In this document: piece by piece, positions 1 to 64,000 of the stretch
Layout: the number at the start of each line of letters is the position of its first letter
Position numbering within the stretch: position 1 is the stretch's first letter
Origin: Actinomycetes bacterium
GTDB taxonomy: Bacteria > Actinomycetota > Acidimicrobiia > Acidimicrobiales > Aldehydirespiratoraceae
Direction of reading: 5' to 3'
NCBI GenBank assembly: GCA_024276495.1
Contig: JAJRXC010000023.1
Coordinates: forward strand, 3,484 to 67,483
DNA length: 64,000 nt
Position numbers and translations under genes: made by a program
Notes under the pieces: model-generated
The model's input: only the letters and a program-made list of their open reading frames with translations
Databases searched by the model: none
What the model was told of the DNA's origin: nothing

Positions 1-66
1 CAATTTGGGCGGGACCTTACCGGCGGGGGTTCCCCGTCGACAAGGACTTCGGGTTAGGTTCGTCCG

Positions 67-876
67 ATGAGCGAACGCGACCACGATCTTCTCGTCGAAC
101 GCGACGGCCACGTGATGGTCCTGACCATGAATCGTCCTTCCCGGTTCAACGCCTTGTCGGGCGCGATGCTGATTCGGATGTTCGACGCCTACGAGGAGGC
201 GTCGGCGAATCCCGACGTCCGCTGCATCGTCGTCACCGGAGCGGGCGGCAACTTCTGTTCGGGGGCGGATCTCAAGGCGATGGCCGGCGACGGCGACGAC
301 GGAGATCCGCTCGACACCCGGGCCCGCCTGGCCGAGGATCCCGACATCGTCTACAAGGCGCTGTTTCGTCACTACCGCCCGACGAAGCCCATCGTCGCCG
401 CCGTCGAGGGGGTCGCCATCGCCGGGGGAACCGAGCTGCTCCAGGCCATGGAGATCCGGGTGGCGGGAGAGAGCGCCCGGTTCGGTGTGAGCGAGGCCCG
501 GTGGTCGTTGTATCCGATGGGCGGTTCCGCGGTCCGCCTTCCCCGCCAGATTCCCTACACCCACGCGGCGGAGATCCTGCTCACCGGCGCACACCTCACC
601 GCGGCCCAGGCTCGCGACATCGGCTTGATCGGTCACGTCGTGCCCGACGGTGATGCCCTCGACCGGGCACTCGAGATCGCCCGGGTGGTCGCGGCCAACG
701 GCCCGCTGGCCATCGCGGCGATCACCCGAACCCTCCACGAGTGCGACGGGATGGAGCTCGACCAGGCGCTCCGCCACGAATGGGAGTACGGACAGGCGGT
801 CTTCGCCAGCAACGATGCCAAGGAGGGACCACGGGCCTTCGCCGAGAAGCGCGACCCGTTGTTCACCGGCACCTGA
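67..876 (+). CDS. enoyl-CoA hydratase/isomerase (crotonase family)
   Basis: 269-aa ORF with crotonase-type core (VVTGAGGNFCSGADLK, later AAVEGVAIAGGTELL); length typical of the family. Confidence 0.85.
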   Translation: MSERDHDLLVERDGHVMVLTMNRPSRFNALSGAMLIRMFDAYEEASANPDVRCIVVTGAGGNFCSGADLKAMAGDGDDGDPLDTRARLAEDPDIVYKALFRHYRPTKPIVAAVEGVAIAGGTELLQAMEIRVAGESARFGVSEARWSLYPMGGSAVRLPRQIPYTHAAEILLTGAHLTAAQARDIGLIGHVVPDGDALDRALEIARVVAANGPLAIAAITRTLHECDGMELDQALRHEWEYGQAVFASNDAKEGPRAFAEKRDPLFTGT

Positions 877-973
877 CGACCGCGGCCCGGGACCGGTGTT
901 TGCACGGGTGGGAGACGGCCCGTAGCCTTCTCAAAACCAGAACACGTTCTAGTTCTTTACCCAGGAGTGTTAC

Positions 974-2179
974 ATGGAGTTCGGCCTGTTCTTCAACGGC
1001 TACCTTCCCGGCCCGGCCGCACACGATCCCGACGCCGAGCATCGCATGCTCATGAACGAGCTGGCCTACGCCATCCACGCCGACGACTTCAACTGGAAAT
1101 ACGCCTGGTTCGGGGAACACCACGCCTTGACCGAGTACAGCCACATGTCCTCACCCCACCCCGTCATGGGCTACGTCGCAGCCAAGACCGACCGCATCCA
1201 TCTCGGTTCGGCGATCACATCGCTCCCCACGACGAAGATCCACCCGGCCCGAATCGCCGAGCGCGCCGCGATGATGGATCACATCACCGAGGGCCGGTTC
1301 GAGTTCGGCACCGGTCGCGGCGCCGGCAGCCACGAGGTCGCGTTGTTCGACGGCACCGAGCTCAGCCAGACCAAGGCGATGTGGGACGAGGTCGCCCGTG
1401 AGATCCCCCGCATGTGGGAGCAAAAGGACTACGAGTACCACGGAGAGCACTTCAGCGTTCCCACGCCGCACAACATCTTGCCCAAGCCCTACGGGAAGGG
1501 GCATCCGCCGATCTGGCTCGCCTGTGGCAACCCGGCCACGTTCGCGAAGGCCGGCGCCCACGGCATCGGCGCAATCGCGTTCAACTTCGAGCCGATCCAC
1601 AACCTCAAGGGCCGCGTCGCCGCCTACAAGGAAGCCGCCGAGAACGTGACCGACCAGATCGGTCAGTACCAGAACAACAACGTGATGATGACCAACGCCG
1701 TGATCTGTCTGGAAGACCGCGAAGAGGCCCGAGCGATGGCCAAGCGCAACCTCCGCGGCTATCGCGTCACCATGGTCAACCTCTACCACGACTCGATGCC
1801 CAAGAGCCCCGACGCGATCGTCTGGCCCAAGTCGCCGGCCCGATTCGAGCTCGACGACGAGACGCTCGACGCCGCCATCGCCGGTGGCTACATGCTGTGC
1901 GGCAACGCCGAGGAGGTGTGCGAACAAGTCGCCGCCTACGAAGAGGTCGGCTGTGACCAGCTCGTCTTCGGCACGCCCGACGAGGGGTACACCCACGAGC
2001 AGACGCTCGAGATGATCGAGGTCTTCGGCACCCACGTGATCCCGGAGTTCGACAAGGATCCCGTGCACTCGACCACCCGGATGCGGGAGGCGGCCGTGCC
2101 CCGGTTCCCGATGTTCAACGGCGATGTCGACACGATCGTCAACGAGGCCGTTCCGCCCCAGTACCCGGTGAGCATCTGA
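974..2179 (+). CDS. LLM-class (luciferase-like) flavin-dependent oxidoreductase
   Basis: 401-aa ORF starting MEFGLFFNGY...; luciferase-like monooxygenase N-terminal pattern (WFGEHH); stop overlaps next start (TGATG). Confidence 0.8.
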   Translation: MEFGLFFNGYLPGPAAHDPDAEHRMLMNELAYAIHADDFNWKYAWFGEHHALTEYSHMSSPHPVMGYVAAKTDRIHLGSAITSLPTTKIHPARIAERAAMMDHITEGRFEFGTGRGAGSHEVALFDGTELSQTKAMWDEVAREIPRMWEQKDYEYHGEHFSVPTPHNILPKPYGKGHPPIWLACGNPATFAKAGAHGIGAIAFNFEPIHNLKGRVAAYKEAAENVTDQIGQYQNNNVMMTNAVICLEDREEARAMAKRNLRGYRVTMVNLYHDSMPKSPDAIVWPKSPARFELDDETLDAAIAGGYMLCGNAEEVCEQVAAYEEVGCDQLVFGTPDEGYTHEQTLEMIEVFGTHVIPEFDKDPVHSTTRMREAAVPRFPMFNGDVDTIVNEAVPPQYPVSI

Positions 2180-2949
2180 TGGCCGCGCTGAAGGTCGGCG
2201 TCCAGATCCAGCCGCCCGACACGACCGTTGCCCACATGCGCGACACCTGGCGGGCCGCCGACGAGATGGGCGCCGACTCGATCTGGGTCTGGGACCACTT
2301 CTACCCCCTGTTCACCGATCCGAACGGCACCCACTTCGAAGGCTGGACACTGCTGTCGACCATGGCCGCCGACACCTCGCGGGCGATGCTCGGCACCCTC
2401 GTGACCGGCAACAGCTACCGCAACCCGGCGCTGCTCGCCGACATGGCCCGCACCCTCGACCACGTCAGCGACGGTCGGCTCTACCTCGGTGTCGGTTCCG
2501 GCTGGTTCGAACGCGACTACACCGAATACGGCTACGAGTTCGGCACCGCCGGAAGTCGGCTCCGCCAACTCGAGACGGATCTGGGCCGCATGAGGTCACG
2601 ACTCGCCAAACTCCATCCCGGCCCCGTCGGCCGACTCCCGATCCTGATCGGCGGCTCCGGCGAGAAGGTCACTCTCCGCCTCGTCGCCGAGCATGCCGAC
2701 GCGTGGAACACCTTCGGACCGCCCGACAACTTCGCCCGGCTCAACCGGGTGCTCGACCGCTGGTGCGAGAAGGTCGGCCGGGACCCCGGAGAGATCGAGC
2801 GGACCGTCGCCATCGAGTCCGACGACACCGACGACATCAGCCGCTATGTGGAGGCCGGCGCCGACCACGTCATCGTCATGATCGCCCAACCCTTCGACCT
2901 CGCTCCGCTGCGATCGCTGCTCGACCAACGCGACCGACTCGCCGACTGA
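2179..2949 (+). CDS. LLM-class F420-dependent oxidoreductase
   Basis: 256-aa ORF; short LLM/F420-type TIM-barrel pattern (GADSIWVWDHF, YLGVGSGW); translationally coupled to upstream LLM gene. Confidence 0.75.
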   Translation: MAALKVGVQIQPPDTTVAHMRDTWRAADEMGADSIWVWDHFYPLFTDPNGTHFEGWTLLSTMAADTSRAMLGTLVTGNSYRNPALLADMARTLDHVSDGRLYLGVGSGWFERDYTEYGYEFGTAGSRLRQLETDLGRMRSRLAKLHPGPVGRLPILIGGSGEKVTLRLVAEHADAWNTFGPPDNFARLNRVLDRWCEKVGRDPGEIERTVAIESDDTDDISRYVEAGADHVIVMIAQPFDLAPLRSLLDQRDRLAD

Positions 2950-2958
2950 GTCGGGCGG

Positions 2959-3441
2959 TCACTCGGACACGTCGAACTCTCCGACCAGAACCGACGCGGT
3001 TCCGAGGGGTGAGTCGCCCCCGGCCAGGAAGTGCTCGTAGTAGCGCCGGAATCGGCCCTGGAGATGCTCGTCGATCTGGGCCCGGGAGTAGTCGAGGGTG
3101 AAGAACGAGCCCACGCCCATCTCCTCGGCTGCGGCCTTCGCGGCATCGGCGTCGTCCACGGCCCAGACCACACCGATCAGACCCTCCCCCTTCTCGGCGA
3201 TGATCGCCTCGATGTAGCTGTCGGCCCCAACGATCGGCGCCACCAGCTCCACACCGCCGTCCCAGCTGAACAGCACGCGAACGCCGAAGCGGGCGGCTTC
3301 CTCGTCGTCGCCGTGGTGGAACGTGCACCCCAGCAGACGTTCGTAGAACGACCGCCCGGCGTCGAGATCGCGAACGGCCATCACCACCCGGTTCACTCCC
3401 CGCTGACGAGTCGCCGACTTCTCCGGTCCTGTTTCGGTCAT
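2959..3441 (-). CDS. VOC family (glyoxalase/bleomycin-resistance fold) protein
   Basis: Track ORF 2959..3528. I prefer the ATG at 3441 (MTETGPEK...), preceded by a GGGAGG RBS. VOC-like motif VNRVVMAVRDLDAGRSFYERLLG. Confidence 0.7.
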   Translation of the reverse strand: MTETGPEKSATRQRGVNRVVMAVRDLDAGRSFYERLLGCTFHHGDDEEAARFGVRVLFSWDGGVELVAPIVGADSYIEAIIAEKGEGLIGVVWAVDDADAAKAAAEEMGVGSFFTLDYSRAQIDEHLQGRFRRYYEHFLAGGDSPLGTASVLVGEFDVSE

Positions 3442-3511
3442 CTGCCCTCCCGGCACCATCGGGGTCACGGTAGTGGGATACTCAGATGAGCTCGAAACGC
3501 CGGGAGGCCTG

Positions 3512-6500
3512 ATGACGGACGCCGACACCTACCGCCTCAGCGATCGCTACCGCCGCGACGAGGGCACGGTGTTCATGACCGGCATCCAGGCTCTGGCCCG
3601 TCTCCCGATCGAGCAGCTCCGGATCGACCGTCGCAACGGCCGCTCGACCGCCGCGTTCGCGGCCGGCTACCCGGGCTCCCCACTCGGCGGCCTCGACGGG
3701 GCCTTCGCCGCGGCGGCCCGCGAGGCGGCCGACCTGCCGATCATCCTGCGGCCGTCCGTCAACGAGGAGCACGCGGCCACCGCGGTCATGGGAAGCCAAC
3801 TCGCCACGACCCGCGCCGACGCCCGCTACGACGGCGTCCTCGGCTTGTGGTACGGCAAGGCACCCGGCGTCGATCGGGCCGGCGACGCCCTTCGTCACGG
3901 CGCGTTCGCCGGCTCCGACCCCCTCGGGGGCGCGGTGGCCCTCGTCGGCGACGATCCGAACGCGAAGTCGTCGACCCTCCCGTCGACATCGGCCGGCACC
4001 CTCGCGTCGATGCACATCCCGGTGATCTACCCCGGTGATCCGGCCGAAGCGCTCGACCTCGGCCGCCATGCCATCGCGCTCAGCCGGGCCAGCGGGCTGT
4101 GGGTCAGCTTGAAGATCGTCGCCGACGTCGCCGACGGATCGGGCACGGTGACCCTCGATCCCGACCGGATCGATCCGGTGATTCCCACCATCGACGGCCG
4201 GCCCTACGCCCATCGGCCCAACGGAATGCTGGTCACCCCGTTCAGCCTCGACATCGAAAAGGAGATCATCGAGACCCGTCTTCCGCTCGCCCTCGAGTAC
4301 GCCGCGGCCAACCGTCTCAACCACACGACCATCGATCCGTCCGACGCCTGGGTCGGGTTGGTCTCCTCCGGCATCACCTATCGGGAACTTCGTGAAGGGC
4401 TGCGTCGCATCGGGCTCGAGGACGACCATGACATCGAAGCCGCCGGAATCCGCCTCTTGAAGCTGGGGATGCCCATACCGTTCAACGCCTCGACGATCCG
4501 AGACTTCGCCCGGGGCCTCGACCTCATCGTCGTCGTCGAGGAGAAGACCCCGAACGTCGAGTCCCTGCTGAAGGACGCCCTCTACAACGCGAGCCACCAT
4601 CCGACCGTCATCGGTCGGACCGACGAGCACGAACGACCACTCATCCCCGCGGCCGGCGCCCTCCACGCCGACGACATCATCCCGATGCTGCGCACGGTCC
4701 TGGCTGAGCGGCTGGGTGAACGACTCCGCCCCGATCGGCCGGCGCGCGAGAAGATCCCGCTCTCCGTGCGGCGCACGCCCTACTTCTGCTCGGGTTGCCC
4801 TCACAATCGCAGCACGGTCGTCGACGACGGCACGCTGGTCGGTGCCGGCATCGGATGCCACACGATGGTCCTGCTCGGCGGCGAGCCCCGATACGGCGAC
4901 ATCGGCGGCCTGACGTGCATGGGCAACGAGGGAACCCAGTGGATCGGGATGGCCCCGTTCGTCGAGACCGGACACATGGTCCAGAATCTCGGCGACGGCA
5001 CCTTCTTCCACTCCGGACAACTCGCCATCACCGCGGCCATCGCCGCGGGGGTCGACATCACCTACAAGCTGTTGTGGAACGGCACCGTCGCCATGACCGG
5101 CGGTCAGGACCCGACCGGCCGCATCGACATCGACCGGGTCTGCCGCCAACTCCTCGCCCAGGGAGTGGCCCGCATCATCATCACCTCCGAGGACCCGGCC
5201 CGGGCCCGGGCCCGTCGACTCCCACCCGAGGTCGAGACCTGGGATCGGCGTCGACTCGCCGATGCGCAGCGCGAGTTGGCGGCGATTCCCGGTGTCACCG
5301 TGCTGATCCACGACCAGCGCTGCGCGGCCGAGTTGCGCCGCGACCGGAAGCGGGGACGAATCGAACCGCCCCGCACCCGCACGGTCATCAACCATCGGAT
5401 TTGCGAGGGGTGCGGCGACTGTGCCGCAGTGTCGAATTGCCTCTCGGTCCAGCCCCTCGACACCGTGTTCGGCCGTAAGACCACGATCGAGCAGGACAGC
5501 TGCAACTTCGATCTGTCCTGCATGGAGGGTGACTGTCCGGCCTTCATCTCGATCACCTCACCTCGACGGCGTTGGTGGCGGCCCTCGCGGCGGGTGGACC
5601 GGCCGACACGATCAAGGCCGCCCGTCCCACAGGATCTCCCCCCGCCGGAGGCCCGCGCCGCCGACGATGTCAGCGTCCACATCACCGGAATCGGCGGGAC
5701 CGGCGTCGTCACCGTCTCCCAGATGATCGGCACCGCGGCGATGCTCGAAGGAGCCGACGTACAGGGCCTCGACCAGATCGGCCTCTCGCAGAAGGCCGGA
5801 CCGGTCGTGTCCGATGTCCGGATCGCCCACGGCGCGCGGGCCGGCAGCAGTCGGGTCGGCGCGGGAGAAGCCGATCTTCTCCTCGCCTTCGACCTGCTCG
5901 TCGCCTCCTCGTGGACGGGGCTCGATGCCACCGACCCGTCACGAACGTCGGTCGTCGGCTCACTCGACCTGACACCGCCGGGCACGAAGACCGCGCATCC
6001 CGAAACCGCGATGCCCACCACCGAGCATCTCCTCGCCCGCATCGACGAGGGCACCCGAGAGGGCGCCCGGCACTGGGCCGAGGCCGCCGCCACGTGTCAC
6101 GACCTGGTCGGTGACACCGTCGGCGCCAACATCTTCGTGGTGGGAATGGCCGTGCAGGCCGGGCTTCTGCCGGTCGAGCCCGCCTCGATCGAACGGGCGA
6201 TCGAGCTCAACGGTGTCGCGGTCGACCTGAACCGGGACGCGTTCCGATGGGGTCGATGGCAGGTGGCCGACCCTCGACGGGTCGACGCCGCCCGGGATTC
6301 CACCGCCGAGACGGCGCCGGTCGTGGCGCTCCGAGACGAGCTCCGATCTCGGGTCGAACATCTGACTGGGGCCGGTTCGCCGTTCGCCGAGACACTGACG
6401 CGTCTCACCGCGGAACTGATCGCGTTTCAAAACGATGCCCTCGCGCACTCCTACCTCGACACGTTGGAGCGCATCGCCAACGAGTCCGGCGGCTCACCCG

Positions 6501-6988
6501 AGCTGCTCGAGGAGAGCGCGGCCGGTCTCTTCAAGCTCCTCGCCTACAAGGACGAGTACGAGGTGGCCCGCCTGATGCTCGACGCCGACGGCCACTCCCC
6601 TGTCGATGCCGTCGCGCGACCCGGCGACCGGGTCGCGTGGCGCCTGCATCCCCCGCTGCTGCGAGCGCTCGGCCGGCGCGACAAGATCTCCGTTTCGATC
6701 CGGTGGCGACCGGCCATTCGCCTCCTCGCGGCGGGCAAGCGGCTCCGGGGGCGTCGGCTCGATCCGTTCGGACGGGCCACAGTCCGCCGCATCGAGCGGG
6801 CCCTTCCCGGGGAGTACGCTGCGGCGATCCTCGCCGTGCTCGCCTCGCCGGCCGAAGATCGGCTGTCGGTCGCGCTCGACGTCGCCCGCACGGCCGACCT
6901 CGTGCGCGGATACGAGGACATCAAGCTCGCGAACGTCGCCGCCTTCCGAGCGCGTCTCGCCGAGCTCTCCGGCCTCACGTCGAGCTGA
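3512..6988 (+). CDS. indolepyruvate ferredoxin oxidoreductase family protein (fused alpha/beta type)
   Basis: About 1158 aa; N-terminus YRLSDRYRRDEGTVFMTGIQALARLP typical of the fused IOR family; 4Fe-4S Cys cluster CEGCGDCAAVSNC; ATG at 3512 has GGGAGG 6 nt upstream. Confidence 0.85.
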   Translation: MTDADTYRLSDRYRRDEGTVFMTGIQALARLPIEQLRIDRRNGRSTAAFAAGYPGSPLGGLDGAFAAAAREAADLPIILRPSVNEEHAATAVMGSQLATTRADARYDGVLGLWYGKAPGVDRAGDALRHGAFAGSDPLGGAVALVGDDPNAKSSTLPSTSAGTLASMHIPVIYPGDPAEALDLGRHAIALSRASGLWVSLKIVADVADGSGTVTLDPDRIDPVIPTIDGRPYAHRPNGMLVTPFSLDIEKEIIETRLPLALEYAAANRLNHTTIDPSDAWVGLVSSGITYRELREGLRRIGLEDDHDIEAAGIRLLKLGMPIPFNASTIRDFARGLDLIVVVEEKTPNVESLLKDALYNASHHPTVIGRTDEHERPLIPAAGALHADDIIPMLRTVLAERLGERLRPDRPAREKIPLSVRRTPYFCSGCPHNRSTVVDDGTLVGAGIGCHTMVLLGGEPRYGDIGGLTCMGNEGTQWIGMAPFVETGHMVQNLGDGTFFHSGQLAITAAIAAGVDITYKLLWNGTVAMTGGQDPTGRIDIDRVCRQLLAQGVARIIITSEDPARARARRLPPEVETWDRRRLADAQRELAAIPGVTVLIHDQRCAAELRRDRKRGRIEPPRTRTVINHRICEGCGDCAAVSNCLSVQPLDTVFGRKTTIEQDSCNFDLSCMEGDCPAFISITSPRRRWWRPSRRVDRPTRSRPPVPQDLPPPEARAADDVSVHITGIGGTGVVTVSQMIGTAAMLEGADVQGLDQIGLSQKAGPVVSDVRIAHGARAGSSRVGAGEADLLLAFDLLVASSWTGLDATDPSRTSVVGSLDLTPPGTKTAHPETAMPTTEHLLARIDEGTREGARHWAEAAATCHDLVGDTVGANIFVVGMAVQAGLLPVEPASIERAIELNGVAVDLNRDAFRWGRWQVADPRRVDAARDSTAETAPVVALRDELRSRVEHLTGAGSPFAETLTRLTAELIAFQNDALAHSYLDTLERIANESGGSPELLEESAAGLFKLLAYKDEYEVARLMLDADGHSPVDAVARPGDRVAWRLHPPLLRALGRRDKISVSIRWRPAIRLLAAGKRLRGRRLDPFGRATVRRIERALPGEYAAAILAVLASPAEDRLSVALDVARTADLVRGYEDIKLANVAAFRARLAELSGLTSS

Positions 6989-7009
6989 GCATCGGCCTAC
7001 TCTGGCGCG

Positions 7010-8170
7010 ATGCGATCCGCCCCCGTCGTCGCCCAGTTGAACGACGATCTCGTCGCGCTCCACGAACAGACCCTCGAGTTCGTCGCGAAGGAGGTGACCC
7101 CCCACGGCGACGAGTGGGAGCTCGACGGGCACGTTCCCCGCGAGGTCCTGCGAAAGATGGGCTCGCTCGGGATGTTCGGGCTGCGCGCCCCTCAGGAGCG
7201 GGGCGGTCTGGGACTCGGACCGTTGGCCTCGCTGACCTTCGCCGAAGCGCTCGGCTCGTCGACCTACGCGGGCTTCGATGTCACGGTTCTCGTCCACACC
7301 GACATGGCGCTGCCCCACCTCCTCAACTCGGGAAGCGACGACCAGCTGGACCGCTACCTGCCGGAGGTGCTCGCCGGCGAACGCATCCTCTCCATCGGTG
7401 TGACCGAACCCGATGCCGGCTCCGATGTCGCCGGCATCCGGACCCGGGCCGAAAAAGACGGCGATGGCTGGCGGATCAACGGGGCGAAGCTGTTCATCAC
7501 CAACGCGGTCCACGGCGACATGACCATCATCGCCGCCCGTACCCAGCCCGATGACCGCTACGGCATCTCGATGTTCCTCGTCGAGAAGGGCACCGAGGGG
7601 TTCTCCGTCGCCAAGGCGCTCGACAAGACCGGCTGGCGATGCTCCGACACCGCGGAACTGCATCTCGACGACGTGTGGGTAAGCGACGACCAGCTGCTGG
7701 GCACCGTTCATCGCGGCTTCTACGAGACCATGCGCAACTTCCAGAACGAACGTCTCGTGCTCGTCGGCATGGGTGTCGGCGCGGCCCAGGCCGCGATCGA
7801 CTTGACCGTGTCCTACACCCGAGACCGGGCCGCCTTCGGTGGCCACCTGTTCGACCTCGGCGCCATTCGCCAGCGACTGGCCATGGCCCAGGCCCGGGTC
7901 GACGCCGCCCGGGCATCGATGTACCACTGCGCCTGGCTCGCCGAGCAGGGCACGGAGCCGGTGCGGGAAGTGTCGGGCCTCAAAGCGTGGGCATGCGAGA
8001 TGATCAACCAGGTCATGTACGAATGTGTGCAGTTCCACGGCGGCATGGGTTACATGCGCGAGACCGCGGTCGAACGAATGAGCCGGGACGCACGCATCCT
8101 GCCCATCGGCGGAGGCGCGACCGAGGTCATGCTCGAAGAGGTCGCGAAACGACTCGGTCCCGCCCGATGA
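7010..8170 (+). CDS. acyl-CoA dehydrogenase
   Basis: 386-aa ORF; ACAD architecture and motifs (TEPDAGSD, C-terminal QFHGGMGY...RDARILPIGGGATEV). Confidence 0.85.
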   Translation: MRSAPVVAQLNDDLVALHEQTLEFVAKEVTPHGDEWELDGHVPREVLRKMGSLGMFGLRAPQERGGLGLGPLASLTFAEALGSSTYAGFDVTVLVHTDMALPHLLNSGSDDQLDRYLPEVLAGERILSIGVTEPDAGSDVAGIRTRAEKDGDGWRINGAKLFITNAVHGDMTIIAARTQPDDRYGISMFLVEKGTEGFSVAKALDKTGWRCSDTAELHLDDVWVSDDQLLGTVHRGFYETMRNFQNERLVLVGMGVGAAQAAIDLTVSYTRDRAAFGGHLFDLGAIRQRLAMAQARVDAARASMYHCAWLAEQGTEPVREVSGLKAWACEMINQVMYECVQFHGGMGYMRETAVERMSRDARILPIGGGATEVMLEEVAKRLGPAR

Positions 8171-9015
8171 GCGGCCTTCCGACGCGGTTGCGGTCGCTGC
8201 TTTTCGCCCCGGCCGTTCGACCGGACCTCGTCGCCAAGACGCCCACGGCCGGTGCCGATCTGGTGGCCGTCGATCTCGAGGACGCGACCCCCGTCGTCGC
8301 GAAGTCTGCCGCCCGCGGCGAGCTGGCGGGGCTCGTCGCCTCGGTGATCGACCGGGCTGCGGTCGCCGTGCGGGTCAACGACCCGTCAACCGAATGGTTC
8401 GAGGACGACATCGGCGCGCTCCCCGACGGCCTCGCCGCGATCCTCGTCCCGAAGATCGAAACGGTCGACGGGCTCGATCACGTCCGGGCCGTTCTCGAGT
8501 CGACCGGCCGATCCGGGCTTGCGGTGATCGCCGGGCTCGAGACCGCGCTCGGTGTCGCCGACGCCCGGTCGCTGGTCTGTCACCCCGTCGTCGGGGCCGC
8601 GTACTTCGGGGCGGAGGACTTCATCGCCGACATGGGTGGCGTGCGCACGGCAACCAACCACGAAGTGGCCTTCGCCCGCAGTCAGGTGGCGCTCGCCGGG
8701 CGGCTGGCCCGGCGCCCCGTGCTCGATCAGGTCGTCGCCGACTTTCGAGACGACGACCGCTCCCGGCGGGAGAACGAGGAGGCCCGAGCGATGGGGTACG
8801 CCGGCAAGTTGTGCATCCACCCGGCTCAGGTCACGATCGCGAACGACGTGTTCACCCCGTCGGCCGATGAGATCGACCGCGCGGCTCGTCTTCTTGCCGC
8901 GTACGAGGAAGCAGCGGCCGGCGGCATCGCTGCCATCGACTTCGAGGGACAGATGGTCGACGAGCCGGTTGCCGCTCAGGCCCGCCGGCTCCTGACCCTC
9001 GCGGAGCCGCGCTGA
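8167..9015 (+). CDS. HpcH/HpaI aldolase / citrate lyase beta (CitE)-like acyl-CoA lyase
   Basis: Real start MSGLPTRLRSLLFAPA at 8167 inside track ORF 7639..9015; ATGA overlap with ACAD stop; CitE-like motifs (LFAPA..., DLVAVDLEDA, GKLCIHP). Confidence 0.8.
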   Translation: MSGLPTRLRSLLFAPAVRPDLVAKTPTAGADLVAVDLEDATPVVAKSAARGELAGLVASVIDRAAVAVRVNDPSTEWFEDDIGALPDGLAAILVPKIETVDGLDHVRAVLESTGRSGLAVIAGLETALGVADARSLVCHPVVGAAYFGAEDFIADMGGVRTATNHEVAFARSQVALAGRLARRPVLDQVVADFRDDDRSRRENEEARAMGYAGKLCIHPAQVTIANDVFTPSADEIDRAARLLAAYEEAAAGGIAAIDFEGQMVDEPVAAQARRLLTLAEPR

Positions 9016-9016
9016 C

Positions 9017-9529
9017 TCACGCCGGCCGCCGGTGCATCAAGGCGTTGCGTACGGCTCGACAGACCAGCGCGTCGTGCTGGTTGAGTCCCCGATGCTCGAA
9101 CGTGACCACTCCCTGCGTGGGTCGGGACGTCGAGGGGCGGGCAGCCAGCACCTCGGTCTCGACCCGAAGCGTGTCGCCGTGGAAGACCGGGGCGGGGAAC
9201 TCGATGCGGTCGAACCCGAGGTTGGCGACGGTCGTGCCGAGGGTCGTCTCGTGAACCGAGATACCGATCACGATTCCGAGCGTCAACAGGGAGTTCACCA
9301 GGGGCCGTCCGAACTCGGTGTCGTTTTCGGCGTAGTCGAAGTCGAGATGCAACCAGGCCGGGTTCATCGTCATGGTCGTGAACGCCACGTTGTCGTACTC
9401 TGTGACGGTGCGACGAACGGCGTGGTGGACGATGGTGCCGATCAGGAGGTCCTCGAACCAGCGGCCGCCGACGGGTCGACCCGACGCATCCACTCGTGGG
9501 CCGATCGGCTCGTCATCATCTCCGGTCAT
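9017..9529 (-). CDS. MaoC-like (R-specific enoyl/acyl-CoA) dehydratase
   Basis: 170-aa hot-dog fold pattern ([31 protein letters not shown]). Confidence 0.8.
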
Positions 9530-9642
9530 CGTCCCATTCTCTCAGATCGACTGGTCCTCGGGTGATCCACGTGCCGCCCCGGCCGGGGGGCCATGATCTC
9601 GCCATGTCCTGCGAGGCGGCCGCGATCCTGCCCGGAGTCTGA

Positions 9643-10773
9643 GTGACCCCCGAACCCGAAGATCCCCTCGATGGCGCGCTCGTCGCGCTCGCCCACCCCG
9701 ATGGCGTGCACGAGGCCGATCGGGTCTTGGCGGCGTTCGGGAGCCCGCTCGAGTCTGCATTCCTCGCCGAAGTGGCACGCCACCGGCTCGAAGCCCCGCT
9801 GGTCGACGCGCTCGTGTCCGCCGGCCAACCGGTACCACCCCTGCTCGAACGCATCGTCGCCGATGATCGGCTGACGCGGCTGCGGGTGGGTGCGGTCCTG
9901 GCCCGAATCGCGCCCCGGCTCGATGCCAGTGGGATCGAGTGGCTCACGTTCAAGGGCCCGATGATCTCCTCGCTCATGAGCCGTCCGGAGCTGCGCACCT
10001 TCAACGACCTCGATCTTCTCGTCGGCCCGGACCGTTTCGCTGACGCGGTCGATCTCCTCGTCACCGCGGGCGCAGAGGAGCTCAACCACAACTGGCTGCC
10101 CTACATCCGACATCGTGTCGGTGAGGTCCCGATGGACATGCAGGGGGCCACCGTCGACCTCCACTGGCACCTCATCGGGCTCTACCACCATCGCCGGGCC
10201 TTTCGGCTCCCGGTGTCGGCCATGCTCTCGCGGCGGCGCCACCGCCGCATCGGCGATCGGGAGCTCCCGGGATTCGACGCGGAGGATCAACTCCTCCAGC
10301 TCGCCCTCCACGCCGCCATGTCGGGGGCGACCCGTCTCGATCAGCTCCGCGATCTGGCGGTGGTGGCGGCTGCGGACCCCGTCGATTGGCCCCGGTTCGA
10401 GTGCCGGGCCCGCGACGCCCGGGTCGGCGTTCTCGTCGCGCACGCGCTCGACCGGGCCGGTCGCGTGCTGGGGGCACCCGTCGACAACGATGTCGTCGAC
10501 CGCCTCGGCGGACGCCTGGTCTCGGTCCGGCGTCGCCTCGACGGCACGCGGGTGCGGGGGCTACGGGCGTTCACCGTCGTCGCCGGTCGTGACTCCGTCC
10601 CGGCGACGGTCGTCGCCACGAGTCGGCGGCTCCGCGACATCACCGCGGGAGCGCTCGGCCGTGGACGTGGTTGGGACTTCACCGACGAACGCGGGCGTCT
10701 GTTCGCCTCGCGAGCCAGCGGTGGGCCGTCGGCCCGCGCGACCTTCCTGCGGAGCCTGCCCGACTGGGCGTGA
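9643..10773 (+). CDS. nucleotidyltransferase family protein (uncharacterised NTP_transf_5-like type)
   Basis: 376-aa ORF; pol-beta-type NTase signature around LTFKGPMISSLMSRPELRTFNDLDLLVGPDRF. This family is commonly found beside PqqD / HprK-like genes. Confidence 0.7.
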   Translation: MTPEPEDPLDGALVALAHPDGVHEADRVLAAFGSPLESAFLAEVARHRLEAPLVDALVSAGQPVPPLLERIVADDRLTRLRVGAVLARIAPRLDASGIEWLTFKGPMISSLMSRPELRTFNDLDLLVGPDRFADAVDLLVTAGAEELNHNWLPYIRHRVGEVPMDMQGATVDLHWHLIGLYHHRRAFRLPVSAMLSRRRHRRIGDRELPGFDAEDQLLQLALHAAMSGATRLDQLRDLAVVAAADPVDWPRFECRARDARVGVLVAHALDRAGRVLGAPVDNDVVDRLGGRLVSVRRRLDGTRVRGLRAFTVVAGRDSVPATVVATSRRLRDITAGALGRGRGWDFTDERGRLFASRASGGPSARATFLRSLPDWA

Positions 10774-10784
10774 CCGGACGCGCA

Positions 10785-10810
10785 CATGGGAGCGGCGAAC
10801 CGCTCCCATG
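10785..10810. terminator. perfect hairpin between convergent nucleotidyltransferase gene and precursor peptide A1
   Basis: catgggagcgg-cgaa-ccgctcccatg: 11-bp stem, 4-nt loop. It lies 12 nt after the NTase stop and 20 nt after the A1 stop. No T-tract. Confidence 0.5.
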
Positions 10811-10829
10811 TCGTCGCGTCCGTTCGGGA

Positions 10830-10955
10830 TCAGTCGGGGGTCTGCTCCCACACGCGGCCGCTCCCGCGGCGGATCGGCTTCACGCCGTTCTCGCCGTGGG
10901 CGAGCGATCCCTCGAGCGAGACCTGGGCCTTGATCGCCGGCTTGCCGTACTGCAT
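10830..10955 (-). CDS. RiPP precursor peptide candidate A1 (41 aa): MQYGKPAIKAQVSLEGSLAHGENGVKPIRRGSGRVWEQTPD
   Basis: Not in the ORF track (below its size cutoff). ATG at 10955 preceded by AGGGAGA RBS, TGA at 10832-10830. Paralogous to A2 (26/36 identical N-terminal positions). Lasso-type Y-x-K-P-x-I leader motif. Confidence 0.6.
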   Translation of the reverse strand: MQYGKPAIKAQVSLEGSLAHGENGVKPIRRGSGRVWEQTPD

Positions 10956-10989
10956 CTGACTGTTCTCCCTTGTGTCGCTAACATCACTC

Positions 10990-11018
10990 AGCGTAGCCAT
11001 TCGAATACGCGAAGTAAA
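10990..11018 (-). promoter_or_regulatory. putative promoter of A1 (-35 TTTACT, 17 nt spacer, -10 TACGCT on minus strand)
   Basis: Manual match to TTGACA/TAnnnT about 35 nt upstream of the A1 ATG; equivalent arrangement upstream of A2. Confidence 0.3.
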
Positions 11019-11103
11019 GAATGGTTCGCTGCGTCGGAGAGGTGACCCGACGTCGTGAACACTACCACTCCACGTGAGGCGGGGCGGGATCCCGGACCGG
11101 AAC

Positions 11104-11139
11104 GCGAGAGTGGGAACGGCGAACCGTTCCCACTCTCGA
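11104..11139. terminator. hairpin downstream of precursor peptide A2
   Basis: cgagagtgggaacgg-cgaa..-ccgttcccactctcg: about 14-15-bp stem with the same cggcgaaccg apex as the 10785-10810 hairpin. It lies 20 nt after the A2 stop. Confidence 0.5.
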
Positions 11140-11158
11140 GCTCAATTGGCTGACGTTG

Positions 11159-11290
11159 TCAGCGCGCCAAGGTGTCGTCAAGCCAGCCGCGGCCGCTGCC
11201 ACGCCGGATCGGCTTCAGTTGGCCTTCGCCCTGCGAGAGTGAACCCTCGAGCGAAACCTGCCCCTTGATCGTCGGCTTTTCGTACTTCAT
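11159..11290 (-). CDS. RiPP precursor peptide candidate A2 (43 aa): MKYEKPTIKGQVSLEGSLSQGEGQLKPIRRGSGRGWLDDTLAR
   Basis: Not in the ORF track. ATG at 11290 preceded by GAGGAGA RBS, TGA at 11161-11159. Paralogue of A1 with its own promoter-like region and hairpin. Confidence 0.6.
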   Translation of the reverse strand: MKYEKPTIKGQVSLEGSLSQGEGQLKPIRRGSGRGWLDDTLAR

Positions 11291-11325
11291 TCCATCTCTC
11301 CTCACCAAAAGTGGTTACCCCACGA

Positions 11326-11355
11326 ACCGTAGCATTTTTCCTACGTTGCGTGCAA
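11326..11355 (-). promoter_or_regulatory. putative promoter of A2 (-35 TTGCAC, 18 nt spacer, -10 TACGGT on minus strand)
   Basis: Manual match about 36 nt upstream of the A2 ATG; mirrors the A1 arrangement. Confidence 0.3.
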
Positions 11356-11428
11356 TGGGCGCAATGACCCCGAATCGACGACCCGGGCATCCCCACGATA
11401 CCACTCCGGGTGAGACGAGTCGGTGACC

Positions 11429-11869
11429 TCACCGTCGACCGCTCGACCACACGCGACGGCGCACGGTCCGGGCGACCCGGCGAAGACGAAACGCGGCGGC
11501 GCTCCCCAGACGGTCGAGCGTTCCAAACCCTTTCACCGAGCCATCCGGGGCCACGACCGTCGTGACCCGACCGATCGCCTGCGCCAACGGCACCGGGGGG
11601 TCGTCGACGGGATTCCCCGAGCCCCGGCCGGTGACATGGTCGCCGTCCACCTCCCGCACACGGTGGACCACGATCACTCCGGCATCGTTGGTGAAGCCCC
11701 AGATCTCGCCGCGCCGGGGCGCACCCGCCCCTTCCACCACGACCGTCGAGCCCGACTCGATCACCCCGACCATGCTCGATCCGCTCACGGGCAACTCGAT
11801 CGGGCCGGACTCGAGGCGCCGTCGAAGCAGCCGGGCCGTGGCCACCGGATCCAGCGGGCTCTCTGACAT
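11429..11869 (-). CDS. S26B-type (SipW/Sec11-like, Ser/His) signal-peptidase-like protein without membrane anchor; candidate leader peptidase
   Basis: 146 aa; catalytic-Ser box VSGSSMVGVIESGSTVVVE, His box VIVVHRV, and GRGSGNPVDDPPV resembling the GDNN..D box. No hydrophobic N- or C-terminal segment. Confidence 0.65.
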   Translation of the reverse strand: MSESPLDPVATARLLRRRLESGPIELPVSGSSMVGVIESGSTVVVEGAGAPRRGEIWGFTNDAGVIVVHRVREVDGDHVTGRGSGNPVDDPPVPLAQAIGRVTTVVAPDGSVKGFGTLDRLGSAAAFRLRRVARTVRRRVWSSGRR

Positions 11870-11930
11870 TCGGCGACCGTACCGCGGCCCGATCCCCGAT
11901 TCCGAGGATCATCTGGGCTTTCATGGGCCC

Positions 11931-12866
11931 ATGGCGACGAACGACCAGCCGTGGACGGTGCAACTCGATGTGGCCGGTGTCTCGGTCGCCACCACGGCGC
12001 CGCGCCCCTACGCGCCGTGCATCCGGGGGCGCCTCGGAACCGTCGAGTCCGACGCGGCGACCGAGCTCACCCTCATCGTGCGCGAGACGGCCCCGCCACC
12101 CCCGGACCGCGCACCCGACCAGTCGATCGAGGGATTCGACGCCTGGGAGGAAGAGGGTGTGCTCTGGATCGGCCGGGGCTGCACCCACGCCCGCGTCGAG
12201 GGCGACACCGTCGAGGTCGGGGGGCCACTCGAGGGCGACGCCGACGAGGACACGCTCGACGATCTCCTCCAGTTCTCCATCGCCCAGGCACTCGCCACCC
12301 CCGGACGAATCATGATCCACGGTGCGGTGATCTCCACGGCCGACGACGCCGTCGTCGTGGTCGGCGGCAGCGGCCAGGGAAAGTCGACGCTCGCTGCCGC
12401 TGCCCTCGTCGGCGGCTGGCAGCTCCTCGGCGACGACCTGGCCCTGGTCGACACCGGCCGCTCACTCGTACGGGCGGTGCAACGGCCCCCCATGGTGCCG
12501 GCCGACATCGCCGAACGGCACGGGCTCGGCGGACAGCCGGAGGCGGGTGGGCGGGGCCGGGTCCGGCTTCCCGTCGACGTGCTCCACGCCGGGTCCCGTC
12601 GTCTGGTCGGAGTCGTCTCGGTTGCCCACGGCGACGAAGGCGGCGTGACGATCAGCGACGGTGCCGACCTCCGCACGCTCGACGCCGCGCTCGCGGTCCC
12701 GCCATTCCGGGCCGTCATCCGCCGTCATCTCGCGGCGGGCGCGGCGCTGCTCGCGAGCCCGACCGTTCGCCTCGAACACGCCCGGGACCCATCCCGCCGG
12801 ATCGAGGTCGCGATCGAGTCGATCCGGGCCGCGATCGACCTGTGTCGATCCGCCGACCGTCAGTAG
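11931..12866 (+). CDS. HPr kinase C-terminal-domain-like P-loop protein (HprK-related putative peptide kinase)
   Basis: Start MATNDQPW at 11931 inside track ORF 11562..12866; Walker A in HprK-like context IHGAVISTADDAVVVVGGSGQGKSTLAAAAL...LGDDL. Confidence 0.7.
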   Translation: MATNDQPWTVQLDVAGVSVATTAPRPYAPCIRGRLGTVESDAATELTLIVRETAPPPPDRAPDQSIEGFDAWEEEGVLWIGRGCTHARVEGDTVEVGGPLEGDADEDTLDDLLQFSIAQALATPGRIMIHGAVISTADDAVVVVGGSGQGKSTLAAAALVGGWQLLGDDLALVDTGRSLVRAVQRPPMVPADIAERHGLGGQPEAGGRGRVRLPVDVLHAGSRRLVGVVSVAHGDEGGVTISDGADLRTLDAALAVPPFRAVIRRHLAAGAALLASPTVRLEHARDPSRRIEVAIESIRAAIDLCRSADRQ

Positions 12867-13669
12867 GTCGCGAGGGTGCCCGCACGGCGGGCCTCGGTGA
12901 CCGCCCGCCGGAAGACGAGGATCGCCAGGGGCATCGCGACAACCGCGAAGCCGGCCAGGACCGCGATCTCGAAGGTGACATCGCCGAGTCCGGCGTCGCC
13001 CTGGACGAGCTGTCGCGTCGCCCGCACGCCGTAGGTCGCAGGGACGATCTTGGCGACCGCCGCGAGCCAACCGGGCAGCACCGACAACGGGTAGAGGGCA
13101 CCGGACAGCAACAACGTGAGCTGGCGGGCCGGGCCGCTGAAGGGGTCACCGCGCTTCACCAGCACGATGAAGGCGGCCGAGAAGATGCCGAGGGGAACGA
13201 ACGAGGCCGTGGTGAGCAACAGCAGCGGGATGGCCTTCAGCAGGCCACCGACGGGTATTCCCGCCCCGAAGATGCCGAGACCGACGATCACGAGCACGAT
13301 CGTCTCGGCGATGACGAAGATCGCGGGAACGATGTAGCTGGCCGCCAGAATCGTCCACATCGGCGTAGGGGTCGCGAGGATCGCCTCGAGGGTTCCCTCG
13401 TTTTGCTCCTCTCTGATCTGACCGCCGAAGGACTGCATGCCGACGATCGCGAAGCTCGTCACGATCGCCCCGATCAGGACGAACTCGAAGTATCCGCCAT
13501 CGAGCTCACGGATGCTCTCGGGATCGCCGACGAACTCCCCGATGAAATAGAACGAGATCGCGAAGTACCAGAGATTCAGGATGTTCATGATCATGTTGAT
13601 CTTGTACGACGTGAGGGTGATGAGTTCCTTCTTGCCGATCGCCCGAATCCTCCGAAGGTCCGCCCTCAT
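12860..13669 (-). CDS. ABC-2 type transporter permease
   Basis: Start MRADLRRIRAIGKKEL at 13669 (ATGA overlap with the ATPase stop); six hydrophobic segments; ABC-2 permease pattern. Confidence 0.8.
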   Translation of the reverse strand: MRADLRRIRAIGKKELITLTSYKINMIMNILNLWYFAISFYFIGEFVGDPESIRELDGGYFEFVLIGAIVTSFAIVGMQSFGGQIREEQNEGTLEAILATPTPMWTILAASYIVPAIFVIAETIVLVIVGLGIFGAGIPVGGLLKAIPLLLLTTASFVPLGIFSAAFIVLVKRGDPFSGPARQLTLLLSGALYPLSVLPGWLAAVAKIVPATYGVRATRQLVQGDAGLGDVTFEIAVLAGFAVVAMPLAILVFRRAVTEARRAGTLATY

Positions 13670-14433
13670 GAGTCCGCCTCCGCGACCAGCCGCTCCAGGT
13701 GGGCGCCCAACCCGGCGGGGTCGCCGGCGATCTCCTCGGCACTGCCCTCCCATTCGATCCGCCCGTTGATGAGCGCGAGGACCCGGTCGCACGCGATCAC
13801 GACCTCGTCGAGACGGTGGCTCGCCATGAGCACGGCACGACCGTCGGCGGCGAGCGCCCGGATCTGCTCGCAGAGCTGGCGACCGGCGATGGGGTCGAGG
13901 CTTCGGGTCGGTTCGTCGAGCACCAGGAGGCCCGGATCGTGGAGCATCGCCCGGGCGATGCCGAGTTGGGCGAGCATGCCCGACGAATAGCCGAACACCG
14001 CCTTGTCGCGCGGGGCGAGGCCCCGTTCCTCCATCGCGGCGTCGACCGCGGCCTTGGTCCGGGCCCGGTCGAGCCCGGCCAGGGCGGCGAAGTACTCGAG
14101 GTTCTGGCGCCCGGTCAGGCGCCAGTGAAACGAGCGTTCCTCGGGAAGCGACAGACCGAAGAGCGTCTTGACCTCCTCGTCGTCGGGATCCACGCGCCGC
14201 CCACCGACGAAGATCTGCCCTTCGCTCGGGACCAGCAGCGTCGTGATCGCCCGTAGCAGCGTCGATTTTCCGGCGCCGTTGGGCCCGCCGAGCCCGACCA
14301 CCTCACCTCGGTTGACCCGGAAGCTGATGTCGCTGAGGGCGCGCACCGGTTCCTTCGTGGCCGAACGAATCAGCACGCCCAACACGCCCCGCGGCGGCTG
14401 ATACGTCATCCCGACGCCGTCGACCACGAGCAT
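13666..14433 (-). CDS. ABC transporter ATP-binding protein
   Basis: Walker A GPNGAGKST, signature YSSGMLAQLG, Walker B LLVLDEPT. Confidence 0.9.
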   Translation of the reverse strand: MLVVDGVGMTYQPPRGVLGVLIRSATKEPVRALSDISFRVNRGEVVGLGGPNGAGKSTLLRAITTLLVPSEGQIFVGGRRVDPDDEEVKTLFGLSLPEERSFHWRLTGRQNLEYFAALAGLDRARTKAAVDAAMEERGLAPRDKAVFGYSSGMLAQLGIARAMLHDPGLLVLDEPTRSLDPIAGRQLCEQIRALAADGRAVLMASHRLDEVVIACDRVLALINGRIEWEGSAEEIAGDPAGLGAHLERLVAEADS

Positions 14434-14435
14434 CG

Positions 14436-14699
14436 TCAGTCCAGCTCGACGAGCTTCGACTCGAGGAGCGACTCCACGAACGTGATGATGTCGGCTTCCA
14501 GCTCCTCGACGGAAACACCGTCGAACCGTGCCACGAGGTCCTTCGCCAGCGCGGCCGCGTCACGCCGACCATCGAGCTCCTGCCAGATCGCGGCGCCGAC
14601 CGGGTTGAGGGTGGTCATCACCGTGCCGTCGGCATCGAGAATCACCACCGTGTCTCCACTCGGTTCGAAAGAGACGCCGTCGCGTCGTCGAATCGCCAT
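14436..14699 (-). CDS. PqqD family protein (RiPP recognition element)
   Basis: 87 aa; PqqD pattern (LNPVGAAIWQELDGRRDAAALAKDLVARF...E.DI..F...L); 2-nt gap to the ABC ATPase start. Confidence 0.8.
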   Translation of the reverse strand: MAIRRRDGVSFEPSGDTVVILDADGTVMTTLNPVGAAIWQELDGRRDAAALAKDLVARFDGVSVEELEADIITFVESLLESKLVELD

Positions 14700-14779
14700 G
14701 TCCCCACTCTCTCATTCGCGGTCCGGTCTCCATCGGCATTCAAGTCGCGAATCCGAGGACGAGCGCGGAGGCCACCGCG

Positions 14780-16291
14780 TCAGACACGGATCTTCGACAT
14801 CGAGTCGTCGAGACCACCCGGCCGGCTGCTGGACAACCACCCCGTCCGCATCGCCTCGACGACCGGGGCGATCTCCGCGGGCTCGGGGACGAGGGCCGGG
14901 CGGCCGTCGAGGTCGAGGCGATGCGCGGCACACAACCGTCGGAGACCGAGATGGGCCAACCGACAAGCCGCCTCCATCTCCCGCGCGACGATCGCTCCTC
15001 TCGGTCCTCCGACCGGGCCCGATCCGAACAGCTCGATCGCGTCGAGCAGCGAGCGATGGGCGGCATCGAAGGCATCGACGTCGGGGGTGCCGAATGTCGG
15101 GGCGGTGCCGGTCGTCATCGCGGCGTGCAGCGGCGACCCGTTCGGGCTGGACAGTCCGAGCGACTCGCCGATCCGCCCCAGTCGATCGATCAGGCTGCCG
15201 GTGCCGGGGTCGAACCCGGCGATCTCGTCGATCGTCGCGGCGACGGCGTCGGCGTTGGGGACTTCACCGGTACGGGCCGCGAGCCCTGCTCTCACGATCG
15301 ACGGGAGGGAGACGGCGAGGGGCTGCCAATGTCCGTTGTCGCCCCAGTCGGTGAGGAGAATCCCGGGACACCTCTGGGCCTGTCCGACCGCGACCGCGTC
15401 AGCGATGTTCGCGGTGGCGTTTGTGTTGCGACCGATGATCGAGTTCCACGTCGAGGTGCCCGGCGCGACCCAAAACGGAGTCCCGGACTCGATGAACAGT
15501 CGGGCATGGGCGCTGAACCCCTCGGACGCGTCGGGGGGAAGTCCGAGCCGCTCCGTCTGGGCGGGGGTGAGGTGATCCATCCAGCCCTCGACGCCGGGAG
15601 CTTCGTAGTTCCAGACGACCGCGACTGCCCCGTCGGGTATCTGCTCGATCAACGACGCGTCCCGGCGGAACAGGTCGGCCCAGAACATCACCTCGTGTCC
15701 GTCGCCGACCAGAGGCTCGATGATGCGCCGAAGATGGTCGAGATACACATGGTCGCGGCCTCGGCGTGCGACATCGGCGGCCGACGCGCCATCGCCGAGC
15801 TCGAAGGGTTCGTCGGCACCGATGTGGATCCGGTGATGACGAATCACCGATGCCATCTCACGGGCGAGCGCCACCGCGAAGCGAGCGTTCGCCGGGATGG
15901 GGGCAAGGCATCCCGGTGGGGTGAGCGAGCCGTCGAACGGGCTGACGTAGCCGAGTGGGCACTCGGCCATCGTCCGGTACTCGTCGTGCTCGAGCCAGCG
16001 GGCCATGTGCCCGAAGCCGTTCATGTTGGCCACGAGGTCGAGGCCGACCGACGCGCACCGGTCGTCGAGCCATCGGAGGTCGTCGTGGGTGAGCGGCGAG
16101 GCGCACCTCCAGACCGTCTCGTGTCCCCGATAGGTGAACGTGTGCTCGACGTACAGCTGCAACTCGTTGAACCCGGCCGCGGCAAGGACATCGGCGAGCC
16201 ATTCGAGGGTGGCGCGCGTCGGCACCCGGTCTCGGCTCACGTCGAGCATGAATGCCCGCCGCGACAGGCCGATCCCGTTGTTCCGGCTCAT
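14780..16291 (-). CDS. glycoside hydrolase family 20-like (beta-N-acetylhexosaminidase-like) protein
   Basis: 503 aa; FMLDVSRD and catalytic-type IHIGADEPFELG motif. Confidence 0.7.
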   Translation of the reverse strand: MSRNNGIGLSRRAFMLDVSRDRVPTRATLEWLADVLAAAGFNELQLYVEHTFTYRGHETVWRCASPLTHDDLRWLDDRCASVGLDLVANMNGFGHMARWLEHDEYRTMAECPLGYVSPFDGSLTPPGCLAPIPANARFAVALAREMASVIRHHRIHIGADEPFELGDGASAADVARRGRDHVYLDHLRRIIEPLVGDGHEVMFWADLFRRDASLIEQIPDGAVAVVWNYEAPGVEGWMDHLTPAQTERLGLPPDASEGFSAHARLFIESGTPFWVAPGTSTWNSIIGRNTNATANIADAVAVGQAQRCPGILLTDWGDNGHWQPLAVSLPSIVRAGLAARTGEVPNADAVAATIDEIAGFDPGTGSLIDRLGRIGESLGLSSPNGSPLHAAMTTGTAPTFGTPDVDAFDAAHRSLLDAIELFGSGPVGGPRGAIVAREMEAACRLAHLGLRRLCAAHRLDLDGRPALVPEPAEIAPVVEAMRTGWLSSSRPGGLDDSMSKIRV

Positions 16292-16402
16292 GTTCTCGCC
16301 TCATCGAGGGTCGTGGAGAACGTCGCGAAGACGACAGAGCGGGGTGGGTGGAAACAACGCGCGGTCGGTCGCCGGTTCATCGACCGAAGCTAGCCTGCGC
16401 CC

Positions 16403-17764
16403 GTGAAGAGCTTCGACTTGATCATCATCGGCGCCGGCTCCGGCAACTCGATCATCGGGCCCGAGCACGACGACTGGGACATCGCCATCGTCGAACGCGG
16501 GCTGTTCGGCGGAACCTGCATGAATGTGGGCTGCATTCCCTCGAAGATGTTCGTCTACGCGGCCGAACTGGCCGAGTTGGCCCGACGCGGACCGGCGCTC
16601 GGTGTGCACACTCACGCCGACGGGGCCGACTGGGCGGCGATTCGTGATCGGGTGTTCGGCCGGATCGATCCGATCGCGGCCGGAGGTGAGGAGTATCGCA
16701 GGGGCCTCGACAACGTCACCGTCTTCGCCAACGACGCCCGTTTCGTCGGACCGCGGGAGCTTCGCGTCGGCGACGAGACGATCACGGCGGACAAGATCGT
16801 GATCGCGGCCGGAGCCCGGCCGTTCGTTCCGCCGATTCCCGGGTTGGTGGATGCCGGGTTCCACACGTCGGACACGATCATGAGGGTCGACGATCTTCCC
16901 CGGCGTCTGGCGGTGATCGGTGGTGGCTACATCGCGGCCGAGCTCGGCAATGTGATGGGCGCGTTCGGTTCCGAGGTGAGCTATCTCCTCCGCAGCGATC
17001 ACATGCTGCGGGGTCAGGATCACGACATCTCCGAGCGGTTCACCGACATCTACGCGGCCAAGCACGACGTGTGGTGTGGGGTCGGGATCACCCGGGTCGA
17101 TCGCGACGGCGACGAGTTCGTGATCCAGCTCGTGGATCGGGCCGGCGGCGACACCGAGGTGAGAGCCGACATGCTCCTCGTCGCGACCGGCCGGGTGCCC
17201 AACGCCGACGAGCTTGGCGTGCACGAGGCCGGGGTCGCGGTCGATGCCAACGGGTATGTCGTCACCGACTCGCGGATGCAGACCAGTGTCGAAGGGATCT
17301 GGGCGCTGGGCGACATCACCAATCCGGTGCAGCTCAAACATGTCGCCAACCACGAGGCGAAGGTGGTCGCGAACAACATCACGCATCCTGATCGTCCGAT
17401 CGAGGCCGACCATCGTTTCATTCCGTCGGCCGTGTTCGGTCATCCTCAGGTGGCGAGCGTCGGCCTCACCGAACAGGAGTGTCTCGAGGCCGGGCTCCCC
17501 CACCGGGCCCATGTGCAGGAGTTCGGCTCAGCGGCGTACGGCTGGGCGATGGAGGACACCGAGAGCATCTGCAAGCTGATCGTCGACACCGAGACGCGAC
17601 TCCTGTTGGGCGCGCACTTTCTCGGTCCGCAGGCGTCGACGCTGATCCAGCAGCTGGTGCAGGGGATAGTGTTCGGGTTGACGGTGGATCAGATGGCGAC
17701 GGGCCAGTACTACATCCACCCCGCCCTCCCCGAGGTTATCGAGCAGGCACTGCTCGAGTTGTGA
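16403..17764 (+). CDS. mtr: mycothione reductase (pyridine nucleotide-disulfide oxidoreductase)
   Basis: 453 aa; IIIGAGSGNS...GGTCMNVGCIPSKMFVYAAE closely parallels the mycobacterial Mtr N-terminus. Confidence 0.75.
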   Translation: MKSFDLIIIGAGSGNSIIGPEHDDWDIAIVERGLFGGTCMNVGCIPSKMFVYAAELAELARRGPALGVHTHADGADWAAIRDRVFGRIDPIAAGGEEYRRGLDNVTVFANDARFVGPRELRVGDETITADKIVIAAGARPFVPPIPGLVDAGFHTSDTIMRVDDLPRRLAVIGGGYIAAELGNVMGAFGSEVSYLLRSDHMLRGQDHDISERFTDIYAAKHDVWCGVGITRVDRDGDEFVIQLVDRAGGDTEVRADMLLVATGRVPNADELGVHEAGVAVDANGYVVTDSRMQTSVEGIWALGDITNPVQLKHVANHEAKVVANNITHPDRPIEADHRFIPSAVFGHPQVASVGLTEQECLEAGLPHRAHVQEFGSAAYGWAMEDTESICKLIVDTETRLLLGAHFLGPQASTLIQQLVQGIVFGLTVDQMATGQYYIHPALPEVIEQALLEL

Positions 17765-17796
17765 GACGGCAGGCACTGCTCGTGGGGTGATCTGCG

Positions 17797-19440
17797 TCAG
17801 AGGCCGGTGAGCTTCTCGGCGACCGATTTGGCCCATTGGTAGTCGGACTTGCCGTTGGGGCTCCTGACGAAGTCGTCGACCCGCAGGATGCGCTTCGGTG
17901 CCTTGTAGGCGGCGATGCGGGTGCGGGCGTGGGCGATGATGTCCTCGTCGGCGACGTCGCTGCCGGGTTCGATGGCGACGACGGCGTTGACGGATTGTCC
18001 CCAGCGGTCGTCGGGGAGTCCGACGACGTTGCAATCCAGCACCGAGGGATGGGTTTTGACGGCTTCTTCGACTTCCTCGGGGTAGATCTTCTCGCCTCCG
18101 GAGTTGATGCACACCGATCCGCGACCGAGGAGGGTGATGGTGCCGTCGGCTTCGACGCTCGCGTAGTCGCCGGGGATCGACCAGCGGATTCCGTCGATCG
18201 TCGGGAACGTCTCGTCGGTCTTGGCCGGATCCTTGTAGTAGCCGAGTGGGTTGGGTCCGCGGTTGGCGAGCCGGCCGATCTCTCCGGAGCCGGGTTCGAC
18301 CAGTCGTCCGTCGTCGGTGATCACCTGGGTGGTCGGGCCGAGCGAGAATCGTCCGGTGTCGGCGACGGTCTCGTTCTTGCGGGTGAGCTGCATCGCCTGG
18401 CCGACGGATTCGCTGGACCCGAGGCTGTCCAGCAGGGTCATCGGCTTGTGGTCGAGGAAGGCCATCTTCGATTCCTGGGACCACATGACCCCCGAGGAGA
18501 TGATCTGGAAGACGCTGCTCAGGTCGTGGGGCCGACCGGCGGCTTCGGCCCGGTCGAGGGCGTCGAGCATCGGTCGGGCGAACGCCTCTCCGACGATGGT
18601 CAGCATCGTCAACCGGTGGTGGGCGACGGTGGTCCAGAGCTCGTCGGGGTCGAAGCTGCGACTGGTGAGGGTGGCGACGAGGCCGGCGGTGGTCAGGGTG
18701 TGCAAGGCGTTGATTCCGGAGGTGCCGTGCATGAGGGGCGCGGCCGCGAGGAGGCGGGTGGTGCGGTTCCGGGCGTGGAGCTCGATCGCCGCGTCGACCG
18801 CTTCGGTTGCCGTGGTCGGGATGTCACGGTCGAGGACCCGGTAGTGGGCGACCATGTTGGCGATCATCTGGTCGTGGGGCCACATCACCGCTTTCGGGTT
18901 GCCGGTCGTGCCGCCGGTGTAGAGAAACCACAGGTCGTCGCCGCAACGGGGGATGCGGTCGGCGGGGTCGTGGGCCATGAGGTCGTCGTAGGCGACGGCG
19001 CCGTCGATGAGTTGGCCGCCGCCGACTTGGACCCACAGCCGCACGTCGGGGCAGCGTTGCCGCACGGTTTCGACGCGGTCGGCCAGGCTGGTGTCGAAGA
19101 AGAGCACCTTGGCGTCGGCGTTGTCGAGGAGATAGGCGAGCTCGTCGGCGAGATAGCGATAGTTGACGTTGCACGGGACGGCGCGCTGTTTGAACGCCGC
19201 GAACTGCGCCTCTTCGTATTCGAATCCATTGAAGAGGAACAACGCGACCTTGTCGTCGGCGCCGATGCCGGCGCCTTCGAGAGCGCCGGCCAGGCATGCG
19301 GCGCGATGTTCGAAGGTGGCCCAGTCGTGGGATCGGGTCCCGTGGGCGGTCGCGTCCTTGTCCGGCAGCGCGTCGGCGATGCCTTCCCAGATCGTGGCGA
19401 AGTTCACCGCATCGGTGCGCTGGTTGTCGGTCGCGGCCAT
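17797..19440 (-). CDS. AMP-dependent acyl-CoA synthetase/ligase
   Basis: Start MAATDNQRTD at 19440 inside track ORF 17797..19923; AMP-binding motifs YTGGTTGNPKAV, GYYKD, GDY...DGTITLLGR. Confidence 0.85.
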   Translation of the reverse strand: MAATDNQRTDAVNFATIWEGIADALPDKDATAHGTRSHDWATFEHRAACLAGALEGAGIGADDKVALFLFNGFEYEEAQFAAFKQRAVPCNVNYRYLADELAYLLDNADAKVLFFDTSLADRVETVRQRCPDVRLWVQVGGGQLIDGAVAYDDLMAHDPADRIPRCGDDLWFLYTGGTTGNPKAVMWPHDQMIANMVAHYRVLDRDIPTTATEAVDAAIELHARNRTTRLLAAAPLMHGTSGINALHTLTTAGLVATLTSRSFDPDELWTTVAHHRLTMLTIVGEAFARPMLDALDRAEAAGRPHDLSSVFQIISSGVMWSQESKMAFLDHKPMTLLDSLGSSESVGQAMQLTRKNETVADTGRFSLGPTTQVITDDGRLVEPGSGEIGRLANRGPNPLGYYKDPAKTDETFPTIDGIRWSIPGDYASVEADGTITLLGRGSVCINSGGEKIYPEEVEEAVKTHPSVLDCNVVGLPDDRWGQSVNAVVAIEPGSDVADEDIIAHARTRIAAYKAPKRILRVDDFVRSPNGKSDYQWAKSVAEKLTGL

Positions 19441-19464
19441 GGCACGGCAGCGTAGGCTGACCGG

Positions 19465-21207
19465 ATGCCAGCATCCACGTCCGAGTCGTGCACGGCGCCC
19501 GGTTCGCTGGGCCCTCGACAACGGGCATCCGATCTCGATCGGCTGCGCAACGAAGAGTTCGATGTGCTCGTCATCGGCGGCGGTGTGACCGGTGTCGGCT
19601 GCGCGCTCGACGCGGCGACGCGGGGCCTGTCGGTGGCTCTGGTCGAGCAGCGGGATCTGGCGAGCGGCACCTCGAGCCGATCGTCGAAGCTCATCCACGG
19701 CGGGCTCCGCTATCTCGAACAACGGGACTTCGCCCTCGTGCGGGAGGCGTTGCACGAACGCAGCGTCCTGACCCAGACGGTTTCGCCACACCTGATCCGT
19801 CCGGTCACGTTCCTGATTCCGCTGACCCACCGGATCTGGCAGCGGCTCTACTACGGGGCCGGGGTGTTCCTCTACGACCTTCTCGCCTGGATCGGCAAGA
19901 GCAAGCTTCCACGTCACCATCATCTGTCACGACGGGGGGCGTTGAAGTTGGTTCCGGGCCTGAAGCGATCGTCGTTGATCGGCGGCATCGTCTACTCCGA
20001 CGCGCAGGTCGACGACGCCCGACACACGCTCGCGGTGGCACGAACCGCGGCTCGGCACGGCGCCGCGGTCGTCACGAGCGTTCAGGTGACCGGGCTGATC
20101 TTCGACGAGGAGGCCGACCCGCGCACCGTGGTGGGGGCCGAGCTCACCGATCTGGAATCCGGCGACGCGCTGCGCTGCCGGGCGAAGAAGGTGGTCAATG
20201 CCACCGGGGTCTGGGTCGACGACATCCAGGACATGGCCGGCCCGGCCGGTCTCAGTGTCCGTGCCGCGAAGGGGGTTCACATCGTCGTCCCCCGCGACTG
20301 CATCGACAGCGACAGCGGCATCGTCCTTCGTACCCCGCGAAGTGTCCTGTTCATCATCCCGTGGGGTGCGCACTGGCTCATCGGCACGACCGACACGGAG
20401 TGGGATCTCGGAAGGGCCCACCCGGCCGCCTCGCAGGCCGACATCGACTACATCCTCGAGCACGCCAACGAGGCGCTCGAACGGCCCCTGACCGAAGACG
20501 ACATCGTCGGGGTCTACGCGGGGCTTCGGCCGTTGGTGAGCGGGGAGGCCGACGACACCGCGAAGCTGAGCCGCGAGCACGCGGTTGCCCAACCGGTCCC
20601 CGGTCTGATCTCGATCGCGGGCGGGAAGTACACCACCTACCGGGTGATGGCGGTCGACACGATCGACATGGTCGTCGAGGGTCTCGACCGGGCTGTGCCC
20701 GAGTCGTGCACCGAGCAGGTGACGCTGGTGGGCAGCCACGACTGGGACAGCTGGTCGAACCGGGCCGAGGAGTTGGCGGTGGCGCACGGTCTCGACCCAC
20801 AGCTGTGCACCCGACTTCTGTGGCGTCACGGCAGCCGGATCGTCGACGTCTTCGCGATCGCCGACGCCGACCCGGCGCTGTCGGTGGTGCTGCCGGGCGA
20901 TCTCTACATCGCCGCCGAGGTCGTTCACGCGGCCCGTCACGAGGGCGCGTTGCATCTCGAGGACGTGCTCGCCCGGCGCCTGCGGATCTCGATCGAAACG
21001 GAGGCCCGCGGGACCGATGTCGCCGAGGCCGCCGCCGACTTGATGGCCGCGGAGCTCGGGTGGACCGAAGCCAAGCGGGCCGACGAGGTGGCCGCGTGGT
21101 ATCGGCGGGTCGACGCCGAGCGGGCCGCCAACGACGCCCCCGACGATGCCGCGGCCTATGCCCTCCGTCAGGTCGCGGTCGATCCCCGCGGCATTCTCGA
21201 CGTCTGA
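19465..21207 (+). CDS. glpD: FAD-dependent glycerol-3-phosphate dehydrogenase
   Basis: 580 aa; DVLVIGGGVTGVGCALDAATRG...SSRSSKLIHGGLRYLEQ. Confidence 0.85.
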   Translation: MPASTSESCTAPGSLGPRQRASDLDRLRNEEFDVLVIGGGVTGVGCALDAATRGLSVALVEQRDLASGTSSRSSKLIHGGLRYLEQRDFALVREALHERSVLTQTVSPHLIRPVTFLIPLTHRIWQRLYYGAGVFLYDLLAWIGKSKLPRHHHLSRRGALKLVPGLKRSSLIGGIVYSDAQVDDARHTLAVARTAARHGAAVVTSVQVTGLIFDEEADPRTVVGAELTDLESGDALRCRAKKVVNATGVWVDDIQDMAGPAGLSVRAAKGVHIVVPRDCIDSDSGIVLRTPRSVLFIIPWGAHWLIGTTDTEWDLGRAHPAASQADIDYILEHANEALERPLTEDDIVGVYAGLRPLVSGEADDTAKLSREHAVAQPVPGLISIAGGKYTTYRVMAVDTIDMVVEGLDRAVPESCTEQVTLVGSHDWDSWSNRAEELAVAHGLDPQLCTRLLWRHGSRIVDVFAIADADPALSVVLPGDLYIAAEVVHAARHEGALHLEDVLARRLRISIETEARGTDVAEAAADLMAAELGWTEAKRADEVAAWYRRVDAERAANDAPDDAAAYALRQVAVDPRGILDV

Positions 21208-21265
21208 GCGGCACACCCCGCAATAGCACCGGGCCGACCCCTCCGGCCCCGTACACTTCGAGTCG

Positions 21266-22369
21266 ATGGCCAGCACGTTCGGCACCCTCTTTCGGGTCAC
21301 CACCTTCGGCGAGTCCCATGGGGGCGGCGTCGGGGTCGTGATCGACGGCTGCCCGCCGCGGCTGGCCCTCACCGTCGCGGACCTCCAGTCCGACCTGGAT
21401 CGTCGACGTCCGGGCCAGAGCCGTCTCGTCACCCAACGCGACGAATCCGACGAGGCGGAGATTCTCTCGGGGATGTTCGAGGGGTTCACGACCGGCACGC
21501 CGTTGGCCGTGCTGGTTCGCAACAACGATCACCGCAGTGGGGCCTACGACCATCTGAAAGACGTCTATCGCCCCTCTCATGCCGACTTCACCTACGACGC
21601 GAAGTACGGGTTCCGCAATTGGGCGGGAGGGGGCCGGGCCAGTGCCCGCGAGACGATCGGTCGGGTGGCTGCCGGGGCGGTCGCTCGCCGGTTGCTCGCC
21701 GAGGTCGCCGGGATCGAGGTGCTCGGCTGGGTCGACCGGGTGCACGACATCGACGCCTCCGTCGACGCGGGAGCGGTCACATTGGCCGACGTCGAAGCCG
21801 ACCCGACGCGTTGTCCGGATCGCACCGCGGCCGCGGCCATGACCGCCGCCATCGAGCAGGCCCGCCGCGATGGCGACTCGCTGGGGGGCGCGGTGCGCTG
21901 TGTCGCGCGGCGGGTCCCGGCCGGCCTCGGTGAGCCGGTGTTCGACAAGCTCGACGCGGATCTCGCCCGTGCCCTGATGTCGCTGCCGGCCGCCAAGGGT
22001 GTCGAGATCGGCAGTGGGTTCGCCGGCACCCGCATGACCGGTCTCTCCCACAATGATCCGTTCGAACCCGGCAACGACGGGCCCCGGACCACCACCAACC
22101 ACTCGGGCGGCATTCAGGGCGGCATCTCCAACGGAGAGGACATCACCTGTCGCGTGGCGTTCAAACCGACCGGCACGATCGCGAGCGAACAGCAGACGGT
22201 CACCCGGGACGGCGAGGCCACCACCCTCGCCGCCAAGGGCCGCCACGATCCGTGCGTCTTGCCGCGGGCGGTGCCGATGGTCGAGGCCATGATGTTGCTC
22301 ACGCTGGCCGACCACTGGCTGCGCCAGCGGGCCGTCGATGTGTTGCCCGTGTTCGACGAACGCCCCTGA
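21266..22369 (+). CDS. aroC: chorismate synthase
   Basis: 367 aa; [48 protein letters not shown]. Confidence 0.95.
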
Positions 22370-22390
22370 ACCGCGGCACACTCACGCGCC

Positions 22391-23254
22391 ATGGAGTTCC
22401 AGCTCTTCCTTCCCCAGATGAGAATGACCGTGCCGACGATGGTCGAACGGGTGCAGACCGCGGTCGATGCCGGCTTCGACGGGGTCGCGCTCATGGACCA
22501 CATGGCACCCCCGATGGCCGAGGACCGGCCGATGTGGGACGCGATGGTCACGGCGAGTTGGCTCGGCGCCCACACCACCGGCACCGTCGGCCATCTCGTG
22601 TTGTGCGATGCGTTCCGTCATCCTGCGGTGCTGGCCCGCCAGGCGGTGACGCTCGACCACGCCACCGGCGGTCGGTTCGAGCTGGGCATCGGTTGGGGAA
22701 GCGTGCCCGGCGAGTTCGCGACCTTCGGGATCGGCGACGCGACACCCCGGGCCCGTGTCGATCGCCTGACCGAGACGCTCGAGGTCGTCACCGCGCTGTG
22801 GAGCGCAGAGACCGTCTCCTACGAGGGAGCCCACCACCATCTCGTCGATGCCCGTCAGGTGCCCGGCCCCGAACAGCGGATCCCGATCGTCATCGGCGGT
22901 GCCGGTCCCCGCACCCTCGATCTGGTGGCCCGGTTCGCCGACTGGTGGAACCTCCCGATCCACAAGCTCGACCGGTTCGACGAGTTGCGTGAGCGGGCCG
23001 GCGCGGCGCGGGCGTCGGTCCAGGAGCGGGTCACGCTGATTCCGGAGGGTGGCGACCGTGACGCGATCGTCGAGGTCGCGTTGCGTCGTTTCGGGTCCAC
23101 CGGCCACACGATCGGTGTTGCCGAGCAACTGGTCGAACATTTCGCCGGCCGAGCCGACACCGGTATCGACCGCGTCTACGTGTGGACGAGCGACTTCGCC
23201 GATCCCGACACCCTCACCGAGTTCGGCGAGACGGTCATCGGCCCACTGTCGTGA
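22391..23254 (+). CDS. LLM-class F420-dependent oxidoreductase
   Basis: 287 aa; LLM pattern (GFDGVALMDH, GRFELGIGWGS). Confidence 0.75.
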   Translation: MEFQLFLPQMRMTVPTMVERVQTAVDAGFDGVALMDHMAPPMAEDRPMWDAMVTASWLGAHTTGTVGHLVLCDAFRHPAVLARQAVTLDHATGGRFELGIGWGSVPGEFATFGIGDATPRARVDRLTETLEVVTALWSAETVSYEGAHHHLVDARQVPGPEQRIPIVIGGAGPRTLDLVARFADWWNLPIHKLDRFDELRERAGAARASVQERVTLIPEGGDRDAIVEVALRRFGSTGHTIGVAEQLVEHFAGRADTGIDRVYVWTSDFADPDTLTEFGETVIGPLS

Positions 23255-23266
23255 CGCCGACGGGTG

Positions 23267-24058
23267 TCATCGCCCGTTGTGGGAGAAGTGCTGGTAGTCG
23301 ACGGTAGAGATCCAGTCCCCGCCCCAGAACCAGCCGATCTCGGCGAACGCCGACGTGACGGCGTCTCCGGCCCGGATGAGACCGGGAACGTCGGCGGACC
23401 GATCGACATAGGGTTCCCCGCCGGGCGGATCGACGAGTGAACCCCGGACCCAGGGGTTCACCAACGGGTTGATGTCGATCGCGCCACCGAACGCGTGCTG
23501 GCTCCACACTCCGGGGCGGCCGTCGATCTCCCGACAGTTGAAGCCGGACGTGTTGTTGGCGGCCATCGACGCGTCGTCGTCGGCGCCGAACTCCGCGATC
23601 GGCCGCAGCGACTCGATGGGAAACCTCGCGTCGAAGAGCGCGGCGAAGACGCGCACCACCTTCTCGGCCTGATCGGCGTGCACGATCACGGCTCCGACGG
23701 CCGGGGCGCCCTGGTAGTCCCAGTAGGCGAGGTCGAGTCGTCGCAGGTCTTCCACCGGGACCGGACAGTCGGGTCGCCACGAGGTGCCGAGCTCCTGTTC
23801 GGTTATCGTCCCGATCAGGGCGGTGAACACCGGTATCGCCTCGGTGGTCGGTGGCGGGCCGGGGGTCGGCGGGGTCGTCGTCGGAATCGTTTGGTCCGGC
23901 GGCGGTGTCGGTCGGCGGCCGTTCTCGGCCACGGGCGCCGTCTCGGGGGGATCGGCGTCGCCGCCCGACTGCCGTGCGCATCCGGCCAGGAGCACGACCA
24001 ACGAGAACGGGATCAGCCAGGACGCGTGCACCGGGTCCAGTCTTGCACGCCGAAACAC
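23267..24058 (-). CDS. M15 family metallopeptidase (D-Ala-D-Ala carboxypeptidase-like) lipoprotein
   Basis: C-terminal SQHAFGGAIDINP and WGGDW...DYQHF motifs; lipobox LLAGC. I prefer the GTG at 24058 because the upstream part of track ORF 23267..24385 is P/S/R-rich shadow sequence. Confidence 0.7.
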   Translation of the reverse strand: MFRRARLDPVHASWLIPFSLVVLLAGCARQSGGDADPPETAPVAENGRRPTPPPDQTIPTTTPPTPGPPPTTEAIPVFTALIGTITEQELGTSWRPDCPVPVEDLRRLDLAYWDYQGAPAVGAVIVHADQAEKVVRVFAALFDARFPIESLRPIAEFGADDDASMAANNTSGFNCREIDGRPGVWSQHAFGGAIDINPLVNPWVRGSLVDPPGGEPYVDRSADVPGLIRAGDAVTSAFAEIGWFWGGDWISTVDYQHFSHNGR

Positions 24059-24128
24059 CGAACCGGTCCGTCCGACGGCCCGGGAGGTGGGCGGTCGGCG
24101 GACCGGTTCGTGGGGGGAGACGGAGGCT

Positions 24129-24353
24129 TCAGGCGGCCAGTTGGAGATCTTCGATGAGTCCGAACCGGGCGGCCAGCGCGGCGGCTTCGAGCTCGAGCTC
24201 CGCGGCCCGGCGACGATAGGTCGTGGAGAGCGGGCTGGTGATCTCACTCGCGGTGTGACGCAGGTCGGCGGCCTTCGAACGCAGGAGGGCGACGTCGAGC
24301 AGGGCGCGGCCGTCGACGGAGGCGTGAGCGACAGTGGATGAGGTGGTGGACAT
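24129..24353 (-). CDS. hypothetical small helical protein (74 aa)
   Basis: Protein-like composition (unlike the overlapping frames); GAGGGA-like RBS before the ATG; no recognisable family. Confidence 0.35.
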   Translation of the reverse strand: MSTTSSTVAHASVDGRALLDVALLRSKAADLRHTASEITSPLSTTYRRRAAELELEAAALAARFGLIEDLQLAA

Positions 24354-24443
24354 GGGGTCCCTCGTGGTTTGCGGAGCTTCACCACCTACAACCGGACGCC
24401 TGCGGCCGGTGTTCCCGTCGAGAGGATGACTGTGGTCACATGT

Positions 24444-25511
24444 TCAGACGAAGGGTGGCGAGGTGACCACTGCCGGTACGGGGGTTCCCCGCATGTCGAT
24501 CGTGACCCCGGTGCCGGGTGCCGTGCCGGGTGGAAGAAAGGCGAGCGCGATGCCCTGGCCGAGCCCGGGCGAGAAGTTTCCGCTGGTCACCACACCGATC
24601 TCGTCGCCGTCTCGCGACACGACCTGGCCCTCCCGGGGTGGGCGTCGGCCGTCCACGACCAGGCCGGTGAGGACCCGGTGCGGTCCCCGCTCCTTTTCGG
24701 CCAACAGCGCGGCCCGGCCCCGAAAGTCGTCCTTGTCGAAGCGCACCACCCAACCGAGACCGGCCTGCAACGAGGTGATTCCCGGCCCCAACTCGTGGCC
24801 GTGCAGCGGCAGACCGGCTTCGAGGCGAAGGGTGTCGCGGGCGCCGAGCCCGGCGGGGGTGATCCCGGTCGAGCGCACCAGGTCCCACACCGGTTCGGCG
24901 CCATCGGCCGGCACGGCGATCTCCAGCCCGTCCTCTCCGGTGTAGCCGGTGCCGGCCACGACGACGGGAAAACCGGCAACCTCCGTCTCCATCACCCGGA
25001 ACCGACCGACCTCGGCGGCTTCGGGGGCGACCGTGGCGAACCGTTCCCGGGCGTTGGGGCCCTGCACGGCGAGCACCGCTCGGGTGGCGGTCACGTCGGT
25101 GATGTCCGGCGCGGCGGGACCGTCGGCCAGGGCCTTCTCGACCCGACTCGTGTTCGATGCGTTGGGCATGACGTCGAAACGGTCGTCGGCGATCCACCAC
25201 ACGATGATGTCGTCGAGGACCGAGGCATCGGACGGATCGAGGAGGTGGGTGTACTGGGCCCGGCCCGGACCGATCCGGTCGAGATCGTTCGTGAACGCCC
25301 ACTGCAGGGCGTCGAGTGCCCCCTCGCCGCTCACCCGGACCGTGCCGAGGTGAGAGACGTCGAACACGACCGCGTCGGATCGACACGCCGCATGTTCGGC
25401 GAGGGTGCCGTCGCCATAGGACAGCGGCATCTCCCAGCCACCGAAGGGAACCATCTTGGCCCCTGCGGCCAGATGGACATCGTGCAGGGGCGAGCGGCGG
25501 TCGTTCGGCAC
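24444..25511 (-). CDS. gcvT: glycine cleavage system aminomethyltransferase (T protein)
   Basis: 355 aa; SPLHDVHLAAGAKMVPFGGWEMPLSY...VFDVSHLG. Confidence 0.9.
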   Translation of the reverse strand: MPNDRRSPLHDVHLAAGAKMVPFGGWEMPLSYGDGTLAEHAACRSDAVVFDVSHLGTVRVSGEGALDALQWAFTNDLDRIGPGRAQYTHLLDPSDASVLDDIIVWWIADDRFDVMPNASNTSRVEKALADGPAAPDITDVTATRAVLAVQGPNARERFATVAPEAAEVGRFRVMETEVAGFPVVVAGTGYTGEDGLEIAVPADGAEPVWDLVRSTGITPAGLGARDTLRLEAGLPLHGHELGPGITSLQAGLGWVVRFDKDDFRGRAALLAEKERGPHRVLTGLVVDGRRPPREGQVVSRDGDEIGVVTSGNFSPGLGQGIALAFLPPGTAPGTGVTIDMRGTPVPAVVTSPPFV

Positions 25512-25546
25512 GGGAGAGGCCTCCGGGGACGTAGGTGGTTCGACGC

Positions 25547-25879
25547 TCAGGCGGCGTCAGCGAGACCGTACTTCGCGCCGAGCCGTTCGAGGTCCCGGCG
25601 ATACAGGATCTTCACGCGGACATCGGGCCGCTGGTCGGCGAGCATCCTGATCTTGCGGTGCTTGCGGGTGACGAGCGGCTGCCGCAGCGTCGTCAACTCC
25701 ACATAGGTGTCGAACGCGGGAAGGTAGAAGTCGGGGGTGAACGCACAGGTCGGGTTGCCGGCCGCGTCGCGGTCGAGCACGAAGGTCGTGGGCTCGTAGT
25801 GCCACTCGATGCCGTAGCTGTCGAACAGGTCGGCGACCTCTCGTTCGGAGGAGTGGGCGAAGTCGACCACGGGTTTCAA
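25547..25879 (-). CDS. conserved hypothetical protein
   Basis: 110 aa with protein-like composition; overlaps the upstream MerR gene stop by 4 nt; position matches small conserved genes in actinobacterial garA-gcv neighbourhoods. Confidence 0.6.
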   Translation of the reverse strand: MKPVVDFAHSSEREVADLFDSYGIEWHYEPTTFVLDRDAAGNPTCAFTPDFYLPAFDTYVELTTLRQPLVTRKHRKIRMLADQRPDVRVKILYRRDLERLGAKYGLADAA

Positions 25880-26343
25880 GCGTCGCCCACGGCCTTCGGG
25901 ACGTCGCGCACGGCGTCGGCCATGTCGGGGTAGAGCGACACGATCCGGGCGTCGACTTCATCTTTCACCCCGGCGAGCGGCAAGACGTTGAGCACTCCCT
26001 GGCCGTTTTGCAACAGATCGATGAGCTCCTCGCCGGTGTTGACCAGCACGGAGTTGGAGCCGTCGATGACGAGGTTCGCCGAGGCGACGTCTTCGCCGAG
26101 ATGGTTGCGCATGTAGGCGAAGACCTTGCGCACCTGTTCGAGGCGGATGCCCGAATCGAGGAGGCTCTTGATGACCTTGAGCTCGAGCAGGTCGCGATAG
26201 CTGTACTGGCGGCGACTGCCGGATCCCTTGGCGTCGGCCATGGACGGCCGCACCAGATCGGTTCGCGCCCAGTAGTCGAGCTGGCGGTATGTGATGTCGA
26301 CGATCTCGGCGGTGCGCTTCCCGCTGAATCCCTGTTCGCTCAT
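25876..26343 (-). CDS. MerR family transcriptional regulator
   Basis: 155 aa; N-terminal HTH (TAEIVDITYRQLDYWARTDLVRPS...RQYSYRDLLELKVIKSLL). Confidence 0.8.
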   Translation of the reverse strand: MSEQGFSGKRTAEIVDITYRQLDYWARTDLVRPSMADAKGSGSRRQYSYRDLLELKVIKSLLDSGIRLEQVRKVFAYMRNHLGEDVASANLVIDGSNSVLVNTGEELIDLLQNGQGVLNVLPLAGVKDEVDARIVSLYPDMADAVRDVPKAVGDA

Positions 26344-26440
26344 TCCACTCCCCGTTTCCGGTCCCCGTCCACGACGAGTCGTCGGGCGACACCGTCGAAA
26401 TTACGTCGTTGTGAGTGTGGATGACCCTACGACGTCCGCC

Positions 26441-26463
26441 CGCGCGGGTCAACGACCCGCGCG
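26441..26463 (-). terminator. GC-rich hairpin downstream of the bifunctional nuclease gene
   Basis: cgcgcgggtc-aac-gacccgcgcg: 10-bp stem, 50 nt after the stop at 26513. Confidence 0.4.
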
Positions 26464-26512
26464 AACAGGCGCGCGCTGCGCGCGAACACGAACGCGCGTC
26501 CGCGCCCCCCGA

Positions 26513-27010
26513 TCAGTCCTCGAAGTCTTCCGGCGTGATCGTGTCGAGGAACTCCTTGAACTCCTCGACCACCTCCTCGGATTGACCCGGATCGGCAACC
26601 GCCTCGGTCAACTCGTTGTAGCCGACGTCGTCGACCACCGAGTCGGCCGCGAAGATGGGTGTGCCGGTGCGCGCCGCCAAGGCGATCGCGTCGGACGGGC
26701 GACTCGACACGACATGGGCCTCCCCGTCGCGTCGCAGATGGATCTCGGCGAAGAACGTCTTGTCGTGTAGATCGCTCACGACCACCCGTTCGACGTCGAC
26801 CGCCAACTCTTCGAGAAGATCACGCATCAAATCGTGGGTCATCGGCCGCGGAGTCGTCACACCGTCGAGGGCCAGCGCGATCGCCGTCGCCTCGGGAGCC
26901 CCGATGTAGATCGGCACGGTGCGACCCTCGCCACCCCGCTCGCGCAGCAGGACCATCGGCGCGTTGGTCGGCATCTCCACCCTCACACCGATGAGCTCCA
27001 TCTCGTGCAT
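26513..27010 (-). CDS. bifunctional nuclease family (DUF151-type) protein
   Basis: 165 aa; LIGVRVEMPTNAPMVLLRE...VPIYIGAPEATAIALAL...RPMTHDL pattern. Confidence 0.75.
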   Translation of the reverse strand: MHEMELIGVRVEMPTNAPMVLLRERGGEGRTVPIYIGAPEATAIALALDGVTTPRPMTHDLMRDLLEELAVDVERVVVSDLHDKTFFAEIHLRRDGEAHVVSSRPSDAIALAARTGTPIFAADSVVDDVGYNELTEAVADPGQSEEVVEEFKEFLDTITPEDFED

Positions 27011-27019
27011 GGGACCACA

Positions 27020-27583
27020 CTAGGCCGGGTACAGCGCTCCGACGTAGGCATCGGGGTCTTCGGCGAGAACTTCCGGCGCGGCGCTGGCCAGAACCCGCAG
27101 GTTCCGGTATCGACCCTCGTGATCGAGGCCGTAACCGATGACGAACCGGTCCGGGATCTCGATCCCGACGTGGTCGAGCTCGACGGGCACCACGCGCCGC
27201 GCCGGTCGATCGACGAACGTGCACACGCAGACGCGGCGCGGAGAGCGACGGGACAACTCACCGTGGATGAACGCCGTCGTGAGGCCGGTGTCGACGATGT
27301 CCTCCACGATGACGACGTCGCGACCGACGATGTCGATGTCGAGATCCTTCAACATGCGAACCCGGCCTGTGTTGGGGGCATACGGCGTGATCGCGATGAA
27401 ATCGATCAGCGGCCGGATCGTGATCGCCCGGACCAGATCGGACAGGAACGGCACGCTTCCCCGCAGCAGGCCGGCCAACACCACTCCGTCGGTGAACCGG
27501 GTGCTCAGCTCGGCGGCGAGCCGCGCCACGGTCGACTCGATCTCTTCTTCGGTGAGGAGGATCTCCAATCCGGGTGCCGTCAT
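27020..27583 (-). CDS. hpt: hypoxanthine phosphoribosyltransferase
   Basis: 187 aa; PRPP-binding motif VVIVEDIVDTGLT plus flanking HPRT pattern. Confidence 0.9.
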   Translation of the reverse strand: MTAPGLEILLTEEEIESTVARLAAELSTRFTDGVVLAGLLRGSVPFLSDLVRAITIRPLIDFIAITPYAPNTGRVRMLKDLDIDIVGRDVVIVEDIVDTGLTTAFIHGELSRRSPRRVCVCTFVDRPARRVVPVELDHVGIEIPDRFVIGYGLDHEGRYRNLRVLASAAPEVLAEDPDAYVGALYPA

Positions 27584-27587
27584 GGCA

Positions 27588-28544
27588 TCAGTCGAGCCGG
27601 CCGCTGAAGCTTCGGCGCAGAACCGATCGCTGGATGCCCTCGCCCAGCCGGACCAGCTCGTTGAGCTCGGCGCGCGCCGAACGTCGGCTCTCGCCGCCCT
27701 TCTTCAGTTTCGGGGCGACGAGTTGTTCGAGGATGCCGGCCTGGCGATCGGCCGCGACCTTGAACATGCGCAGGTGGCGCGCCTCGACACCGCGGGCCCG
27801 AAAGACGGCCGCGGCCCGAGCCACCACCAGCGCTTCGTGGTCGAACGCCTCCGTGCCGCCCGCGGCAACCGTCTCGATCAGTCCGAGCCGCTCGAGCTCG
27901 GCGATGAGGCCCAGGTCGACACCGGCGCTTTCGGCCAGCTCCAGCGCCGACAGGCTGACGGAACCGGCCGGCACGTCGAGTGGATCGCCTTCGGCGACCG
28001 CCGGCGGCGCCGGCACGGGTTGCGCGACCGGCCCCGACTCGGGCTCGGGCTCCGGCTCCGGCTCGGAGACGGGTTCCGACCCGGCTTCCGACGCCGGCAC
28101 CGGCTCGGCATCGGGTGGGTCGGACTCCGCCGGGTCGTCGGATTCGACACCCGAGTCGTTGCCCGTGGCCGGCGGCGGGGGGTCGTTCCCGGTCCCGGAC
28201 TCCGCCTCTTCGGGAGCCCGGGCCTCGGCGGTCTTCGTGAACAGGGTCGGTTCCGGCAGCGGGCCGTCGACCGCTCCCCCCGCGGTGGCGGGGTCGAAGC
28301 CCGCTTCCTCGAGGCGACGCTTGATCACCTTCAAGGGCAGGAAGTTGTCGCGCTGTTGGACCAGAATCCAGCGCAGACGGTCGATGTCGTGGTCGTAGAA
28401 CTTCCGGTAGCCCGATGGTGTGCGTTCGGGAGCGATCAGGCCCTGGCTCTCGAAGAACCTGATCTTCGAGATGGTGACATCGGCATGCTCGTCCTTGAGC
28501 ATCGCCAGGACCTCGCCGATCGAGTGATGAGGTGATTCGGCCAC
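27588..28544 (-). CDS. MerR family transcriptional regulator with acidic low-complexity linker
   Basis: 318 aa; N-terminal HTH (SIGEVLAMLKDEHADVTISKIRFFESQGLIAPERTPSGYRKF); central EPEPEPEPE region. Confidence 0.75.
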   Translation of the reverse strand: MAESPHHSIGEVLAMLKDEHADVTISKIRFFESQGLIAPERTPSGYRKFYDHDIDRLRWILVQQRDNFLPLKVIKRRLEEAGFDPATAGGAVDGPLPEPTLFTKTAEARAPEEAESGTGNDPPPPATGNDSGVESDDPAESDPPDAEPVPASEAGSEPVSEPEPEPEPESGPVAQPVPAPPAVAEGDPLDVPAGSVSLSALELAESAGVDLGLIAELERLGLIETVAAGGTEAFDHEALVVARAAAVFRARGVEARHLRMFKVAADRQAGILEQLVAPKLKKGGESRRSARAELNELVRLGEGIQRSVLRRSFSGRLD

Positions 28545-28557
28545 GGAAACCCCCGTC

Positions 28558-29028
28558 TCAGCCCGCGCCCGTGCCGTGCACGAACACCAGCTTGAACTTG
28601 CCGACCTGGAGCTCGTCTCCGTCGGTCAACTCGCGGTCGTCGGCCCGCTCCCGGTTGACATAGGTGCCGTTGAGCGAGCCGACGTCTCGCACCCAGTAGC
28701 GCGACCCCTCACGGCGAACCTCGGCATGACGCCGAGACACCGTGATGTCGTCGAGGAAGATGTCGCTGTCGGGATGGCGGCCGATCGTGACGGTGTCGGT
28801 GTCGAGCGCGTAGCGGGCGCCGGCCTTCGGCCCCTGAGGCACGACGAACAGACCCTCGTGGGGTCCGAACCCGGACCGGTCGATCTCCTCGACCGCCTCG
28901 TTCTCGATCTCGTGGATCGACAAACCGCTCGTGATCTCGTCGCCGGGAATCGCCACACCACACGAGGAACAGAAGTTCGCTCCCGTCGGATTCTCATGGC
29001 GGCACTCGCGACAGACGACACCACTCAC
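28558..29028 (-). CDS. zinc-ribbon + FHA domain protein (GarA/OdhI-position homologue)
   Basis: 156 aa; N-terminal CRECRHENPTGANFCSSCG; C-terminal FHA (TIGRHPDSDIFLDDITVSRRHAEV...SLNGTYVN). Confidence 0.85.
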   Translation of the reverse strand: MSGVVCRECRHENPTGANFCSSCGVAIPGDEITSGLSIHEIENEAVEEIDRSGFGPHEGLFVVPQGPKAGARYALDTDTVTIGRHPDSDIFLDDITVSRRHAEVRREGSRYWVRDVGSLNGTYVNRERADDRELTDGDELQVGKFKLVFVHGTGAG

Positions 29029-29032
29029 GCGA

Positions 29033-29413
29033 TCACCCCTCGGTCAGCGCCGCATAGGCACTCGCGTCGAGCAGCCCGTCGAGCTCCGCTGGGTCCGACA
29101 TCCGGATCGCGAGGATCCAGCCCGCACCGTACGGGTCCTCGTTGAGCTTCTCGGGGGCGTCGGCCAACTCGTCGTTCACCATCACGATCTCGCCCGACAC
29201 CGGGGCATAGAGCTCCGACACGGACTTGGTCGACTCGACCTCACCGAACGAGTCGGCCGCGGCGATCTGCGCACCCGCGTTCGGGAGGTCGACATAGACG
29301 ACATCGCCCAGCGCATCCTGGGCATAGTCGGTGATCCCGACGCGGGCGATGCCGTCCTCGACGGCGACCCATTCGTGGTCGGACGAATAGCGGAGTCCTT
29401 CTGGCACGTTCAT
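29033..29413 (-). CDS. gcvH: glycine cleavage system H protein
   Basis: 126 aa; lipoyl-lysine motif VESTKSVSELYAPVSG. Confidence 0.95.
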   Translation of the reverse strand: MNVPEGLRYSSDHEWVAVEDGIARVGITDYAQDALGDVVYVDLPNAGAQIAAADSFGEVESTKSVSELYAPVSGEIVMVNDELADAPEKLNEDPYGAGWILAIRMSDPAELDGLLDASAYAALTEG

Positions 29414-29457
29414 GCCGAGAACCTAACCCATGACCGCAGGGCAGTCGCGACCCCCGC

Positions 29458-31947
29458 TCAGGACCGGACGAGTTGCTCGATCCGGCGTACGTACTCGTCG
29501 ACCAGCCGCTCCGCCGCCGCGTCATCGACTCCCTCCGCGGTGACCCGTGTGATCGGGTCGTCGGGGTCGGGAAGAACGAGCGCCCAGCCCTGCGGGTGAT
29601 GAATGCGCACACCATCGACGAGGTCGACCTCGTGCGTCTTCGCCTGCTCGACGAGGACCCGCATCACCGCCCCTTTCTGCTCCCAGGGCGTGACGACCTC
29701 GCGGGTCATCATGTGGGTCGACGGGAGACCGTCGACGACGCTGCTCAGCGGCTGGTCCGACACGGCGAGCAGGTCGAGCAGGGAGACGAAGGTCGCGATG
29801 GCGTCGAAGGCCGGCATGAACCCGGGCACGACGAATCGACCGCTGGTGTCGGCGGCGAAGCACACGTTGGGATCCGACGCGGCCTTCATCACCGCGGCGC
29901 CCGAGGTGGGCGTCAGCACGACCGAACCGTGGCGGCGCTCCACGAGCTCGGTGGCGCGGGTCGTCGCGGAGACCGGCAACGCCACCCGAGCCCCAACGAG
30001 CGTCGGGCCGCGGAGCTCGATCAACGCCAACAGGAGCTCGGTGTGGTCGAGGAGCCGGCCGGCGTCGTCGATGACGCTGAGCTGCTGTCCCCCGGGGCTG
30101 AACATAACGCCGAGCGCGGCCCGAGAAGAGGTGACGAGCTCGGCGACGACCTCGGCGTTTCGCTCACGGTCGAACGCCGCGGCACCCGACGTCGACGCGA
30201 ACGGGTTGACCGCGAGCACGTCGGCGCCCAGCTTCGCGAGCAGGTTCGGCATGATGAACGACACCGCGCCGTGGCCGTAGTCGACCACCACCTTGGGCGC
30301 CGCGGCTCGGATCGCGGGCAGGTCCACGGTGGACTCGATCGCCGTCGCGTAGTGCTCGAGGGCGCGGGGGGCGTAGTCGATGTCGCCGATCTCACCCGGG
30401 AAGACCCGGCGGTAGTCCTCGCGGTTGAAGATCCGTTCGATCTTGCGGTGCCCGTTCTCGCTCATGTCGGCACCGTTGACGTCGAGGAACTGGACGATCA
30501 CGGTGTTGGGGTCGTCGCCGTCGAGCCGAAGCGCGACCCCGCCGGCGATGGCCGGGCGCCGGGTGACGAATCGGGCGACGGGAAGGGGGACGAGCTCCAG
30601 GTCCTGCACCGAGATGCCGGCGGCGTTGAGCCCGGCGTGGACCGCTCGTTTGAGCATCCGGGCAGAACGCGACGAGTCACGGGCCGTGATGACGATGTCG
30701 CCTTGTCGCAGCGTCGAGCCGTACGCCATCGCGAGTCGGGTGACGAGCTCGGGCGTGATGTCGACGTTGGCGAGGCCCGAGACCCCGGAACGTCCGAAGA
30801 GGCTGCGGGCCCCCTTCGTCTCCCACACGATCGACGAGTTGACCGCCGCACCACCCTCGATGGTCTTGAACGGGTAGATCTTCACCCCGGCGCCGACGGT
30901 GGCACCCTCCCCCACGAAGCACTCGTCGCCGATCACCGCGCCCTCGTCGACCTTCACCCCGGCCCGGAGATCACAGGCCCGTCCGATGACCGCCCCCCGC
31001 ACGCTCACCGCCTCGGCCAGATAGGCGTTGTCGCCGATCACCGACCGTTCGATGTCGGCTTCGGCCCGCACCCGCACGTTCGCCCCCAGAACCGAGTAAG
31101 GGCCGATCCGGGCGCCGGCCTGGATCCGGCAGTTGGCGCCGATGACACCCGGGCCGGCGATGACGGCATCTGGATGCACCGCGACGTTCTCTCCGATGAA
31201 CAGCCCTCGGTCCTGTTCGAAGCCGTCAATGTCGACCTCGACCGTGCCGTCGAGGATGTCGGCGTGGGCTCGCACGTAGCTCTCGAGGTTGCCGACGTCT
31301 TCCCAGTACCCCTCGGCAACCGCGCCGTAGAGGGGTTTCCCGTCGGCGAGCAGCGCGGGAAAGACCTCGCTCGAGAAGTCGACGGGCCGATCCGGTTCGA
31401 TGTAGTCGAAGATCGACGGTTCGAGGACGAAGATCCCCGAGTTGATCGTGTCGCTGAAGACCTGCCCCCAGCCCGGCTTTTCGAGGAAACGCTCGATCGA
31501 CCCGTCGTCTCGGGTGATCACGATCCCGAACTCGAGCGGGTCCTCCACCCGAATGAGGCCGATCGTGGCCATGGCCTGCTTCTCGTGGTGCGCGGCCACG
31601 ATCTTGGTGAGGTCGATGTCGGTCAGCACGTCGCCGGAGATGACGAGGAACGCCTCGGTGAGCTCGTCCATCGCGTTGCGCACCGACCCGGCGGTGCCGA
31701 GCGGCGTCTCCTCCGTCGCGTAGACCATGCGCACGCCGAAGTCGGAGCCGTCGCCGAACCAGTTCCGGATGTGGTTCGCCATGAACGCGACGGTGACGAC
31801 GATCTCATCGAATCCGTGACGCTTCAGGAGCTCGACGACGTGCTCCATCATCGGCCGGTTGGCCAACGGCATCATCGGCTTCGGAACGTTGGAGGTCAGG
31901 GGACGAAGGCGTGTGCCCTCTCCGCCCGCCATGATCACGGCCTTCAC
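29458..31947 (-). CDS. bifunctional sugar-phosphate nucleotidyltransferase / phosphohexomutase (PMM/PGM-type) fusion
   Basis: 829 aa; N-terminal MAGGEGTRLRPLT NTP-transferase plus left-handed beta-helix region; C-terminal alpha-D-phosphohexomutase-like half. Confidence 0.8.
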   Translation of the reverse strand: MKAVIMAGGEGTRLRPLTSNVPKPMMPLANRPMMEHVVELLKRHGFDEIVVTVAFMANHIRNWFGDGSDFGVRMVYATEETPLGTAGSVRNAMDELTEAFLVISGDVLTDIDLTKIVAAHHEKQAMATIGLIRVEDPLEFGIVITRDDGSIERFLEKPGWGQVFSDTINSGIFVLEPSIFDYIEPDRPVDFSSEVFPALLADGKPLYGAVAEGYWEDVGNLESYVRAHADILDGTVEVDIDGFEQDRGLFIGENVAVHPDAVIAGPGVIGANCRIQAGARIGPYSVLGANVRVRAEADIERSVIGDNAYLAEAVSVRGAVIGRACDLRAGVKVDEGAVIGDECFVGEGATVGAGVKIYPFKTIEGGAAVNSSIVWETKGARSLFGRSGVSGLANVDITPELVTRLAMAYGSTLRQGDIVITARDSSRSARMLKRAVHAGLNAAGISVQDLELVPLPVARFVTRRPAIAGGVALRLDGDDPNTVIVQFLDVNGADMSENGHRKIERIFNREDYRRVFPGEIGDIDYAPRALEHYATAIESTVDLPAIRAAAPKVVVDYGHGAVSFIMPNLLAKLGADVLAVNPFASTSGAAAFDRERNAEVVAELVTSSRAALGVMFSPGGQQLSVIDDAGRLLDHTELLLALIELRGPTLVGARVALPVSATTRATELVERRHGSVVLTPTSGAAVMKAASDPNVCFAADTSGRFVVPGFMPAFDAIATFVSLLDLLAVSDQPLSSVVDGLPSTHMMTREVVTPWEQKGAVMRVLVEQAKTHEVDLVDGVRIHHPQGWALVLPDPDDPITRVTAEGVDDAAAERLVDEYVRRIEQLVRS

Positions 31948-31996
31948 GAGCCGAACCTACCTCTCACCGACGGCGAGCGACAGGCGCCGGCGATGA

Positions 31997-32647
31997 TCAG
32001 GTCGGCTCGTCGCGGGCGGCGTCCTCGGCCCGGTCGAGTCGGCCCTCCTTCAACGCCTCGAGACTGAGCGGGACGTATTGGGCGGCCGACAGGTAGCTGT
32101 AGACCAGCGACGGCACGGCGATGATCCAGCCGGCCCATCGGAACCAGTCAGCGATGCCCACGTCGGACGCGCCGGCCAACAGGAACGGGAACGCGAAGTA
32201 CAGACCGAAGGTCGCGACCTTGCCCCACCACGTGACGTCGATGCGTCGTCCGCCGAGGGCCCCGAGCACCAGGCCGCCGATCGCGACCAGGACCTCCCTG
32301 GCCAGGGTGATGACGACCAGCCACCATGGAACCGATCCGTCGACGCCGACGGCGAAGATGCCGACGATCAACACCGCCCGATCCGTGAGCGGGTCGATGA
32401 GCTTCCCGAACTCGCTGACGACATCGAACTTTCTCGCCCACCAGCCATCGACCCAGTCGGTCGCGCCGACCAGCCCCCACAACCACGCCGCCCCGTAGCG
32501 ATTCTCCTCGCTGAAGATCAGCCAGAGGAAGACCGGAATGCCGGCGAGGCGAAGCAGCGAGATCAGGTTGGGAACCGTGAGGATGCGATCCTCGAAGATC
32601 CCCTTTTGCCGTTCTCGGCCCGGTGCCCCGTCGTCGGCCATCGCCAC
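31997..32647 (-). CDS. CDP-alcohol phosphatidyltransferase family protein (PgsA-like)
   Basis: 216 aa; DWVDGWWARKFDVVSEFGKLIDPLTD matches the D-G-x2-A-R-x8-G-x3-D-x3-D motif; multiple TM segments. Confidence 0.85.
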   Translation of the reverse strand: MAMADDGAPGRERQKGIFEDRILTVPNLISLLRLAGIPVFLWLIFSEENRYGAAWLWGLVGATDWVDGWWARKFDVVSEFGKLIDPLTDRAVLIVGIFAVGVDGSVPWWLVVITLAREVLVAIGGLVLGALGGRRIDVTWWGKVATFGLYFAFPFLLAGASDVGIADWFRWAGWIIAVPSLVYSYLSAAQYVPLSLEALKEGRLDRAEDAARDEPT

Positions 32648-32664
32648 CAGCCTACGATCTCGGT

Positions 32665-33075
32665 GTGCCTTCCATCTTCACCCGCATCATCGACGGCGAG
32701 ATTCCCGGCCGCTTCCTCTGGAAGGACGATCGTTGTGTCTCCTTTCTCGACGTGCGACCGCTCGCCCCTGGTCACGCCCTCGTCATCCCGCGCGTCGAAG
32801 TCGACGAATGGACGGATCTGCCGGCCGACACCGCCGCACACCTGATGACGGTCGCGCACACCGTCGGGCGAGCCCAGAAGAAGGTGCTGGCGCCCGCCCG
32901 GATCGGCCTGATGATCGCCGGCTTCGAGGTACCCCACGTCCATGTGCACGTCGTCCCGATGGACTCCATGGCGGCCCTGGACTTCGCCCAGGCGAACCCG
33001 ACACCGGACCCGGCCGAGCTCGACGCCCTGCAGGACCGGATCGTCGCGGCGCTCGATCGACACAGGGCCGGGTAG
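32665..33075 (+). CDS. HIT family protein
   Basis: GTG at 32665 (VPSIFTRIIDGEIP) avoids overlap with the divergent pgsA-like start; histidine triad HVHVHVVP. Confidence 0.8.
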   Translation: MPSIFTRIIDGEIPGRFLWKDDRCVSFLDVRPLAPGHALVIPRVEVDEWTDLPADTAAHLMTVAHTVGRAQKKVLAPARIGLMIAGFEVPHVHVHVVPMDSMAALDFAQANPTPDPAELDALQDRIVAALDRHRAG

Positions 33076-33809
33076 TGCCACGGCTGGCCGACTTCGACAC
33101 CCTCATCTTCGATTGCTACGGGACCCTGATCGACTGGGAGTCCGGCATGATCGACGCCCTCGGTCCCCTGACGAGTCGGCTGGCGCGCGTCGACCGCGAC
33201 GATGTGCTCCAACGCCACGCGTTCCACGAGTCCGAGCAGCAGCGCCGCACGCCGACCAAGCCCTATCGCGAGATCCTCGCGATCGTCTATCGCCGCCTGG
33301 CCGACGAGTGGGGACTCCCGGTCGAGGAGGCCGACTGTCGCCGCTATGGTGAATCGGTGAAGGACTGGCCGGCCTTTCCGGACGCGGCCGTCTCGTTGGA
33401 GGCGTTGGCTGCGCACTACCGCCTGGTCATCTTGTCCAACGTGGACAACGAGAGCTTCGCCGCGTCGAACGACAAGCTGGGGGTGCGCTTCGACGCGGTC
33501 TACACCGCAGAGGACATCGGCTCCTACAAGCCGGCCGACGCGAACTTCGTCCACATGATCTCGGAGTTGGCCGGTCTCGGCGTCGACAAGTCGAAGATCC
33601 TGCACACCGCCGAGAGCCTCTTCCACGACCATGGGCCGGCCAACCGTCACGGGCTGGCCTCCTGTCGGATCCACCGACGCCACGACCGGCCCGGCTTCGG
33701 GGCGACCCGGCGACCGGACACCACACCGACCTACGACTTCCGATTCGTGAGCCTGGCCGAGATGGTGGCCGCCCGGCGGGCCGAGGACACCGATCGCCTC
33801 ACTCGCTGA
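33075..33809 (+). CDS. HAD superfamily hydrolase (haloacid dehalogenase type II-like)
   Basis: GTG at 33075 overlapping the HIT stop; motif I FDCYGTLID; later SNVD and YKPA motifs. Confidence 0.75.
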   Translation: MPRLADFDTLIFDCYGTLIDWESGMIDALGPLTSRLARVDRDDVLQRHAFHESEQQRRTPTKPYREILAIVYRRLADEWGLPVEEADCRRYGESVKDWPAFPDAAVSLEALAAHYRLVILSNVDNESFAASNDKLGVRFDAVYTAEDIGSYKPADANFVHMISELAGLGVDKSKILHTAESLFHDHGPANRHGLASCRIHRRHDRPGFGATRRPDTTPTYDFRFVSLAEMVAARRAEDTDRLTR

Positions 33810-34521
33810 TCGGCTCGGCTTCCTCGATCAGTTCGGGACCGTTGTTCCGAACGTTGTTGACGTCGGTCGAGACGGGGTGCATCCGGATCAGCTGCGACGG
33901 CGCCGGCACGAGCAGCCCCCGGAGCGCGTCGGTGTCGTGGTTCTCGCGGTCGAGCCATCGGTCCCACACGTCGGGCGGCAGAATCACCGGCATGCGGTCG
34001 TGCACTGCGGCGACCGCCTCGTTCGGCTCACCGGTGATGATCGTGCAGCTGAACAGCTGGAGCGGCTCGCCGCTCGTGTCGGTGTGGTTGCGGTCCTTCC
34101 AGACCTCCCACACGCCGGCGAAGGCGAACGGTTCGCCGTCGACCCGGCTCATGTACATGGGTTGCTTCTTCTTTCGTCCCTCGATCGTCTTCCACTCGTA
34201 GAAGCCATCGGCGGGGATGATGCACCGACGGCGGGCGAACGGACGTGCGAAGGACCTCTTTTTCGTGATCGTCTCGGCGCGAGCGTTGATCATGCGGTTG
34301 CCGATCTTCGGGTCCTCGGCCCAGAACGGCACCAGTCCCCAGTGGAAGGTGTCGATCCGGCGGACGCCACCATCTTCGAAAACGGTGTAGACGCCCTGAG
34401 TCGGGGCGACGTTGTGGTTCGCTCGCGCCGGCACGTCGTCGAGCAATCGCTCGGCCATCTCCGCCCCGAAGTACTTCGCGAGTTGGTCGGGCGGCGTCGT
34501 CGATGCGAACCGGCCACACAT
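33799..34521 (-). CDS. SOS response-associated peptidase (SRAP/YedK family)
   Basis: Start MCGRF at 34521 (catalytic Cys2); FHWGLVPFW, NARAET motifs; TGATG overlap with the upstream gene. Confidence 0.85.
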   Translation of the reverse strand: MCGRFASTTPPDQLAKYFGAEMAERLLDDVPARANHNVAPTQGVYTVFEDGGVRRIDTFHWGLVPFWAEDPKIGNRMINARAETITKKRSFARPFARRRCIIPADGFYEWKTIEGRKKKQPMYMSRVDGEPFAFAGVWEVWKDRNHTDTSGEPLQLFSCTIITGEPNEAVAAVHDRMPVILPPDVWDRWLDRENHDTDALRGLLVPAPSQLIRMHPVSTDVNNVRNNGPELIEEAEPISE

Positions 34522-35654
34522 CACGAACGACCGGGAAGATCTCCGGTGATGGTGCAACGACCGACCCGGTCGGCGCCCAGGTCGAAGGTCAACTCCTCGC
34601 CGATCTCCCCACCGAAGCGGGGGACCGCGACGGAGTCGGCGGCCCCCACCTCGATCGTTCCCCGCAAGGTCAACACCTCGTAGTCGGGGTCGTCGGCGAT
34701 CAGTTGGACCCGTACCTGTTCGGCGAACCCGGATCCACCCTCGGGAAGGGCGACCTCTCCGGCCGGGACGACGAGATCCAACAGGACCGCGGACGGACCG
34801 AGACAGCCGACCGATGCCGGACGTCCGACGGGCTGACCGCACGGGCCATAGGTCACCGTGTCGAGCGGTCGGAGGTTCGCCGTCACGACGCTCGCTCTCA
34901 GGCAACTGTTGTCGGTGAACCCCTCGGGGCCGACGAAGACGACATGGGCCCGGCCCGCGTACTGGAACAACGACGCGCGGATCGAGCCCGGTGGATACGG
35001 ATAGACCGAGAACGGCGCGACCGTGATCCGCGCCGCCTCGGGTCCGTCTCCGGTGGCGACCGCGACGGTGGTCGTCAGCGCGGTGGTCAGGCTCGGCTCG
35101 GTGACGGGGGGACCACCGCCCCGGGCGGCCTCCTCCGGGGTCTCGTCGACGACTTCGAACTGGAACGCGCCCTCACTTCGCGGTTCGTCGTCGAGGAGCC
35201 GCTGGGAGAGCAGATAGGCGCCGCCGGTCAGCACGATCACGCCGACGAGCGCCAGCGCCAGATTGATGGCGCGCTGGCGCCGGCCCACCTGCAGGGCCTC
35301 GTCGACCTGCTTCTCGTCGAGCTTCTCCTGCAACGTCAACGGGCCGAACGCCTCGGAGTTGGCCCCACCGGCGATCAGGTCGCGCCACGCGGCCACCCGC
35401 GGCTCGGGCATTCGCGCGAGGTAGGACCGGAACGACGCCTGCACCGCCTCGGAGAACAACAACATGAGCCCGTTGGCCCGGGCGTGCTCGACTGGGTCGT
35501 CGAGGAACTGCGGGATGTCCCGCGCACCGGCGACGACCCGCAAGAAGTCGTGGGCCTGCTCGTCGGCTTCGTCGAACGTCCACATCGGGCCCTCGGGCGC
35601 CGGCGGCGGCACGTTGGCCTCTTCACCGGCGCGCAGAAACCCCGACTTCACCAT
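34521..35654 (-). CDS. hypothetical single-pass membrane protein
   Basis: 377 aa; one central TM (INLALALVGVIVLTGGAYLL); no recognised family; start uncertain. Confidence 0.55.
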   Translation of the reverse strand: MVKSGFLRAGEEANVPPPAPEGPMWTFDEADEQAHDFLRVVAGARDIPQFLDDPVEHARANGLMLLFSEAVQASFRSYLARMPEPRVAAWRDLIAGGANSEAFGPLTLQEKLDEKQVDEALQVGRRQRAINLALALVGVIVLTGGAYLLSQRLLDDEPRSEGAFQFEVVDETPEEAARGGGPPVTEPSLTTALTTTVAVATGDGPEAARITVAPFSVYPYPPGSIRASLFQYAGRAHVVFVGPEGFTDNSCLRASVVTANLRPLDTVTYGPCGQPVGRPASVGCLGPSAVLLDLVVPAGEVALPEGGSGFAEQVRVQLIADDPDYEVLTLRGTIEVGAADSVAVPRFGGEIGEELTFDLGADRVGRCTITGDLPGRS

Positions 35655-35805
35655 GAAGGCGTCGGGGTGGATCTCCAGAGAATCATCCTCGGCGGGAAGC
35701 TCGGTGGGATCGGGGGCTTCGAGGCGTTCGTCTTCGATTCCGGAAGGGTAGGCGCGCCGGCGGCGGGGGCGGTGGCGCCCGGCCCGAAGATGTCAGACTC
35801 TCCGG

Positions 35806-36408
35806 GTGACCGATCCGCAGCTCATCCTCGCTTCCGCCTCGCCGCGCCGCCACGAGATCCTCGGTCGGCTCACGTCGGGCTTCGTGGTCCGGGTCGCGGA
35901 CATCGACGAGTCGCCCCGTCCCGGCGAGGACGCGACGGACTACGTGACCCGCGTAGCCGTCGAGAAGGCGAACGCGGTGGCCACCGCCCACTCGGTGGTC
36001 ATCGGCGCCGACACCACCGTCGTCCTCGATGGTGAGATCCTGGGCAAACCCCGCGACCGGTCCGACGCGGCAACGATGCTGCGTCGCCTCTCCGACCGGG
36101 CCCACGAGGTCATCACCGGGCTTGCCGTCGCGGTCGTCGACCCGGCCGGCGTGACCGCCCTGCACCGCGCCCACGAGACGACAGAGGTCGTCTTCGATGC
36201 GGTGAGCGACGAGCGAATCGCCTGGTATCTCGCCACCGGAGAGGCCGACGACAAGGCCGGTGCCTACGGGCTCCAGGGTGCCGCCGCCCTGTTCGCCGAT
36301 CGTGTCCGCGGAAGCGTCTCGAACGTGATCGGGCTGCCGCTGGGTCGACTGGACCGACTGTGTCGAGCGGCCGGGGTCGATCTCGTGTCGTTCGGATCTG
36401 CCCGATGA
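35806..36408 (+). CDS. maf: Maf family nucleoside triphosphate pyrophosphatase
   Basis: 200 aa; LILASASPRR...GADTTV...KAGAYGLQG. Confidence 0.9.
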   Translation: MTDPQLILASASPRRHEILGRLTSGFVVRVADIDESPRPGEDATDYVTRVAVEKANAVATAHSVVIGADTTVVLDGEILGKPRDRSDAATMLRRLSDRAHEVITGLAVAVVDPAGVTALHRAHETTEVVFDAVSDERIAWYLATGEADDKAGAYGLQGAAALFADRVRGSVSNVIGLPLGRLDRLCRAAGVDLVSFGSAR

Positions 36409-37892
36409 GGCCGAGCGAGGAGCTGCTCCGGGCGCTCGTCGATCGGGTTTCCGGCCACGTCCTGCGACCCCCGGCGACCACGGACCCGGTGATCCGCTAC
36501 GCCACGCCCGCCACGATCGCCGACGCGTTCGCCGCGTCGGTCGGCCTCTCGTTCGCCGCGAACGAGGCCGCCCACTCCGACGATGCGCTCGTGGCCGCCA
36601 CCGACGAGGTCTTCCGGTGGTCGGTCCACACGTCGCACCCGAGCTTCGTCAACCAGAACTTCGCCGGACCCGACCCGATCGGGGTCCTCGGCGATTGGAT
36701 CGGCGCCGCGCTCAACACCACCGGCGCCACCTACGAGGTCGCGCCGGTCTTCACGCTCATGGAACGCGCAGTGCTCGACAAGTTGGCCTCGCTCGCCGGG
36801 TTTCCTTCCCCGGCCGGCGACGCCGATCCACCCGCGGGGATGTTCTGTCCGGGGGGCTCCGTCGGGCTGCTCTTCGCGCTCCAGCTCGCCCGATACCGCC
36901 TCGATCCCGACATCATCGACCGAGGGAGCGACGGCCGCCCCGTCGCCGTCTTCGTCTCCGAGTCCGGGCACTACTCGACGAAGAAGGCGGCCGTGTTGCT
37001 CGGCCTCGGCCTCGATGCCGTCGTGACCGTTCCCACCGACGCCGACGGTGCCATGCGACCCGATGCCCTCGCGGCCGAGATCGCGACGGCTTCGGCCGCC
37101 GGTCGGCGGCCGCTCGCCGTCATCGCCACGGCCGGAACGACGGTGACGTGCGCCTTCGATCCGCTCGTCGCCATCGCCGAGATCTGCGCCGACGACGACA
37201 TCTGGCTCCACGTCGACGGCGCCTACGGGGGATCCGCCCTCTTCTCCCCCACCCAACGTCGACGACTCGACGGGCTCGAGCGGGCCGATTCCTTCGTGTG
37301 GGACCTCCACAAGATGATGGGCATGACCCAACAGTGTTCGGTGCTGCTCGTGCGTGAACCCAGCCGACTCGAACCGTGCTTCGCGACCCGGGCGGACTAT
37401 CTGTTCCAACCGGACAAGCGCAATGCCGAGCTCGACCCGGGCGACCGGACCTTCCAGTGCGGTCGCCGGGTCGACGTCATGAAGCTGTGGCTGACGTGGA
37501 AGGCCCACGGCGACGCCGGCTTCGCGGCCCGCGTCGACCACGCGATCGAGGTCGCCGACCACGTGCGCGCACGAATCGCGGCGAGCGACGGCCACTTCGC
37601 CCCGGTGGTCGCCGGTGACTTCACGAACATCTGCCTCTTGTGGGTGCCCCCCGAGCTTCGGCCGCTGACCCTCGGCGACCTCGACGACCACACCCGATCC
37701 CGACTCCACGCCCTCGGCCCCCGAGTCAAGATCCGCATGCAGGACGAGGGCACCGCGTTGATGGGTGTGCAACCGGTCCACGGGATCAACTGCTTCCGGC
37801 TGCTCTTCATGAATCCCCGCGTCGAACGTGCCGACGCCGACTCCCTGCTCGATCTGATCGACCGGTACGCGACCCGGGAGTGGGTTTCGTAG
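36405..37892 (+). CDS. group II PLP-dependent decarboxylase, animal GAD/CSAD-like
   Basis: Start MRPSEELL at 36405 (ATGA overlap with maf); PLP-Lys region WDLHKMMGMTQQCSVLLVRE and DYLFQPDK...FQCGRRVDVMKLWLTWKAHG parallel GAD65/CSAD. Confidence 0.85.
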   Translation: MRPSEELLRALVDRVSGHVLRPPATTDPVIRYATPATIADAFAASVGLSFAANEAAHSDDALVAATDEVFRWSVHTSHPSFVNQNFAGPDPIGVLGDWIGAALNTTGATYEVAPVFTLMERAVLDKLASLAGFPSPAGDADPPAGMFCPGGSVGLLFALQLARYRLDPDIIDRGSDGRPVAVFVSESGHYSTKKAAVLLGLGLDAVVTVPTDADGAMRPDALAAEIATASAAGRRPLAVIATAGTTVTCAFDPLVAIAEICADDDIWLHVDGAYGGSALFSPTQRRRLDGLERADSFVWDLHKMMGMTQQCSVLLVREPSRLEPCFATRADYLFQPDKRNAELDPGDRTFQCGRRVDVMKLWLTWKAHGDAGFAARVDHAIEVADHVRARIAASDGHFAPVVAGDFTNICLLWVPPELRPLTLGDLDDHTRSRLHALGPRVKIRMQDEGTALMGVQPVHGINCFRLLFMNPRVERADADSLLDLIDRYATREWVS

Positions 37893-37902
37893 CCTTGATG
37901 CC

Positions 37903-39078
37903 GTGACCGATCCGACCGCCGCCCCTGCCGGCCAGCCGCCCGCCGCGCCCGGTGAGTTCGCCGCGATCTCGATCGGCGGTCTCGAGGTCTGGCCCCCGGT
38001 GGTCCTCGCGCCGATGGCCGGAGTCACCAACGCCCCGTTTCGCATCCTGTGTCGACGCCATGGCGCCGGCCTCTACGTCAACCAGATGGTCACCGCCCGG
38101 GCGATCGTCGAGGGCCACCGCAAGAGCCTCGAGCTCGCCGCGTTCGCGCCCGGAGAGTCGCCGCGAAGCATCCAGCTCTACGGCACCGAGCCGTACTCGA
38201 TCGGCGAAGCCACCCGCCGACTCGTCGACGGTCACGGCGTCGATCACATCGACATGAACTTCGGCTGTCCGATGAAGAAGGTGACCCGTCACGGCGGCGG
38301 TGCGGCGCTCCCATGGAAGCGCGACCTCTACCGTTCGATCGTGCGAGCCGCAGTGGCCGCCTCAGGCGACGTGCCGGTCACCGTGAAGTTCCGGGTCGGC
38401 ATCGACGACGACGCGATCACATTCCTCGACGCGGGTCGCATCGCCGAGGACGAGGGCTGTCGGGCCGTCGCCCTCCACGCCCGCACCGCCAACCAGCTCT
38501 ACAGCGGGACCGCCGACTGGACCCGAATCGCCGAGTTGAAGAACGCGGTCACGACGATTCCGGTCCTCGGCAACGGCGACATCTGGGAAGCCGACGATGC
38601 CCTGCAGATGATGCGCACCACCGGCGCCGACGGCGTCGTGGTCGGCCGGGGGTGCCTCGGACGACCGTGGCTGTTCCGGGATCTCGCCGCCGTGTTCGAG
38701 GGTCGCACGATCCCACCGCGACCCGATCTCGGCACCGTCCTCGACGAGATGATCGAACACGCCGAGCTCCTCGCCGAATGGATGGGCGAAGCCCGCGGCA
38801 TGCGCGACTTCCGCAAGCACACCGGCTGGTATCTGAAGGGCTTCCCCACCGGCAACGAGATCCGTCGTCGTCTCAACAAGGTCGCCTCGCTGGAGGAGAT
38901 GCGACAACTGGTCGGCGGGCTCGATCGTTCGATTCCGTTTCCCGAGGGAGGCATGCGAATGGTCCGCGGCCATCACGGCGCACCCAAGGACGTGCAGCTC
39001 CCGGAGGGATGGCTCGCTGACCGCGACGGCGCGGTCGCGTTGCCGCGAGGGGCCGAGCAGCTCGTCAGCGGCGGCTGA
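37903..39078 (+). CDS. dus: tRNA-dihydrouridine synthase
   Basis: 391 aa; LAPMAGVTNAPFR, DMNFGCPMKKV, HARTANQLYSGTADW. Confidence 0.85.
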   Translation: MTDPTAAPAGQPPAAPGEFAAISIGGLEVWPPVVLAPMAGVTNAPFRILCRRHGAGLYVNQMVTARAIVEGHRKSLELAAFAPGESPRSIQLYGTEPYSIGEATRRLVDGHGVDHIDMNFGCPMKKVTRHGGGAALPWKRDLYRSIVRAAVAASGDVPVTVKFRVGIDDDAITFLDAGRIAEDEGCRAVALHARTANQLYSGTADWTRIAELKNAVTTIPVLGNGDIWEADDALQMMRTTGADGVVVGRGCLGRPWLFRDLAAVFEGRTIPPRPDLGTVLDEMIEHAELLAEWMGEARGMRDFRKHTGWYLKGFPTGNEIRRRLNKVASLEEMRQLVGGLDRSIPFPEGGMRMVRGHHGAPKDVQLPEGWLADRDGAVALPRGAEQLVSGG

Positions 39079-39150
39079 CACCCACGATGCTCCCGGCCCG
39101 ATCGGCGGGCGGGTCCGGGGTCGTGGAACCGTCACGTCGACGTCGTGCCC

Positions 39151-39897
39151 TCAGCCCCATCGCCAGCCGGATCCGGCCACCAACTCCGCGGCCGCGCTCA
39201 GCACGGCGATCTCACCGAGTTGCTCGGCGGCGCCGAGCACGTCGCCAGTCACACCCGAGAAGGTCCGACGAGCGACAACGACCGTCGTCACGGCGATGAT
39301 CGCCACGGCGGCCACTCCGACGCCAGTCGCCGGGCCGAGACCGACTCCGATCAGCGCACTCATCGCGACGACGGTGGCCGCTGCACCGCCGGGTGCGGTT
39401 TCGACCGTCGCGGCCATGCCGTCCGGCCGGGCGGGCGGTCCGGCCTGTAGCACCGCCACCGCACCGGCCCGCCCGAGCCCGTGGGCCGCCACCAACGCGA
39501 CCAACCCGTCGACGCCGCCGAGCGACGCCAACGCGACGACCTTGAGGCCCGTGGTGAGGACCAACGCCAGGACCCCGAACGTGCCGAGCCGGGAGTCGCG
39601 CATGATCTCGAGTCGACGAGCCGGGGACGTGCCCCCGAAGGAATCGAACGTGTCGGCCAAGCCGTCCTCGTGGAACGCACCGGTGACGATCGCGCCGACG
39701 CCGACGGCGAGCAGGGCGGCCGTCGGCGACGACACGACCTCGACCAGCCCCAGATAGACCACACCGACGATGCCTCCGACCGCCAGGCCGACCAGAGGAA
39801 ACCACGGCACCGCGGCGCGAAGCGACTCGTCGGACCGCGGCAGGGCACCACCGGGAAGCCGAGTGAGAAGCGACCAGGCCAGCCGGGCCGACCTCAC
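39151..39897 (-). CDS. cobS: adenosylcobinamide-GDP ribazoletransferase (cobalamin synthase)
   Basis: GTG at 39897 (GTGA overlap with cobU stop); LLTRLP, GAFHEDGLADTFD, polytopic membrane protein. Confidence 0.85.
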   Translation of the reverse strand: MRSARLAWSLLTRLPGGALPRSDESLRAAVPWFPLVGLAVGGIVGVVYLGLVEVVSSPTAALLAVGVGAIVTGAFHEDGLADTFDSFGGTSPARRLEIMRDSRLGTFGVLALVLTTGLKVVALASLGGVDGLVALVAAHGLGRAGAVAVLQAGPPARPDGMAATVETAPGGAAATVVAMSALIGVGLGPATGVGVAAVAIIAVTTVVVARRTFSGVTGDVLGAAEQLGEIAVLSAAAELVAGSGWRWG

Positions 39898-40451
39898 CGC
39901 GGTCCCGAGCCCTCGAACACTCCCGCCGGTGTGCACAGCTCCACGAGCTGTCCGGCGACACACAGATACGCCCGGTCGGCCGCGCCGACCATTCGTTGAT
40001 TGACCGACCCGAGAAGGTCTCGGAACCTCCGGGCCGACGCGTTGGCCGGCACGATGCCGGAACCGACCTCGTTCGTGACGACGATGCTCAGCCCCGGTCG
40101 CGTCGACACCGACTCGGCCAACTCGTCTGCCGCGCCGATCATCGCCCGGTCGTGCGCCGGCGACCGGTTCCCGTCGGCCATGAGGTTCGACAGCCACAAC
40201 GAGAGGCAATCGATGACGAGGGTGGCGCCGACCCCCGTCGCGGCGATCGCGCCGACGAGATCGAGCGGCTCCTCGACCACCGTCCACTCCGCGGGTCGCG
40301 CGGCGCGATGGAGACGAATGCGCTCGGCCATCTCGTCGTCGGCGGCCTCGGCCGTCGCGAGGACGACGACCGGCGCGTCGCCGGCGGCCGCCATCGCGGC
40401 CGCGGCCGACGACTTCCCGCTTCTCGCCCCGCCGGTCAAGACCACAAGCAT
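39894..40451 (-). CDS. cobU: bifunctional adenosylcobinamide kinase / adenosylcobinamide-phosphate guanylyltransferase
   Basis: Start MLVVLTGGARSGKSS at 40451; P-loop and VTNEVG motif; 1-nt overlap with cobO stop. Confidence 0.85.
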   Translation of the reverse strand: MLVVLTGGARSGKSSAAAAMAAAGDAPVVVLATAEAADDEMAERIRLHRAARPAEWTVVEEPLDLVGAIAATGVGATLVIDCLSLWLSNLMADGNRSPAHDRAMIGAADELAESVSTRPGLSIVVTNEVGSGIVPANASARRFRDLLGSVNQRMVGAADRAYLCVAGQLVELCTPAGVFEGSGPR

Positions 40452-41026
40452 CAGAAGTCGATGCCCTTCTTCGCGGCGAGGCCCGCGTCGTACGCGTGCT
40501 TGACCTTCACCATCTCGGTGACGGTGTCGGCGAGGTCGATCATCCACTGCGGAGCGTCACGACCGGTCAACACCAGCGAGACCCGCTCGGGACGGGCACG
40601 AAACGTTGCTTCGACCTCCGCCGCGTCGATCCATCCCCAGTTCAGCGGATAGGTGATCTCGTCGAAGATCACCAGCCGGTAGTCGCCGGATTCGACCAGG
40701 GCCCTGCCCTGGCGCCACGCCTCCCGGGCTTCGGCCTCGTCCTTGGCCAGGTCGTCGCTGTCCCAGCTGAAGCCATCCCCGAGCGACCAGAAGTCGATGC
40801 CCAACTGTGGGGCCATCAACTGCTCGCCGGTCACCCAGTCGTCGGACTTGAGGAACTGCACGACCGCCACCGGCCAGCCCCGGGCCCGGGCCCGCACGGC
40901 GACGCCGAACGCGGCCGACGACTTGCCCTTCCCGTCGCCGGTGTGAACGAGCACGAGGCTCTTCGCCACCGCCAACCCGTCGGGTCGGGGATCCTCGGTC
41001 AGTGGTTCCTCGATCGGATCGGTCAT
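40451..41026 (-). CDS. cobO: cob(I)yrinic acid a,c-diamide adenosyltransferase
   Basis: 191 aa; HTGDGKGKSSAAFG...DEITYPL...TGR.AP. Confidence 0.9.
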   Translation of the reverse strand: MTDPIEEPLTEDPRPDGLAVAKSLVLVHTGDGKGKSSAAFGVAVRARARGWPVAVVQFLKSDDWVTGEQLMAPQLGIDFWSLGDGFSWDSDDLAKDEAEAREAWRQGRALVESGDYRLVIFDEITYPLNWGWIDAAEVEATFRARPERVSLVLTGRDAPQWMIDLADTVTEMVKVKHAYDAGLAAKKGIDF

Positions 41027-41811
41027 GGGGACTCCCGGTTGGGACGACGCACGGCGGGCACGATGATCGGCCCGTCGACGTCGTCGATGATGCGCACGTC
41101 GGCACCGAAGTGAGCGGAGATGAGCGACTCGGTGAGGATGTCGGACGGGCCGCCGTCGGCAACGATGACCCCGTCGGACAACACCGCGATGCGGTCGCCG
41201 TAGCGGGCCGCGAGGGTGAGATCGTGAAGCGTCGCCAACACGGTCAGGCCCCGCTCCGATCTGAGGGCGTCGACCAGGTCGAGCATGTCCTGTTGATGAC
41301 CGAGGTCGAGGGCCGTCGTCGGCTCGTCGAGGAGCACGATCGACGACTCCTGGGCCAATGCCCTGGCCATGACCACCCGTTGTCGCTCACCCCCGGAGAG
41401 TGTATTCACCTCTCTTCGCGCGAATCGGCCGAGATCGAGCCGATCGAGAACCTCGGCCGCCACGTCGAGGTCGTGGCCCGAGTGGGCCTGGAAGAGGCCC
41501 CGGTGCGGGGTGCGGCCCAGCAACACATAGTCGATCACGGGCACGCCCGGCGGAACGACCGGACTCTGGGGTACGTAGGCCACCGCCCGGGCGCGGCTCA
41601 TCGCGTCGCCGTCGCTGCGTCCGTTGATCCCGATCCGACCGTCGAAGTCGACCGCGCCAAGGAGGGCCCGCAGCAACGTCGTCTTGCCCGCGCCGTTCGG
41701 CCCGATGACGTTCACCCACTCCCCCGCGGCGACGTCGAGGTCCACCTCCCGGAGCACGACCGTGTCGCCGAGGGTCACGGCAAGGCCCTCGACGGACACG
41801 GCGGCGCTCAC
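41023..41811 (-). CDS. ABC transporter ATP-binding protein (iron-siderophore/cobalamin FecE/BtuD type)
   Basis: GTG at 41811 (GTGA overlap with the permease stop); GPNGAGKTT, LSGGERQR, LLDEPT. Confidence 0.85.
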   Translation of the reverse strand: MSAAVSVEGLAVTLGDTVVLREVDLDVAAGEWVNVIGPNGAGKTTLLRALLGAVDFDGRIGINGRSDGDAMSRARAVAYVPQSPVVPPGVPVIDYVLLGRTPHRGLFQAHSGHDLDVAAEVLDRLDLGRFARREVNTLSGGERQRVVMARALAQESSIVLLDEPTTALDLGHQQDMLDLVDALRSERGLTVLATLHDLTLAARYGDRIAVLSDGVIVADGGPSDILTESLISAHFGADVRIIDDVDGPIIVPAVRRPNRESP

Positions 41812-42881
41812 CAGACCTCCTTTCGACTCGATCGAAGAACCAGGGCGAAGAACGGGGCACCGATGAACGCCGTCACGACCCCGATCGGAAGCTCCGCCGG
41901 TTCGAGCACGGTCCTCGCGGCGAGGTCGGCGGCGACCATGAACGCCGCGCCGAACAGGACCGACAGCGGAAGCACGATCCGGTTGCTGGCACCGAACGCG
42001 AGTCGGACGGTGTGGGGAACGATGATGCCGACGAAGCCGATCAGGCCGCTGACCGCCACCGCGGCGGCGGCCCCGAGCGACGCCGCCAACACCACGACGA
42101 GACGGACACGACCCGGGTCGACCCCGAGCGACGCCGCCTCCTCGTCTCCCACGGCCAACACGTCGAGGGCGCGGCGGTAGCGCAGCACGACCGCGACGGA
42201 GATCAGGAAGTACGGCGCGAGCAGGGCCGGTTCGTTCCAGCCCGACGTGCCGATCCTCCCCAGGATCCACGTGTAGACCTCTCGGATGACATCACTGTTG
42301 GCCTGCAGCACGTAGGTCTGCAGCGCGGTCAGAAAGCTCGCCACCGCGACGCCGGCGAGGATCAACGTCACCGGCGAGCGGCCGGCCACGTTGCCGGCCA
42401 GATACGAGATCCAGACCGCGCCGAGACCGCCGACGAACGCGGCCAGGGGCACCGCGTCGAGCACACCGGCGCCGTCACCGAGGCCTTCGGTGATCGCGAT
42501 CGTCGCGCCGAGGCCGGCGCCGGCCGCGATGCCGAGCAGGTAGGGGTCGGCGAGCGGGTTGCGGAACGCGCCCTGATACGCGGCGCCACTGAGGGAGAGG
42601 CTCGCGCCGACCATCAGGCCGAGCACCACCCGAGGCAACCTGATCTGGGTGACGATCGCTGCTTCGGTCGTCGACAGGCCCGAGTCGAGCTCGACGAACG
42701 GCAGTCCGTCGACTAGCTCGCGCACGACATCGAGGGTCGCGATGTCGACCGGTCCGATCGTCAACCCGCCGGCGACCGCCAACACGATCGCGGCGATCGC
42801 CGTCGCGACCGCGCCGGTCCCCAATCGAGCGCCCTGTGGCATCTCGACTCGGAACCCGGCGGGTCGCGGCGGTGCGGTCAT
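41808..42881 (-). CDS. FecCD/BtuC family ABC transporter permease
   Basis: 357 aa polytopic; RLPRVVLGLMVGASLSLSGAAYQG motif. Confidence 0.85.
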   Translation of the reverse strand: MTAPPRPAGFRVEMPQGARLGTGAVATAIAAIVLAVAGGLTIGPVDIATLDVVRELVDGLPFVELDSGLSTTEAAIVTQIRLPRVVLGLMVGASLSLSGAAYQGAFRNPLADPYLLGIAAGAGLGATIAITEGLGDGAGVLDAVPLAAFVGGLGAVWISYLAGNVAGRSPVTLILAGVAVASFLTALQTYVLQANSDVIREVYTWILGRIGTSGWNEPALLAPYFLISVAVVLRYRRALDVLAVGDEEAASLGVDPGRVRLVVVLAASLGAAAAVAVSGLIGFVGIIVPHTVRLAFGASNRIVLPLSVLFGAAFMVAADLAARTVLEPAELPIGVVTAFIGAPFFALVLRSSRKEVW

Positions 42882-42883
42882 CG

Positions 42884-43864
42884 TCAGGCCGGCGCGGCCA
42901 CCGTCTCCAACGCCTCGGCGATCTGACGGACGAACTCGACGACCCGGGGTCCCCAGCGGGACGCCACATCGTCGTCCAGCTCGATGACCGCTCCGTTGCG
43001 GACTGCCGACAGGTCACCCCAGCCGGGTCGGGCCGCGACGGTCTCTGCCGTCTGGGCCGCGAAGATCGTGTCGGCCAGGAAGATCAGATCGGGGTCGGCG
43101 CCGAGGATGAACTCCTCGGACAGCGGCAGGTAGCCGTTGAAGGCCTCGCCGCCGGCCTGGTCGCCGATGCTGGTCAGCCCGAAGAGGGCGTACACCTCGG
43201 CGATGAACGAGTCGCCGTTGAGCGAGTAGTAGTCGGTGCCGAGCTCGTGGTAGTAGGTCAGCCCGCTCGCATCGGGCGCCTGTTCGCGGAGCGCCGCGAT
43301 CTCGGTTTGCATCTCGAGCACCAGCTGGGCCGCCTCGGCGATCCTCCCGGTGGCTGCACCCAGCTCTTCGATCTGGGTGTAGATGCCATCGAAGGTGGCG
43401 GGTGCGTCCCGCTCGATGACCGTGATGCCGAGTGCTTCGAGGTCGGCGGCAGCCGCGTTGGTCTGCATCGTGACGAGCTGGGGATCGAACGCGGCGATCG
43501 CCTCGACATTGGGCGTGAACCCGTCGAGGTCGGAGGCGGGAGCCTCGGCCGGATAGTTCGAGTAGGCGTCGACGGCGACGACGAGGTCCCCGGCTCCGAT
43601 CGCGAAGAGGATCTCGGTTGCCGTCGGCGAGAGCGAGACGATTCGCTCGACCGCGGCAGGGTCGTCGGCGACAGGCTCGTCGGAAGCAGAGTCGTCGGCG
43701 ACCGGCTCGTTCGAATCCGCACTCTCCGCCGCGGTCTCGTCCGGGGCGGCGTCGCCCGAATCCTCGGGCGCGGCTTGCGCCGACCCGGCTTCGGTCGAGT
43801 CGTCGTTGCCGCAGGCCGCGGCGGCAAGCGCCATGACCAGCGCCAGGGTGAACAGCTTCTTCAT
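42884..43864 (-). CDS. ABC transporter periplasmic (cluster A, BtuF/FhuD-like) substrate-binding lipoprotein
   Basis: Start MKKLFTLALVMALAAAACG at 43864 with AAGGAGG RBS; lipobox; periplasmic-binding-protein pattern. Confidence 0.8.
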   Translation of the reverse strand: MKKLFTLALVMALAAAACGNDDSTEAGSAQAAPEDSGDAAPDETAAESADSNEPVADDSASDEPVADDPAAVERIVSLSPTATEILFAIGAGDLVVAVDAYSNYPAEAPASDLDGFTPNVEAIAAFDPQLVTMQTNAAAADLEALGITVIERDAPATFDGIYTQIEELGAATGRIAEAAQLVLEMQTEIAALREQAPDASGLTYYHELGTDYYSLNGDSFIAEVYALFGLTSIGDQAGGEAFNGYLPLSEEFILGADPDLIFLADTIFAAQTAETVAARPGWGDLSAVRNGAVIELDDDVASRWGPRVVEFVRQIAEALETVAAPA

Positions 43865-43889
43865 CGGATTCCTCCTTGTGGCTCGAGGT

Positions 43890-44055
43890 CGTGCACGAGC
43901 GACAGGTGGATCCGGCCGCACGAGCGCCCCTTCCTCGAGGGTCGGTTCGTGGTGCCAGGCGAGGCGACCGGACTCGTTCTTCGCACCGAGGTGCTCGGAC
44001 ATCACCGTTGCGGGACAGCGCCGGAATCACACCGGACTTCGCTCGTCTGAACAGG
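43890..44055 (-). promoter_or_regulatory. cobalamin (B12) riboswitch
   Basis: The minus strand reads ...GTCCGGTGTGATTCCGGCGCTGTCCCGCAACGGTGA... followed by a B12-box-like GAGTCCGGTCGCCTCGCCTGG. It sits directly upstream of the btuF-like gene. Boundaries approximate. Confidence 0.75.
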
Positions 44056-44062
44056 CTGGAGC

Positions 44063-45133
44063 CTAGGCGCAAACCGCGTCGAAGCGGGCGGTCGCCTCCG
44101 CGACGATCCGGGTGATGAGCTCATCGCAGGTGGGCAGGTCGTCGACCACGCCGACGCACTGGCCGGTCGGGAGGATTCCGACCTCCAACCTTCCCTCGAC
44201 CATCGTGGCCCGGGTGAGCATCGCGGCGTTGGCCGCCATGGCCACCTGCGCCCAGGTCAGGTCCTGGTTCTTCTTCATCGAGCGGCCCTCGCGGAGGAGG
44301 TCACCGATCGACGTGTCGGTCAGGCGCCGGAACTTCAACGCGTTGAGGGCCGCACGGGGCAGCTTCAAGAGCCCGGTACGTTCGAGGTTCTCGATCACTG
44401 CGGTTCGGATGACCCGTTGTGGGGCGCCGTCGATGGCGGTCGACACGACGGTTCCGGTGACGGGGGTGTCGAGATACACCGATTTGACCTCGTCGGGAAC
44501 CCGACTCTCGGCGGTCAGGAGGAACCGGGTCCCCATCGCGATCCCCGCGGCTCCCCAACTGAGCGCCGCGGCGAGCCCACGGCCGTCGTAGAACCCGCCG
44601 GCGGCGATCACCGGGATGTCGACGGCGTCGAGCACCTCGGGCAGGAGCAGGGAGGTCGGGACGGTGCCCGTGTGTCCTCCGCCTTCGCCTCCCTGGCACA
44701 GGACGGCGTCGACGCCCCATTCGGCCACTTTCTCCGCATGGCGGCGGGCTCCGACCGTGGGAACGACCACGACCCCGCCGTCCTTGAGCTTCTTCACCAT
44801 GTCGGGTCGGGGGGCCTGCGCGAACGATGCGACCTTCACCTGCTGGGCGATCAGATGGTCGACGCGCTGCTCGATGTCGACGGCATCGGTGCGCAGGTTG
44901 ACCCCGAAGGGCCGGTCGGTACGGGACTTCACCTCGACGATCGCCGTCTTCATCTCCTCGAACGTCATCGTGGCCGACGCCAGGATGCCGAGACCTCCGG
45001 CGTTGGCCGTCCCGGTCACGAGCGATGGCCCCGCGACCCAGCCCATGCCGGTCTGCACGATCGGGTGATCGACGCCGAAGAGCGCGGTCGCCCGGGTCTT
45101 CAGTCGCGGGTCGATGGTCCCGGGATCACCCAT
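44063..45133 (-). CDS. nitronate monooxygenase / NAD(P)H-dependent flavin oxidoreductase (NMO family)
   Basis: 356 aa; PIVQTGMGWVAG, GGEGGGHTG, AAGG..DGRG motifs. Confidence 0.8.
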   Translation of the reverse strand: MGDPGTIDPRLKTRATALFGVDHPIVQTGMGWVAGPSLVTGTANAGGLGILASATMTFEEMKTAIVEVKSRTDRPFGVNLRTDAVDIEQRVDHLIAQQVKVASFAQAPRPDMVKKLKDGGVVVVPTVGARRHAEKVAEWGVDAVLCQGGEGGGHTGTVPTSLLLPEVLDAVDIPVIAAGGFYDGRGLAAALSWGAAGIAMGTRFLLTAESRVPDEVKSVYLDTPVTGTVVSTAIDGAPQRVIRTAVIENLERTGLLKLPRAALNALKFRRLTDTSIGDLLREGRSMKKNQDLTWAQVAMAANAAMLTRATMVEGRLEVGILPTGQCVGVVDDLPTCDELITRIVAEATARFDAVCA

Positions 45134-45223
45134 CTCCTCACCCTAGGACCCGACCCTGCCGGGCGAGACACGGGGAACGCGCCGGACCATCAAGTTCGGG
45201 CCGGGAATGCCGACGATCAGGAC

Positions 45224-45997
45224 ATGGCCTCCACGACGACCGATGGCATCGCGCCCGCACTGACCGGCGAGGATGTCCCGGTCTCCGATCCGAGCCCGCC
45301 ACCGCGGCAGGTCCTCTCGGTGATCATGCCGGTCTACAACGAGGCCGCGACCCTCGCCGAGGTCGTGCAGCGGGTGCTCACGGTCGATCTGGGTCTCGAC
45401 ATCGACCTGATCGCCGTCGACGACGGAAGCAGTGACGACTCGGTCGCGATCCTCGACGCGATTCCCGACCCTCGGCTGCGCATCGCGCTCCACGGCAAGA
45501 ACCGCGGAAAAGGGGCCGCGATCCGGACCGGACTCTCCGTCGCCACGGGCGACATCGTGGTCATCCAGGACGCCGACCTCGAGTACGACCCGGCCCAGTG
45601 GGCCCGCCTGCTTCGCCCGATCCTCGATGAGGAGTGCGATGTCGTGTACGGGAGCCGCTTTCTCGGCGACTCGACCGGCATGCGTTGGCAGAACCGCCTG
45701 GCGAACAAGGGGCTGACCGCCCTGACGCGTCTGCTTTTCGGAACCGGCATCACCGACATGGAGACCTGCTACAAGATGATCCGCCTCGACGTGCTCGACG
45801 ACGTCTGCTTGGAGGCCGACAAGTTCGACATCGAGCCCGAGATCACGGCTCGTCTGCTCCGACGCGACGTCACCATTCGGGAGCTGCCGATCTCCTACGA
45901 GGCCCGGACCCACGACGAGGGCAAGAAGATCGGCTGGCGCGACGGCTTGTCCGCCGTGCGCACCCTCGTCAAATGGCGGCTTCGACGCACAGTGTAG
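45224..45997 (+). CDS. glycosyltransferase family 2
   Basis: Start MASTTTDG at 45224 inside track ORF 44417..45997; SVIMPVYNE, AVDDGSSD, QDADLEYDP. Confidence 0.85.
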   Translation: MASTTTDGIAPALTGEDVPVSDPSPPPRQVLSVIMPVYNEAATLAEVVQRVLTVDLGLDIDLIAVDDGSSDDSVAILDAIPDPRLRIALHGKNRGKGAAIRTGLSVATGDIVVIQDADLEYDPAQWARLLRPILDEECDVVYGSRFLGDSTGMRWQNRLANKGLTALTRLLFGTGITDMETCYKMIRLDVLDDVCLEADKFDIEPEITARLLRRDVTIRELPISYEARTHDEGKKIGWRDGLSAVRTLVKWRLRRTV

Positions 45998-46030
45998 GGA
46001 ACTCGGTGTAGGGAACACGGTGTGGAGATC
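45992..46030 (+). repeat. three 14-bp-phased direct repeats (GTGTAGGGAAC x2, GTGTGGAGATC) upstream of ddaH-like gene
   Basis: gtgtagggaactcg / gtgtagggaacacg / gtgtggagatc read directly. They span the GT2 stop codon to 22 nt before the ATG at 46052. Confidence 0.5.
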
Positions 46031-46051
46031 GCCACTCGGTAGTGTCGGCGG

Positions 46052-46834
46052 ATGTCGACGGCGAACCTTCGCAGCGGACCGGGAGTCGCCGTCGTGCGCC
46101 GCCCGGGCCCCCGACTGGCCGAGGGTCTGCGCACCCATCTCGCGCCGAGCCCGGTGGATCTCGCGCTCGCCCGGCGTCAGTGGGAGGCCTATGTCGGGGC
46201 GTTCGTCGATGCCGGCTGGCGCGTCGTCGAGGCCCCCGCGGCCGATCAGTGCCCCGACGCGGTCTTCATCGAGGATGCCGTGGTCGTCTTCGATGACCGT
46301 GCCGTCATCACCCGGCCCGGCGCGCCGAGCCGCCGTCACGAGACCAGCGGGATGGATGTGGTCTTTCGCGACCTGGGCCTGGAGGTCACGACGCTCCCGG
46401 GGCCGGGATCGCTCGACGGCGGCGACGTGTTGAAGATCGGCCGCACCGTCTACGTCGGAAGGACCGGACGCACCGATGCGGCCGGGATCGATGCGCTCGC
46501 CGCGCTCCTCGGCGGATCCTGGACCGTCATCGCGGTGCCGATCACCAGGGTGCTCCACCTGAAATCGGCCGTTACCGCACTTCCCGACGGCACCGTGATC
46601 GGCTGGGAGCCGGTGGTCGACGATCCGGCGGCATTCCCCTCGTTTCGGGCCATGCCCGAGGAACCGGGCGCGCATGTGGTCGAGCTCGGTCCCGACCATC
46701 TCCTGATCGCTGCAGATGCCCGGAAGTCGATTCGGCTTCTCGAACAGGACGGCTACACGGTCACCGCGGTCGACATCGGTGAGTTCGAGAAGCTCGAGGG
46801 GTGCGTGACCTGCCTCTCGACGAGGATCCGCTGA
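46052..46834 (+). CDS. dimethylarginine dimethylaminohydrolase-like amidinotransferase-fold protein
   Basis: 260 aa; DAVFIEDAVVV, LDGGDVL, HLKS, C-terminal catalytic-Cys context EGCVTCLS. Confidence 0.8.
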   Translation: MSTANLRSGPGVAVVRRPGPRLAEGLRTHLAPSPVDLALARRQWEAYVGAFVDAGWRVVEAPAADQCPDAVFIEDAVVVFDDRAVITRPGAPSRRHETSGMDVVFRDLGLEVTTLPGPGSLDGGDVLKIGRTVYVGRTGRTDAAGIDALAALLGGSWTVIAVPITRVLHLKSAVTALPDGTVIGWEPVVDDPAAFPSFRAMPEEPGAHVVELGPDHLLIAADARKSIRLLEQDGYTVTAVDIGEFEKLEGCVTCLSTRIR

Positions 46835-46859
46835 TCGGTCCGCCGTCGTCCTCGTCGGG

Positions 46860-47438
46860 TCAGAACCGCGCGATCGCCGTGATCCGACGGATGAGCGGCT
46901 CGAAGTGTTCGAGCGGAAGCGTGTCGTAGTCGGGATCGAACGCCTGATGATCCCAGTCGTCGGTGAACTCCTCGCACAGCGAGAACCACGGCTCGTCGAC
47001 GAACTGGTCGCGCAGGTTCGTCGGCACACCGAAGTGTTGGTAGTAGTGACGACCCTGGAAGTCCTGGTGGTGCATGATCGACTTGTACACGTCGTCTCGC
47101 ACGTAGGGCTTGATCATCTCAGCCGAGATCGGCCCGTGGTTGGGCACCGAGATCGCCTTGCCGATGTCGTGACAGAGCGCGCCGAACACCATCTCCTCGT
47201 CGGCTCCGGCCCGCTCGGCCATCGTCGCCGTCTGGAGGCAATGGGTGAGTTGGTCGGTGATGAAGCCGTCGCTGATCGACGAGAGCGATTCCAGCAACAT
47301 GATCATGCGGTCGGCGACCCGTCGCTGGTTCTCACGGGTCCGCTCGCCGATCACCGCCCACTGTTCGGCCGTGGACTCGGCCATCCGTCGGAAGCTGTCG
47401 GGGTTGGCATCGATCGGGGATGGGTCGGTGACCGTCAT
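46860..47438 (-). CDS. HD domain-containing protein (PhnZ/MIOX-like candidate)
   Basis: 192 aa; H...HD pattern (QLTHCLQTA...GALCHDIGK...HHQDF...H) resembling HD-domain diiron oxygenases; assignment tentative. Confidence 0.65.
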   Translation of the reverse strand: MTVTDPSPIDANPDSFRRMAESTAEQWAVIGERTRENQRRVADRMIMLLESLSSISDGFITDQLTHCLQTATMAERAGADEEMVFGALCHDIGKAISVPNHGPISAEMIKPYVRDDVYKSIMHHQDFQGRHYYQHFGVPTNLRDQFVDEPWFSLCEEFTDDWDHQAFDPDYDTLPLEHFEPLIRRITAIARF

Positions 47439-47513
47439 CGCGGGGTTCCTCTCTCGGCGGCTCGTTCAGCGTAGCGATCAGGAGTTCGCGGCGCCCGGCT
47501 CTAGGGTGCCGAA

Positions 47514-48668
47514 ATGGAGTTCGTGAGTGCGGTCGTCGTGGGTGGCGGCATCGCCGGCGTGTCGGTGGCCGCGGAACTGGCCGAGGCCGATCCGCGAGTC
47601 GTGTTGGTCGAGACCGAGCCGACGCTCGCCTTCCACACGACGGGTCGCTCCGCCGCCCAGTACCTGGAGAACTACGGGAACGACGTCGTTCGACGTCTGA
47701 CGCTCGCCTCCCGCTCGTTCTTCGAACGCGGCGACGACGCTGCGCTGTGGTCGCCGCGTGCGTTTCTGCGAGTCGGGCTCGACACCCACGTCGACATGTT
47801 GCGAACCGAGGCGGCGGCGCTACGCGAGCTCGTTCCCTCCACGGAGTTTCTCGATGGCGACGCAGCCCGCGACATCCTGCCGGTTCTCCGCCCCGAGGTC
47901 GCGGGCGCCCTCCACGAACCGGGCGCGATGGAGCTCGACGTCGCCGCGATCCACCAGGCCTTCGTGCGGGCGCTTCGGGCATCGGGTGGCGAGGTTCGCA
48001 GCGCCACCCCCGTCGTCGGCCTGGACCGCGTCGGCGACCGCTGGCGGGTCACGCTGGGCGACGCGACGACGATCGAGACCTCCGTCGTGGTCAACGCGGC
48101 CGGTGCGTGGGGCGACCTGGTCGGCGAGATGGCCGGCGCCGAACGCCTCGGTCTGCACCCGTTGCGGCGAACGGTCGCGGTCGCCTCCCTTCCCGACGGC
48201 GTCGACGCCTCGGGGTGGCCGCTGACCGCCTTCGAGGCCGACGACGGCTCGATGGACGGGTACTGCAAGCCGGAACCGGGAGGCCTCCTCGTGTCACCGG
48301 CCGACGAGACCCCTTCCGTCCCGTGCGACGCCCGCCCCGAGGAGATCGACGTGGCCCGCGGACTCGATGTCCTCTCTCGCTGGACGACCCTCGACCCGCG
48401 TCATGTGCGGGCCACGTGGGCCGGGTTGCGGTCGTTCACCGCCGACCGCACCCCGGTGGCCGGGTTCTCCCCGCAGGCGCCGGGGTTCTTCTGGCTGATC
48501 GGACAGGGAGGCGTCGGCATCCAGACCGCGCCGGCGCTGGCACGCGCTGCGGCCGGCCTGATCCTCTCCGGCACGCTTCCGCCCGACCTCGTCGACGCCG
48601 GTGTCCGCGCCGCCGACCTCTCGCCGATCCGCCCGGGCCTCGACGGCCCCCTGCTGCCCGCGCACTGA
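47514..48668 (+). CDS. FAD-dependent oxidoreductase (DAO/glycine oxidase family)
   Basis: 384 aa; N-terminal VVVGGGIAGVSVAAELAE dinucleotide-binding motif; DAO-family length. Confidence 0.8.
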   Translation: MEFVSAVVVGGGIAGVSVAAELAEADPRVVLVETEPTLAFHTTGRSAAQYLENYGNDVVRRLTLASRSFFERGDDAALWSPRAFLRVGLDTHVDMLRTEAAALRELVPSTEFLDGDAARDILPVLRPEVAGALHEPGAMELDVAAIHQAFVRALRASGGEVRSATPVVGLDRVGDRWRVTLGDATTIETSVVVNAAGAWGDLVGEMAGAERLGLHPLRRTVAVASLPDGVDASGWPLTAFEADDGSMDGYCKPEPGGLLVSPADETPSVPCDARPEEIDVARGLDVLSRWTTLDPRHVRATWAGLRSFTADRTPVAGFSPQAPGFFWLIGQGGVGIQTAPALARAAAGLILSGTLPPDLVDAGVRAADLSPIRPGLDGPLLPAH

Positions 48669-48671
48669 GGG

Positions 48672-50909
48672 TCAGGCAGTGATGGTTCGCGTGCCCGCAT
48701 CGAAGTCGAGCTCGAGAACCTGACCGTCGCGTTCCCAGCGGTGGACCGGATCGAGCCGATCGACGGTTCCCCACGGGGAGTCGTGGCGGGGGTGATCCGC
48801 GATCTGGCGCGCGTGCCCGTCCACCACGAAGGGAGCCTCCCAACCGAACGTGAGTGGACCGGCCGTCGGTGAGGTCCACGACACCGAGACCTCGCTGCGT
48901 TCGCCGACCACGATCGGCTCGTCCGCGGTCACCGCAGCGACGAAGTCGTCGAACGAGCCGTCCGCCACCGTGCCCACTTCGACGATCCACACGTTGTCCG
49001 GGCCGCCCTCGGCGACCAGGTCGAACGGTTCGGTCATCCCGTCGGTCGCGTGGATCTCGGGGTCGTAGACCCGCCAACTCGTCGCCCGTCTCGACCACAA
49101 CGCGATGTGGCCGCCACGCTTGGTCCCCATCGTCCAGTTACCGACCTGGCGCACCTCGTCGAAGTGGTTCTGGGGGAAGTACGCGTGGGTGAAGTCGCGG
49201 TAGCGGAACACGAGGCCGAGGATCGGATCGGTGTTCTCGTCGTAGAGCGGTGAGTAGATGTGGATCGCCGTGCGCTCGAACTGAGCGGTGCGCGGCATCG
49301 ATGCCTCCCCCGTCCAGTAGCCGGGGATCGGATCGTCGCGCCAGTTGGTCGATTCGGGGAGCGCCGTCATCGGGTGGGTCGTGAACACCCTCGCATCAGG
49401 GTCGATGGTGGCCTGCCAGATGTGAACCTGGTCGCGCATCTGCCCCTTGCGGTGATCGAGCACGCTGGCCAGGCTCACGTGGGGACTTCGCCACACATAG
49501 GTGTTGGCCTCGTCGAGGCCCCCGAGGTTGAGGATCATGTAGTTGTCGTACACCCACTGTTCGATCCGCTCGACATCGCCGCCCATGACATCGCTGAGCT
49601 GCTTGATCTGGGTGAACACGTCGCCTTCCCACAGCCGGTACCGGTCGGCTTCCGCCGTGCTGATCTCGGCGAGCTGCCAGAGGCCGATGCCGCCGGTGGA
49701 CCACCAGAACGCGAGGTTGGCCGGGTCCTTGAAGTCGTAGCCGAACGGCGCCTCGGGCGAGTCGCTGATCGGTTCGCGCGAGTTCACGTGGATGCCGTGA
49801 CGCTCTCGGGTGACCGTCACCGAATCGTCGCGGGCGATGTCGATGATCAGCTGTGGTGGCCGATACCGATCGGCCAGACCGAAGTAGGTGGCGGTGGTGC
49901 TGTCCGTGGTCTCGAAGCCGCCGGGCGTGCGATCGAAGAGCAGCTTCGCGACGTCGAAGGTGTCCTCGTCGCGCGCCGTCATCTTGTCCTTCTTGTACGT
50001 GCGGCCGTGCGGAGCCACGTAGGCGCCGCGGTGATGGTGGGTCGCCATGTCGAACAGGCACAGATCGAGTCCCCGTGCGGCCGCTTCGACGATCTCGATG
50101 TCGTCGGAGAGCTCGCACAGCATCAGCAACGGGGAGATGTTCTTCGCCATGTACACGTTGGAATGCCACTCGAAGAACCCGAACCGTCCCCGTTCCCTCA
50201 CCCATTCGAGGATCTCGGGTCGGGCCCGCGCCGCCTGCTCGGCGCCGGTGAGGCCGGTGACGGTGAAGACCTCGTCGGGGAAGAACTGACCGGCGAGCAA
50301 CTCGTTGGCCAAGGTGATGATGCGATGGTTCTCGGACCAGTACCAGAGGTGGTCGACGCGGTCCGCGGGAAGCGGATCGTCGTAGCGATACCGGTTGTCG
50401 ATCATGCGTCGGGTGATGGCGTCGATCAGCGCGGGATCGAGACGGGTCATCGGCGTGTCGCCCTGCCCGTGGACCAGCAACCAGTTGAAGTACATGAACT
50501 GGAAGTCGCGGGTGTCGCGCCACTCGTCGAGCTGCGTCCACCGGTCGGCGAATCCGTCGACGGTCACCGCTTCGATGTCCCACTCGTAATCGGGGTCCCG
50601 TCGGGCCAGGGCCAGCTGCACGGCGACACCGGAAGCCGACGCGGGCCGAAGGGTCGCCCCGGCGAACCGCAGGTACTCCTCGACCCGGGCCTGGAAGTAG
50701 GCCTCGTCGACGAGGCCAGGCGATCCGGGAACGGCCAACCCGGCCGGCGCGGGCGCGGTCGTCGGCGGCGGCGGCGGCGGCAAACCCAGCCCGGTCGTGG
50801 GCGGCAGGGTCGTCGTCGGGGCCGCGTCGGGGCCCGGATCCGAGCAGGCGCCGAGCACGGCGAGGCCGGTCGCGCCGAGCAGGAACGATCGCCGATCGAG
50901 AGGATTCAT
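48672..50909 (-). CDS. Tat-signal lipoprotein of unknown function (745 aa)
   Basis: N-terminus MNPLDRRSFLLGATGLAVLGACS (twin-Arg + lipobox); protein-like composition throughout; no family I can assign with confidence. Confidence 0.7.
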   Translation of the reverse strand: MNPLDRRSFLLGATGLAVLGACSDPGPDAAPTTTLPPTTGLGLPPPPPPTTAPAPAGLAVPGSPGLVDEAYFQARVEEYLRFAGATLRPASASGVAVQLALARRDPDYEWDIEAVTVDGFADRWTQLDEWRDTRDFQFMYFNWLLVHGQGDTPMTRLDPALIDAITRRMIDNRYRYDDPLPADRVDHLWYWSENHRIITLANELLAGQFFPDEVFTVTGLTGAEQAARARPEILEWVRERGRFGFFEWHSNVYMAKNISPLLMLCELSDDIEIVEAAARGLDLCLFDMATHHHRGAYVAPHGRTYKKDKMTARDEDTFDVAKLLFDRTPGGFETTDSTTATYFGLADRYRPPQLIIDIARDDSVTVTRERHGIHVNSREPISDSPEAPFGYDFKDPANLAFWWSTGGIGLWQLAEISTAEADRYRLWEGDVFTQIKQLSDVMGGDVERIEQWVYDNYMILNLGGLDEANTYVWRSPHVSLASVLDHRKGQMRDQVHIWQATIDPDARVFTTHPMTALPESTNWRDDPIPGYWTGEASMPRTAQFERTAIHIYSPLYDENTDPILGLVFRYRDFTHAYFPQNHFDEVRQVGNWTMGTKRGGHIALWSRRATSWRVYDPEIHATDGMTEPFDLVAEGGPDNVWIVEVGTVADGSFDDFVAAVTADEPIVVGERSEVSVSWTSPTAGPLTFGWEAPFVVDGHARQIADHPRHDSPWGTVDRLDPVHRWERDGQVLELDFDAGTRTITA

Positions 50910-50931
50910 CGGGTGGGTCCCGGGTCGTCGA

Positions 50932-52293
50932 TCAATCGAAGACCGGCACGGCTGCCATCGCGGTGTCGAGCGAAGCCTGGGACAGCTCGTGGTCCACCAT
51001 CTCTCCGGACAGGAAGTTCTCGTAGGCCGCGAGGTCGAGATGGCCGTGGCCGCACAACGCGGTCAGGATCACCTTCTCCTCACCGCTCTCCTTGCATCGC
51101 AGCGCCTCCCGGACCGCGGCGGCGATCGCGTGGGTCGGCTCGGGGGCCGGGACGATTCCCTCGGTGCGGGCGAACTCGAGCGCAGCGGTGAAGCATTCGG
51201 TCTGGCCGATCGACTCGGCTTCGACCAGGCCGGTCTCGTAGAGGTGCGAGACCAGCGGCGCCATGCCGTGATACCGCAGGCCGCCGGCGTGGATCGGATC
51301 GGGGATGAACGAGTGGCCGAGAGTGTGCATCTTCACCAGTGGCGTCATCCCGGCGGTGTCACCGAAGTCGTAGCGGTACTCGCCCTTGGTGAGGCTGGGG
51401 CAGGCGGCCGGTTCGACGCAGCGAATCGTCGGGTTCATCTTGCCCTTCAGCTTCTCGCGCAGGAACGGAAAGCTCAGGCCACCGAAGTTCGATCCGCCGC
51501 CGGTACATCCGACCAGCACGTCGGGAGTCTCGCCGACCTTCGCGAGCTGCAACAACGCCTCTTCGCCGATCACCGTCTGGTGCAACAGCACGTGGTTGAG
51601 GACCGAGCCCAGCGCGTAACGAGTCGTCGGGTCCTCGACCGCCATCGAGACGGCCTCGGAGATCGCGATTCCGAGGCTGCCGGGATGCTGCGGATCATCG
51701 GCCAGCAGCGAGCGGCCGAACTCGGTGACATCCGACGGGCTCGAGTGCACGCTCGCACCCCAGATCTCCATCATCGTCTTGCGGTGGGGTTTGACCTCGT
51801 ACGACGCCGCGACCTGCCACACCTCGCACTCGATGCCGTATTGGGCGCACGCGAAGGCCAGGGCGCTCCCCCACTGGCCCGCCCCGGTCTCGGTGGTCAG
51901 CTTCGTGATGCCTTCCTGATGGTTGTAGTACGCCTGGGGAACGGAGGTGTTGGGCTTGTGCGACCCGGCCGGGCTGACGCCCTCGTACTTGTAGAAGATC
52001 TTGGCCGGGGTGTCGAGGGCCGCTTCGAGGCGCCGGGCCCGGAACAGCGGGCTGGGACGCCACAGCCGGTAGACGTCGAGAACCTCACCGGGGATGTCGA
52101 TGTAGGACTCCTCGGAGACCTCCTGCATGATGAGCGCCATGGGGAACAACGGCGCCAGGTCGTCGGGGCCGATCGGCTCGCGGGTTCCGGGATGCAGCGG
52201 CGGTGGCGGGGGCGTCGGCAGGTCGGGTACGACGTTGTACCACTGGGTCGGGATCTCGGACTCGTCGAGAAGCACCTTCGTGTAGTTGTCCAT
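50932..52293 (-). CDS. TrpB-like PLP-dependent enzyme (tryptophan synthase beta, TrpB2 type)
   Basis: 453 aa; [16 protein letters not shown] (PLP Lys), [17 protein letters not shown]; long N-terminal extension typical of TrpB2. Confidence 0.9.
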
Positions 52294-52513
52294 TGCCGTC
52301 TCCGATTCCCGTCGCGGTGCCGGTCACCGCAGGGTGCCAGAACTTACCGGGATCGGCGGACGGGTGAGAACCTGACGCCGCCCGTCGCCCTTCCCCCTTC
52401 CCGGCCGACTCGCCACGTTCGCAATGGCGACGACCCTGGCACATGCCCCGCTCATCGTGGCTCCCCGGTGGGCACCATCGAGGTCAGGACCGAACCCGAC
52501 ACGAACGGCCGCC

Positions 52514-52819
52514 TCAGAGGTCGAAGCCGACCGCGGCCACCGGTGTGGTGACGTTCATCTGGGGCGGCCCGGCCATCAGGGGGCCGAAATCGGCCATTGC
52601 GGCCTTCATGGCGTCCCCCTGGCCGTGGTTCTGCATCGCCTCCTGGCCGCTCATCAACGCGAAGAACCAGAAATCGTTCCCCTCGCCACGGAGGTAGGTG
52701 TAGATCTCGACTCCGGGCTCGTCGCGGGCGGCCTCGACCATCCGGGCCAGAACTTCCGCCATCTCGTCGGCCTTCCCGTCTTGGCTGGTGATCGTGCCGA
52801 CCATCGAAACTTTGCTCAT
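52514..52819 (-). CDS. antibiotic biosynthesis monooxygenase (ABM) family protein
   Basis: Start MSKVSMVGTI at 52819 with GAAGGAGA RBS; about 100-aa ferredoxin-like ABM pattern. Confidence 0.65.
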   Translation of the reverse strand: MSKVSMVGTITSQDGKADEMAEVLARMVEAARDEPGVEIYTYLRGEGNDFWFFALMSGQEAMQNHGQGDAMKAAMADFGPLMAGPPQMNVTTPVAAVGFDL

Positions 52820-52936
52820 CTTCGTCTCTCCTTCGCGACCGAGGCCGCTCCGACATCGTCGACGCGGTGCCGACATCACTACCACGAACGAGATCGTCGA
52901 ATTCGACAGACCGGGCGGGATTTCTCGGCTCCGGGT

Positions 52937-55057
52937 TCACCCACCCTCTCCGTAGCCCTCGAAGAGCGACTCCGTCGTGAACCTCCACCGAACGGTTCCC
53001 TGCCGGAACGGGACCGCGAGGTCCATTCCGACCGTGAGCTCGCGCCGGCCCTCGATGACGATGCGCCCGTCCGGTTCGGTGCTCGAAGGCGAGTTCAGCA
53101 TCTCGTCGAGCGAGACCCTCGGTTCCACCGGGCTCAGGAATCCGAACCCGTCGATCAACTGTGTGGTGTAGGGGTCGATCACGAACTCTTCGTCGACGAT
53201 CGAGTCCGAGATGTTCTCGCACGGCACGATGAACGAGTAGATGTCGAGCCGGGTCTGGATCCTGAGGCCGGTGTCACCGACGAGGCGCGGCGGGGAGACC
53301 GAGAACCGGGGCGGCTCGTGGAAGCCGTCGAACTCGAGGCGGGTGGGCGCGGCGCCGCTGGCGGCTCGCCGGATCAGGTCGGCCACGTCACCCGGCCCGA
53401 TCCGCGGCTCGCCGCGGCCGATCCCCTCCACGGTGAAGTCCTCCCAGTACTCGCCCTGGCAGGGCTGATCCGGAGTGGTGAGATCGAGCCGGAATCGCAA
53501 CGGGACGAAGCTCGCGACGTCGGTCACCGTCCCCTCGAGTTGACCGGACTCGGGGTCCACCGTGATCATCACGGATGCGGTCTCGACCCACTCGTCGATG
53601 CCGCGGTCCTCGTAGCGGGCGCCGGGCGGCACCGAGCTGAAGATCTCCCACTGGTCGGGCGCCGGGAACCGGTACTCGATGGTTCCGGTCCACAGGTATC
53701 TGCACTCGAGCTCGATGTCCGTCAACAGGTCGACCGCGTCGCTGATCGCCGAGGCCCTCGCCCCGACCGACGAGATCATCTCTCCTTCGGCGACGACACC
53801 GACGAGGTCCGGGATGTAGTCGCATCGTGGCTTCTTCGCCTGGCGGGCACCGTCGATCACCTCGGAGGCGACACGTTCGTAGGCGTCGCTCAGGACATCG
53901 ATCGCGTCGGAGGCGGTGATGCCGTACTCCCCGCCGAGGGCGATCATCGAGGCCAGACGATCCTTCGTGGCCCGGCTCGGTGCCGAGCGGGCCGCGGCGA
54001 CCGCCGAGTCGAGAAGGGCCTGCAGACGAGCCGACAGCTCCTCGCCGGCTTGTTCCTCGAGGCTGTCGATGGTCTGCTTCAACTCTTCGGCTCTCGCCTG
54101 GGCGTCGGCTTCGGGACTGCCCGAGGTGCCCTCCGAGTTTCCGGGCGGGTCTGACGGCTGCCCGCCCACCGGTGTGTTCAGCGAGAAATGCGGCACCTCG
54201 CACTCGACTCCGGAACCGGCCGGGAGGCACGCGCCGCTTTGCACCCACCGCCCTGCGGCGAGGTCGAACGTCGCGATCGATGTGACCCCGCCGAGCGCCG
54301 TCACATCGTCGAGCCGCAGCGTGAGCGGCGCGGCGGGCTGGACCTCCGCACCGTCCTCGCCGCGCGCCTCGAACGAGAAGACTCGGCTGAGGTGGCCCCC
54401 GTCGACCGGCGCCCACGGGGCCGAGAGGTGCCGGGCCGGCACCTCGGTCACCGTCAGCCAAGTGCCGGCGGGCAGGGCGCCGGCGGGCACGGCCACCGAG
54501 ACGCCTTCGGCCGGGATGATCTGTTGCTCGTCGGATTCGATCACGACCGGTGGCGCGCTCGGCGTCAATTCGACGTCGATGACGTCGTAGCCGCAGATGG
54601 TCACCACGGGGCGGGCGAAGGTCGTGACGTAGCCGAGCGCGCCCACCTCGTACCAGCCCGTCGGATCGGCCGGCCCGGCAGCCTGGCCGCGGCCGTCACC
54701 GGCCTCGCCGTTGACGTCGGGCCACGGCACCAGCGACCCGTCGGCCTTCGTCACGTTCGCGATGAACCGATCCGCCGACGAGGTCGATCCGACCGGCGCA
54801 GCGTCGCCTTCTTCGGAGCCCGGTTGCCCGTCGGTCGACACCGCCCCGTCCGAACTCGATGCCGGGTCGGTGGGGCCGCCGGTTTCCTCGGTGTCCGGGT
54901 CGACGATCGAGCATGCCGCGGTGAGCAGCGCGAACGTCACCAGCGGCACCGCCATCCGACGTCGGCGTGCACCTGCAGATGAGAGCCTGCGCCGCTTGTT
55001 CCACTCCGTTCGTTCGTTCTGACTCGGGTCGGTCTTGTCGAAGACACCGCGCCCCAC
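52937..55057 (-). CDS. large secreted lipoprotein of unknown function
   Basis: Up to 706 aa; likely start at 54955 (MAVPLVTFALLTAACS, lipobox); acidic S/G/D-rich linker then a large uncharacterised domain. Confidence 0.65.
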   Translation of the reverse strand: MGRGVFDKTDPSQNERTEWNKRRRLSSAGARRRRMAVPLVTFALLTAACSIVDPDTEETGGPTDPASSSDGAVSTDGQPGSEEGDAAPVGSTSSADRFIANVTKADGSLVPWPDVNGEAGDGRGQAAGPADPTGWYEVGALGYVTTFARPVVTICGYDVIDVELTPSAPPVVIESDEQQIIPAEGVSVAVPAGALPAGTWLTVTEVPARHLSAPWAPVDGGHLSRVFSFEARGEDGAEVQPAAPLTLRLDDVTALGGVTSIATFDLAAGRWVQSGACLPAGSGVECEVPHFSLNTPVGGQPSDPPGNSEGTSGSPEADAQARAEELKQTIDSLEEQAGEELSARLQALLDSAVAAARSAPSRATKDRLASMIALGGEYGITASDAIDVLSDAYERVASEVIDGARQAKKPRCDYIPDLVGVVAEGEMISSVGARASAISDAVDLLTDIELECRYLWTGTIEYRFPAPDQWEIFSSVPPGARYEDRGIDEWVETASVMITVDPESGQLEGTVTDVASFVPLRFRLDLTTPDQPCQGEYWEDFTVEGIGRGEPRIGPGDVADLIRRAASGAAPTRLEFDGFHEPPRFSVSPPRLVGDTGLRIQTRLDIYSFIVPCENISDSIVDEEFVIDPYTTQLIDGFGFLSPVEPRVSLDEMLNSPSSTEPDGRIVIEGRRELTVGMDLAVPFRQGTVRWRFTTESLFEGYGEGG

Positions 55058-55166
55058 GTCGAACCCCGCGGAATACTGTCCAGCATACGCCCGCGACTCT
55101 CCCGGGCAAGACTCGGGTGGGGTCGGGAAAACGGAAAGAATCCCCGCCGAGGGCGAGGATTCTCAG

Positions 55167-55211
55167 GGGTCGGGCTGAGAGGATTTGAACCTCCGACCTT
55201 CGGTCCCCCAG
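55167..55211 (-). other. partial tRNA-Pro-like 3' fragment (anticodon-loop to acceptor end); candidate att site
   Basis: The minus strand reads CTGGGGGACCGAAGGTCGGAGGTTCAAATCCTCTCAGCCCGAcc. T-arm GGAGG-TTCAAAT-CCTCT, acceptor CAGCCCG with discriminator A (C1:G72 type as in tRNA-Pro). No complementary 5' acceptor strand or D-arm upstream. Confidence 0.55.
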
Positions 55212-55469
55212 GCGCCTAGAGACCTTCTCGCTGCTCCCGCGCCAGGGCAGACAAAACCGCCCCGACGCCTTGTCCCGACTGATCAAGCCCGAGCTTCTCG
55301 ACCCACGGACGTTCACGACCGTTTCGGGTCGTTCTTCGTCGTCTCGCGTCCAAAACGCGTCCAAGGCGTCGCCGAGCGCCTGCGTCCACTTTCCGCCTTA
55401 ACGCTTTGGGCCCGCGCCTAGGTGAGGTACTGTCCGTCGTTCAGACGTTGCGGCGGAACAGGGGCGAAG

Positions 55470-56384
55470 ATGTCGGATACGTCGCAAGGCCAAGGCTGGT
55501 GGCAGGCGACTGACGGGAAGTGGTACCCGCCGACCGAACAACCAGGCAAACAACTTCCGCCTCCGCCCTCGCGACCCACGCCGGTCGCTGTCCCGCCGGC
55601 CGCCCCCGCAGCTGAATCCGGCGGGAATCCACAGTGGGCGGCGGATCTACATCGGTCGCAGTTCGGTTGGCGCGTCGCGTTTCGAGTCCTCTGGTGGGTG
55701 ATTCTCTTCTGGATCGCAGTCCCGTGTTGGGCCGCCACGCTTCCGGACAAGCGTGCGCGCATAGGCGTCTGGATCGCGGTAGCCGTCCTGCTTCTTGCCG
55801 GCGCCCTATCGAACGCCGCCGATTCTGAAGCAGAGCCCGATGCCGCCACTGCCGACACTCCAGCGCCCGACACAGGCACGCCAAGCAGCTCAGGTTCAGC
55901 TTTGGCAGACAACCCGACCAGCACCACCACCACGACGGAGGAACCAGCCGCGACGACCTTCGCCCCACAAACATCAGCGGAGGCAACGACATCCACAGAG
56001 GCACCGGCCACATCGACAACACCCACTGAGCCGACTCGTGATCAGATCGACCAATGGTTCATCGACATGGGCGCTGAAAGCGCGAAGGTGCAGGGCTTCA
56101 TCGACAGCTACGATCGCCTGGAGACCCTCTCAGAGGCCCAGGTTCTGTGCCTGGCCGAAAGAGAGTTGTTCGATATTGAGCGCGTTCGCCAAGTCGCCGA
56201 GCGAGCGCCAACATCCACGATGGCCGAGTTCGGGGCCGGGTTGTTCGATGCCTTTGGCCGGTTCCTCGACGCGTGCGTCGCTGGCGACGCTCCCGCGATG
56301 AGCGCCGAGGTCGCCAACTACGGCGCCAACCTCCGCCACCTCATGGCCGAGGGGGATGCGTGGATTGAAGAGCTCTCCGGCTAG
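55470..56384 (+). CDS. hypothetical membrane protein with N-terminal GWWQATDGKWYPP (DUF2510-like) motif
   Basis: Start MSDTSQGQGWW at 55470; Pro-rich linker, two TM segments, T/S/P-rich region, C-terminal helical domain. Confidence 0.55.
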   Translation: MSDTSQGQGWWQATDGKWYPPTEQPGKQLPPPPSRPTPVAVPPAAPAAESGGNPQWAADLHRSQFGWRVAFRVLWWVILFWIAVPCWAATLPDKRARIGVWIAVAVLLLAGALSNAADSEAEPDAATADTPAPDTGTPSSSGSALADNPTSTTTTTEEPAATTFAPQTSAEATTSTEAPATSTTPTEPTRDQIDQWFIDMGAESAKVQGFIDSYDRLETLSEAQVLCLAERELFDIERVRQVAERAPTSTMAEFGAGLFDAFGRFLDACVAGDAPAMSAEVANYGANLRHLMAEGDAWIEELSG

Positions 56385-56499
56385 AGAACCAACGTAGGAC
56401 GTGCGTTCCTGAGGAAGAACGGGTCGTACAGCGTCGCTGCACGACCGTAGATCCTTGTCGGCCTCAAGTCGGCGAACCTCTCTGGCCCGATGGGGCGAC

Positions 56500-56826
56500 C
56501 TACATGATCCGTTGCCGACGCCGGTCGAGTATCTGACGTTCGGCGAGCGAGAAGCCGCGGAAGGGAGCGAAGTAGGACTGCGATACCTCCGCGTCGATGC
56601 CGAAAGACTCCGTAGATCGCGTGAAGTCTCCACCGTGAATGCGACTGGCGATGAGATGAGCGACTGCGTCTAGGTCGCGGGGCCAGTCCTCGTCGTCTAT
56701 CTCTGGACAGCCGACCCCTCTCGTGTAGGAGCGGATGAGCGCTCGGGCAAGCGACAGCTCCGCCGCGGAATACGCGGTCGACGTACCGAATTCGTGGCGA
56801 AGATCGAACGCGTCGAGAGCAGCCAC
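56500..56826 (-). CDS. phage head-tail connector (gp6-like adaptor) candidate
   Basis: 108 aa immediately downstream of the capsid gene; size, position and AELSLARALIRSYT-type N-terminal helix typical of gp6-like adaptors. Confidence 0.5.
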   Translation of the reverse strand: MAALDAFDLRHEFGTSTAYSAAELSLARALIRSYTRGVGCPEIDDEDWPRDLDAVAHLIASRIHGGDFTRSTESFGIDAEVSQSYFAPFRGFSLAERQILDRRRQRIM

Positions 56827-56831
56827 AACTA

Positions 56832-57713
56832 TCAGCCGGTGATGCCGCGGAGCATGACCACGGCGGCAGGGTTGAGCGATGCAACGTCGTAGCGGGCAAC
56901 GACTCGGATGGCTTGCTGGTCGTAGTCGCCGAACGTTTGGTCGAGGATCTTCACCGACGGGGATAGGTCACGGGCGACGGCGATCTGGGAGAAGTCGGCG
57001 AGCACGATCTCGGACTCGTCGGAACCTGCGCCGCCGTCGATCGGAAGTCGATTGGTGATGGTCACCGGCAGGCCGAGAAGTTGGAACGCGCCCTCGCGGG
57101 TGGGGTCGGGCTGGAGTTGGTAACGGTCCTGGAGGTCTTTGATCTTGCGAAGGTTGACGAAGTCCCGAGAGGGCATGAGCCACCGCATCCGTTCGGCATC
57201 CGCGTTCGATCCCATCGCGAGGCCGACGGCGTCGTGCAGGTCGTCGAGGGCGATCACGCCGACGCCGGTCAGCTCTTGGGTGCCGGTCCAGTTCACGATC
57301 CCTTCTGGTTCGGTGCCGGATGGGGTGCCGCCGTCCCCGGTCAGGAACGCCTGATCGATCTGAGACGCAACGTCGCGCACCATCCGGTCCCGCAACGCGG
57401 CTTCGAGAGCGACGACGGACTGGCGGGCCAGCTCGTTGCTGAACCGGGTCAGTGACTTCACGGATTTCAGCGTCGAGGGCAACAGCGTGATCTCGCCGAA
57501 ACCGGCGTCCACTTCGTCGATCAACTCGTTCTCGCCGTGCCACGACGGCGTCGTCATCGACGTGAGCTTCGGCACCCGAACCGGGGAACCGTCCGTGTCG
57601 AAGATCCGCGGCCCCGCAGCGAGGAACACGCTCGCTGTCTCCAACGGTTGGACAAGTATCGCCTGAACCTGCTCTTGCGTCAGTTCTGCGGCGGTGGTGG
57701 TATCTGCGGCCAT
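56832..57713 (-). CDS. phage major capsid protein, HK97 fold
   Basis: 293 aa; HK97-family pattern (...TLLPSTLKSVKSLTRFSNELARQS...DQAFLTGDG...RYQLQPDPT...LLGLPV...). Confidence 0.85.
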   Translation of the reverse strand: MAADTTTAAELTQEQVQAILVQPLETASVFLAAGPRIFDTDGSPVRVPKLTSMTTPSWHGENELIDEVDAGFGEITLLPSTLKSVKSLTRFSNELARQSVVALEAALRDRMVRDVASQIDQAFLTGDGGTPSGTEPEGIVNWTGTQELTGVGVIALDDLHDAVGLAMGSNADAERMRWLMPSRDFVNLRKIKDLQDRYQLQPDPTREGAFQLLGLPVTITNRLPIDGGAGSDESEIVLADFSQIAVARDLSPSVKILDQTFGDYDQQAIRVVARYDVASLNPAAVVMLRGITG

Positions 57714-57853
57714 TGGCCCTCCAAGGTCTCGAACGGATCATCTCGTTCGCCTTGGCCGCCAGGGCCTCGCAGCGTCTCGTCGGCACCAGGCCGACCCGTG
57801 TGATTATATCTCCTAGAAGGTCAGGCGCTTGTCCATAGAGCAGGAGCGGGGCG

Positions 57854-58567
57854 TTGAAGGACGTACGGGTAGACCGCGAGGGAGACTTCCGATGCTGGAA
57901 ATGCGGAGGCAAGAACTTTCTCGCTAAGCGGACAGGGCGGGCGCACGTCCTTGGCTACGTCACAGTTGGAATCGGGGCGCTGGCCACTCAGAAGAAGCTG
58001 AAATGCCAGGGGTGCGGCAGCTACAACCAGGTCGGCAACGCCAAGCCCTACGTTCGCGACCTTCCGAAACCAAGAGGGATCATCAAGGACACTAAGCCGA
58101 TGAACAAGGTCATTGACCCGGAACTCGTTGGGATCACTCCGGACGACCCAGCCTGGACCCGCGGTATGTCAGACGAAGAGATCCGCGTCATGAACGAACG
58201 CAGGCTTCCGGCCGCTACTCCCAGCCCTGGCCCGGATTCCACGCCTGACGATACGGCGACCGAAGGAAAGTGCTGCCCATTCTGCGCTGAGACGATCAAG
58301 GCCGCCGCCATCAAGTGCAAGCATTGCGGGGAGTTCCTCGCCGACTCGACGAAGTCAGAGTTCGATGTTGTGCTCGTGAGCGCCGGAGAGAATAAGATCC
58401 AGGTCATCAAGGAACTCCGAAGTCTCGTTCCCAACCTCGGCCTCAGAGAGGCAAAGGATCTCGTCGACCATGCCCCGACTCCGGTGGCGCTCGGTCTTCC
58501 CGAGGGTTCGGCCGAGCGCCTCAAACTCTTGCTGGAACATCACGGCGCGATCATCGAATTGCGATAG
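57854..58567 (+). CDS. zinc-ribbon protein fused to ribosomal protein L7/L12 C-terminal domain
   Basis: TTG start with AGGAG RBS. Two CxxC...CxxC ribbons (CWKCG...CQGCG; CPFCA...CKHCG). The C-terminal 70 aa EFDVVLVSAGENKIQVIKELRSLVPNLGLREAKDLVDHAPTPVALGLPEGSAERLKLLLEHHGAIIELR align with the bL12 CTD. Confidence 0.75.
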   Translation: MKDVRVDREGDFRCWKCGGKNFLAKRTGRAHVLGYVTVGIGALATQKKLKCQGCGSYNQVGNAKPYVRDLPKPRGIIKDTKPMNKVIDPELVGITPDDPAWTRGMSDEEIRVMNERRLPAATPSPGPDSTPDDTATEGKCCPFCAETIKAAAIKCKHCGEFLADSTKSEFDVVLVSAGENKIQVIKELRSLVPNLGLREAKDLVDHAPTPVALGLPEGSAERLKLLLEHHGAIIELR

Positions 58568-58597
58568 CCCGATTGCCCCTGAGGCGAAAGTTCTCGA

Positions 58598-59032
58598 CTA
58601 CCCAGCCATGCGACGAAGCGTCCCAGCAAGATCGACGTGCGCCACCGGGTGGCCCTGGCTGCCCTGGTCGATGTCGCCTCGGGGTCGGACGGCGAGGTGG
58701 GGCTTGGCTGCGACGAGGCTGTCGGCCGCGGCGCGTATCGCTGCGGCGTTGGGGAGGCCGTCGTCGTCGAGCAGGGTCGCTGGGTCGGTGAGGTCGAGGA
58801 GGTCAGCCGGGTCGGCAAGGACGCCGTTGAGGGTCGTTCTGAGGGTGAGGTCGAGGAGTCGATCGGCGAGGAGGTCGGCCCGCTTGGCCTTCACCCGGGC
58901 TTCGGCCGCTTCGGATCGGAGCTGTGCGACGTACTCCCGCGGGAACGTCTCGGGCGCATCATCGACGTTCTTGTCGCCGTCGACGGGCTCGTCGCTGGTC
59001 TGGTCGTCGTCGGTGGCTGGGTTGTCGGTCAC
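58598..59032 (-). CDS. phage scaffolding protein candidate
   Basis: GTG at 59032 (GAGGAGA RBS, GTGA overlap with MuF stop); acidic N-terminus then coiled-coil EYVAQLRSEAAEARVKAKRADLLADRL; located between the MuF and capsid genes. Confidence 0.6.
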   Translation of the reverse strand: MTDNPATDDDQTSDEPVDGDKNVDDAPETFPREYVAQLRSEAAEARVKAKRADLLADRLLDLTLRTTLNGVLADPADLLDLTDPATLLDDDGLPNAAAIRAAADSLVAAKPHLAVRPRGDIDQGSQGHPVAHVDLAGTLRRMAG

Positions 59033-59604
59033 TGTAGGTCTCCTCGTAGAACAGGCCCGGGCACGCACGCGCATCCAGGGTGGGAAAACATGTCGGTGTC
59101 GGGCGGCAGGATCGGGCCGAGTAGCGACGTGCAGAGCTTGCAGGGATTTTCGTCGGGAACTCGGGTCCAGCCGACGACCTGGCCCGAGCGGGCCATGGCC
59201 GCGGTCATCGTTGCTCGACCGGCCGACGCGGATTCGTGCTGCACGATGCGGCGCACGGACGCGGCTGCCTGTTCGGCCTCACGAACGAGGGCGGTTTCGA
59301 ACGCGGCGGAGAGACGATCGGCGTCGAGTTCGCTTCCGATGCCGAACGCGGCGACCACGGTGCCGGTCTCGGCTGCGAGTAGATCGAGAAGCGTTCTTTC
59401 GGCGCGGATAGCTTGACGGCGCGCCGACGCCAGGAGTACGCCGATGAACACGTCGATTGTGTCGTCTTCGTCGAGGTCATCGAGATCGAGGGTGCGCAGC
59501 GCGGCCGCGACGGCTGCTTCGGCCTCCTTGGCGAGGGCGTCCTGCCACCGGCGCAGAAGAGCCGTCCCTGCCCGCGACAGGCCGGGGTCGGTCGCGGTCG
59601 TCAC
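59029..59604 (-). CDS. phage minor head protein, MuF / SPP1 gp7 family
   Basis: 191 aa; C-terminal PCKLC...SHPGCACVP matches the C-x2-C...H-P-x-C-x-C motif of the family; follows portal. Confidence 0.7.
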   Translation of the reverse strand: MTTATDPGLSRAGTALLRRWQDALAKEAEAAVAAALRTLDLDDLDEDDTIDVFIGVLLASARRQAIRAERTLLDLLAAETGTVVAAFGIGSELDADRLSAAFETALVREAEQAAASVRRIVQHESASAGRATMTAAMARSGQVVGWTRVPDENPCKLCTSLLGPILPPDTDMFSHPGCACVPGPVLRGDLQ

Positions 59605-60920
59605 GAGATCGCTCCGAGGTCGATGCCGAGGCTGTCGAGGGTTTCAGCGCGGCGAGAAGCGCGCATGGCCTCGATCTGTTGCGGGCTGTAGCCGAGGTCT
59701 TCGGCGAGTTGCGCGAACGGGATCCCGATGTCGGCCTTCTTGAGCGCGGCGTCGGCCGCTTGTGCGACCGTCGGGGTTTCCGGGTCACGCCACACGGTTT
59801 CGAGCCGGTCGAGGCCATGGTGTCCGTCGCGGACCAGCATCGCGAGGCGCATGGCGTCTTCCCATCCTCCGCCGAAGATGCGTTGGCGACGACGAACTTT
59901 TTGCACGAGCCCGGCCTCGGCGGCTCGGATGGCGTCGGCGGAGGCGGGCTGGTCCCGTTGCAGGCCGAGGTACGCGGGAGGGGTGGAGGTCAGCGACGCG
60001 ATCTGGCGGCTGATCTGATCAAGCGCCGCGATGTAGCCGGACAGGTCGGCTTCGGGAAATTGGCCGAATTTCGATTCGGGTGACTCGCTGAGCCAGACGC
60101 GGCCAGCGATTTGGGAGAAGGTGGCGAGTTCGTTGCCGTCGTCGTCGACCGGTAGATCGACACCGGTCATCCATCGCCGCGGCATCGACGCGAATTCCGA
60201 CGACGTGAGGAGATCGGTCGCCAGCTTCGCGGATGCGTCGATGAGCGATATGACTTCGTCGAACTCGGGTCGGCCGTCGAGGTCATCGAGCGATGGCCGG
60301 TTCGCGAACGCGACGACCGGGGTGAGCCCGAGCGGGTTCTCGATCGGATCGCTTCGTTGAGTCCACGCGCTCGCGCTCAACGGTGCGGGACCGTCTGGCA
60401 CCTTCGATTTGGTCTGCCACCGCGTGATCACATCGGGTCCGTACACGGTCGCATACCCGCGCTGCTCTGCCTGGTCGGTCCAAATCTTCAGTGCGACACG
60501 TACGGCGCCGGTGGCCGGGTCGCGATCGGTGATCATCTGCGTCGGCGACTCAGGCCGGATCGTCGGCTGGCCGTCAGCGTCAGCCCACACGCTCACGTAG
60601 GCCCGACCGTGGATAAGCGCCGACTGGTGAACCAGCTGCGATGCCTCATCGAGGGAGTTCGACTGCCAAAAGTCCCACAGGTCATCGACGGCGTCCTCGC
60701 CGACCCGAAACCCGGATACGTCGAGTCGTTGCTCGACCGCCGACACGATCAGCGACGCCCACGCCGGGATCACCGGGAACAAGACCGGCCGAGCCGTCTT
60801 GATTTCCGAAGGCAGCAGCCCGGTCGGCAGACGGCCGTCGTGGTACTTCCGGGCCCGGGCGAGCGCACCCTGCGCCTCGCTCAGCCGCGTTCCGAGCCGT
60901 TCGATCGCCTCAGCCGTCAT
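59601..60920 (-). CDS. phage portal protein (SPP1 gp6-like)
   Basis: Start MTAEAIERL at 60920 (ATGA overlap with TerL stop); about 440 aa; portal-family pattern and position. Confidence 0.85.
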   Translation of the reverse strand: MTAEAIERLGTRLSEAQGALARARKYHDGRLPTGLLPSEIKTARPVLFPVIPAWASLIVSAVEQRLDVSGFRVGEDAVDDLWDFWQSNSLDEASQLVHQSALIHGRAYVSVWADADGQPTIRPESPTQMITDRDPATGAVRVALKIWTDQAEQRGYATVYGPDVITRWQTKSKVPDGPAPLSASAWTQRSDPIENPLGLTPVVAFANRPSLDDLDGRPEFDEVISLIDASAKLATDLLTSSEFASMPRRWMTGVDLPVDDDGNELATFSQIAGRVWLSESPESKFGQFPEADLSGYIAALDQISRQIASLTSTPPAYLGLQRDQPASADAIRAAEAGLVQKVRRRQRIFGGGWEDAMRLAMLVRDGHHGLDRLETVWRDPETPTVAQAADAALKKADIGIPFAQLAEDLGYSPQQIEAMRASRRAETLDSLGIDLGAIS

Positions 60921-62368
60921 CCGATCACCACCATCTTCCTGGAGCGCTTCGCCCCGTTCTGCGCATGCCACGCGGCGCGGTCGAACGCGATGACCGCGCT
61001 GACCGCTGCGTCTATCTTTCGACGACTGTTCTTGCGTTCTTTGGTGATCAGGTCGCCGTGGGCAGTCGACTTCGCCACCGCGTTGCGCATGTGCGTCGCC
61101 AGGACCTGATCGCCGTCATGGGAAACGGTGCCCTCAGAGATCGCAGCGAACAACCGGTCGCACGCCGGCCCCATTCTCGATGGGATATTCGTCGGCAGCT
61201 CGAGAACACGACCGGGCCAGCGTCGGCCCCACTCCTCGATCTCGCTCCGCCAACCCCACGGATCGCAGCTCAACTCGCGCACGTCGAAAGTCTCCATCAC
61301 TTCAGTCACACGATCATCGACATCGGCTCTCGGAACCCGCCACCGAGGATCGTTCGGGGCTTGCCAAGCACCGAGCATGAACAGATGCGGATCGTCGATC
61401 GTGCACCCAACCAGAGTCGTGCTGTCGCCGGACGCTGATCCGTCGAACGCGACCGTGATCGGCCCCTCAATCATCCGTGACGGGTCGGCCAGCGGCTCCC
61501 ACACACCCCACGGCAGCCAAGCATCGAGCACGCCGGTCCACTCGTTCATGTGGTAGCGGCGAAAGACCGCCTCGCGGGTTGTCTCGACGACGGTGCGGAG
61601 ATGCTCGACCGCCAAAATGTCGCCAAGGCCGGGATTGGCTGCTGCCCACGCCGACTCATCACGCACGTCCGCTCCGGGCGGAGCTGACCATTCCCACAAC
61701 CGAATCGACGCGTCACCAGCGCGTCCCTTCTCCAGCAGACGCCAGAGAAGCGAGTCGCGATCGCCGCCCGCTGTCGTCAACCCGAGGATCAGCGGAGCCG
61801 GTCGCGTCCCGGTCGCGAGGGCCATGGCGTCCCACACGGCCTCGTCGACTTCGTGAACTTCGTCAGCAATCGCCATGGTCGGATTGCGGCCCTGCAACCG
61901 AGCGGCCGTCGCCGGGAGCACCTCCAACGACGACCCCGAAGCCGGATGCAGAATCCGCTTCTGGAAGACCTGACAGCAGCCGAACAGCCGGGCGTCGAGT
62001 TCGACCATCCGAGCACACGTATCGAACAGATGCTTCGCCGTGCGTTCATCGGTCGACACAATCACCACCGACCGGCCCTCGCCCTGCTCCGCATCGGCAA
62101 ACAAGCCGAACAACGCCAGACACGCCGCGAGCCCTGACTTGCCGTTCTTGCGGCCCATCGTGATCAACGCCTGCCGAGGCCGATCATCAAACAAACCCCG
62201 CACAATGTCGACCTGCCAGTCACGCAGCCGCAACCGCTCCCCCGCCTCCAGACTATGCGGCAACCGACAAAACTCAGCAACGAAACCGAGCACACGATCC
62301 GCCCCACCCGCCGGAAGTGCCGACAAATCGAGCGATTCGACCGGATCGACCTTCGGACCCGCCCTCAT
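60917..62368 (-). CDS. phage terminase large subunit
   Basis: Start MRAGPKVD at 62368 (GGAGG RBS, ATGA overlap with HNH stop); Walker A-like GRKNGKSG, IADEVHE Walker B, C-terminal nuclease region. Confidence 0.9.
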   Translation of the reverse strand: MRAGPKVDPVESLDLSALPAGGADRVLGFVAEFCRLPHSLEAGERLRLRDWQVDIVRGLFDDRPRQALITMGRKNGKSGLAACLALFGLFADAEQGEGRSVVIVSTDERTAKHLFDTCARMVELDARLFGCCQVFQKRILHPASGSSLEVLPATAARLQGRNPTMAIADEVHEVDEAVWDAMALATGTRPAPLILGLTTAGGDRDSLLWRLLEKGRAGDASIRLWEWSAPPGADVRDESAWAAANPGLGDILAVEHLRTVVETTREAVFRRYHMNEWTGVLDAWLPWGVWEPLADPSRMIEGPITVAFDGSASGDSTTLVGCTIDDPHLFMLGAWQAPNDPRWRVPRADVDDRVTEVMETFDVRELSCDPWGWRSEIEEWGRRWPGRVLELPTNIPSRMGPACDRLFAAISEGTVSHDGDQVLATHMRNAVAKSTAHGDLITKERKNSRRKIDAAVSAVIAFDRAAWHAQNGAKRSRKMVVIG

Positions 62369-62742
62369 TCGACCTCCAGCCGAGTGTGTAATGCGGACCA
62401 AGGCTGAACGGCGGGTCTCAGGGCGGATCGGTTGAGGGTGTCCCCCCTGCCTTCGGGTGTGCGTGGCGTCGCTCCTCGTCGGCTGTTGCAGCTTCTGCAG
62501 ACGACTGCGAGATCGTCGAGGGAGCGGGCTGGCCAGCGGAGGTGGTCGGCGGTGAGGTCTTGGGTTGCTCCGCAGTCCTGGCACCACGGCTGAGAACGAC
62601 GAGCACGAACGCTGAGGCGTCGCCACCGGCTGCCGTATCCTCTGCTGGCTGCGGATGGTCGGCGATCTGGCAGGGCGCAGTCGACGCATCGGCTCGCGGT
62701 GGTCGGCTGGCCGCAGGCGAGGCAGGGCTTGCGGACCGTCAT
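62365..62742 (-). CDS. HNH endonuclease
   Basis: Start MTVRKPCLACG at 62742 (ATGA overlap with the upstream ORF); CxxC...CxxC zinc sites and DLTADHL...CRSCNSRRG HNH motif. Confidence 0.8.
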   Translation of the reverse strand: MTVRKPCLACGQPTTASRCVDCALPDRRPSAASRGYGSRWRRLSVRARRSQPWCQDCGATQDLTADHLRWPARSLDDLAVVCRSCNSRRGATPRTPEGRGDTLNRSALRPAVQPWSALHTRLEVE

Positions 62743-62993
62743 CGCGGCGGCCTTTCGTTGAGCCATGACTCAACTTGATCGCCGAGGTCGTGCTCCAGAG
62801 CGCGGTGGGCGAGCTCGATCAGGCCAGGCTCGACGGCCGCGTGCCCTTCGGGATCGTGGACCTTGCCCCAGTCGCGCACTTCGGCAAAGTCGACGGCCGC
62901 TCGACCGTGCACCAGCTCGAACGCGGCTTGGGCACCCAGGAGCCAGTGGGTCGCCCCTGCGGCAAGCGCCTCGGCGGCCGTATCGGCACTCAC
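62739..62993 (-). CDS. hypothetical phage protein (84 aa)
   Basis: GTG at 62993, GTGA overlap with the upstream ORF; translationally coupled in the packaging operon; no family recognised (small terminase not excluded). Confidence 0.45.
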   Translation of the reverse strand: MSADTAAEALAAGATHWLLGAQAAFELVHGRAAVDFAEVRDWGKVHDPEGHAAVEPGLIELAHRALEHDLGDQVESWLNERPPR

Positions 62994-63571
62994 TGCGCGT
63001 CCTCAAGGATTTGTGTCGCTTCCTCGACAACCTGTTCCCCAAGGTGTCGCTGTTGTAGCTCGCGATAGGCGAAAAGCCCAGGGACATACTTGGCGAACTC
63101 GGGATCGTTGGCCTGAAGCCACTGCAGAACCTCCCAGTCCCCAAGCGGCTCACGCGGGTAGACGGTGCAGAACGCGCGCCATCCGGCGATGACGTACGTG
63201 ACCGCGTCGAGGGCGGCCAGATGCATCGCATCTTCGGCTTCGGCGTTCTTGGACACAGTTCTCCCTATGGACGCACCGGAAGAGGTGTGCCCGTGGTCGG
63301 ATGTTCTTGGGGGTGTCTCACTCGCACTCGATCTCCCAACTGACCCCGTTACTCGGCCAGCCACAGCCCCTGTTTCGTCGGAAGGGATCAGATCCGTCGG
63401 CCGCTGGTCTCCGGCTCCCAGTGTTCCCGGCCTCGATGTCGAGGCTCGGTCGGTGAGCTGCTCCGGAGGGCGGAGGTGCCCCGTGAGGGGTCCGCATTCG
63501 TCCGCTGTGTCCCCGTTGAGGGTTGAGTGAGCAGATTTCGTCCAGCCCTGCTGGGGTTCCATGTCGTTCAC
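62990..63571 (-). CDS. hypothetical phage protein (start uncertain)
   Basis: 193-aa track ORF. The C-terminal about 80 aa (MHLAALDAVTYVIAGW...) look protein-like. The N-terminal half is low-complexity. GGAAGGTG RBS before the ATG at 63571. Confidence 0.4.
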   Translation of the reverse strand: MNDMEPQQGWTKSAHSTLNGDTADECGPLTGHLRPPEQLTDRASTSRPGTLGAGDQRPTDLIPSDETGAVAGRVTGSVGRSSASETPPRTSDHGHTSSGASIGRTVSKNAEAEDAMHLAALDAVTYVIAGWRAFCTVYPREPLGDWEVLQWLQANDPEFAKYVPGLFAYRELQQRHLGEQVVEEATQILEDAQ

Positions 63572-63676
63572 CTTCCGGACTAGGATTAGTTCCGGGCCTG
63601 GCCTCCGTTTCTTGATGGTTCGGGGATTTGGTCTTCACGGCTCCGGGAGTTGCTGCTCTCGGGGCCGTTCTGGTTC

Positions 63677-63880
63677 TCAGCGGCGATTTGCTGCCGCGTC
63701 GGCCTGGGCGCGCTCGTCGAGCCACGCCAGCACGTTCACCATTCGGAAGCGCACGTGCCGGCCGAGCTTCACTGCCGGAGGACCGGTGCCGCTGTAGCGC
63801 CACTCGTAGATCGTGGAGCGGGGCACGCCAAGCCACTCGGCTAGCTCGGCAGGGCTTAGAAACTCCTGGGGTGAGTCCAT
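63677..63880 (-). CDS. helix-turn-helix DNA-binding protein, excisionase (Xis/HTH_17) family
   Basis: Start MDSPQEFLSPAELAEWLGVPRSTIYEWRYSGTGPPAVKLGRHVRF at 63880 with GGGAGA RBS; classic excisionase-family winged HTH. Confidence 0.75.
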   Translation of the reverse strand: MDSPQEFLSPAELAEWLGVPRSTIYEWRYSGTGPPAVKLGRHVRFRMVNVLAWLDERAQADAAANRR

Positions 63881-64000
63881 CGAATTCTCCCTCTGTTCCT
63901 GACGATGCCGACTATTGCGGATGGATGCCGTATCATCCATAGATGGCAGAGAAACGTGCATTCCGGGAACTCCCTCCTCACGCGAAGGCGGGATACCCAA

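Follow-up and report, generated by a model that had tools for sequence, protein, structure and literature searches.

A candidate gene cluster of the LPP type for linear phosphopeptides in Acidimicrobiia-type Actinomycetota

The closest described relatives of the locus analysed here are the "linear polyphosphorylated peptides" (LPPs) of Bacillota, published in May 2026 (Popov et al., Nat Commun 17:6633; PMC13381572), with the lppA-K-B-S-D-N locus of Paenibacillus alginolyticus as the model. In that system serine polyphosphorylation by the kinase LppK was demonstrated: deletion of lppK results in the loss of the +80 Da series, and deletion of lppS leaves the leader in place. The SipW-like peptidase LppS, inactivated by S29A, H68A or D93A, cleaves only together with the RiPP recognition element (RRE) LppB and recognises the F-E-T end of the LppA leader, while an Asn and an Asp residue of LppB hold the Pro kink and the Tyr hydroxyl of the leader. 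LppN had no activity in the heterologous host, the gene set gives linear products even where a lasso cluster is adjacent, and LPPs were stated to be restricted to Bacillota (PMC13381572). A second group of relatives comprises the phosphorylated lasso peptides paeninodin and pseudomycoidin; in the latter, PsmN, which was modelled on aminoglycoside nucleotidyltransferases, is required for the addition of a hexose (+162 Da) to phosphoserine and is the sole characterised NTP_transf_5-type enzyme in a RiPP context (PMC6993621).

The stretch of DNA that we analysed (the window, 64 kb) carries a cluster that is probably a self-contained RiPP cluster of the LPP type, whose products, judged from sequence and by analogy, would most likely be short and basic linear peptides in which a single conserved serine is phosphorylated. 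All of the eight genes (8/8) that an earlier note had described as co-localised within 5 kb were found at their positions between 9643 and 14699, and its RiPP biosynthetic reading is supported both by comparative genomics and by the experiments on the homologous Bacillota system; its statement that no product of this gene set had been characterised is outdated by the LPP publication (PMC13381572). In the Paenibacillus lpp locus, LppK belongs to PF27840 and LppN to PF14907, the same families as in the window.

An NTP_transf_5 nucleotidyltransferase-fold enzyme of the LppN/PsmN tailoring type (9643..10773, forward strand; Pfam PF14907, E 3e-32) converges on three reverse-strand genes: those for precursor peptide A1 (41 aa, 10830..10955), recognised by its ribosome-binding site (RBS), homologous peptides and motif statistics, for precursor peptide A2 (43 aa, 11159..11290), recognised by its RBS and its likeness to A1, and for a soluble S26B (SipW/ER-type) signal-peptidase-like leader peptidase (11429..11869), the counterpart of LppS according to BLASTP, catalytic triad and fold. 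A divergent intergenic region of 61 bp (11870..11930) separates this peptidase-precursor operon from the forward gene of an HprK-like (Pfam ScmC, PF27840) peptide Ser kinase (11931..12866), assigned by motifs, hhalign and a fold model; both divergent promoters presumably lie inside it, and no sigma-70-type consensus was found there by a scan that is uninformative for a high-GC actinobacterium. The kinase gene converges in turn on the reverse-strand genes for an ABC-2 type (DrrB-like) permease (12860..13669; Pfam ABC2_membrane, E 7e-18), an ABC transporter ATPase (DrrA-like, 13666..14433; Pfam ABC_tran E 1e-25, TIGR01188 drrA E 2e-46) and a discrete PqqD-family RRE (14436..14699; Pfam PqqD, E 2e-17), the counterpart of B1/LppB. 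The start of the permease gene overlaps the stop codon of the ATPase gene (ATGA), and the permease may be the exporter or an immunity component of the cluster. Among the profiles that had been proposed for these assignments, NTP_transf_5, ABC2_membrane and PqqD matched clearly; Peptidase_S24 stayed below its cut-off and Hpr_kinase_C was weak.

This gene order, nucleotidyltransferase facing peptide(s) and peptidase, then the divergent kinase facing permease, ATPase and PqqD protein, is kept in related Acidimicrobiia-type metagenome loci (protein identity 47-80%, about 50% typical). The module is complete in seven of them (L001, L002, L004, L005, L018, L101, L102) and partial in three (L003, L019, L103), and it is never accompanied by a cyclase. 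Orthologues of the nucleotidyltransferase, 48-51% identical, are found in L001, L002, L004 and L005 at the corresponding place, which in L018, L101 and L102 is likewise taken by an NTP_transf_5 gene, and the permease (60-76% identity, in all related loci) and the ATPase (68-80%) are better conserved. Since the flanks of the module differ in at least five ways across loci, the eight genes themselves are the unit. Three of the loci have a single glycosyl-related gene as a neighbour (a GH20-like one in the window, a GT2 in L004, a GT28-like one in L103), and no capsular-polysaccharide locus was identified around them.

Precursor A1 reads MQYGKPAIKAQVSLEG up to the predicted cleavage site and SLAHGENGVKPIRRGSGRVWEQTPD beyond it; its paralogue A2, with which it has the leader in common, reads MKYEKPTIKGQVSLEG before and SLSQGEGQLKPIRRGSGRGWLDDTLAR after the corresponding predicted site. 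Both peptides, residue for residue, are already annotated as genes in a public NCBI record, and each is preceded by a purine-rich RBS (AAGGGAGAA for A1, GGAGAG for A2). The earlier note had ascribed to them the leader motif Y-x-K-P-x-(I/L); when the window is translated in all six frames, Y-x-[KR]-P-x-I has just two matches, one in A1 and one in A2, against 0.18 expected from shuffles. A GC-rich hairpin 3' of A1 (10785..10810; dG -25.3 kcal/mol, z -5.2, with 0/200 shuffles equally stable) separates the convergent A1 and nucleotidyltransferase genes and is likely a bidirectional terminator; it is absent from the list of a simple terminator scan because it has no T-tract. The GC-rich hairpin 3' of A2 (11105..11138; dG -34.5 kcal/mol, z -7.7), whose loop GGUUCGCC is identical to that of the first, lies between A2 and A1 and is likely to act as a terminator or an attenuator.

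Homologous peptides stand at the same position in eight other loci, and the resulting 11 precursors from nine loci give the leader consensus Y-x-K-P-x-I…L-x-G, followed after the cleavage site by x-L, in which Y, K, P and I as well as L(P3), G(P1) and L(P2') are invariant. The earlier note had regarded the missing Thr at -2 as unusual; this impression does not hold, the L-x-G leader end matching the F-E-T of LppA that is recognised by LppS. The cores are variable, Arg/Gly-rich and 15-28 aa long, and every one of them keeps a Ser, mostly within R-G-S, which sits 10-25 residues into the core and at or near its C-terminus: in L102 and L103 the core ends with it, and in the other loci it lies 2-11 residues from the end. 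The predicted phosphosite of A1 is the Ser of RGSG.

The peptidase narrowly misses Pfam Peptidase_S24 (23.0 bits, cut-off 23.3), matches TIGR02228 (archaeal-type signal peptidase I, E 1e-7) and is 29% identical to LppS over 90 aa by BLASTP (E 7e-10). Its residues S32, H69 and D90, which correspond to LppS S29, H68 and D93 and do not vary when the protein is aligned with LppS homologues, form the predicted catalytic triad. In agreement with the earlier description of an S26B-type enzyme without membrane anchor, none was found, the highest 19-residue hydropathy being 1.08; a helix spans residues 8-19 at the N-terminus and a basic helix residues 117-144 at the C-terminus. The AlphaFold model (pLDDT 85) matches both the C-domain of LexA and the human signal-peptidase subunit SEC11. 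Within one alignment the protein is 35% identical to a Micromonospora SpI, which pairs with an RRE alone, versus 24% to LppS.

The kinase carries a Walker A motif (GGSGQGKST, residues 145-153) and, in LGDDL at residue 166, the metal-binding DD (168-169) equivalent to the essential D158/D159 of PsmK (PMC6993621). Its match to Hpr_kinase_C is weak and its best NCBIfam match is TIGR04352 (E 1.6e-14), with 53.7 bits against a curated cut-off of 200; PF27840 ScmC is present in its homologues and in LppK, and a model (pLDDT 94) has the PEPCK/HprK fold. It is nearer to the lasso kinase PbaK (hhalign 96.9%, BLASTP 5e-10) than to LppK (90.2%, 5e-3). Likewise, the nucleotidyltransferase, which has an HWH motif at residue 174 and, within NDLDLL at residue 121, the D-x-D equivalent to the essential D134/D136 of PsmN (PMC6993621), matches the lasso-type PbaN at 1e-10 and LppN at 3e-3 in BLASTP. 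The RRE profile built from eight orthologues matches PbaB1 (9x90, 7e-8), TbiB1 (1.6e-7) and LppB (9x8z, 6e-7) and scores a true PqqD (3g2b) lower (7e-3); it shows no preference for LppB over the lasso B1 proteins, and its invariant N32 and D70 are aligned with N33 and D70 of LppB. As the two enzymes are nearer to PbaK and PbaN and the RRE has no such preference, these comparisons do not establish the module as an orthologue of the LPP system of Bacillota.

The Acidimicrobiia module could thus be an independent lineage with the same chemistry. It would then have branched off from lasso pathways with phosphorylation of a C-terminal Ser, of the paeninodin/pseudomycoidin type, lost the cyclase and B2 and recruited its S26B peptidase separately. 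We consider this possible without holding it probable. Besides the affinities of the kinase and the nucleotidyltransferase, it would account for a Ser at or near the C-terminus, rather than at core position 3, for a peptidase nearer to SpI than to LppS, for an exporter unlike that of LPP, and for the spacing from Y to residue 19, which matches the lasso positions Y(-17)/P(-14)/I(-12) with Leu at -2. However, the L-E-G leader end resembles the F-E-T of LppA, the Q-x-hydrophobic upstream resembles the LPP logo, and five of five protein families are common to both systems; the score gaps, which are pairwise and profile scores of short, divergent proteins, need not reflect the branching order, since LppK and LppN could have evolved faster. 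We keep to the LPP-type reading, in which the cluster most likely represents a known kind that has diverged in actinobacteria, and not a new class.

A different product chemistry, in which the NTP_transf_5 enzyme moves an NMP (e.g. AMP, +329 Da) onto the serine or its phosphate, appears unlikely. The family does carry a D-x-D motif of the nucleotidyltransferase type, and aminoglycoside nucleotidyltransferases served as templates for PsmN (PMC6993621). Nevertheless, the +329 Da shift predicted in the earlier note is without precedent: the only experiment in a RiPP context revealed the PsmN-dependent hexose (PMC6993621), no nucleotidylated LPP product was seen (PMC13381572), and for PF14907 there is neither a sequence-detectable solved structure nor a mechanism that has been characterised.

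Far less probable still is that A1 and A2 are lasso precursors served by cyclase and B2 protease genes at another place in the genome, the locus supplying recognition, tailoring and export only. The lasso-type YxxPx[I/L] motif, the match of the RRE profile to lasso B1 structures and the closeness of both tailoring enzymes to lasso counterparts would agree with it. Against this, the absence of both lasso enzymes from the window, claimed previously, was confirmed by motif, domain and tblastn searches: the SGGxDS PP-loop motif is absent from every long ORF of the window, no Asn_synthase domain was found in the eight large ORFs outside the cluster and the two flanking genes, and tblastn of the window with seven lasso cyclases and five B2 proteases returned noise only. 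Neither enzyme was found in 12 related loci (flanks up to 10 kb), whereas the same queries succeed in 29 other kinase-bearing loci, including L020 of Paenibacillus. Moreover, every complete locus has its dedicated alternative leader peptidase, Asp/Glu is absent from positions 7-9 of the cores predicted for A1 and A2, whichever candidate N-terminus is taken, and the cores of L001, L002 and L018 have none at all, which makes a lasso (macrolactam) ring impossible in these three; the linear products of the Bacillota gene set beside a lasso cluster point the same way (PMC13381572). Hardly credible, finally, is that the small ORFs are non-functional and the S24-like protein a self-cleaving regulator of the LexA/UmuD kind beside an unrelated ABC-2 drug exporter, a reading to which the best Foldseek matches of the peptidase model (among them LexA and lambda-repressor C-domains) and the near miss of Peptidase_S24 could be fitted, but not the His general base in an H-R motif of the S26B type in place of the S24 Lys, the lack of a DNA-binding domain, the protein-level conservation of the small ORFs, which in nine loci keep their place and orientation and have an RBS and a terminator each, or the co-occurrence of the seven proteins through different genomic contexts.

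The LPP-type pathway that we propose would start with the translation of A1 and A2, whose Y-x-K-P-x-I leader would be bound by the discrete PqqD-type RRE, as suggested by the conserved N32 and D70 and by the structures of LppB and of lasso B1 proteins. The HprK-like kinase would then phosphorylate the Ser of R-G-S-G, possibly several times, in view of the conservation of this Ser and of the precedents LppK, PadeK and PsmK. In the least certain step, for which a hexose is the only precedent, the NTP_transf_5 enzyme may attach a further group to the phosphate. The S26B-type peptidase would cut the leader presented by the RRE after the invariant L-x-G, by analogy with LppS after F-E-T, and the ABC-2 transporter would export the basic linear product.

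Among more distant systems, Bacillus subtilis SipW (ER/archaeal-type, processing TasA and TapA) shares with the window peptidase the S26B subfamily, the S-M nucleophile, the H-R general base and a later Asp, but SipW is membrane-anchored and cuts Sec signal peptides, whereas the window enzyme, with no hydrophobic segment, is predicted to be cytoplasmic and to act on an RRE-bound leader. In the HPr-rel-A system (TIGR04352 with PqqD_rel_X, TIGR04353), too, an HprK-like protein has a PqqD-family chaperone as its partner; the window proteins score only 53.7 versus 200 and 14.3 versus 35 bits, and the kinase match is confined to the P-loop region. The SynChlorMet cassette (ScmC TIGR04249, ScmD TIGR04248, radical SAM/SPASM ScmE/F) likewise combines a PF27840 protein with a PqqD-like protein and, in the Syntrophaceae locus L012, also with an LppS-like peptidase, an ABC exporter and NTP_transf_5, but the window cluster has no radical SAM/SPASM enzyme and scores 16.5 versus 125 bits (ScmC) and 40.2 versus 100 bits (ScmD). 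The paeninodin (PadeK) and pseudomycoidin (PsmK, PsmN) pathways resemble the window in their HprK-like kinase, which has identical P-loop and DD motifs, and in an NTP_transf_5 enzyme whose D-x-D is likewise identical; a discrete RRE, a leader of the YxxP type and a target Ser that is C-terminal in the core are further common features, and the phosphorylated-lasso group gives the best matches of the window kinase (PbaK) and nucleotidyltransferase (PbaN). The window differs from them by the absence of the Asn-synthetase-like cyclase and the transglutaminase-like B2, by the predicted assignment of leader removal to a serine peptidase, by cores devoid of a ring-forming Asp/Glu, and by the tail of 2-11 residues after the Ser in most family members.

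With the LPP system, in conclusion, the window has in common an anchor-free SipW-like S26B leader peptidase with its Ser/His/Asp triad, an RRE retaining the Asn and Asp that hold the leader Pro and Tyr, a PF27840 HprK-like kinase with a PF14907 NTP_transf_5 enzyme, an ABC exporter, small precursors, one to three in number, that carry YxxPx[V/I] at the N-terminal side, a leader end of the hydrophobic-E-small type, and the absence of cyclase and B2. It differs in its Acidimicrobiia-type actinobacterial host, LPPs having been described as confined to Bacillota (PMC13381572), in a two-gene ABC-2 (DrrAB-like) exporter instead of an MsbA-like protein, in a leader that has two residues fewer from the RRE motif to the cleavage site and ends in L-E-G rather than F-E-T, in a Ser within R-G-S near the C-terminus where LPP has its phosphosite at core Ser3, directly after the cleavage site and not kept in the window family, in not adjoining a lasso cluster, and in a kinase and a nucleotidyltransferase scoring nearer to lasso-type homologues.

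The eight genes that the earlier note had placed between positions 9643 and 14699 were all recovered at these coordinates. The forward strand carries an NTP_transf_5 nucleotidyltransferase (PF14907, Pfam E-value 3e-32) of 376 residues (9643-10773) and, further on, an HprK-like P-loop kinase of 311 residues (11931-12866). On the reverse strand lie the precursor genes A1 (MQYGKPAIKAQVSLEGSLAHGENGVKPIRRGSGRVWEQTPD, 10830-10955) and A2 (MKYEKPTIKGQVSLEGSLSQGEGQLKPIRRGSGRGWLDDTLAR, 11159-11290), each with its own purine-rich ribosome-binding site, an S24/S26-like peptidase of 146 residues (11429-11869), an ABC-2 exporter permease (12860-13669), the exporter ATPase (13666-14433) and a PqqD protein of 87 residues (14436-14699), which is the RRE of the cluster. 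The PqqD, ATPase and permease genes are translationally coupled by a 2-nt gap and an ATGA overlap, and the public record containing the contig already annotates both A1 and A2 as genes. Very stable hairpins (-25.3 and -34.5 kcal/mol) stand 3' of A1 and A2, and no shuffled sequence folds equally well; they were overlooked by a consensus terminator scan because they possess no T-tracts, and folding shows them to be real. The consensus promoter scan of the cluster found none, the sigma-70-type consensus being uninformative for a high-GC actinobacterium. The hairpins of A1 (10785-10810) and A2 (11105-11138) have the loop GGUUCGCC in common and a similar stem, as if gene and terminator had been duplicated as one piece.

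Six-frame translation of the 64-kb window gave only two matches to the Y-x-[KR]-P-x-I pattern, those of A1 and A2, for 0.18 expected. Eleven precursors from nine loci can be aligned without a gap from the Tyr onwards. Their leaders share an invariant Y, K(+2), P(+3) and I(+5), then a hydrophobic position and an L-x-G-x-L motif in which both Leu and the Gly are invariant and the first x is Glu in 8 of the 11. Beyond L-x-G-x-L the sequences no longer agree. The cores, of 15-28 residues, abound in Arg, Lys and Gly, and basic residues can account for as many as 11 of 17. A single Ser is nevertheless conserved in all eleven, as R-G-S in nine, Y-G-S in one and R-F-S in one; it lies 10-25 residues from the predicted cut, no other conserved residue of the cores bears a hydroxyl, and in four cores it is the sole Ser. 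It is the final residue in comparison loci L102 (...GRRGS) and L103 (...NRFS), and lies 2-11 residues before the end elsewhere. The precursor genes of these two loci (L102, about 5300-5420, and L103, about 700-830, both on the reverse strand) have an apparent GTG start, are uncalled in their source assemblies and encode extreme poly-Arg cores, ELGRRRRRRRRRGRRGS and ELSGRRCNRRRRRRGKCGRPGNRFS respectively, the latter with two Cys. Two cut sites were considered. The L-x-G site agrees with the A-x-A rule of signal peptidases; the lasso-spaced site, after residue 19, was rejected, because in several members the P1 residue would then be E, R or M, against the rule.

The peptidase contains an S-M nucleophile motif (S32), an H-R motif (H69) and a later conserved Asp (D90). 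All three are invariant when the protein is aligned with its orthologues and with 34 homologues, from Bacillota, of LppS, the peptidase of the linear polyphosphorylated peptides (LPP), and they are in register with S29, H68 and D93 of LppS. A His general base is the mark of the ER/archaeal-type S26B enzymes, such as SipW and SEC11. The pairwise BLASTP alignment with LppS extends over 90 residues (29% identity, E-value 7e-10), again with the triad in register. The AlphaFold model (pLDDT 85) adopts the S24/S26 fold, with an N-terminal helix, a beta core and a long basic C-terminal helix, and matches the LexA C-domains and the catalytic subunit of the human signal peptidase complex. No hydrophobic segment that could serve as a membrane anchor was found in the enzyme, whose maximal 19-residue hydropathy is 1.08, versus 2.79 for a membrane-bound archaeal SpI. 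The predicted leader peptidase of the cluster is thus of the anchor-less, SipW-like (S26B) kind with a Ser/His/Asp triad that characterizes LPP systems.

The RRE was compared with known structures by means of a profile of its eight orthologues, a search of the PDB with the single sequence having been swamped by spurious WD40 matches. The profile matches the lasso RREs PbaB1 (7e-8) and TbiB1 (1.6e-7), then LppB (9x8z, 6e-7), and only far behind the genuine PqqD (3g2b, 7e-3). N32 and D70, invariant in the eight orthologues, are aligned with N33 and D70 of LppB, which fix the kink at the leader Pro and the Tyr hydroxyl (PMC13381572). The cluster thus has a discrete RRE for a Tyr-type YxxP leader, and this comparison of sequences predicts that it would bind the leaders of A1 and A2. 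In the kinase, the GxSGxGKST and LGDD motifs are invariant and the model (pLDDT 94) has the PEPCK/HprK fold; its homologues and LppK alike carry PF27840 (ScmC), and its profile gave only weak HprK and generic P-loop matches against PDB sequences. The nucleotidyltransferase, which had no match among PDB sequences, belongs to PF14907 as does LppN, and contains, as NDLDLL, the D-x-D motif indispensable to PsmN of the pseudomycoidin pathway (PMC6993621).

Close relatives of the kinase are rare, about 25 among 5.8 billion proteins, and one of them is named from an Acidimicrobiales MAG. The survey of neighbourhoods in GTDB genomes and assemblies shows the gene set in the same order and orientation in seven complete loci (L001, L002, L004, L005, L018, L101 and L102) and three partial ones (L003, L019 and L103) besides the window, with protein identities of 47-80%. 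The common arrangement is a forward nucleotidyltransferase, reverse peptide(s) and peptidase, a forward kinase, then the reverse permease, ATPase and PqqD genes. According to the record titles, the sources are MAGs of Acidimicrobiales, Candidatus Microthrix and unclassified Actinomycetota. The flanking genes are MaoC/CitE/acyl-CoA dehydrogenase and a GH20-like gene in the window, ATP synthase subunit a and a GT2 glycosyltransferase in L004, a LuxR-type response regulator and an AI-2E transporter in L001, L002 and L005, a molybdopterin oxidoreductase and RsgA in L018 and L101, and a ferredoxin and an MFS transporter in L102. Because the flanks vary between loci, the eight genes form the unit, with no further constant partner gene. 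A metagenome scan with the kinase alignment, which amounted to a generic P-loop pattern, added no close relative among the matches listed; these were distant kinases, mostly from true lasso clusters.

In the Microthrix-like loci, FabH and the LuxR-type regulator stand on one side of the module and the AI-2E family transporter on the other (3317-4003 and 8914-10098 in L001, with equivalents in L002 and L005), a bracketing that may reflect the mere shared ancestry of these genomes. Three loci have carbohydrate-related genes directly beyond PqqD: the GH20-like gene of the window (14780-16291, reverse strand, a weak match with an E-value of 3e-6), the GT2 glycosyltransferase of L004 (10261-11259), and a GT28-like gene with three methyltransferases in L103 (4230-8121). 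They could be related to the partner postulated for LppN, or be a coincidence.

The gene set corresponds in function to that of the LPP, described in May 2026 (Popov et al., Nat Commun 2026;17:6633, PMC13381572). The earlier note was largely right in its biosynthetic reading; its claim of an architecture without a characterised product has been superseded by this paper. The authors named the family linear polyphosphorylated peptides and called it restricted to Bacillota; two-thirds of its clusters have neither cyclase nor B2 (PMC13381572). Upon expression in B. subtilis, the precursor and the leader-less 45-residue core were each obtained with 1-4 phosphates, on core Ser3; the phosphates were lost on deletion of lppK and processing on deletion of lppS, and deletion of lppN caused no change (PMC13381572). 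Cleavage by LppS requires LppB, and the S29A, H68A and D93A mutants are inactive (PMC13381572). For direct comparison, the lpp-plus-lasso locus was retrieved from Paenibacillus frigoriresistens; its LppS shares 97% identity with the published enzyme, and its LppK (PF27840) and LppN (PF14907) belong to families that are both present in the window. Our literature searches on NTP_transf_5 with PqqD and on SynChlorMet/ScmC found nothing relevant.

The alternative that fares best concerns the origin of the module. The Acidimicrobiia genes might be an independently evolved, cyclase-less offshoot of those lasso pathways that phosphorylate a C-terminal Ser, which would have converged on LPP through the acquisition of a soluble ER-type signal peptidase for leader removal; we consider this rather unlikely. 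On sequence comparison, the tailoring enzymes of the window look more lasso-like than LPP-like: in hhalign the kinase profile matches PbaK, the lasso kinase neighbouring the lpp genes, at 96.9% (1.9e-10) versus 90.2% (1.6e-6) for LppK, the enzyme being most similar to the paeninodin and pseudomycoidin kinases, and in BLASTP the nucleotidyltransferase matches the lasso enzyme PbaN at 1e-10 versus a weak 3e-3 for LppN. In one alignment, the peptidase is 35% identical to a Micromonospora SpI whose sole partner is an RRE, versus 24% to LppS. On the other side stand the five protein families that the module shares with LPP and its leader end L-E-G, which resembles the F-E-T of LppA. If the origin were independent, the products would constitute a distinct chemotype of very short, Arg-rich linear peptides (as many as 11 Arg/Lys among 17 residues) whose cap, close to the C-terminus, would be a (poly)phosphate or glycosyl-phosphate Ser; together with the Syntrophales SynChlorMet loci, in which the peptidase, kinase, RRE, nucleotidyltransferase and ABC genes recur, the LPP module would then be a widespread, portable tailoring and processing cassette of at least three phyla, and not specific to Bacillota.

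That the cluster makes a lasso peptide is far less tenable. The B1-type RRE and the YxxPx[L/I/V] leader are present but do not discriminate, because they are common to LPP and PQQ systems (PMC13381572). The defining cyclase and B2 protease, and an Asp/Glu at core positions 7-9, are each missing from the window, and the earlier claim that neither enzyme is encoded in the 64 kb has stood up to motif scan, Pfam and tblastn. The SGGxDS PP-loop motif, by which the same scan does detect the lasso loci L011, L016 and L017, was found in none of the long ORFs of the window, and Pfam detected no Asn_synthase domain in eight large ORFs outside the cluster and two flanking genes, which encode ordinary metabolic enzymes or unknown secreted proteins. 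The tblastn queries were taken from retrieved loci, and their matches in 29 other kinase-bearing loci served as the positive control: seven lasso cyclases gave noise only and five B2 proteases a best E-value of 0.16 in the window, and neither set gave anything in twelve related loci. The module thus stands without macrolactam cyclase or B2 in the window and in 12 related loci. The cores of A1 and A2 have a Glu at position 6 if cleavage follows LEG, or at position 3 if it follows residue 19, and positions 7-9 are free of acidic residues; in L001, L002 and L018 the core is devoid of Asp/Glu, and a lasso macrolactam is therefore chemically impossible for them. Regarding PQQ biosynthesis, TIGR03859 scored 41.2 bits, below its cut-off of 46, the RRE profile scores better with lasso and LPP RREs than with PqqD 3g2b, and no radical SAM or PqqB/C homologue was found among the eight genes. 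Neither a SynChlorMet cassette (ScmC 16.5 versus 125 bits, ScmD 40.2 versus 100 bits), whose radical SAM/SPASM partner the cluster does not have, nor an HPr-rel-A system (HprK_rel_A 53.7 versus 200 bits, PqqD_rel_X 14.3 versus 35 bits) reaches its curated cut-offs.

The model we propose for the LPP-type reading combines five steps. The RRE would bind the Y-x-K-P-x-I motif of the leader. The kinase would then phosphorylate the conserved core Ser, a reaction demonstrated only for the Bacillota homologues; this residue is favoured because it is the only conserved hydroxyl residue of the cores and the sole Ser in four of them, and because it is C-terminal in two members, the position that the kinases of paeninodin and pseudomycoidin prefer. 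The phosphate may then be extended by the NTP_transf_5 enzyme, the one precedent being a hexose. The peptidase would cut after the invariant Gly, again as demonstrated only for the Bacillota homologues, a site favoured because a P3 Leu and a P1 Gly fit both the -3/-1 rule of S26 enzymes and the F(-3)/T(-1) requirement of LppA. The ABC-2 pump would finally export the product, predicted to be a linear peptide with one to several phosphates on a single Ser. The calculated monoisotopic masses of the unmodified A1 and A2 cores are 2745.41 and 2952.56 Da for cleavage after L-E-G, and 2474.25 and 2665.42 Da for cleavage after residue 19.

Several variants were observed elsewhere. SynChlorMet-type loci of Syntrophaceae/Syntrophales MAGs (L012, 3175-16564; also L014 and L015) show in L012 the order PqqD, radical SAM/SPASM, unknown, radical SAM/SPASM, unknown, two HprK-like genes, an LppS-like peptidase (42-57 bits by tblastn in loci of this type), an MsbA-like ABC gene and NTP_transf_5; in this third phylum, therefore, the whole LPP-type module is also combined with radical SAM enzymes. 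A distant variant (L104, GCA_038316365.1, 777-7294), whose kinase is 35% identical over the aligned 75% of the query, comprises an MsbA-like ABC gene, NTP_transf_5, two JmjC_2 genes of the hydroxylase type, a 32-residue peptide (MQDKAYEAPAVEDRTSVEEPLNIISSSDRKLQ), a ScmC-type kinase and PqqD; both the S26-like peptidase and the cyclase are absent from it. A minimal variant in an Actinomycetota MAG (L006, 6635-13020) consists of an MFS gene, the nucleotidyltransferase, the kinase, a peptide (MSAKRYEAPRVEERAEVTASMMRAGSYRREYDGDAGD), PqqD and a 448-residue protein without Pfam match; no S26-like peptidase or ABC-2 pair adjoins it, and a Transglut_core protein lies 7 kb off.

Elsewhere in the window, a phage head-morphogenesis module occupies 56832-62818 on the reverse strand, with major head protein (56832-57713), scaffold (58598-59074), maturation protease (59029-59604), portal (59601-60971, PHROG E-value 4e-127) and large terminase (60917-62818, 1e-93), all reverse. 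The GC content falls from about 0.69 to 0.63-0.66 across 56-64 kb, and the module is probably a prophage continuing past the end of the window. Two large reverse-strand ORFs of 745 and 706 residues (48672-50909 and 52937-55057), without Pfam match at an E-value of 1e-3, possess N-terminal signal-peptide-like or Pro/Thr-rich low-complexity stretches.

The Acidimicrobiia form is self-contained, with no adjoining lasso cluster and a single glycosyl-related neighbour, and makes the LPP family broader. It provides an independent comparison of the required residues, namely the Y/K/P/I of the leader, the L-x-G preceding the cut and a single Ser, and its cores of 15-28 residues with one conserved Ser are simpler substrates for the study of the kinase and of the PF14907 enzyme. 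Poly-Arg cores with a predicted phosphorylated Ser are chemically unusual and could bear on the function of the LPP. In genome mining, cyclase-less "lasso-like" matches that have an S24/S26-like gene should be classed as LPP-type and not as broken lasso clusters.

In comparison with the LPP logo YxxPxVLxHQxIxFET|xxS (PMC13381572), the precursors of the Acidimicrobiia module show Y..P.I, a Q and a hydrophobic-Glu-small triplet before the predicted cut, whereas their leader is two residues shorter and L-E-G, the parallel of F-E-T, lies nearer to the RRE motif. Position +3 of the core, the phosphorylated Ser3 of the LPP, is here A, S, M, G, E or R and is not conserved. In place of the MsbA-like LppD (ABC_membrane and ABC_tran), the window has a separate, DrrAB-like ABC-2 permease and ATPase, a pair that is the functional analogue of LppD with a non-homologous membrane part. 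What is new with respect to the LPP is the type of exporter, the shorter leader, the C-terminus-proximal Ser in Arg-rich mini-cores and the closer resemblance of the tailoring enzymes to those of lasso pathways, together with an actinobacterial lineage that contradicts the stated restriction of the family to Bacillota (PMC13381572).

Follow-up and report, generated by a model that had tools for sequence, protein, structure and literature searches.

Tandem small genes of a Microthrix-like Acidimicrobiia bacterium are probable precursor genes of an LPP-type RiPP cluster

Results

Two small minus-strand genes, here called A1 and A2, lie close together in a stretch of 64,000 nucleotides of contig JAJRXC010000023.1 (the window). 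Together with their neighbours they probably represent tandemly duplicated precursor genes of an LPP-type RiPP cluster in a Microthrix-like Acidimicrobiia bacterium, a reading made by analogy and known here from sequence alone. LPPs, or Linear Polyphosphorylated Peptides, were first described in 2026 (Popov et al., Nat Commun 2026; PMC13381572). Their model cluster is lppA-K-B-S-D-N of Paenibacillus alginolyticus, and their core set comprises a signal peptidase I-like protein (SpI; TIGR02228), a PqqD protein, an HprK-like kinase, an NTP_transf_5 protein (the domain table of that paper equates 'putative NTP transferase' with NTP_transf_5), a transporter, and one to three small precursors with a YxxPx[V] leader (PMC13381572). 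The same paper states that LPPs are restricted to Bacillota (PMC13381572).

A1 runs from 10955 to 10830 on the minus strand (10830..10955) and encodes 41 amino acids plus a stop, with the leader MQYGKPAIKAQVSLEGSL and the core AHGENGVKPIRRGSGRVWEQTPD, where we infer that the boundary between the two lies after L18. A2 runs from 11290 to 11159 on the same strand (11159..11290) and encodes 43 amino acids plus a stop, with the leader MKYEKPTIKGQVSLEGSL and the core SQGEGQLKPIRRGSGRGWLDDTLAR. Both translations are exactly those of the original prediction, which had also described the two peptides as paralogues that are identical at 26 of 36 positions and free of Cys; the identity was recovered in full (72%, tblastn E 2e-14), and neither peptide contains a Cys residue. 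At the DNA level the two coding sequences form a direct repeat with 78% identity and a spacing of 335 bp, and the pair is a tandem duplication of about 335 bp, of which tblastn found no third copy in the 64-kb window. Third codon positions have a GC fraction of 0.95 in A1 and 0.80 in A2, values typical for genes of this window with 68% GC, and the substitution rates between the two genes are 0.18 for dN and 0.62 for dS. Longer versions of both reading frames have been listed, namely 56 amino acids from an ATG at 11000 for A1 and 49 amino acids from a TTG at 11308 for A2. We favour the shorter starts proposed originally because they give the conserved N-terminus M-[QK]-Y-x-K-P and are preceded by a ribosome binding site. 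The genes had been called unannotated, which is correct relative to the list of open reading frames, but the exact A1 and A2 sequences are already present in a public protein collection as gene calls of an NCBI assembly. These public entries carry no family and no name, the sole label seen being 'hypothetical protein'. Genes of this peptide family are sometimes mis-merged or missed by gene callers.

Searches that included a full HMMER scan and a profile search recovered 17 in-frame homologues of A1 and A2, all on contigs of Microthrix-like Acidimicrobiia. A word-indexed protein search with A1 alone as the query matched only A1 itself, and a contig scan of genomes with both peptides gave one locus, in a Ca. 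Microthrix MAG. Metagenome contigs scanned with the peptide profile gave no match, and a metagenome scan with the HprK alignment gave 80 loci that are all distant P-loop relatives, none of which (0/80) has a peptide homologue. The number of peptide copies varies between loci, with three in L003 and two in L096. The reading frames are preserved in all 17 homologues, and the indels between them are whole codons only. Differences in the leader are distributed over the three codon positions as 66/32/95, with a median leader dN/dS of 0.26; the loci are too diverged for the peptide region to be aligned by blastn. The in-frame homologues, the dN/dS values and the third-position bias agree with the earlier proposal of paralogous small coding genes, and A1 and A2 are real, conserved coding genes.

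The proposed pattern of a conserved leader with variable ends also extends to the family, the N-terminal 18 residues being kept across the 17 homologues while the C-termini vary in length and sequence. Conservation stops exactly at L18. Within the leader consensus YxKPxIxxx[VLI]xLxGxL, Y3 and P6 never vary, and each of the 17 members has I or V as residue 8. In the block QVSLEGSL, taken from A1 and A2 as conserved, S17 is not kept in the more distant members, which have LEGEL, LEGRL, LAGEL or LVGEL. The cores are 13-30 residues long and mostly Arg-rich, often almost pure Arg, and they share an R-G-S motif at a variable distance. In this motif R-G itself is invariant and is followed by Ser in 16 of the 17 cores. 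The Ser of R-G-S is the C-terminal residue in L097, and the most divergent member, L013, has no RGS and ends in Ser; in paeninodin-type systems the modification target is a C-terminal Ser.

Each of the two genes appears to have its own expression signals. The RBS-like sequences that had been noted before both genes are found by direct reading, AGGGAGA for A1 (10970 to 10964, minus strand) at 8 nt before the ATG and GAGGAGA for A2 (11303 to 11297, minus strand) at 6 nt before the ATG. Promoter-like elements of similar geometry lie further upstream on the minus strand, with TTTACT, 17 nt and TACGCT for A1 (10990..11018) and TTGCAC, 18 nt and TACGGT for A2 (11326..11355), the −10 motif ending 35 nt before the ATG in both cases. 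In an alignment this promoter-like motif is kept 5′ of the peptide genes in L003, L004, L011 and L015. A promoter and terminator scan of the region, with an E. coli promoter consensus, flagged nothing, so that promoter function is suggested by the conservation across loci. Hairpins that are probably terminators follow both genes on the minus strand. The one 3′ of A1 (10771..10825; −42.3 kcal/mol, z −7.2) centres on an uninterrupted, fully paired 12-bp stem that closes a 4-nt loop (10784-10811), and the one 3′ of A2 (11100..11143) has 20-nt arms and a 4-nt loop (−36.7 kcal/mol, z −6.6). Comparable hairpins are found 3′ of homologues at other loci.

The peptide genes belong to a six-gene cassette that consists of an NTP_transf_5 gene, the peptide gene(s), and genes that encode an SpI-like protein, a kinase resembling HprK, the two parts of an ABC-2 exporter and a PqqD-type RRE. 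The link of the peptides to PqqD and HprK-like neighbours, proposed from the window, proved to be strict synteny in the window and at L002/L005, L011, L013, L015, L096 and L097; what had gone unrecognised was the adjacent SpI-like gene as that of the probable leader peptidase, the lack of lasso enzymes and the correspondence with LPP clusters. The flanks of the cassette differ between loci and are unrelated, the cassette itself being constant. HMM and six-frame scans found no other conserved small open reading frame within the cassette. We rejected as a cluster member the 503-aa GH20-like gene that adjoins the PqqD gene, since none of the other cassettes has it. Polysaccharide genes adjoin the cassette at some loci, and L014 is a variant of the cassette that contains a JmjC gene.

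The NTP_transf_5 gene (9643..10773, plus strand) is convergent with A1 and encodes a protein of 376 aa with a nucleotidyltransferase fold, matching PF14907 with 112.5 bits, the Pfam family that also contains LppN of the LPP clusters. Directly upstream of A2 and on the same strand lies the gene of the SpI-like protein (11429..11869, minus strand; 146 aa), which resembles signal peptidase I of the archaeal/SipW type. By eye no hydrophobic N-terminal anchor is visible in this protein, which is of the soluble type. Its Pfam Peptidase_S24 score of 23.0 bits is just under the cut-off of 23.3 (28.0 for the homologue in L004), and TIGR02228 is matched by 6/6 SpI-like homologues (best E 2.6e-9), the window protein scoring 31.7 bits against a curated cut-off of 51.85. 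The protein is related to LppS by BLASTP (E 7e-10, 29% identity over 90 aa) and by hhalign (probability 96.2%). Its residues S32, H69 and D90 do not vary among the homologues, and their counterparts in the alignment with LppS are S29, H68 and D93, which were shown to be essential (PMC13381572). The SpI-like family profile had no significant match among PDB sequences, and a single-sequence structure model of the protein was unusable (pLDDT 36.6). We regard the SpI-like protein as the probable leader peptidase of A1 and A2.

The HprK-like P-loop kinase (11931..12866, plus strand; 311 aa) has the Walker A sequence GGSGQGKST and is the best-conserved enzyme of the cassette, its P-loop being intact and invariant. 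Its best NCBIfam match is TIGR04352 (E 1.6e-14), followed by weaker scores to PF07475 (E 5e-4) and TIGR04249 (ScmC; E 0.004), and PF27840 is precomputed for P0016. The AF2 model of the kinase (pLDDT 91.6) has Foldseek matches of the PEPCK/HPr-kinase fold; at the level of sequence, neither the kinase nor the NTP_transf_5 protein gave a useful match in the PDB. A 434-aa open reading frame from 11562 was rejected as the kinase gene, the extension being artefactual and antisense to the conserved SpI-like gene. The exporter is encoded on the minus strand by a DrrB-like ABC-2 type permease gene (12860..13669; 269 aa; PF01061, E 7e-18) and a DrrA-like ATPase gene (13666..14433; PF00005; TIGR01188, E 2e-46). 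The discrete PqqD-type RRE (14436..14699, minus strand; 87 aa) scores 63.7 bits against PF05402, of which the cut-off is 23.4, and has weak sequence matches to the PqqD structure 3g2b and the lasso/LPP RRE structures 9x90 and 9x8z.

Compared with the published LPP clusters, the cassette has the same kinds of genes, namely a cluster-encoded SpI-like peptidase with Ser, His and Asp that is homologous to LppS, a discrete PqqD RRE, a kinase resembling HprK, an NTP_transf_5 protein and an ABC exporter. Like the LPP clusters, it lacks a macrolactam cyclase and a B2 protease, as far as the window and the examined flanks show. The precursors are likewise one to three small peptides per cluster with an N-terminal Y-x-x-P-x-[V/I] leader and variable C-termini, and the Tyr is 16 residues from the end of the conserved block in both. 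The differences are also clear. The host belongs to Actinomycetota (Acidimicrobiia) rather than Bacillota; the exporter is a two-gene ABC-2/DrrAB system, whereas that of the LPP clusters is an MsbA-like protein with fused TMD and NBD (TIGR02203); and instead of one operon there are several units that diverge or converge. The leader YxKPxIxxx[VLI]xLxGxL stands against YxxPxVLxHQxIxFET, of which the VLxHQ and FET positions are unmatched. The serine modified in LPPs is core residue 3, within a conserved FET|xxS (PMC13381572), while here a conserved Ser3 is missing and R-G-S is found instead at a variable distance. BLASTP detects no similarity between the RRE and LppB, to which the RRE is not detectably nearer than to other RREs, so that the same gene set may conceivably have been assembled independently.

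Three other comparisons are relevant. The phosphorylated lasso clusters (paeninodin, pseudomycoidin and Bsf, with genes A, B1, B2, C, D, K and N) share with the cassette a YxxPxL-type leader, a PqqD B1-like RRE, an HprK-like kinase that acts on a precursor Ser, an NTP_transf_5 'N' gene and an ABC exporter; in Bsf, precursor phosphorylation is stimulated by the RRE. In contrast to them, the cassette lacks an Asn-synthase-like cyclase and the Cys-protease B2, which a serine peptidase replaces, and its cores lack the conserved ring-forming Asp/Glu. An actinobacterial homologue of the SpI-like protein, WP_093411367.1 of Micromonospora (Verrucosispora) sediminis, is RRE-linked and appears in Supplementary Data 1 of PMC13381572 as an entry that is listed and not analysed. 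Over 100 aa it shares 42% identity with the window protein (E 9e-15), and the RRE beside it has weak similarity to PqqD of the window (E 1e-4), but it has 245 aa with an extra C-terminal region and falls outside the SSN cluster studied in that paper. Finally, the 'HPr-rel-A system' (TIGR04352 kinase A and TIGR04353 PqqD_rel_X) and SynChlorMet (ScmC/ScmD) also combine a kinase of the HprK-like type with a chaperone of the PqqD family, but the scores here are far under the curated cut-offs (53.7 against 200 and 14.3 against 35 bits), and radical-SAM genes are absent here.

Discussion

By analogy with the Paenibacillus lpp system, the PqqD protein would bind the leader through Y3, P6 and I8, a proposal based on the spacing of Y-x-x-P-x-[V/I], which equals that of Y-16, P-13 and V-11 of LppA. 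The RRE would then hand the peptide to the HprK-like kinase for phosphorylation, possibly more than once, of a serine in the core, with the Ser of the near-invariant R-G-S as the best candidate target. The NTP_transf_5 protein may attach a further group onto the phosphate. The SpI-like peptidase with its Ser, His and Asp would cut off the 18-residue leader, cleavage after L18 being proposed because the distance from Tyr to the cleavage site of LppA is kept and because conservation ends at L18, and the ABC-2 pump would export a short, linear, mostly Arg-rich phosphopeptide. Points that count against an LPP-type reading are the absence of the LPP Ser3 motif, the lack of the R-G-S Ser in L013, the scores of the SpI-like protein under the cut-offs, the lack of BLASTP similarity between the RRE and LppB, the undetectable activity of LppN even in the published system, and the different exporter.

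We considered whether A1 and A2 are genuine lasso precursors, with the genes of the cyclase (C) and the leader protease (B2) lying in another part of the genome. All 17 peptides have the Y and P of the lasso-type leader motif (YxxPxL, bound by PqqD-type B1), with I or V in its last position. The kinase, the NTP_transf_5 protein and PqqD correspond to the accessory set of paeninodin/Bsf-type clusters, and the hydrophobic residue near the end of the leader resembles the Ile/Val(-2) class. However, whichever plausible cleavage register is chosen, the family alignment has no conserved Asp/Glu at core position 7-9, and several cores, for example RHRRPPRRRGSGR of L011 and GRRRRRRRRRGRRGS of L097, are devoid of acidic residues. 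Moreover, neither PF00733 (Asn_synthase) nor PF13471 (Transglut_core3) was matched by the genes of the cluster or by most of the remaining large open reading frames of the window that were covered, nor among the genes called in the examined flanks of related cassettes at 6 other loci, and a dedicated alternative peptidase is present in every cassette. A lasso product is therefore very unlikely. That the open reading frames are spurious, and that an RNA element or promoter/terminator DNA was conserved instead, is barely credible even though strong hairpins flank them and chance open reading frames are frequent in high-GC genomes. Third-position substitutions dominate, dN/dS is about 0.26-0.29, frame and start are kept in 17/17 homologues despite divergence of the DNA past blastn detection, the other two frames have stops or are unconserved, and the hairpins lie outside the coding part. 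The alternative of a conserved RNA structure, which the original prediction had itself raised, was also checked against Rfam, with no match near the gathering score for the region.

It is improbable as well that A1 and A2 are real small proteins that are not substrates of their neighbours, for instance a regulatory protein, a peptide that confers immunity or some secreted peptide of another kind travelling with the cassette. The interaction between RRE and leader is deduced from the motif alone, which leaves some room for this explanation, but a cassette with a discrete RRE requires a peptide substrate, and the scans for small open reading frames offered no other. In addition, the RRE-binding motif of the peptides has the spacing seen in LppA, and a conserved leader, a variable core and multiple copies are the typical architecture of precursors. 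A further explanation accepts the precursors and proposes an end product that differs from an LPP, such as one made by direct nucleotidylylation or glycosylation by the NTP_transf_5 protein, or by the kinase acting on another residue. The missing Ser3 motif would fit such a product, as would the polysaccharide genes beside some loci and the fact that no activity of LppN was detectable in the published system (PMC13381572), the model system itself. Against it, the kinase with its intact P-loop is the enzyme that has been conserved best, and the near-invariant R-G-S provides an obvious hydroxyl target; on balance we consider a different product unlikely.

The LPP-type reading thus remains the probable one, and most likely this type of pathway has been found in a bacterial group from which the LPP pathway was previously unreported. 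More tentatively, and with somewhat more doubt than belief, we suggest an Acidimicrobiia-specific LPP branch in which the kinase would target not Ser3 but the R-G-S Ser, at a distance from the cleavage site and within a polyarginine-like core; the products could then be small polycationic (poly)phospho- or phosphoglycosyl-peptides of filamentous, Microthrix-like bacteria that live in activated sludge. In that case LPP-type chemistry would extend beyond Bacillota, and the RRE, the kinase and the NTP_transf_5 protein would form a portable platform that, to judge from the JmjC-containing variant L014, has been joined at least twice to different peptidases or tailoring enzymes. The motif M-x-Y-x-K-P-x-[IV]-x3-[VLI]-x-L-x-G-x-L ... 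R-G-S makes precursors of this family searchable, and the SipW-type peptidases may be presumed to act as RiPP leader peptidases outside Bacilli as well. With much shorter and simpler precursors, whose cores of 13-30 residues offer a single obvious Ser target, the complete and conserved LPP-type cassette of Acidimicrobiia would provide a further system, simpler in its chemistry and remote in phylogeny from the first, for working out the product of the kinase and the NTP_transf_5 protein.

Two tandem genes encode members of a conserved peptide family

The original prediction placed two paralogous small peptide genes on the minus strand, A1 (10955->10830, stop codon included; product MQYGKPAIKAQVSLEGSLAHGENGVKPIRRGSGRVWEQTPD) and A2 (11290->11159; product MKYEKPTIKGQVSLEGSLSQGEGQLKPIRRGSGRGWLDDTLAR), and both translations were recovered exactly from the minus strand of 10600-11500. 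The claimed identity of 26 of 36 positions was reproduced by tblastn, which found no third copy elsewhere in the 64-kb window. The ribosome binding site-like sequences are likewise present, AGGGAGA 8 nt before the ATG of A1 and GAGGAGA 6 nt before that of A2, and the GC3 values (0.95 for A1, 0.80 for A2) resemble those of the surrounding real genes in a window with 68% G+C. The genes had been described as unannotated, which holds for the ORF track then consulted but not for public data, since both exact products occur in a public protein collection as unnamed gene calls from an NCBI assembly.

A1 and A2 form a tandem duplication with a period of ~335 bp, in which a motif upstream and a hairpin downstream are repeated together with the coding part (78% DNA identity). 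The hairpins following A1 and A2 are highly stable, with fold energies of −42.3 and −36.7 kcal/mol (z-scores −7.2 and −6.6, respectively). Several loci share a promoter-like motif (TTGCAC, 17-18 nt, TAC..T) ~35 nt before the start codons of the peptide genes; the corresponding minus-strand elements at 10990-11018 (A1) and 11326-11355 (A2) were assigned from cross-locus conservation only, and a consensus promoter scan was negative. A second duplicated motif, GGAGTGGTA, precedes each of the two genes by ~115 nt (11063-11087 and 11399-11423, minus strand).

A profile built from A1 and A2 retrieved three more peptides when HMMER was run over all 1.84 billion representatives, and a profile search of a 5.8-billion protein collection added further homologues. 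Six-frame HMM scans of the fetched loci revealed additional members overlooked or merged by gene prediction, bringing the alignment to 17 distinct members. Residues M1, Y3, K5, P6, L14, G16, R30 and G31 are invariant, L18 and S32 are nearly so, and position 8 is I or V in every member. Past residue 18 the sequences vary in length and composition, yet nearly all contain R-G-S, frequently inside Arg runs. Three precursor copies are present in L003, a short contig with a partial copy of the surrounding gene cassette, and two in the related locus L096. Those of L003 lie consecutively on the plus strand (154-252, 488-589 and 873-992), each followed by a hairpin GGGAGCGG...CCGCTCCC that closely resembles the one 3' of A1; in the public call, the middle precursor has been fused into a 178-aa ORF (322-858).

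The possibility that the region represents an RNA element or spurious ORFs was rejected because an Rfam scan of the peptide region yielded no family near its threshold, and because the differences between 12 leader-coding sequences are biased towards third positions (66/32/95 by codon position) with a median dN/dS of 0.26. For A1 versus A2, dN is 0.18 and dS 0.62. The peptide genes are thus coding and under purifying selection. The loci are strongly diverged, to the point that in a blastn comparison of the window with a Ca. Microthrix MAG, only parts of the enzyme genes align and the peptide region does not.

The peptide genes are part of a recurrent cassette

Pfam and NCBIfam scans of the window assigned, in order, an NTP_transf_5 gene (9643-10773, +), A1 (10830-10955, −), A2 (11159-11290, −), a 146-aa signal-peptidase-I-like (SpI-like) protein (11429-11869, −), an HprK-like kinase (11931-12866, +), an ABC-2 permease (12860-13669, −), a DrrA-like ATPase (13666-14433, −) and PqqD (14436-14699, −). 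This six-gene cassette, with the peptide gene(s) at the same place, recurs among entirely different flanking genes in the Ca. Microthrix MAG (L002/L005), an Acidimicrobiales MAG (L011), L013, L015, L096 and L097, and partially on the short contigs L003 and L004. The GH20-like 503-aa gene beside PqqD (14780-16291) falls outside the conserved set. A search of the cluster genes and most other large window ORFs detected neither an Asn-synthase-like cyclase nor a transglutaminase-like B2 protease, and the called genes in the examined flanks of related cassettes likewise gave no hit to these lasso enzymes.

Two related cassettes adjoin polysaccharide genes, namely Glycos_transf_2 (twice) and Wzy_C in L096 (8952-12266), and Glyco_tran_28_C, three methyltransferases and an epimerase in L013 (4230-9121). 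A more distant cassette, L014 (assembly GCA_038316365.1; kinase 35% identical), encodes within 1777-8294 PqqD, an HprK-like kinase and NTP_transf_5, along with a fused ABC exporter and two proteins of the JmjC_2 type, and tblastn detected no SpI-like gene there. Two small minus-strand ORFs of L014 (6574-6672 and 6724-6903) share a leader-like motif, YEAPAVEDxTSVxEPLN, unlike that of the window family, and L014 is possibly another RiPP variant on the same platform. Prophage or phage-remnant DNA at the far end of the window is suggested by a portal protein of the SPP1 phage type (59601-60971, −; PF05133, E 1.5e-29); two large ORFs nearby (48672-50909 and 52937-55057) had no Pfam match.

The SpI-like protein and the HprK-like kinase

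A plus-strand 434-aa ORF (11562-12866) was dismissed as the kinase, being an artefactual 5' extension that runs antisense through the SpI-like gene. Comparison with L002 and L004 showed that the conserved frame in the overlap is that of the minus-strand 146-aa protein; the public kinase call is the 311-aa version, and the true start is 11931. The exact 146-aa product is absent from the public protein collection, so the source annotation may lack this gene or call it wrongly. The P-loop of the kinase is intact, and the confident structure model of the enzyme (pLDDT 91.6) matches the PEPCK/HPr-kinase fold.

All six SpI-like homologues match TIGR02228 (NCBIfam, archaeal-type signal peptidase I; best E 2.6e-9), and some also match SipW. 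For Peptidase_S24 (Pfam), the window protein scores 23.0 bits against a threshold of 23.3, and the L004 homologue 28.0. Invariant residues include S32 (G-x-S-M), H69 (V-H-R) and D89/D90; no hydrophobic N-terminal anchor was visible when the sequence was read by eye. Judged by alignment, the protein is homologous to LppS, the peptidase of the Paenibacillus LPP system (E 7e-10; hhalign probability 96%; LppS sequence from PMC13381572 Supplementary Data 1), with an intact catalytic triad, as S32, H69 and D90 align on LppS S29, H68 and D93. An RRE-linked SpI from Micromonospora (same Supplementary Data 1) is closer than LppS (42% identity, E 9e-15). A conserved G-R-G-[ST]-G-N segment (GRGSGN, residues 81-86) resembles the R-G-S-G-R of the peptide cores (RRGSGR), which is probably coincidental because the aligned counterpart of the segment in LppS is the G-D-T-N box.

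Relationship to linear polyphosphorylated peptides

Clusters for Linear Polyphosphorylated Peptides (LPPs; Popov et al., Nat Commun 2026, PMC13381572) encode the SipW-like SpI peptidase LppS, a discrete RRE (LppB), the HprK-like kinase LppK, the NTP_transf_5 protein LppN, an MsbA-like pump and precursors 35-200 aa in length, one to three per cluster, with the motif YxxPxVLxHQxIxFETxxS. In that system LppK adds up to four phosphates to core Ser3, leader removal after T-1 is carried out by LppS (catalytic S29, H68, D93) and requires LppB, and LppN has no detectable effect; in the crystal structure, LppB holds leader residues Y-16, P-13 and V-11 (PMC13381572). Its authors also noted linkage to capsular polysaccharide loci, regard the final product and its role as unknown, and call LPPs restricted to Bacillota (PMC13381572).

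By analogy, PqqD would bind leader residues Y3, P6 and I8, and the HprK-like kinase would phosphorylate a core Ser. The best candidate is the R-G-S serine, present in 16 of the 17 members; in L097 it is the last residue, and L013, which lacks it, has a Ser at its own C-terminus. Leader cleavage by the SpI-like enzyme would follow L18; numbering Y3 as −16, as in LppA, puts L18 at −1, exactly where family conservation ends. Alternatively, cleavage might follow the L-E-G block, which resembles the F-E-T of LPPs. Export of the product would fall to the ABC-2 pump.

The window family shares the lasso/LPP-type Y-x-x-P-x-[I/V] motif, but its leader consensus otherwise differs from that of LPPs; its cores are short, mostly Arg-rich and lack a conserved Ser at position 3. 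Moreover, the RRE has no detectable similarity to LppB, the exporter is a two-gene ABC-2 system rather than MsbA-like, and the host, judged by the loci nearest to the window, belongs to Actinomycetota (Acidimicrobiia) rather than Bacillota. From these sequence comparisons, the cassette appears to be a variant of the LPP-type system, and the differences make it compatible with either common descent or independent assembly.

Follow-up and report, generated by a model that had tools for sequence, protein, structure and literature searches.

A tail-less head-and-packaging element in a marine actinobacterium, likely one of a phylum-wide family of capsid-forming phage satellites

Gene content and organization of the element

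The right-hand end of the window (the whole stretch of 64,000 nucleotides that was analysed) carries an element of about 11 kb from a marine actinobacterium, which possesses head-building and packaging genes; Pfam and PHROG searches of the part inside the window recovered no tail, lysis or protease genes. Read along the minus strand from 63880 to 56500, it encodes an excisionase-like HTH protein, two ORFs, an HNH endonuclease, the large terminase subunit (TerL), a portal, a MuF/VG15-like protein, a scaffold, an HK97-type capsid and a head-to-tail adaptor. Leftward of the adaptor follow a terminator, a membrane-protein gene that converges on the head operon, and the last 45 nt of tRNA-Pro(GGG). 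The initial annotation had proposed this gene content and order with the same coordinates, and the Pfam and PHROG domain matches bear it out:

55136-55164, minus strand: intrinsic terminator of the native locus, immediately past the tRNA-Pro 3' end (13-bp stem and T tail), in the chromosomal flank outside the element
55167-55211, minus strand: attR, the displaced 3' 45 nt of tRNA-Pro(GGG), anticodon loop to 3' end, with the element to its right
55470-56384, plus strand: accessory gene, 304-aa predicted membrane protein (WW/GxWY N-terminal motif, two predicted transmembrane helices, C-terminal domain without assigned function)
56422-56446, minus strand: terminator-like hairpin closing the head operon (11-bp stem and T-rich tail, 54 nt past the stop at 56500)
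56500-56826, minus strand: head-to-tail adaptor ('C1'), 108 aa (family profile match to gp9)
56832-57713, minus strand: major capsid protein, HK97 family, 293 aa, without delta domain (PF05065, 1.7e-39)
57854-58567, plus strand: antisense accessory gene, 237 aa, between scaffold and capsid (zinc ribbons and ribosomal L7/L12 C-terminal domain, PF00542, 1.1e-19)
58598-59032, minus strand: scaffolding protein, 144 aa (phrog_4708, 2.5e-6)
59029-59604, minus strand: MuF/VG15-like head morphogenesis protein, 191 aa, without protease domain (PF25310 VG15, 2.7e-6)
59601-60920, minus strand: portal, SPP1 type, 439 aa (PF05133, 1.3e-29; phrog_104, 1.8e-126)
60917-62368, minus strand: TerL, 483 aa (phrog_9, 4.9e-94; both Pfam TerL domains)
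62365-62766, minus strand: HNH endonuclease, 133 aa (phrog_144, 5e-14; ATGA overlap with TerL)
62414-62451, minus strand: putative cos/packaging-end region in the 3' tail of the HNH gene (from related contig ends; tentative)
62739-62993, minus strand: small ORF, 84 aa (candidate small terminase subunit by position)
62990-63562, minus strand: ORF, 190 aa (in the slot of AAA_25, primase, wHTH or DUF3631 replication genes in relatives)
63677-63880, minus strand: excisionase/AlpA-like HTH_17 DNA-binding protein, 67 aa (PF12728/HTH_17, 2.2e-14; phrog_66 excisionase)

The HNH, TerL, portal, MuF and scaffold genes are coupled by 4-nt ATGA/GTGA overlaps and align over their full length with those of relatives, without frameshifts; the gene decay that had been named beforehand as speaking against an intact element is not in evidence among the head and packaging genes. 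The absence of a prohead protease, likewise proposed at the outset, holds as well: the MuF/VG15-like protein matches only the N-terminal third, the MuF part, of protease-MuF fusion families in PHROG. The scaffold is 44-48% identical to the gene at the same position in two related loci (L003 and L005). The adaptor as a single sequence has no Pfam or PHROG match; a profile (A3) of 24 members of its family matches the dodecameric 'Adaptor protein (gp9)' (PDB 8zdj/8zdl, E = 2.7e-6), and what had been described as a gp6-like connector is by this profile a head-to-tail adaptor. In almost every relative, a homolog of it comes after the capsid gene.

Pfam, PHROG and profile searches recognised no small terminase, head-closure/stopper or replication protein in the window element. 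Neither the 190-aa nor the 84-aa ORF has a family match in Pfam or PHROG; ORFs of 65-115 aa stand directly before the HNH gene in most relatives, with no detectable homology among them. Four related contigs (L014, L037, L019 and L022) end 9-23 nt past a conserved GGGGGA..CC motif that aligns at 62414-62451, and L014 and L037, which are identical as far as the break and different beyond, start 34-44 nt ahead of the TerL start codon. Packaging of the window element is probably of the cos type; the contig ends may alternatively reflect assembly-graph branching at a mosaic boundary.

The G+C content of the element is 64.9%, against 68.5% in the host. A mycothione reductase (630 bits, cut-off 501) and a gcvH-odhI pair encoded in the window support the earlier assignment to an actinobacterium, and the host is probably a marine member of the Acidimicrobiia.

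The tRNA-Pro attachment site

The proposed tRNA-Pro att fragment is confirmed. Exact copies of the 42-mer at 55167-55208, taken as its reverse complement, are present in 102 marine metagenome contigs, and ARAGORN assigns it to the 3' part of a tRNA-Pro(GGG) in 14 of the 20 loci tested. Homology of the window to native tRNA-Pro loci begins at 55128 and ends at 55211; over 55128-55166 the window shares about 92% identity with the sequence flanking intact tRNA-Pro genes in marine contigs. One 27-mer from the fragment has a single copy in the window (none expected from shuffles), and no complete tRNA gene is found within the window.

From the retained att fragment it had been argued that the left end seems intact and the absence of tail genes designed. 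This does not follow: att sites can survive internal deletions, and the loss of a tail module from within is compatible with the att fragment. A temperate siphovirus that lost its tail and lysis modules in this way, with head genes now decaying, is a rival explanation.

The right end lies outside the window, whose last 120 nt lie upstream of the HTH gene. Tail and lysis genes might thus be located between the HTH gene and the integrase, as in an ordinary complete prophage of atypical gene order. However, in 15 relatives the HTH_17 homolog is 550-1321 nt from the terminal integrase, and a repressor-like gene is all that separates the two; the distance from xis to adaptor (7.38 kb) falls within the 7.2-8.1 kb of the family; and those complete relatives that have host genes on their flanks carry no tail genes anywhere. 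We consider this explanation extremely unlikely. By synteny, the integrase and the intact tRNA gene should be found 0.6-1.3 kb further on.

Related loci across Actinomycetota

A search of related genomes for the same module with or without tails, as the initial annotation had suggested, recovered more than 60 independent loci with the order INT-...-HNH-TerL-portal-MuF-scaffold-capsid-adaptor. They are spread over various att sites and orders of Actinomycetota, show protein identities of only about 50-70%, and contain no tail genes. Related elements seen whole measure about 10 kb, with a span from integrase to adaptor of 8.9-10.0 kb (n = 20), and the gene lists of the relatives examined contain no Pfam families of tail, tape-measure, holin or lysin proteins. 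Directly past the adaptor, or past a second small gene, complete elements continue with host genes or att repeats, and in four related loci host genes are present on both sides. In L003, a 25-nt direct repeat with its copies at a distance of 10,436 nt forms the boundaries, outside which lie relA at one end and MFS/hisS at the other; host genes also border both ends of L165 (M. abscessus) and L170, each about 10 kb long; the adaptor of L005 is followed by nucS, a host gene; L007, a 10.9-kb contig, has a tRNA T-arm repeat at both start and end; and L010 starts with a tRNA-Gly followed by the integrase. Among 51 IMG/VR loci with the common order, all but four contigs (13.4, 14.0, 21.1 and 26.4 kb) are at most 11.6 kb long.

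Six metagenomic contigs show the order adaptor to INT to HNH, that of an excised or permuted form, and L058, a permuted contig, has a 20-nt terminal overlap. Members of the family have kept the head module and swapped the integrase module (tyrosine or serine recombinase) as well as the replication module (AAA_25, Prim-Pol, Toprim or DUF3631).

Some members of the family are remnants: L158 retains an integrase fragment, the capsid C-terminus and the adaptor at the same tRNA-Pro, and L038 is decayed, too. These relatives, together with the lack of a recognisable replication gene or second connector gene in the window element, are what one would cite for a defective prophage. Against it stands the recurrence of one tail-less layout of about 10 kb in so many divergent loci, att sites and host orders, because of which convergence by independent deletions is rejected, as well as the intact, translationally coupled ORFs and the terminator after the adaptor gene.

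The capsid lineage

The capsid provides a further argument against decay: it is the most conserved protein of the family, with identities of 64-74% among members, and neither 50,697 phage records nor the IMG/VR hits yielded a full-size phage that carries a capsid of this lineage. Weighing these points, we regard a defective prophage as very improbable. Capsid clusters number at least 2,662. The best capsid match among the phage records is 29% identical, and the only actinobacterial matches among them are EPIP satellites of 11 kb; by sequence comparison, the lineage is without a close relative among sequenced actinophages. The adaptor has no match among sequenced phages. Portal and TerL are 34-40% identical to those of actinophages, the best phage relatives of TerL being phiC31, phiBT1 and TG1 (34-35%).

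A likely capsid-forming satellite

Because the tail-less gene order recurs across more than 60 divergent loci, the window element is likely intact and one of a phylum-wide family of integrative elements of about 10-11 kb in Actinomycetota, which encode a full set of proteins for assembling a small head and packaging DNA, lack tail, lysis and head-protease genes, and probably spread as capsid-forming phage satellites. The initial annotation had arrived at a candidate satellite of this kind; the family comparison, not the retained att fragment, supports it. We infer that the element depends on a helper. Integrated in the 3' half of tRNA-Pro(GGG), where its attR side is observed, it would be excised upon infection or induction of a helper siphovirus by an integrase presumed beyond 64000 and the HTH_17 protein. 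The products of the coupled HNH-TerL-portal-MuF-scaffold operon and of the capsid and adaptor genes on the same strand would build small procapsids. Tentatively, HNH and TerL may cut the DNA into unit lengths of about 10-11 kb at a cos-type site close to the HNH/TerL junction and package it into these procapsids. On the model of cf-PICIs and the Streptomyces elements Ando and MulchRoom, a helper stopper and a pre-assembled helper tail would complete the adaptor ring on the portal, and the helper would provide lysis.

Alternatively, the capsids could be made without any use of helper tails: the head module may be domesticated or GTA-like, it may form tail-less particles that move DNA by some other means, or it may be retained for interference with incoming phages. 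No helper phage is known and no stopper is recognised; moreover, the adaptor has no detectable phage relative, and the very wide spread of the family is as expected if it were useful to hosts. However, the family behaves as a selfish mobile element rather than a fixed domesticated locus, because its members encode integrases and excisionase-like proteins, have att repeats, swap replication modules and occupy different loci in different genomes. A dodecameric head-to-tail adaptor has been kept, a protein with no known function other than receiving those of neck and tail, and the permuted unit-length contigs fit an excised, packaged genome. We therefore consider capsids made without helper tails unlikely, and prefer a tail-borrowing satellite.

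Comparison with known satellites

Tail-borrowing capsid-forming satellites are established: cf-PICIs (PMC10085698) and Ando, MulchRoom and MiniFlayer, which have been isolated from Streptomyces (PMC13587820, PMC10690885). In addition, capsid-encoding 'candidate PICIs' of Mycobacterium were reported in 2023 (Abad et al. 2023, mSystems, PMC10654092), some of which SatelliteFinder likewise labels 'PICI' (de Sousa et al. 2023, PMC10085698). The initial suggestion that an actinobacterial counterpart would be notable was thus overstated: the window element is a clean example, not the first, of an already predicted large family of probable tail-borrowing satellites, and what is new is its marine, probably acidimicrobial, host.

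The Mycobacterium candidate PICIs, for which induction, packaging and transfer are explicitly stated to be undemonstrated (PMC10654092), lack tails; some have terminase, scaffold and helicase genes, and those with a tyrosine integrase reside at tRNA genes. L165 from M. abscessus, with the same gene order and a capsid 64% identical to that of the window, would be a candidate PICI by the criteria of that study. The window element differs in its host, its site in tRNA-Pro(GGG), its other accessory genes and the lack of a PEST toxin system.

As far as cf-PICIs (Alqurainy et al. 2023) are described in PMC10085698 and PMC10690885, the likeness comprises the gene order int, regulator, replication, HNH, TerL, portal, capsid and head-tail adaptor, a small size without tail or holin genes, and a dependence on helper tails, presumed for the window element. 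These descriptions give cf-PICIs as reported only from Proteobacteria and Firmicutes, with a median of 14 kb and core genes including prohead protease, TerS and pri-rep. In contrast, the window element, compared by layout and description, is of about 10-11 kb and has an L5/SPP1-type head module (MuF/VG15 and a separate scaffold); several defining cf-PICI features appear absent, as no protease, TerS or pri-rep was found in it.

MulchRoom, MiniFlayer and Ando are actinobacterial and possess TerL, portal, scaffold, capsid and adaptor without tail or lysis genes (PMC10690885, PMC13587820), MulchRoom and Ando also a tyrosine integrase, and the linear map of MulchRoom (TerL-portal-scaffold-capsid-adaptor-stopper-int) corresponds to the permuted map in the family of the window element. 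For Ando, small capsids on helper tails have been observed (PMC13587820, PMC10690885). Only the portal is detectably related between the window element and the Streptomyces satellites (27%). Their genomes are larger (about 13-15 kb; Ando 13 kb, MulchRoom 14.8 kb), with direct terminal repeats of 1-1.6 kb and a G+C content of about 47-51% that matches their virulent BE-cluster helpers; the window element, in contrast, is near its host in G+C and probably of the cos type.

The EPIPs of Mycolicibacterium aichiense, with which phiRv1 and phiRv2 of M. tuberculosis are grouped as near systems (PMC12822802, PMC10085698), share the actinobacterial host, the 11-kb size, and integrase, scaffold, HK97-type capsid and head-tail adaptor genes. 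However, their capsids are only 26% identical to that of the window and their integrase is of the serine type; a small terminase and a tape-measure-like gene are present, and no TerL or portal is annotated.

Accessory genes

Two slots, the scaffold/capsid gap and the adaptor/att gap, hold variable accessory genes. The protein in the adaptor/att gap has two hydropathy peaks, and these hydrophobic segments agree with the membrane protein originally placed there; it has no solid match in Pfam, PADLOC or PHROG. The same slot in relatives is occupied by unrelated small genes, in L167 by one for a DUF2510 protein. The antisense gene between scaffold and capsid had been overlooked. Other reverse-strand genes fill this slot in L010, L005 and L170, and a full-length homolog of the product of 57854-58567 is chromosomal in an Acidimicrobiales MAG.

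Gene content of the element

The initial annotation had described, reading leftward, an Xis-like HTH gene, two small ORFs, HNH, TerL, portal, MuF, scaffold, an HK97-fold capsid and a connector, and all of these were found, on the minus strand between 56500 and 63880. The whole window has a G+C content of ~68% and contains no tRNA gene.

Features of the element and its left border (window positions)
55128-55166: native downstream flank with terminator
55167-55211, minus strand: displaced 3' fragment of tRNA-Pro(GGG), attR
55470-56384, plus strand: protein with two predicted transmembrane helices, convergent with the head operon and beyond its hairpin
56500-56826, minus strand: adaptor, 108 aa, profile match to PDB 8zdj/8zdl
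56832-57713, minus strand: HK97-family capsid protein, strong Pfam/PHROG match
57854-58567, plus strand: 237-aa protein with zinc ribbons and a ribosomal L7/L12 C-terminal domain (PF00542, E = 1e-19)
58598-59032, minus strand: scaffold
59029-59604, minus strand: MuF/VG15-like protein without protease domain
59601-60920, minus strand: SPP1-type portal, strong Pfam/PHROG match
60917-62368, minus strand: TerL, strong Pfam/PHROG match
62365-62766, minus strand: HNH, strong Pfam/PHROG match
between HNH and the HTH_17 gene, minus strand: two ORFs of 190 and 84 aa without family match
63677-63880, minus strand: HTH_17 excisionase-like protein (HTH_17, 2.2e-14; phrog_66 excisionase, 1.5e-12)

The HTH_17 gene provides the element with an AlpA-type regulator or excisionase, Phage_AlpA itself falling narrowly short of the cut-off (E = 4e-4). 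HNH, TerL, portal, MuF and scaffold are coupled by 4-nt overlaps (ATGA or GTGA) and align end to end with their relatives, so that the element genes give no sign of decay. A hairpin resembling a terminator (11-bp stem) follows the adaptor stop codon at a distance of 54 nt. The 108-aa adaptor has no match in Pfam or PHROG; a profile built from 24 homologs matches the dodecameric 'Adaptor protein (gp9)' of PDB 8zdj/8zdl (E = 2.7e-6), and the earlier reading of this gene as a gp6-like connector therefore stands. A second connector gene, present in some relatives, is absent from the window element, and its profile has no PDB match.

As the initial annotation stated, the element has no recognisable prohead protease: by Pfam and PHROG, the MuF/VG15-like protein matches just the non-protease part of the respective fusion families. 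No match to a small terminase was obtained, and the small ORFs adjoining HNH yield no conserved family; the relatives, like the window element with its 84-aa ORF, have small ORFs upstream of HNH without detectable homology. A primase-replicase was not found in the window, and the slot that holds AAA_25, Toprim, Prim-Pol or DUF3631 genes in relatives is filled by the 190-aa ORF. Tail and holin genes are absent from 55212-64000.

Integration site and host

An exact copy of the reverse complement of 55167-55208 is present in 102 marine metagenome contigs. In 14 of 20 contigs tested, ARAGORN assigned this sequence to the 3' part of a tRNA-Pro(GGG) gene, which bears out the tRNA-Pro att fragment proposed from the sequence. 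(Rfam was silent, as expected for half a tRNA, and an exact-pattern scan and ARAGORN were used instead.) The window aligns with native tRNA-Pro loci at ~92% identity over 55128-55211, where the alignment ends; together with the ARAGORN result this identifies 55167-55211 as a displaced piece of the tRNA, namely the 45 nt that extend from the anticodon loop to its 3' end. By this alignment, all DNA to the right of 55211 is inserted. The fragment is single-copy in the window, and a placement of the membrane-protein gene (55470-56384) outside the element was rejected, as this would call for a second att copy; the gene thus lies inside.

Left of the att site, two large ORFs of 745 and 706 aa lie within 48672-55162 on the same strand as the head genes. 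They have signal-peptide or lipoprotein N-termini and no PHROG, Pfam or NCBIfam match. We considered them as tail proteins and rejected this, given their host-like third-codon-position G+C, the lack of matches and their position beyond the native tRNA flank. From the conserved genes at ~46.9-48.6 kb to the tRNA flank the distance is 6.6 kb in the window versus ~2.5 kb in a related contig (L077), which indicates that this stretch is lineage-specific.

tRNA-Pro(GGG) is an integration hot spot in the marine bacteria represented by contigs L079, L113, L066, L082, L085, L103, L119 and L128. Six of the 20 tested marine contigs carry the fragment without a tRNA gene, and a spacing of fragment and full tRNA of 4.4 kb in L079 and 2.2 kb in L113 indicates very small islands. 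In contig L158 (1101-1983), what looks to be a decayed relative occupies the same tRNA-Pro: after the 3' part of the tRNA come a fragment of an integrase, a capsid gene reduced to its C-terminal third (48% identical) and an adaptor gene (51%).

The window encodes a mycothione reductase, scoring over the equivalog cut-off, and a gcvH-odhI pair, which identify the host as an actinobacterium. The bL12 identity and the Acidimicrobiales homolog of the L12-domain protein (see below), taken with the marine tRNA matches, suggest a marine member of the Acidimicrobiia.

Conserved tail-less architecture among relatives

The absence of tail genes had been said to look designed on the grounds that the att site is kept. 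This argument does not hold, since a kept att site is compatible with an internal deletion, and the idea was therefore tested by comparing relatives, which were gathered through portal and capsid searches and gene-context look-ups. Complete relatives were among them. In L003 two copies of a 25-nt direct repeat, 10,436 nt apart, mark the borders, and the neighbours are relA at one end and an MFS transporter and hisS at the other; L165 (Mycobacteroides abscessus, GCA_003582785.1) and L170, of ~10 kb each, lie between host genes; in L005 the adaptor gene is followed by nucS, a host gene; L007 is a 10,905-nt contig with a tRNA T-arm repeat at its start and end; and in L010 the integrase comes after a tRNA-Gly at its start. 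Two further unit-length contigs, L166 and L167, carry a serine recombinase or a Prim-Pol gene. A capsid alignment yielded 51 IMG/VR loci, all but four on contigs of at most 11.6 kb (the others 13.4, 14.0, 21.1 and 26.4 kb).

A tblastn matrix shows one tail-less order throughout: integrase, an optional repressor, HTH_17, a variable or replication region, HNH, TerL, portal, MuF, scaffold, an optional variable slot, capsid, adaptor, an optional second small gene, and the end. The integrase is terminal in 20 relatives, in which the span from integrase to adaptor is 8.9-10.0 kb. No tail, tape-measure, holin or lysin family occurs in any Pfam-annotated gene list of the relatives, and the complete relatives L003, L165 and L170 lack tail and holin genes. 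The comparison supports the reading of the missing tail as designed. In one 21-kb contig (L049) the adaptor end runs into a second, unrelated integrative element in tandem (9632-13413; integrase, excisionase-like gene, 560-aa ORF), not into tail genes. A scan of genome contigs returned Kitasatospora loci only, at 37% identity.

These data bear on two ordinary explanations. The element could be a prophage remnant, a possibility that the kept att site leaves standing; however, its genes are intact and coupled and its architecture is conserved among relatives, so that neither decay nor truncated modules nor lack of a conserved architecture, as in a defective prophage, is seen, and we regard a remnant as very unlikely. 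Alternatively, a full prophage could run on beyond the window, whose end cuts the element, but the HTH gene lies only 550-1321 nt from the integrase in 15 relatives and the complete relatives have no tail genes, which makes this reading extremely improbable. The span from HTH gene to adaptor is 7.38 kb in the window versus 7.2-8.1 kb in relatives. From the order and spans of the relatives we predict that the integrase and the intact tRNA-Pro lie ~0.6-2.5 kb past the window end and that the whole element measures ~11 kb.

Relation to phages and to known satellites

Many actinophages have portal and TerL proteins 34-40% identical to those of the element; the capsid departs from this pattern. The capsid, 64-74% identical within the family, has its best match among 50,697 phage records at 29%; the only actinobacterial matches among these records are 11-kb EPIP satellites (26%), and the adaptor has no phage match. 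Capsid relatives fall into at least 2,662 clusters, with M. abscessus, Mycolicibacterium palauense, Geodermatophilus and Isoptericola as named hosts. A capsid lineage that appears confined to ~10-kb elements fits a long-term existence as satellites.

Capsid-forming PICIs (cf-PICIs) follow the same strategy as that proposed here and are reported only from Proteobacteria and Firmicutes, with a core that includes a protease, TerS and pri-rep (PMC10085698). HNH, TerL, portal and major capsid protein of the cf-PICI model are all four present in the window element; in contrast, protease, TerS and pri-rep were not found in it, and its head module is of a different type, with a separate scaffold and no protease. 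As these three core genes were not found, we do not file the element as a cf-PICI, although by analogy it may work like one.

Among Actinomycetota, Abad et al. 2023 described Mycobacterium 'candidate PICIs' as regions with an integrase and a capsid gene that are not full prophages (PMC10654092). Some have terminase and scaffold genes, tyrosine-integrase members sit at tRNA genes, and their mobilisation is untested (PMC10654092). The window element shares with them a major capsid gene in a small non-prophage region, and its attR is a tRNA-Pro fragment, with the integrase itself predicted beyond the window. L165 of M. abscessus fits the description, with a capsid 64% identical to that of the window and the same gene order; the assembly carrying it has no match in the supplement of that paper. 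From Streptomyces, the capsid-forming satellites MulchRoom, MiniFlayer and Ando have been isolated (PMC10690885, PMC13587820), and with MulchRoom only the portal is detectably related (27%). The expectation that an actinobacterial counterpart would be notable was overstated, as such elements had already been predicted in Mycobacterium and isolated from Streptomyces. The literature searched contains no report of a capsid-forming satellite from marine Acidimicrobiia. The element therefore adds a member, from a new host group, to a kind that is known but for the most part only predicted.

Indications of mobility and a putative cos site

Integrase type and replication module vary among family members, and the head module is conserved. 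In six contigs (L014, L019, L022, L037, L056, L058) the adaptor gene is joined directly to the integrase region and HNH lies at the far end, as would be expected of a genome that has been excised or packaged; the two ends of L058 overlap by 20 nt. The 3' tail of HNH has a conserved GGGGGA..CC motif, and four of the six contigs end 9-23 nt past it; two of those four start 34-44 nt ahead of the TerL start codon. The nearest phage TerL proteins are those of the cos phages phiC31, phiBT1 and TG1. The contig ends by the HNH motif and this TerL affinity tentatively suggest a putative cos site at ~62414-62451. Alternatively, the contig ends could result from assembly-graph branching at a mosaic boundary, because L014 and L037 agree as far as the break and diverge beyond it. 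These two 10-kb contigs from related samples are near-identical from integrase to HNH but differ from TerL to adaptor. The change falls exactly on the HNH/TerL junction, a pattern that points to family members exchanging modules by recombination at the putative cos site.

Taken together, we consider the element to be probably a capsid-forming satellite that borrows tails. An integrase, presumably encoded beyond 64000, and the HTH protein would excise it, its head genes would assemble small heads, HNH and TerL would package the DNA at the cos site, the adaptor would join the stopper and tail of a helper (no stopper is recognisable in the window element), and the helper would provide lysis. The permuted unit-length metagenome contigs are the sole, indirect sign of such helper-type mobilisation. 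An element that makes capsids and does not use helper tails is unlikely. The broader proposal, that the family represents independent, phylum-wide capsid-forming satellites reaching the marine Acidimicrobiia, has in our view about an even chance of being right. Such satellites would be distinct from cf-PICIs and from the MulchRoom group, would possess capsid and adaptor lineages of their own, absent from sequenced actinophages, and would use unit-length cos packaging by HNH and TerL without recognisable TerS or prohead protease.

If mobilised as proposed, these elements, whose hosts range from M. abscessus through Geodermatophilus to marine Acidimicrobiia, would offer phage-dependent gene transfer a very common path across the Actinomycetota. 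They would combine a compact, minimal head-assembly and packaging set with variable accessory-gene slots, and would form small, ready-made capsids that could accept foreign tails, with a bearing on M. abscessus phage therapy and on host-range questions as raised for cf-PICIs. The window adds one clean example from a marine host, with a precisely mapped attR, and opens no new category.

Accessory genes

The gene at 57854-58567, absent from the initial list, lies antisense inside the head operon. The L12 domain of its product is ~59% identical to the genuine bL12 of Acidimicrobiia, and its sole named full-length homolog (51% identical) is chromosomal in an Acidimicrobiales MAG, adjoining rpmB, rpmG and murI. 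The element thus seems to have captured a host gene, with a domain that normally recruits translational GTPases. PADLOC gave no match for this gene, and the accessory genes received no convincing defence assignment. The slot between scaffold and capsid (57714-58597 in the window, 7855-8700 in L010, 2430-2687 in L005 and 9608-9859 in L170) varies in content among family members, whose genes there are unrelated and often run in the opposite direction; it behaves like the accessory-gene hot spots of other satellites.
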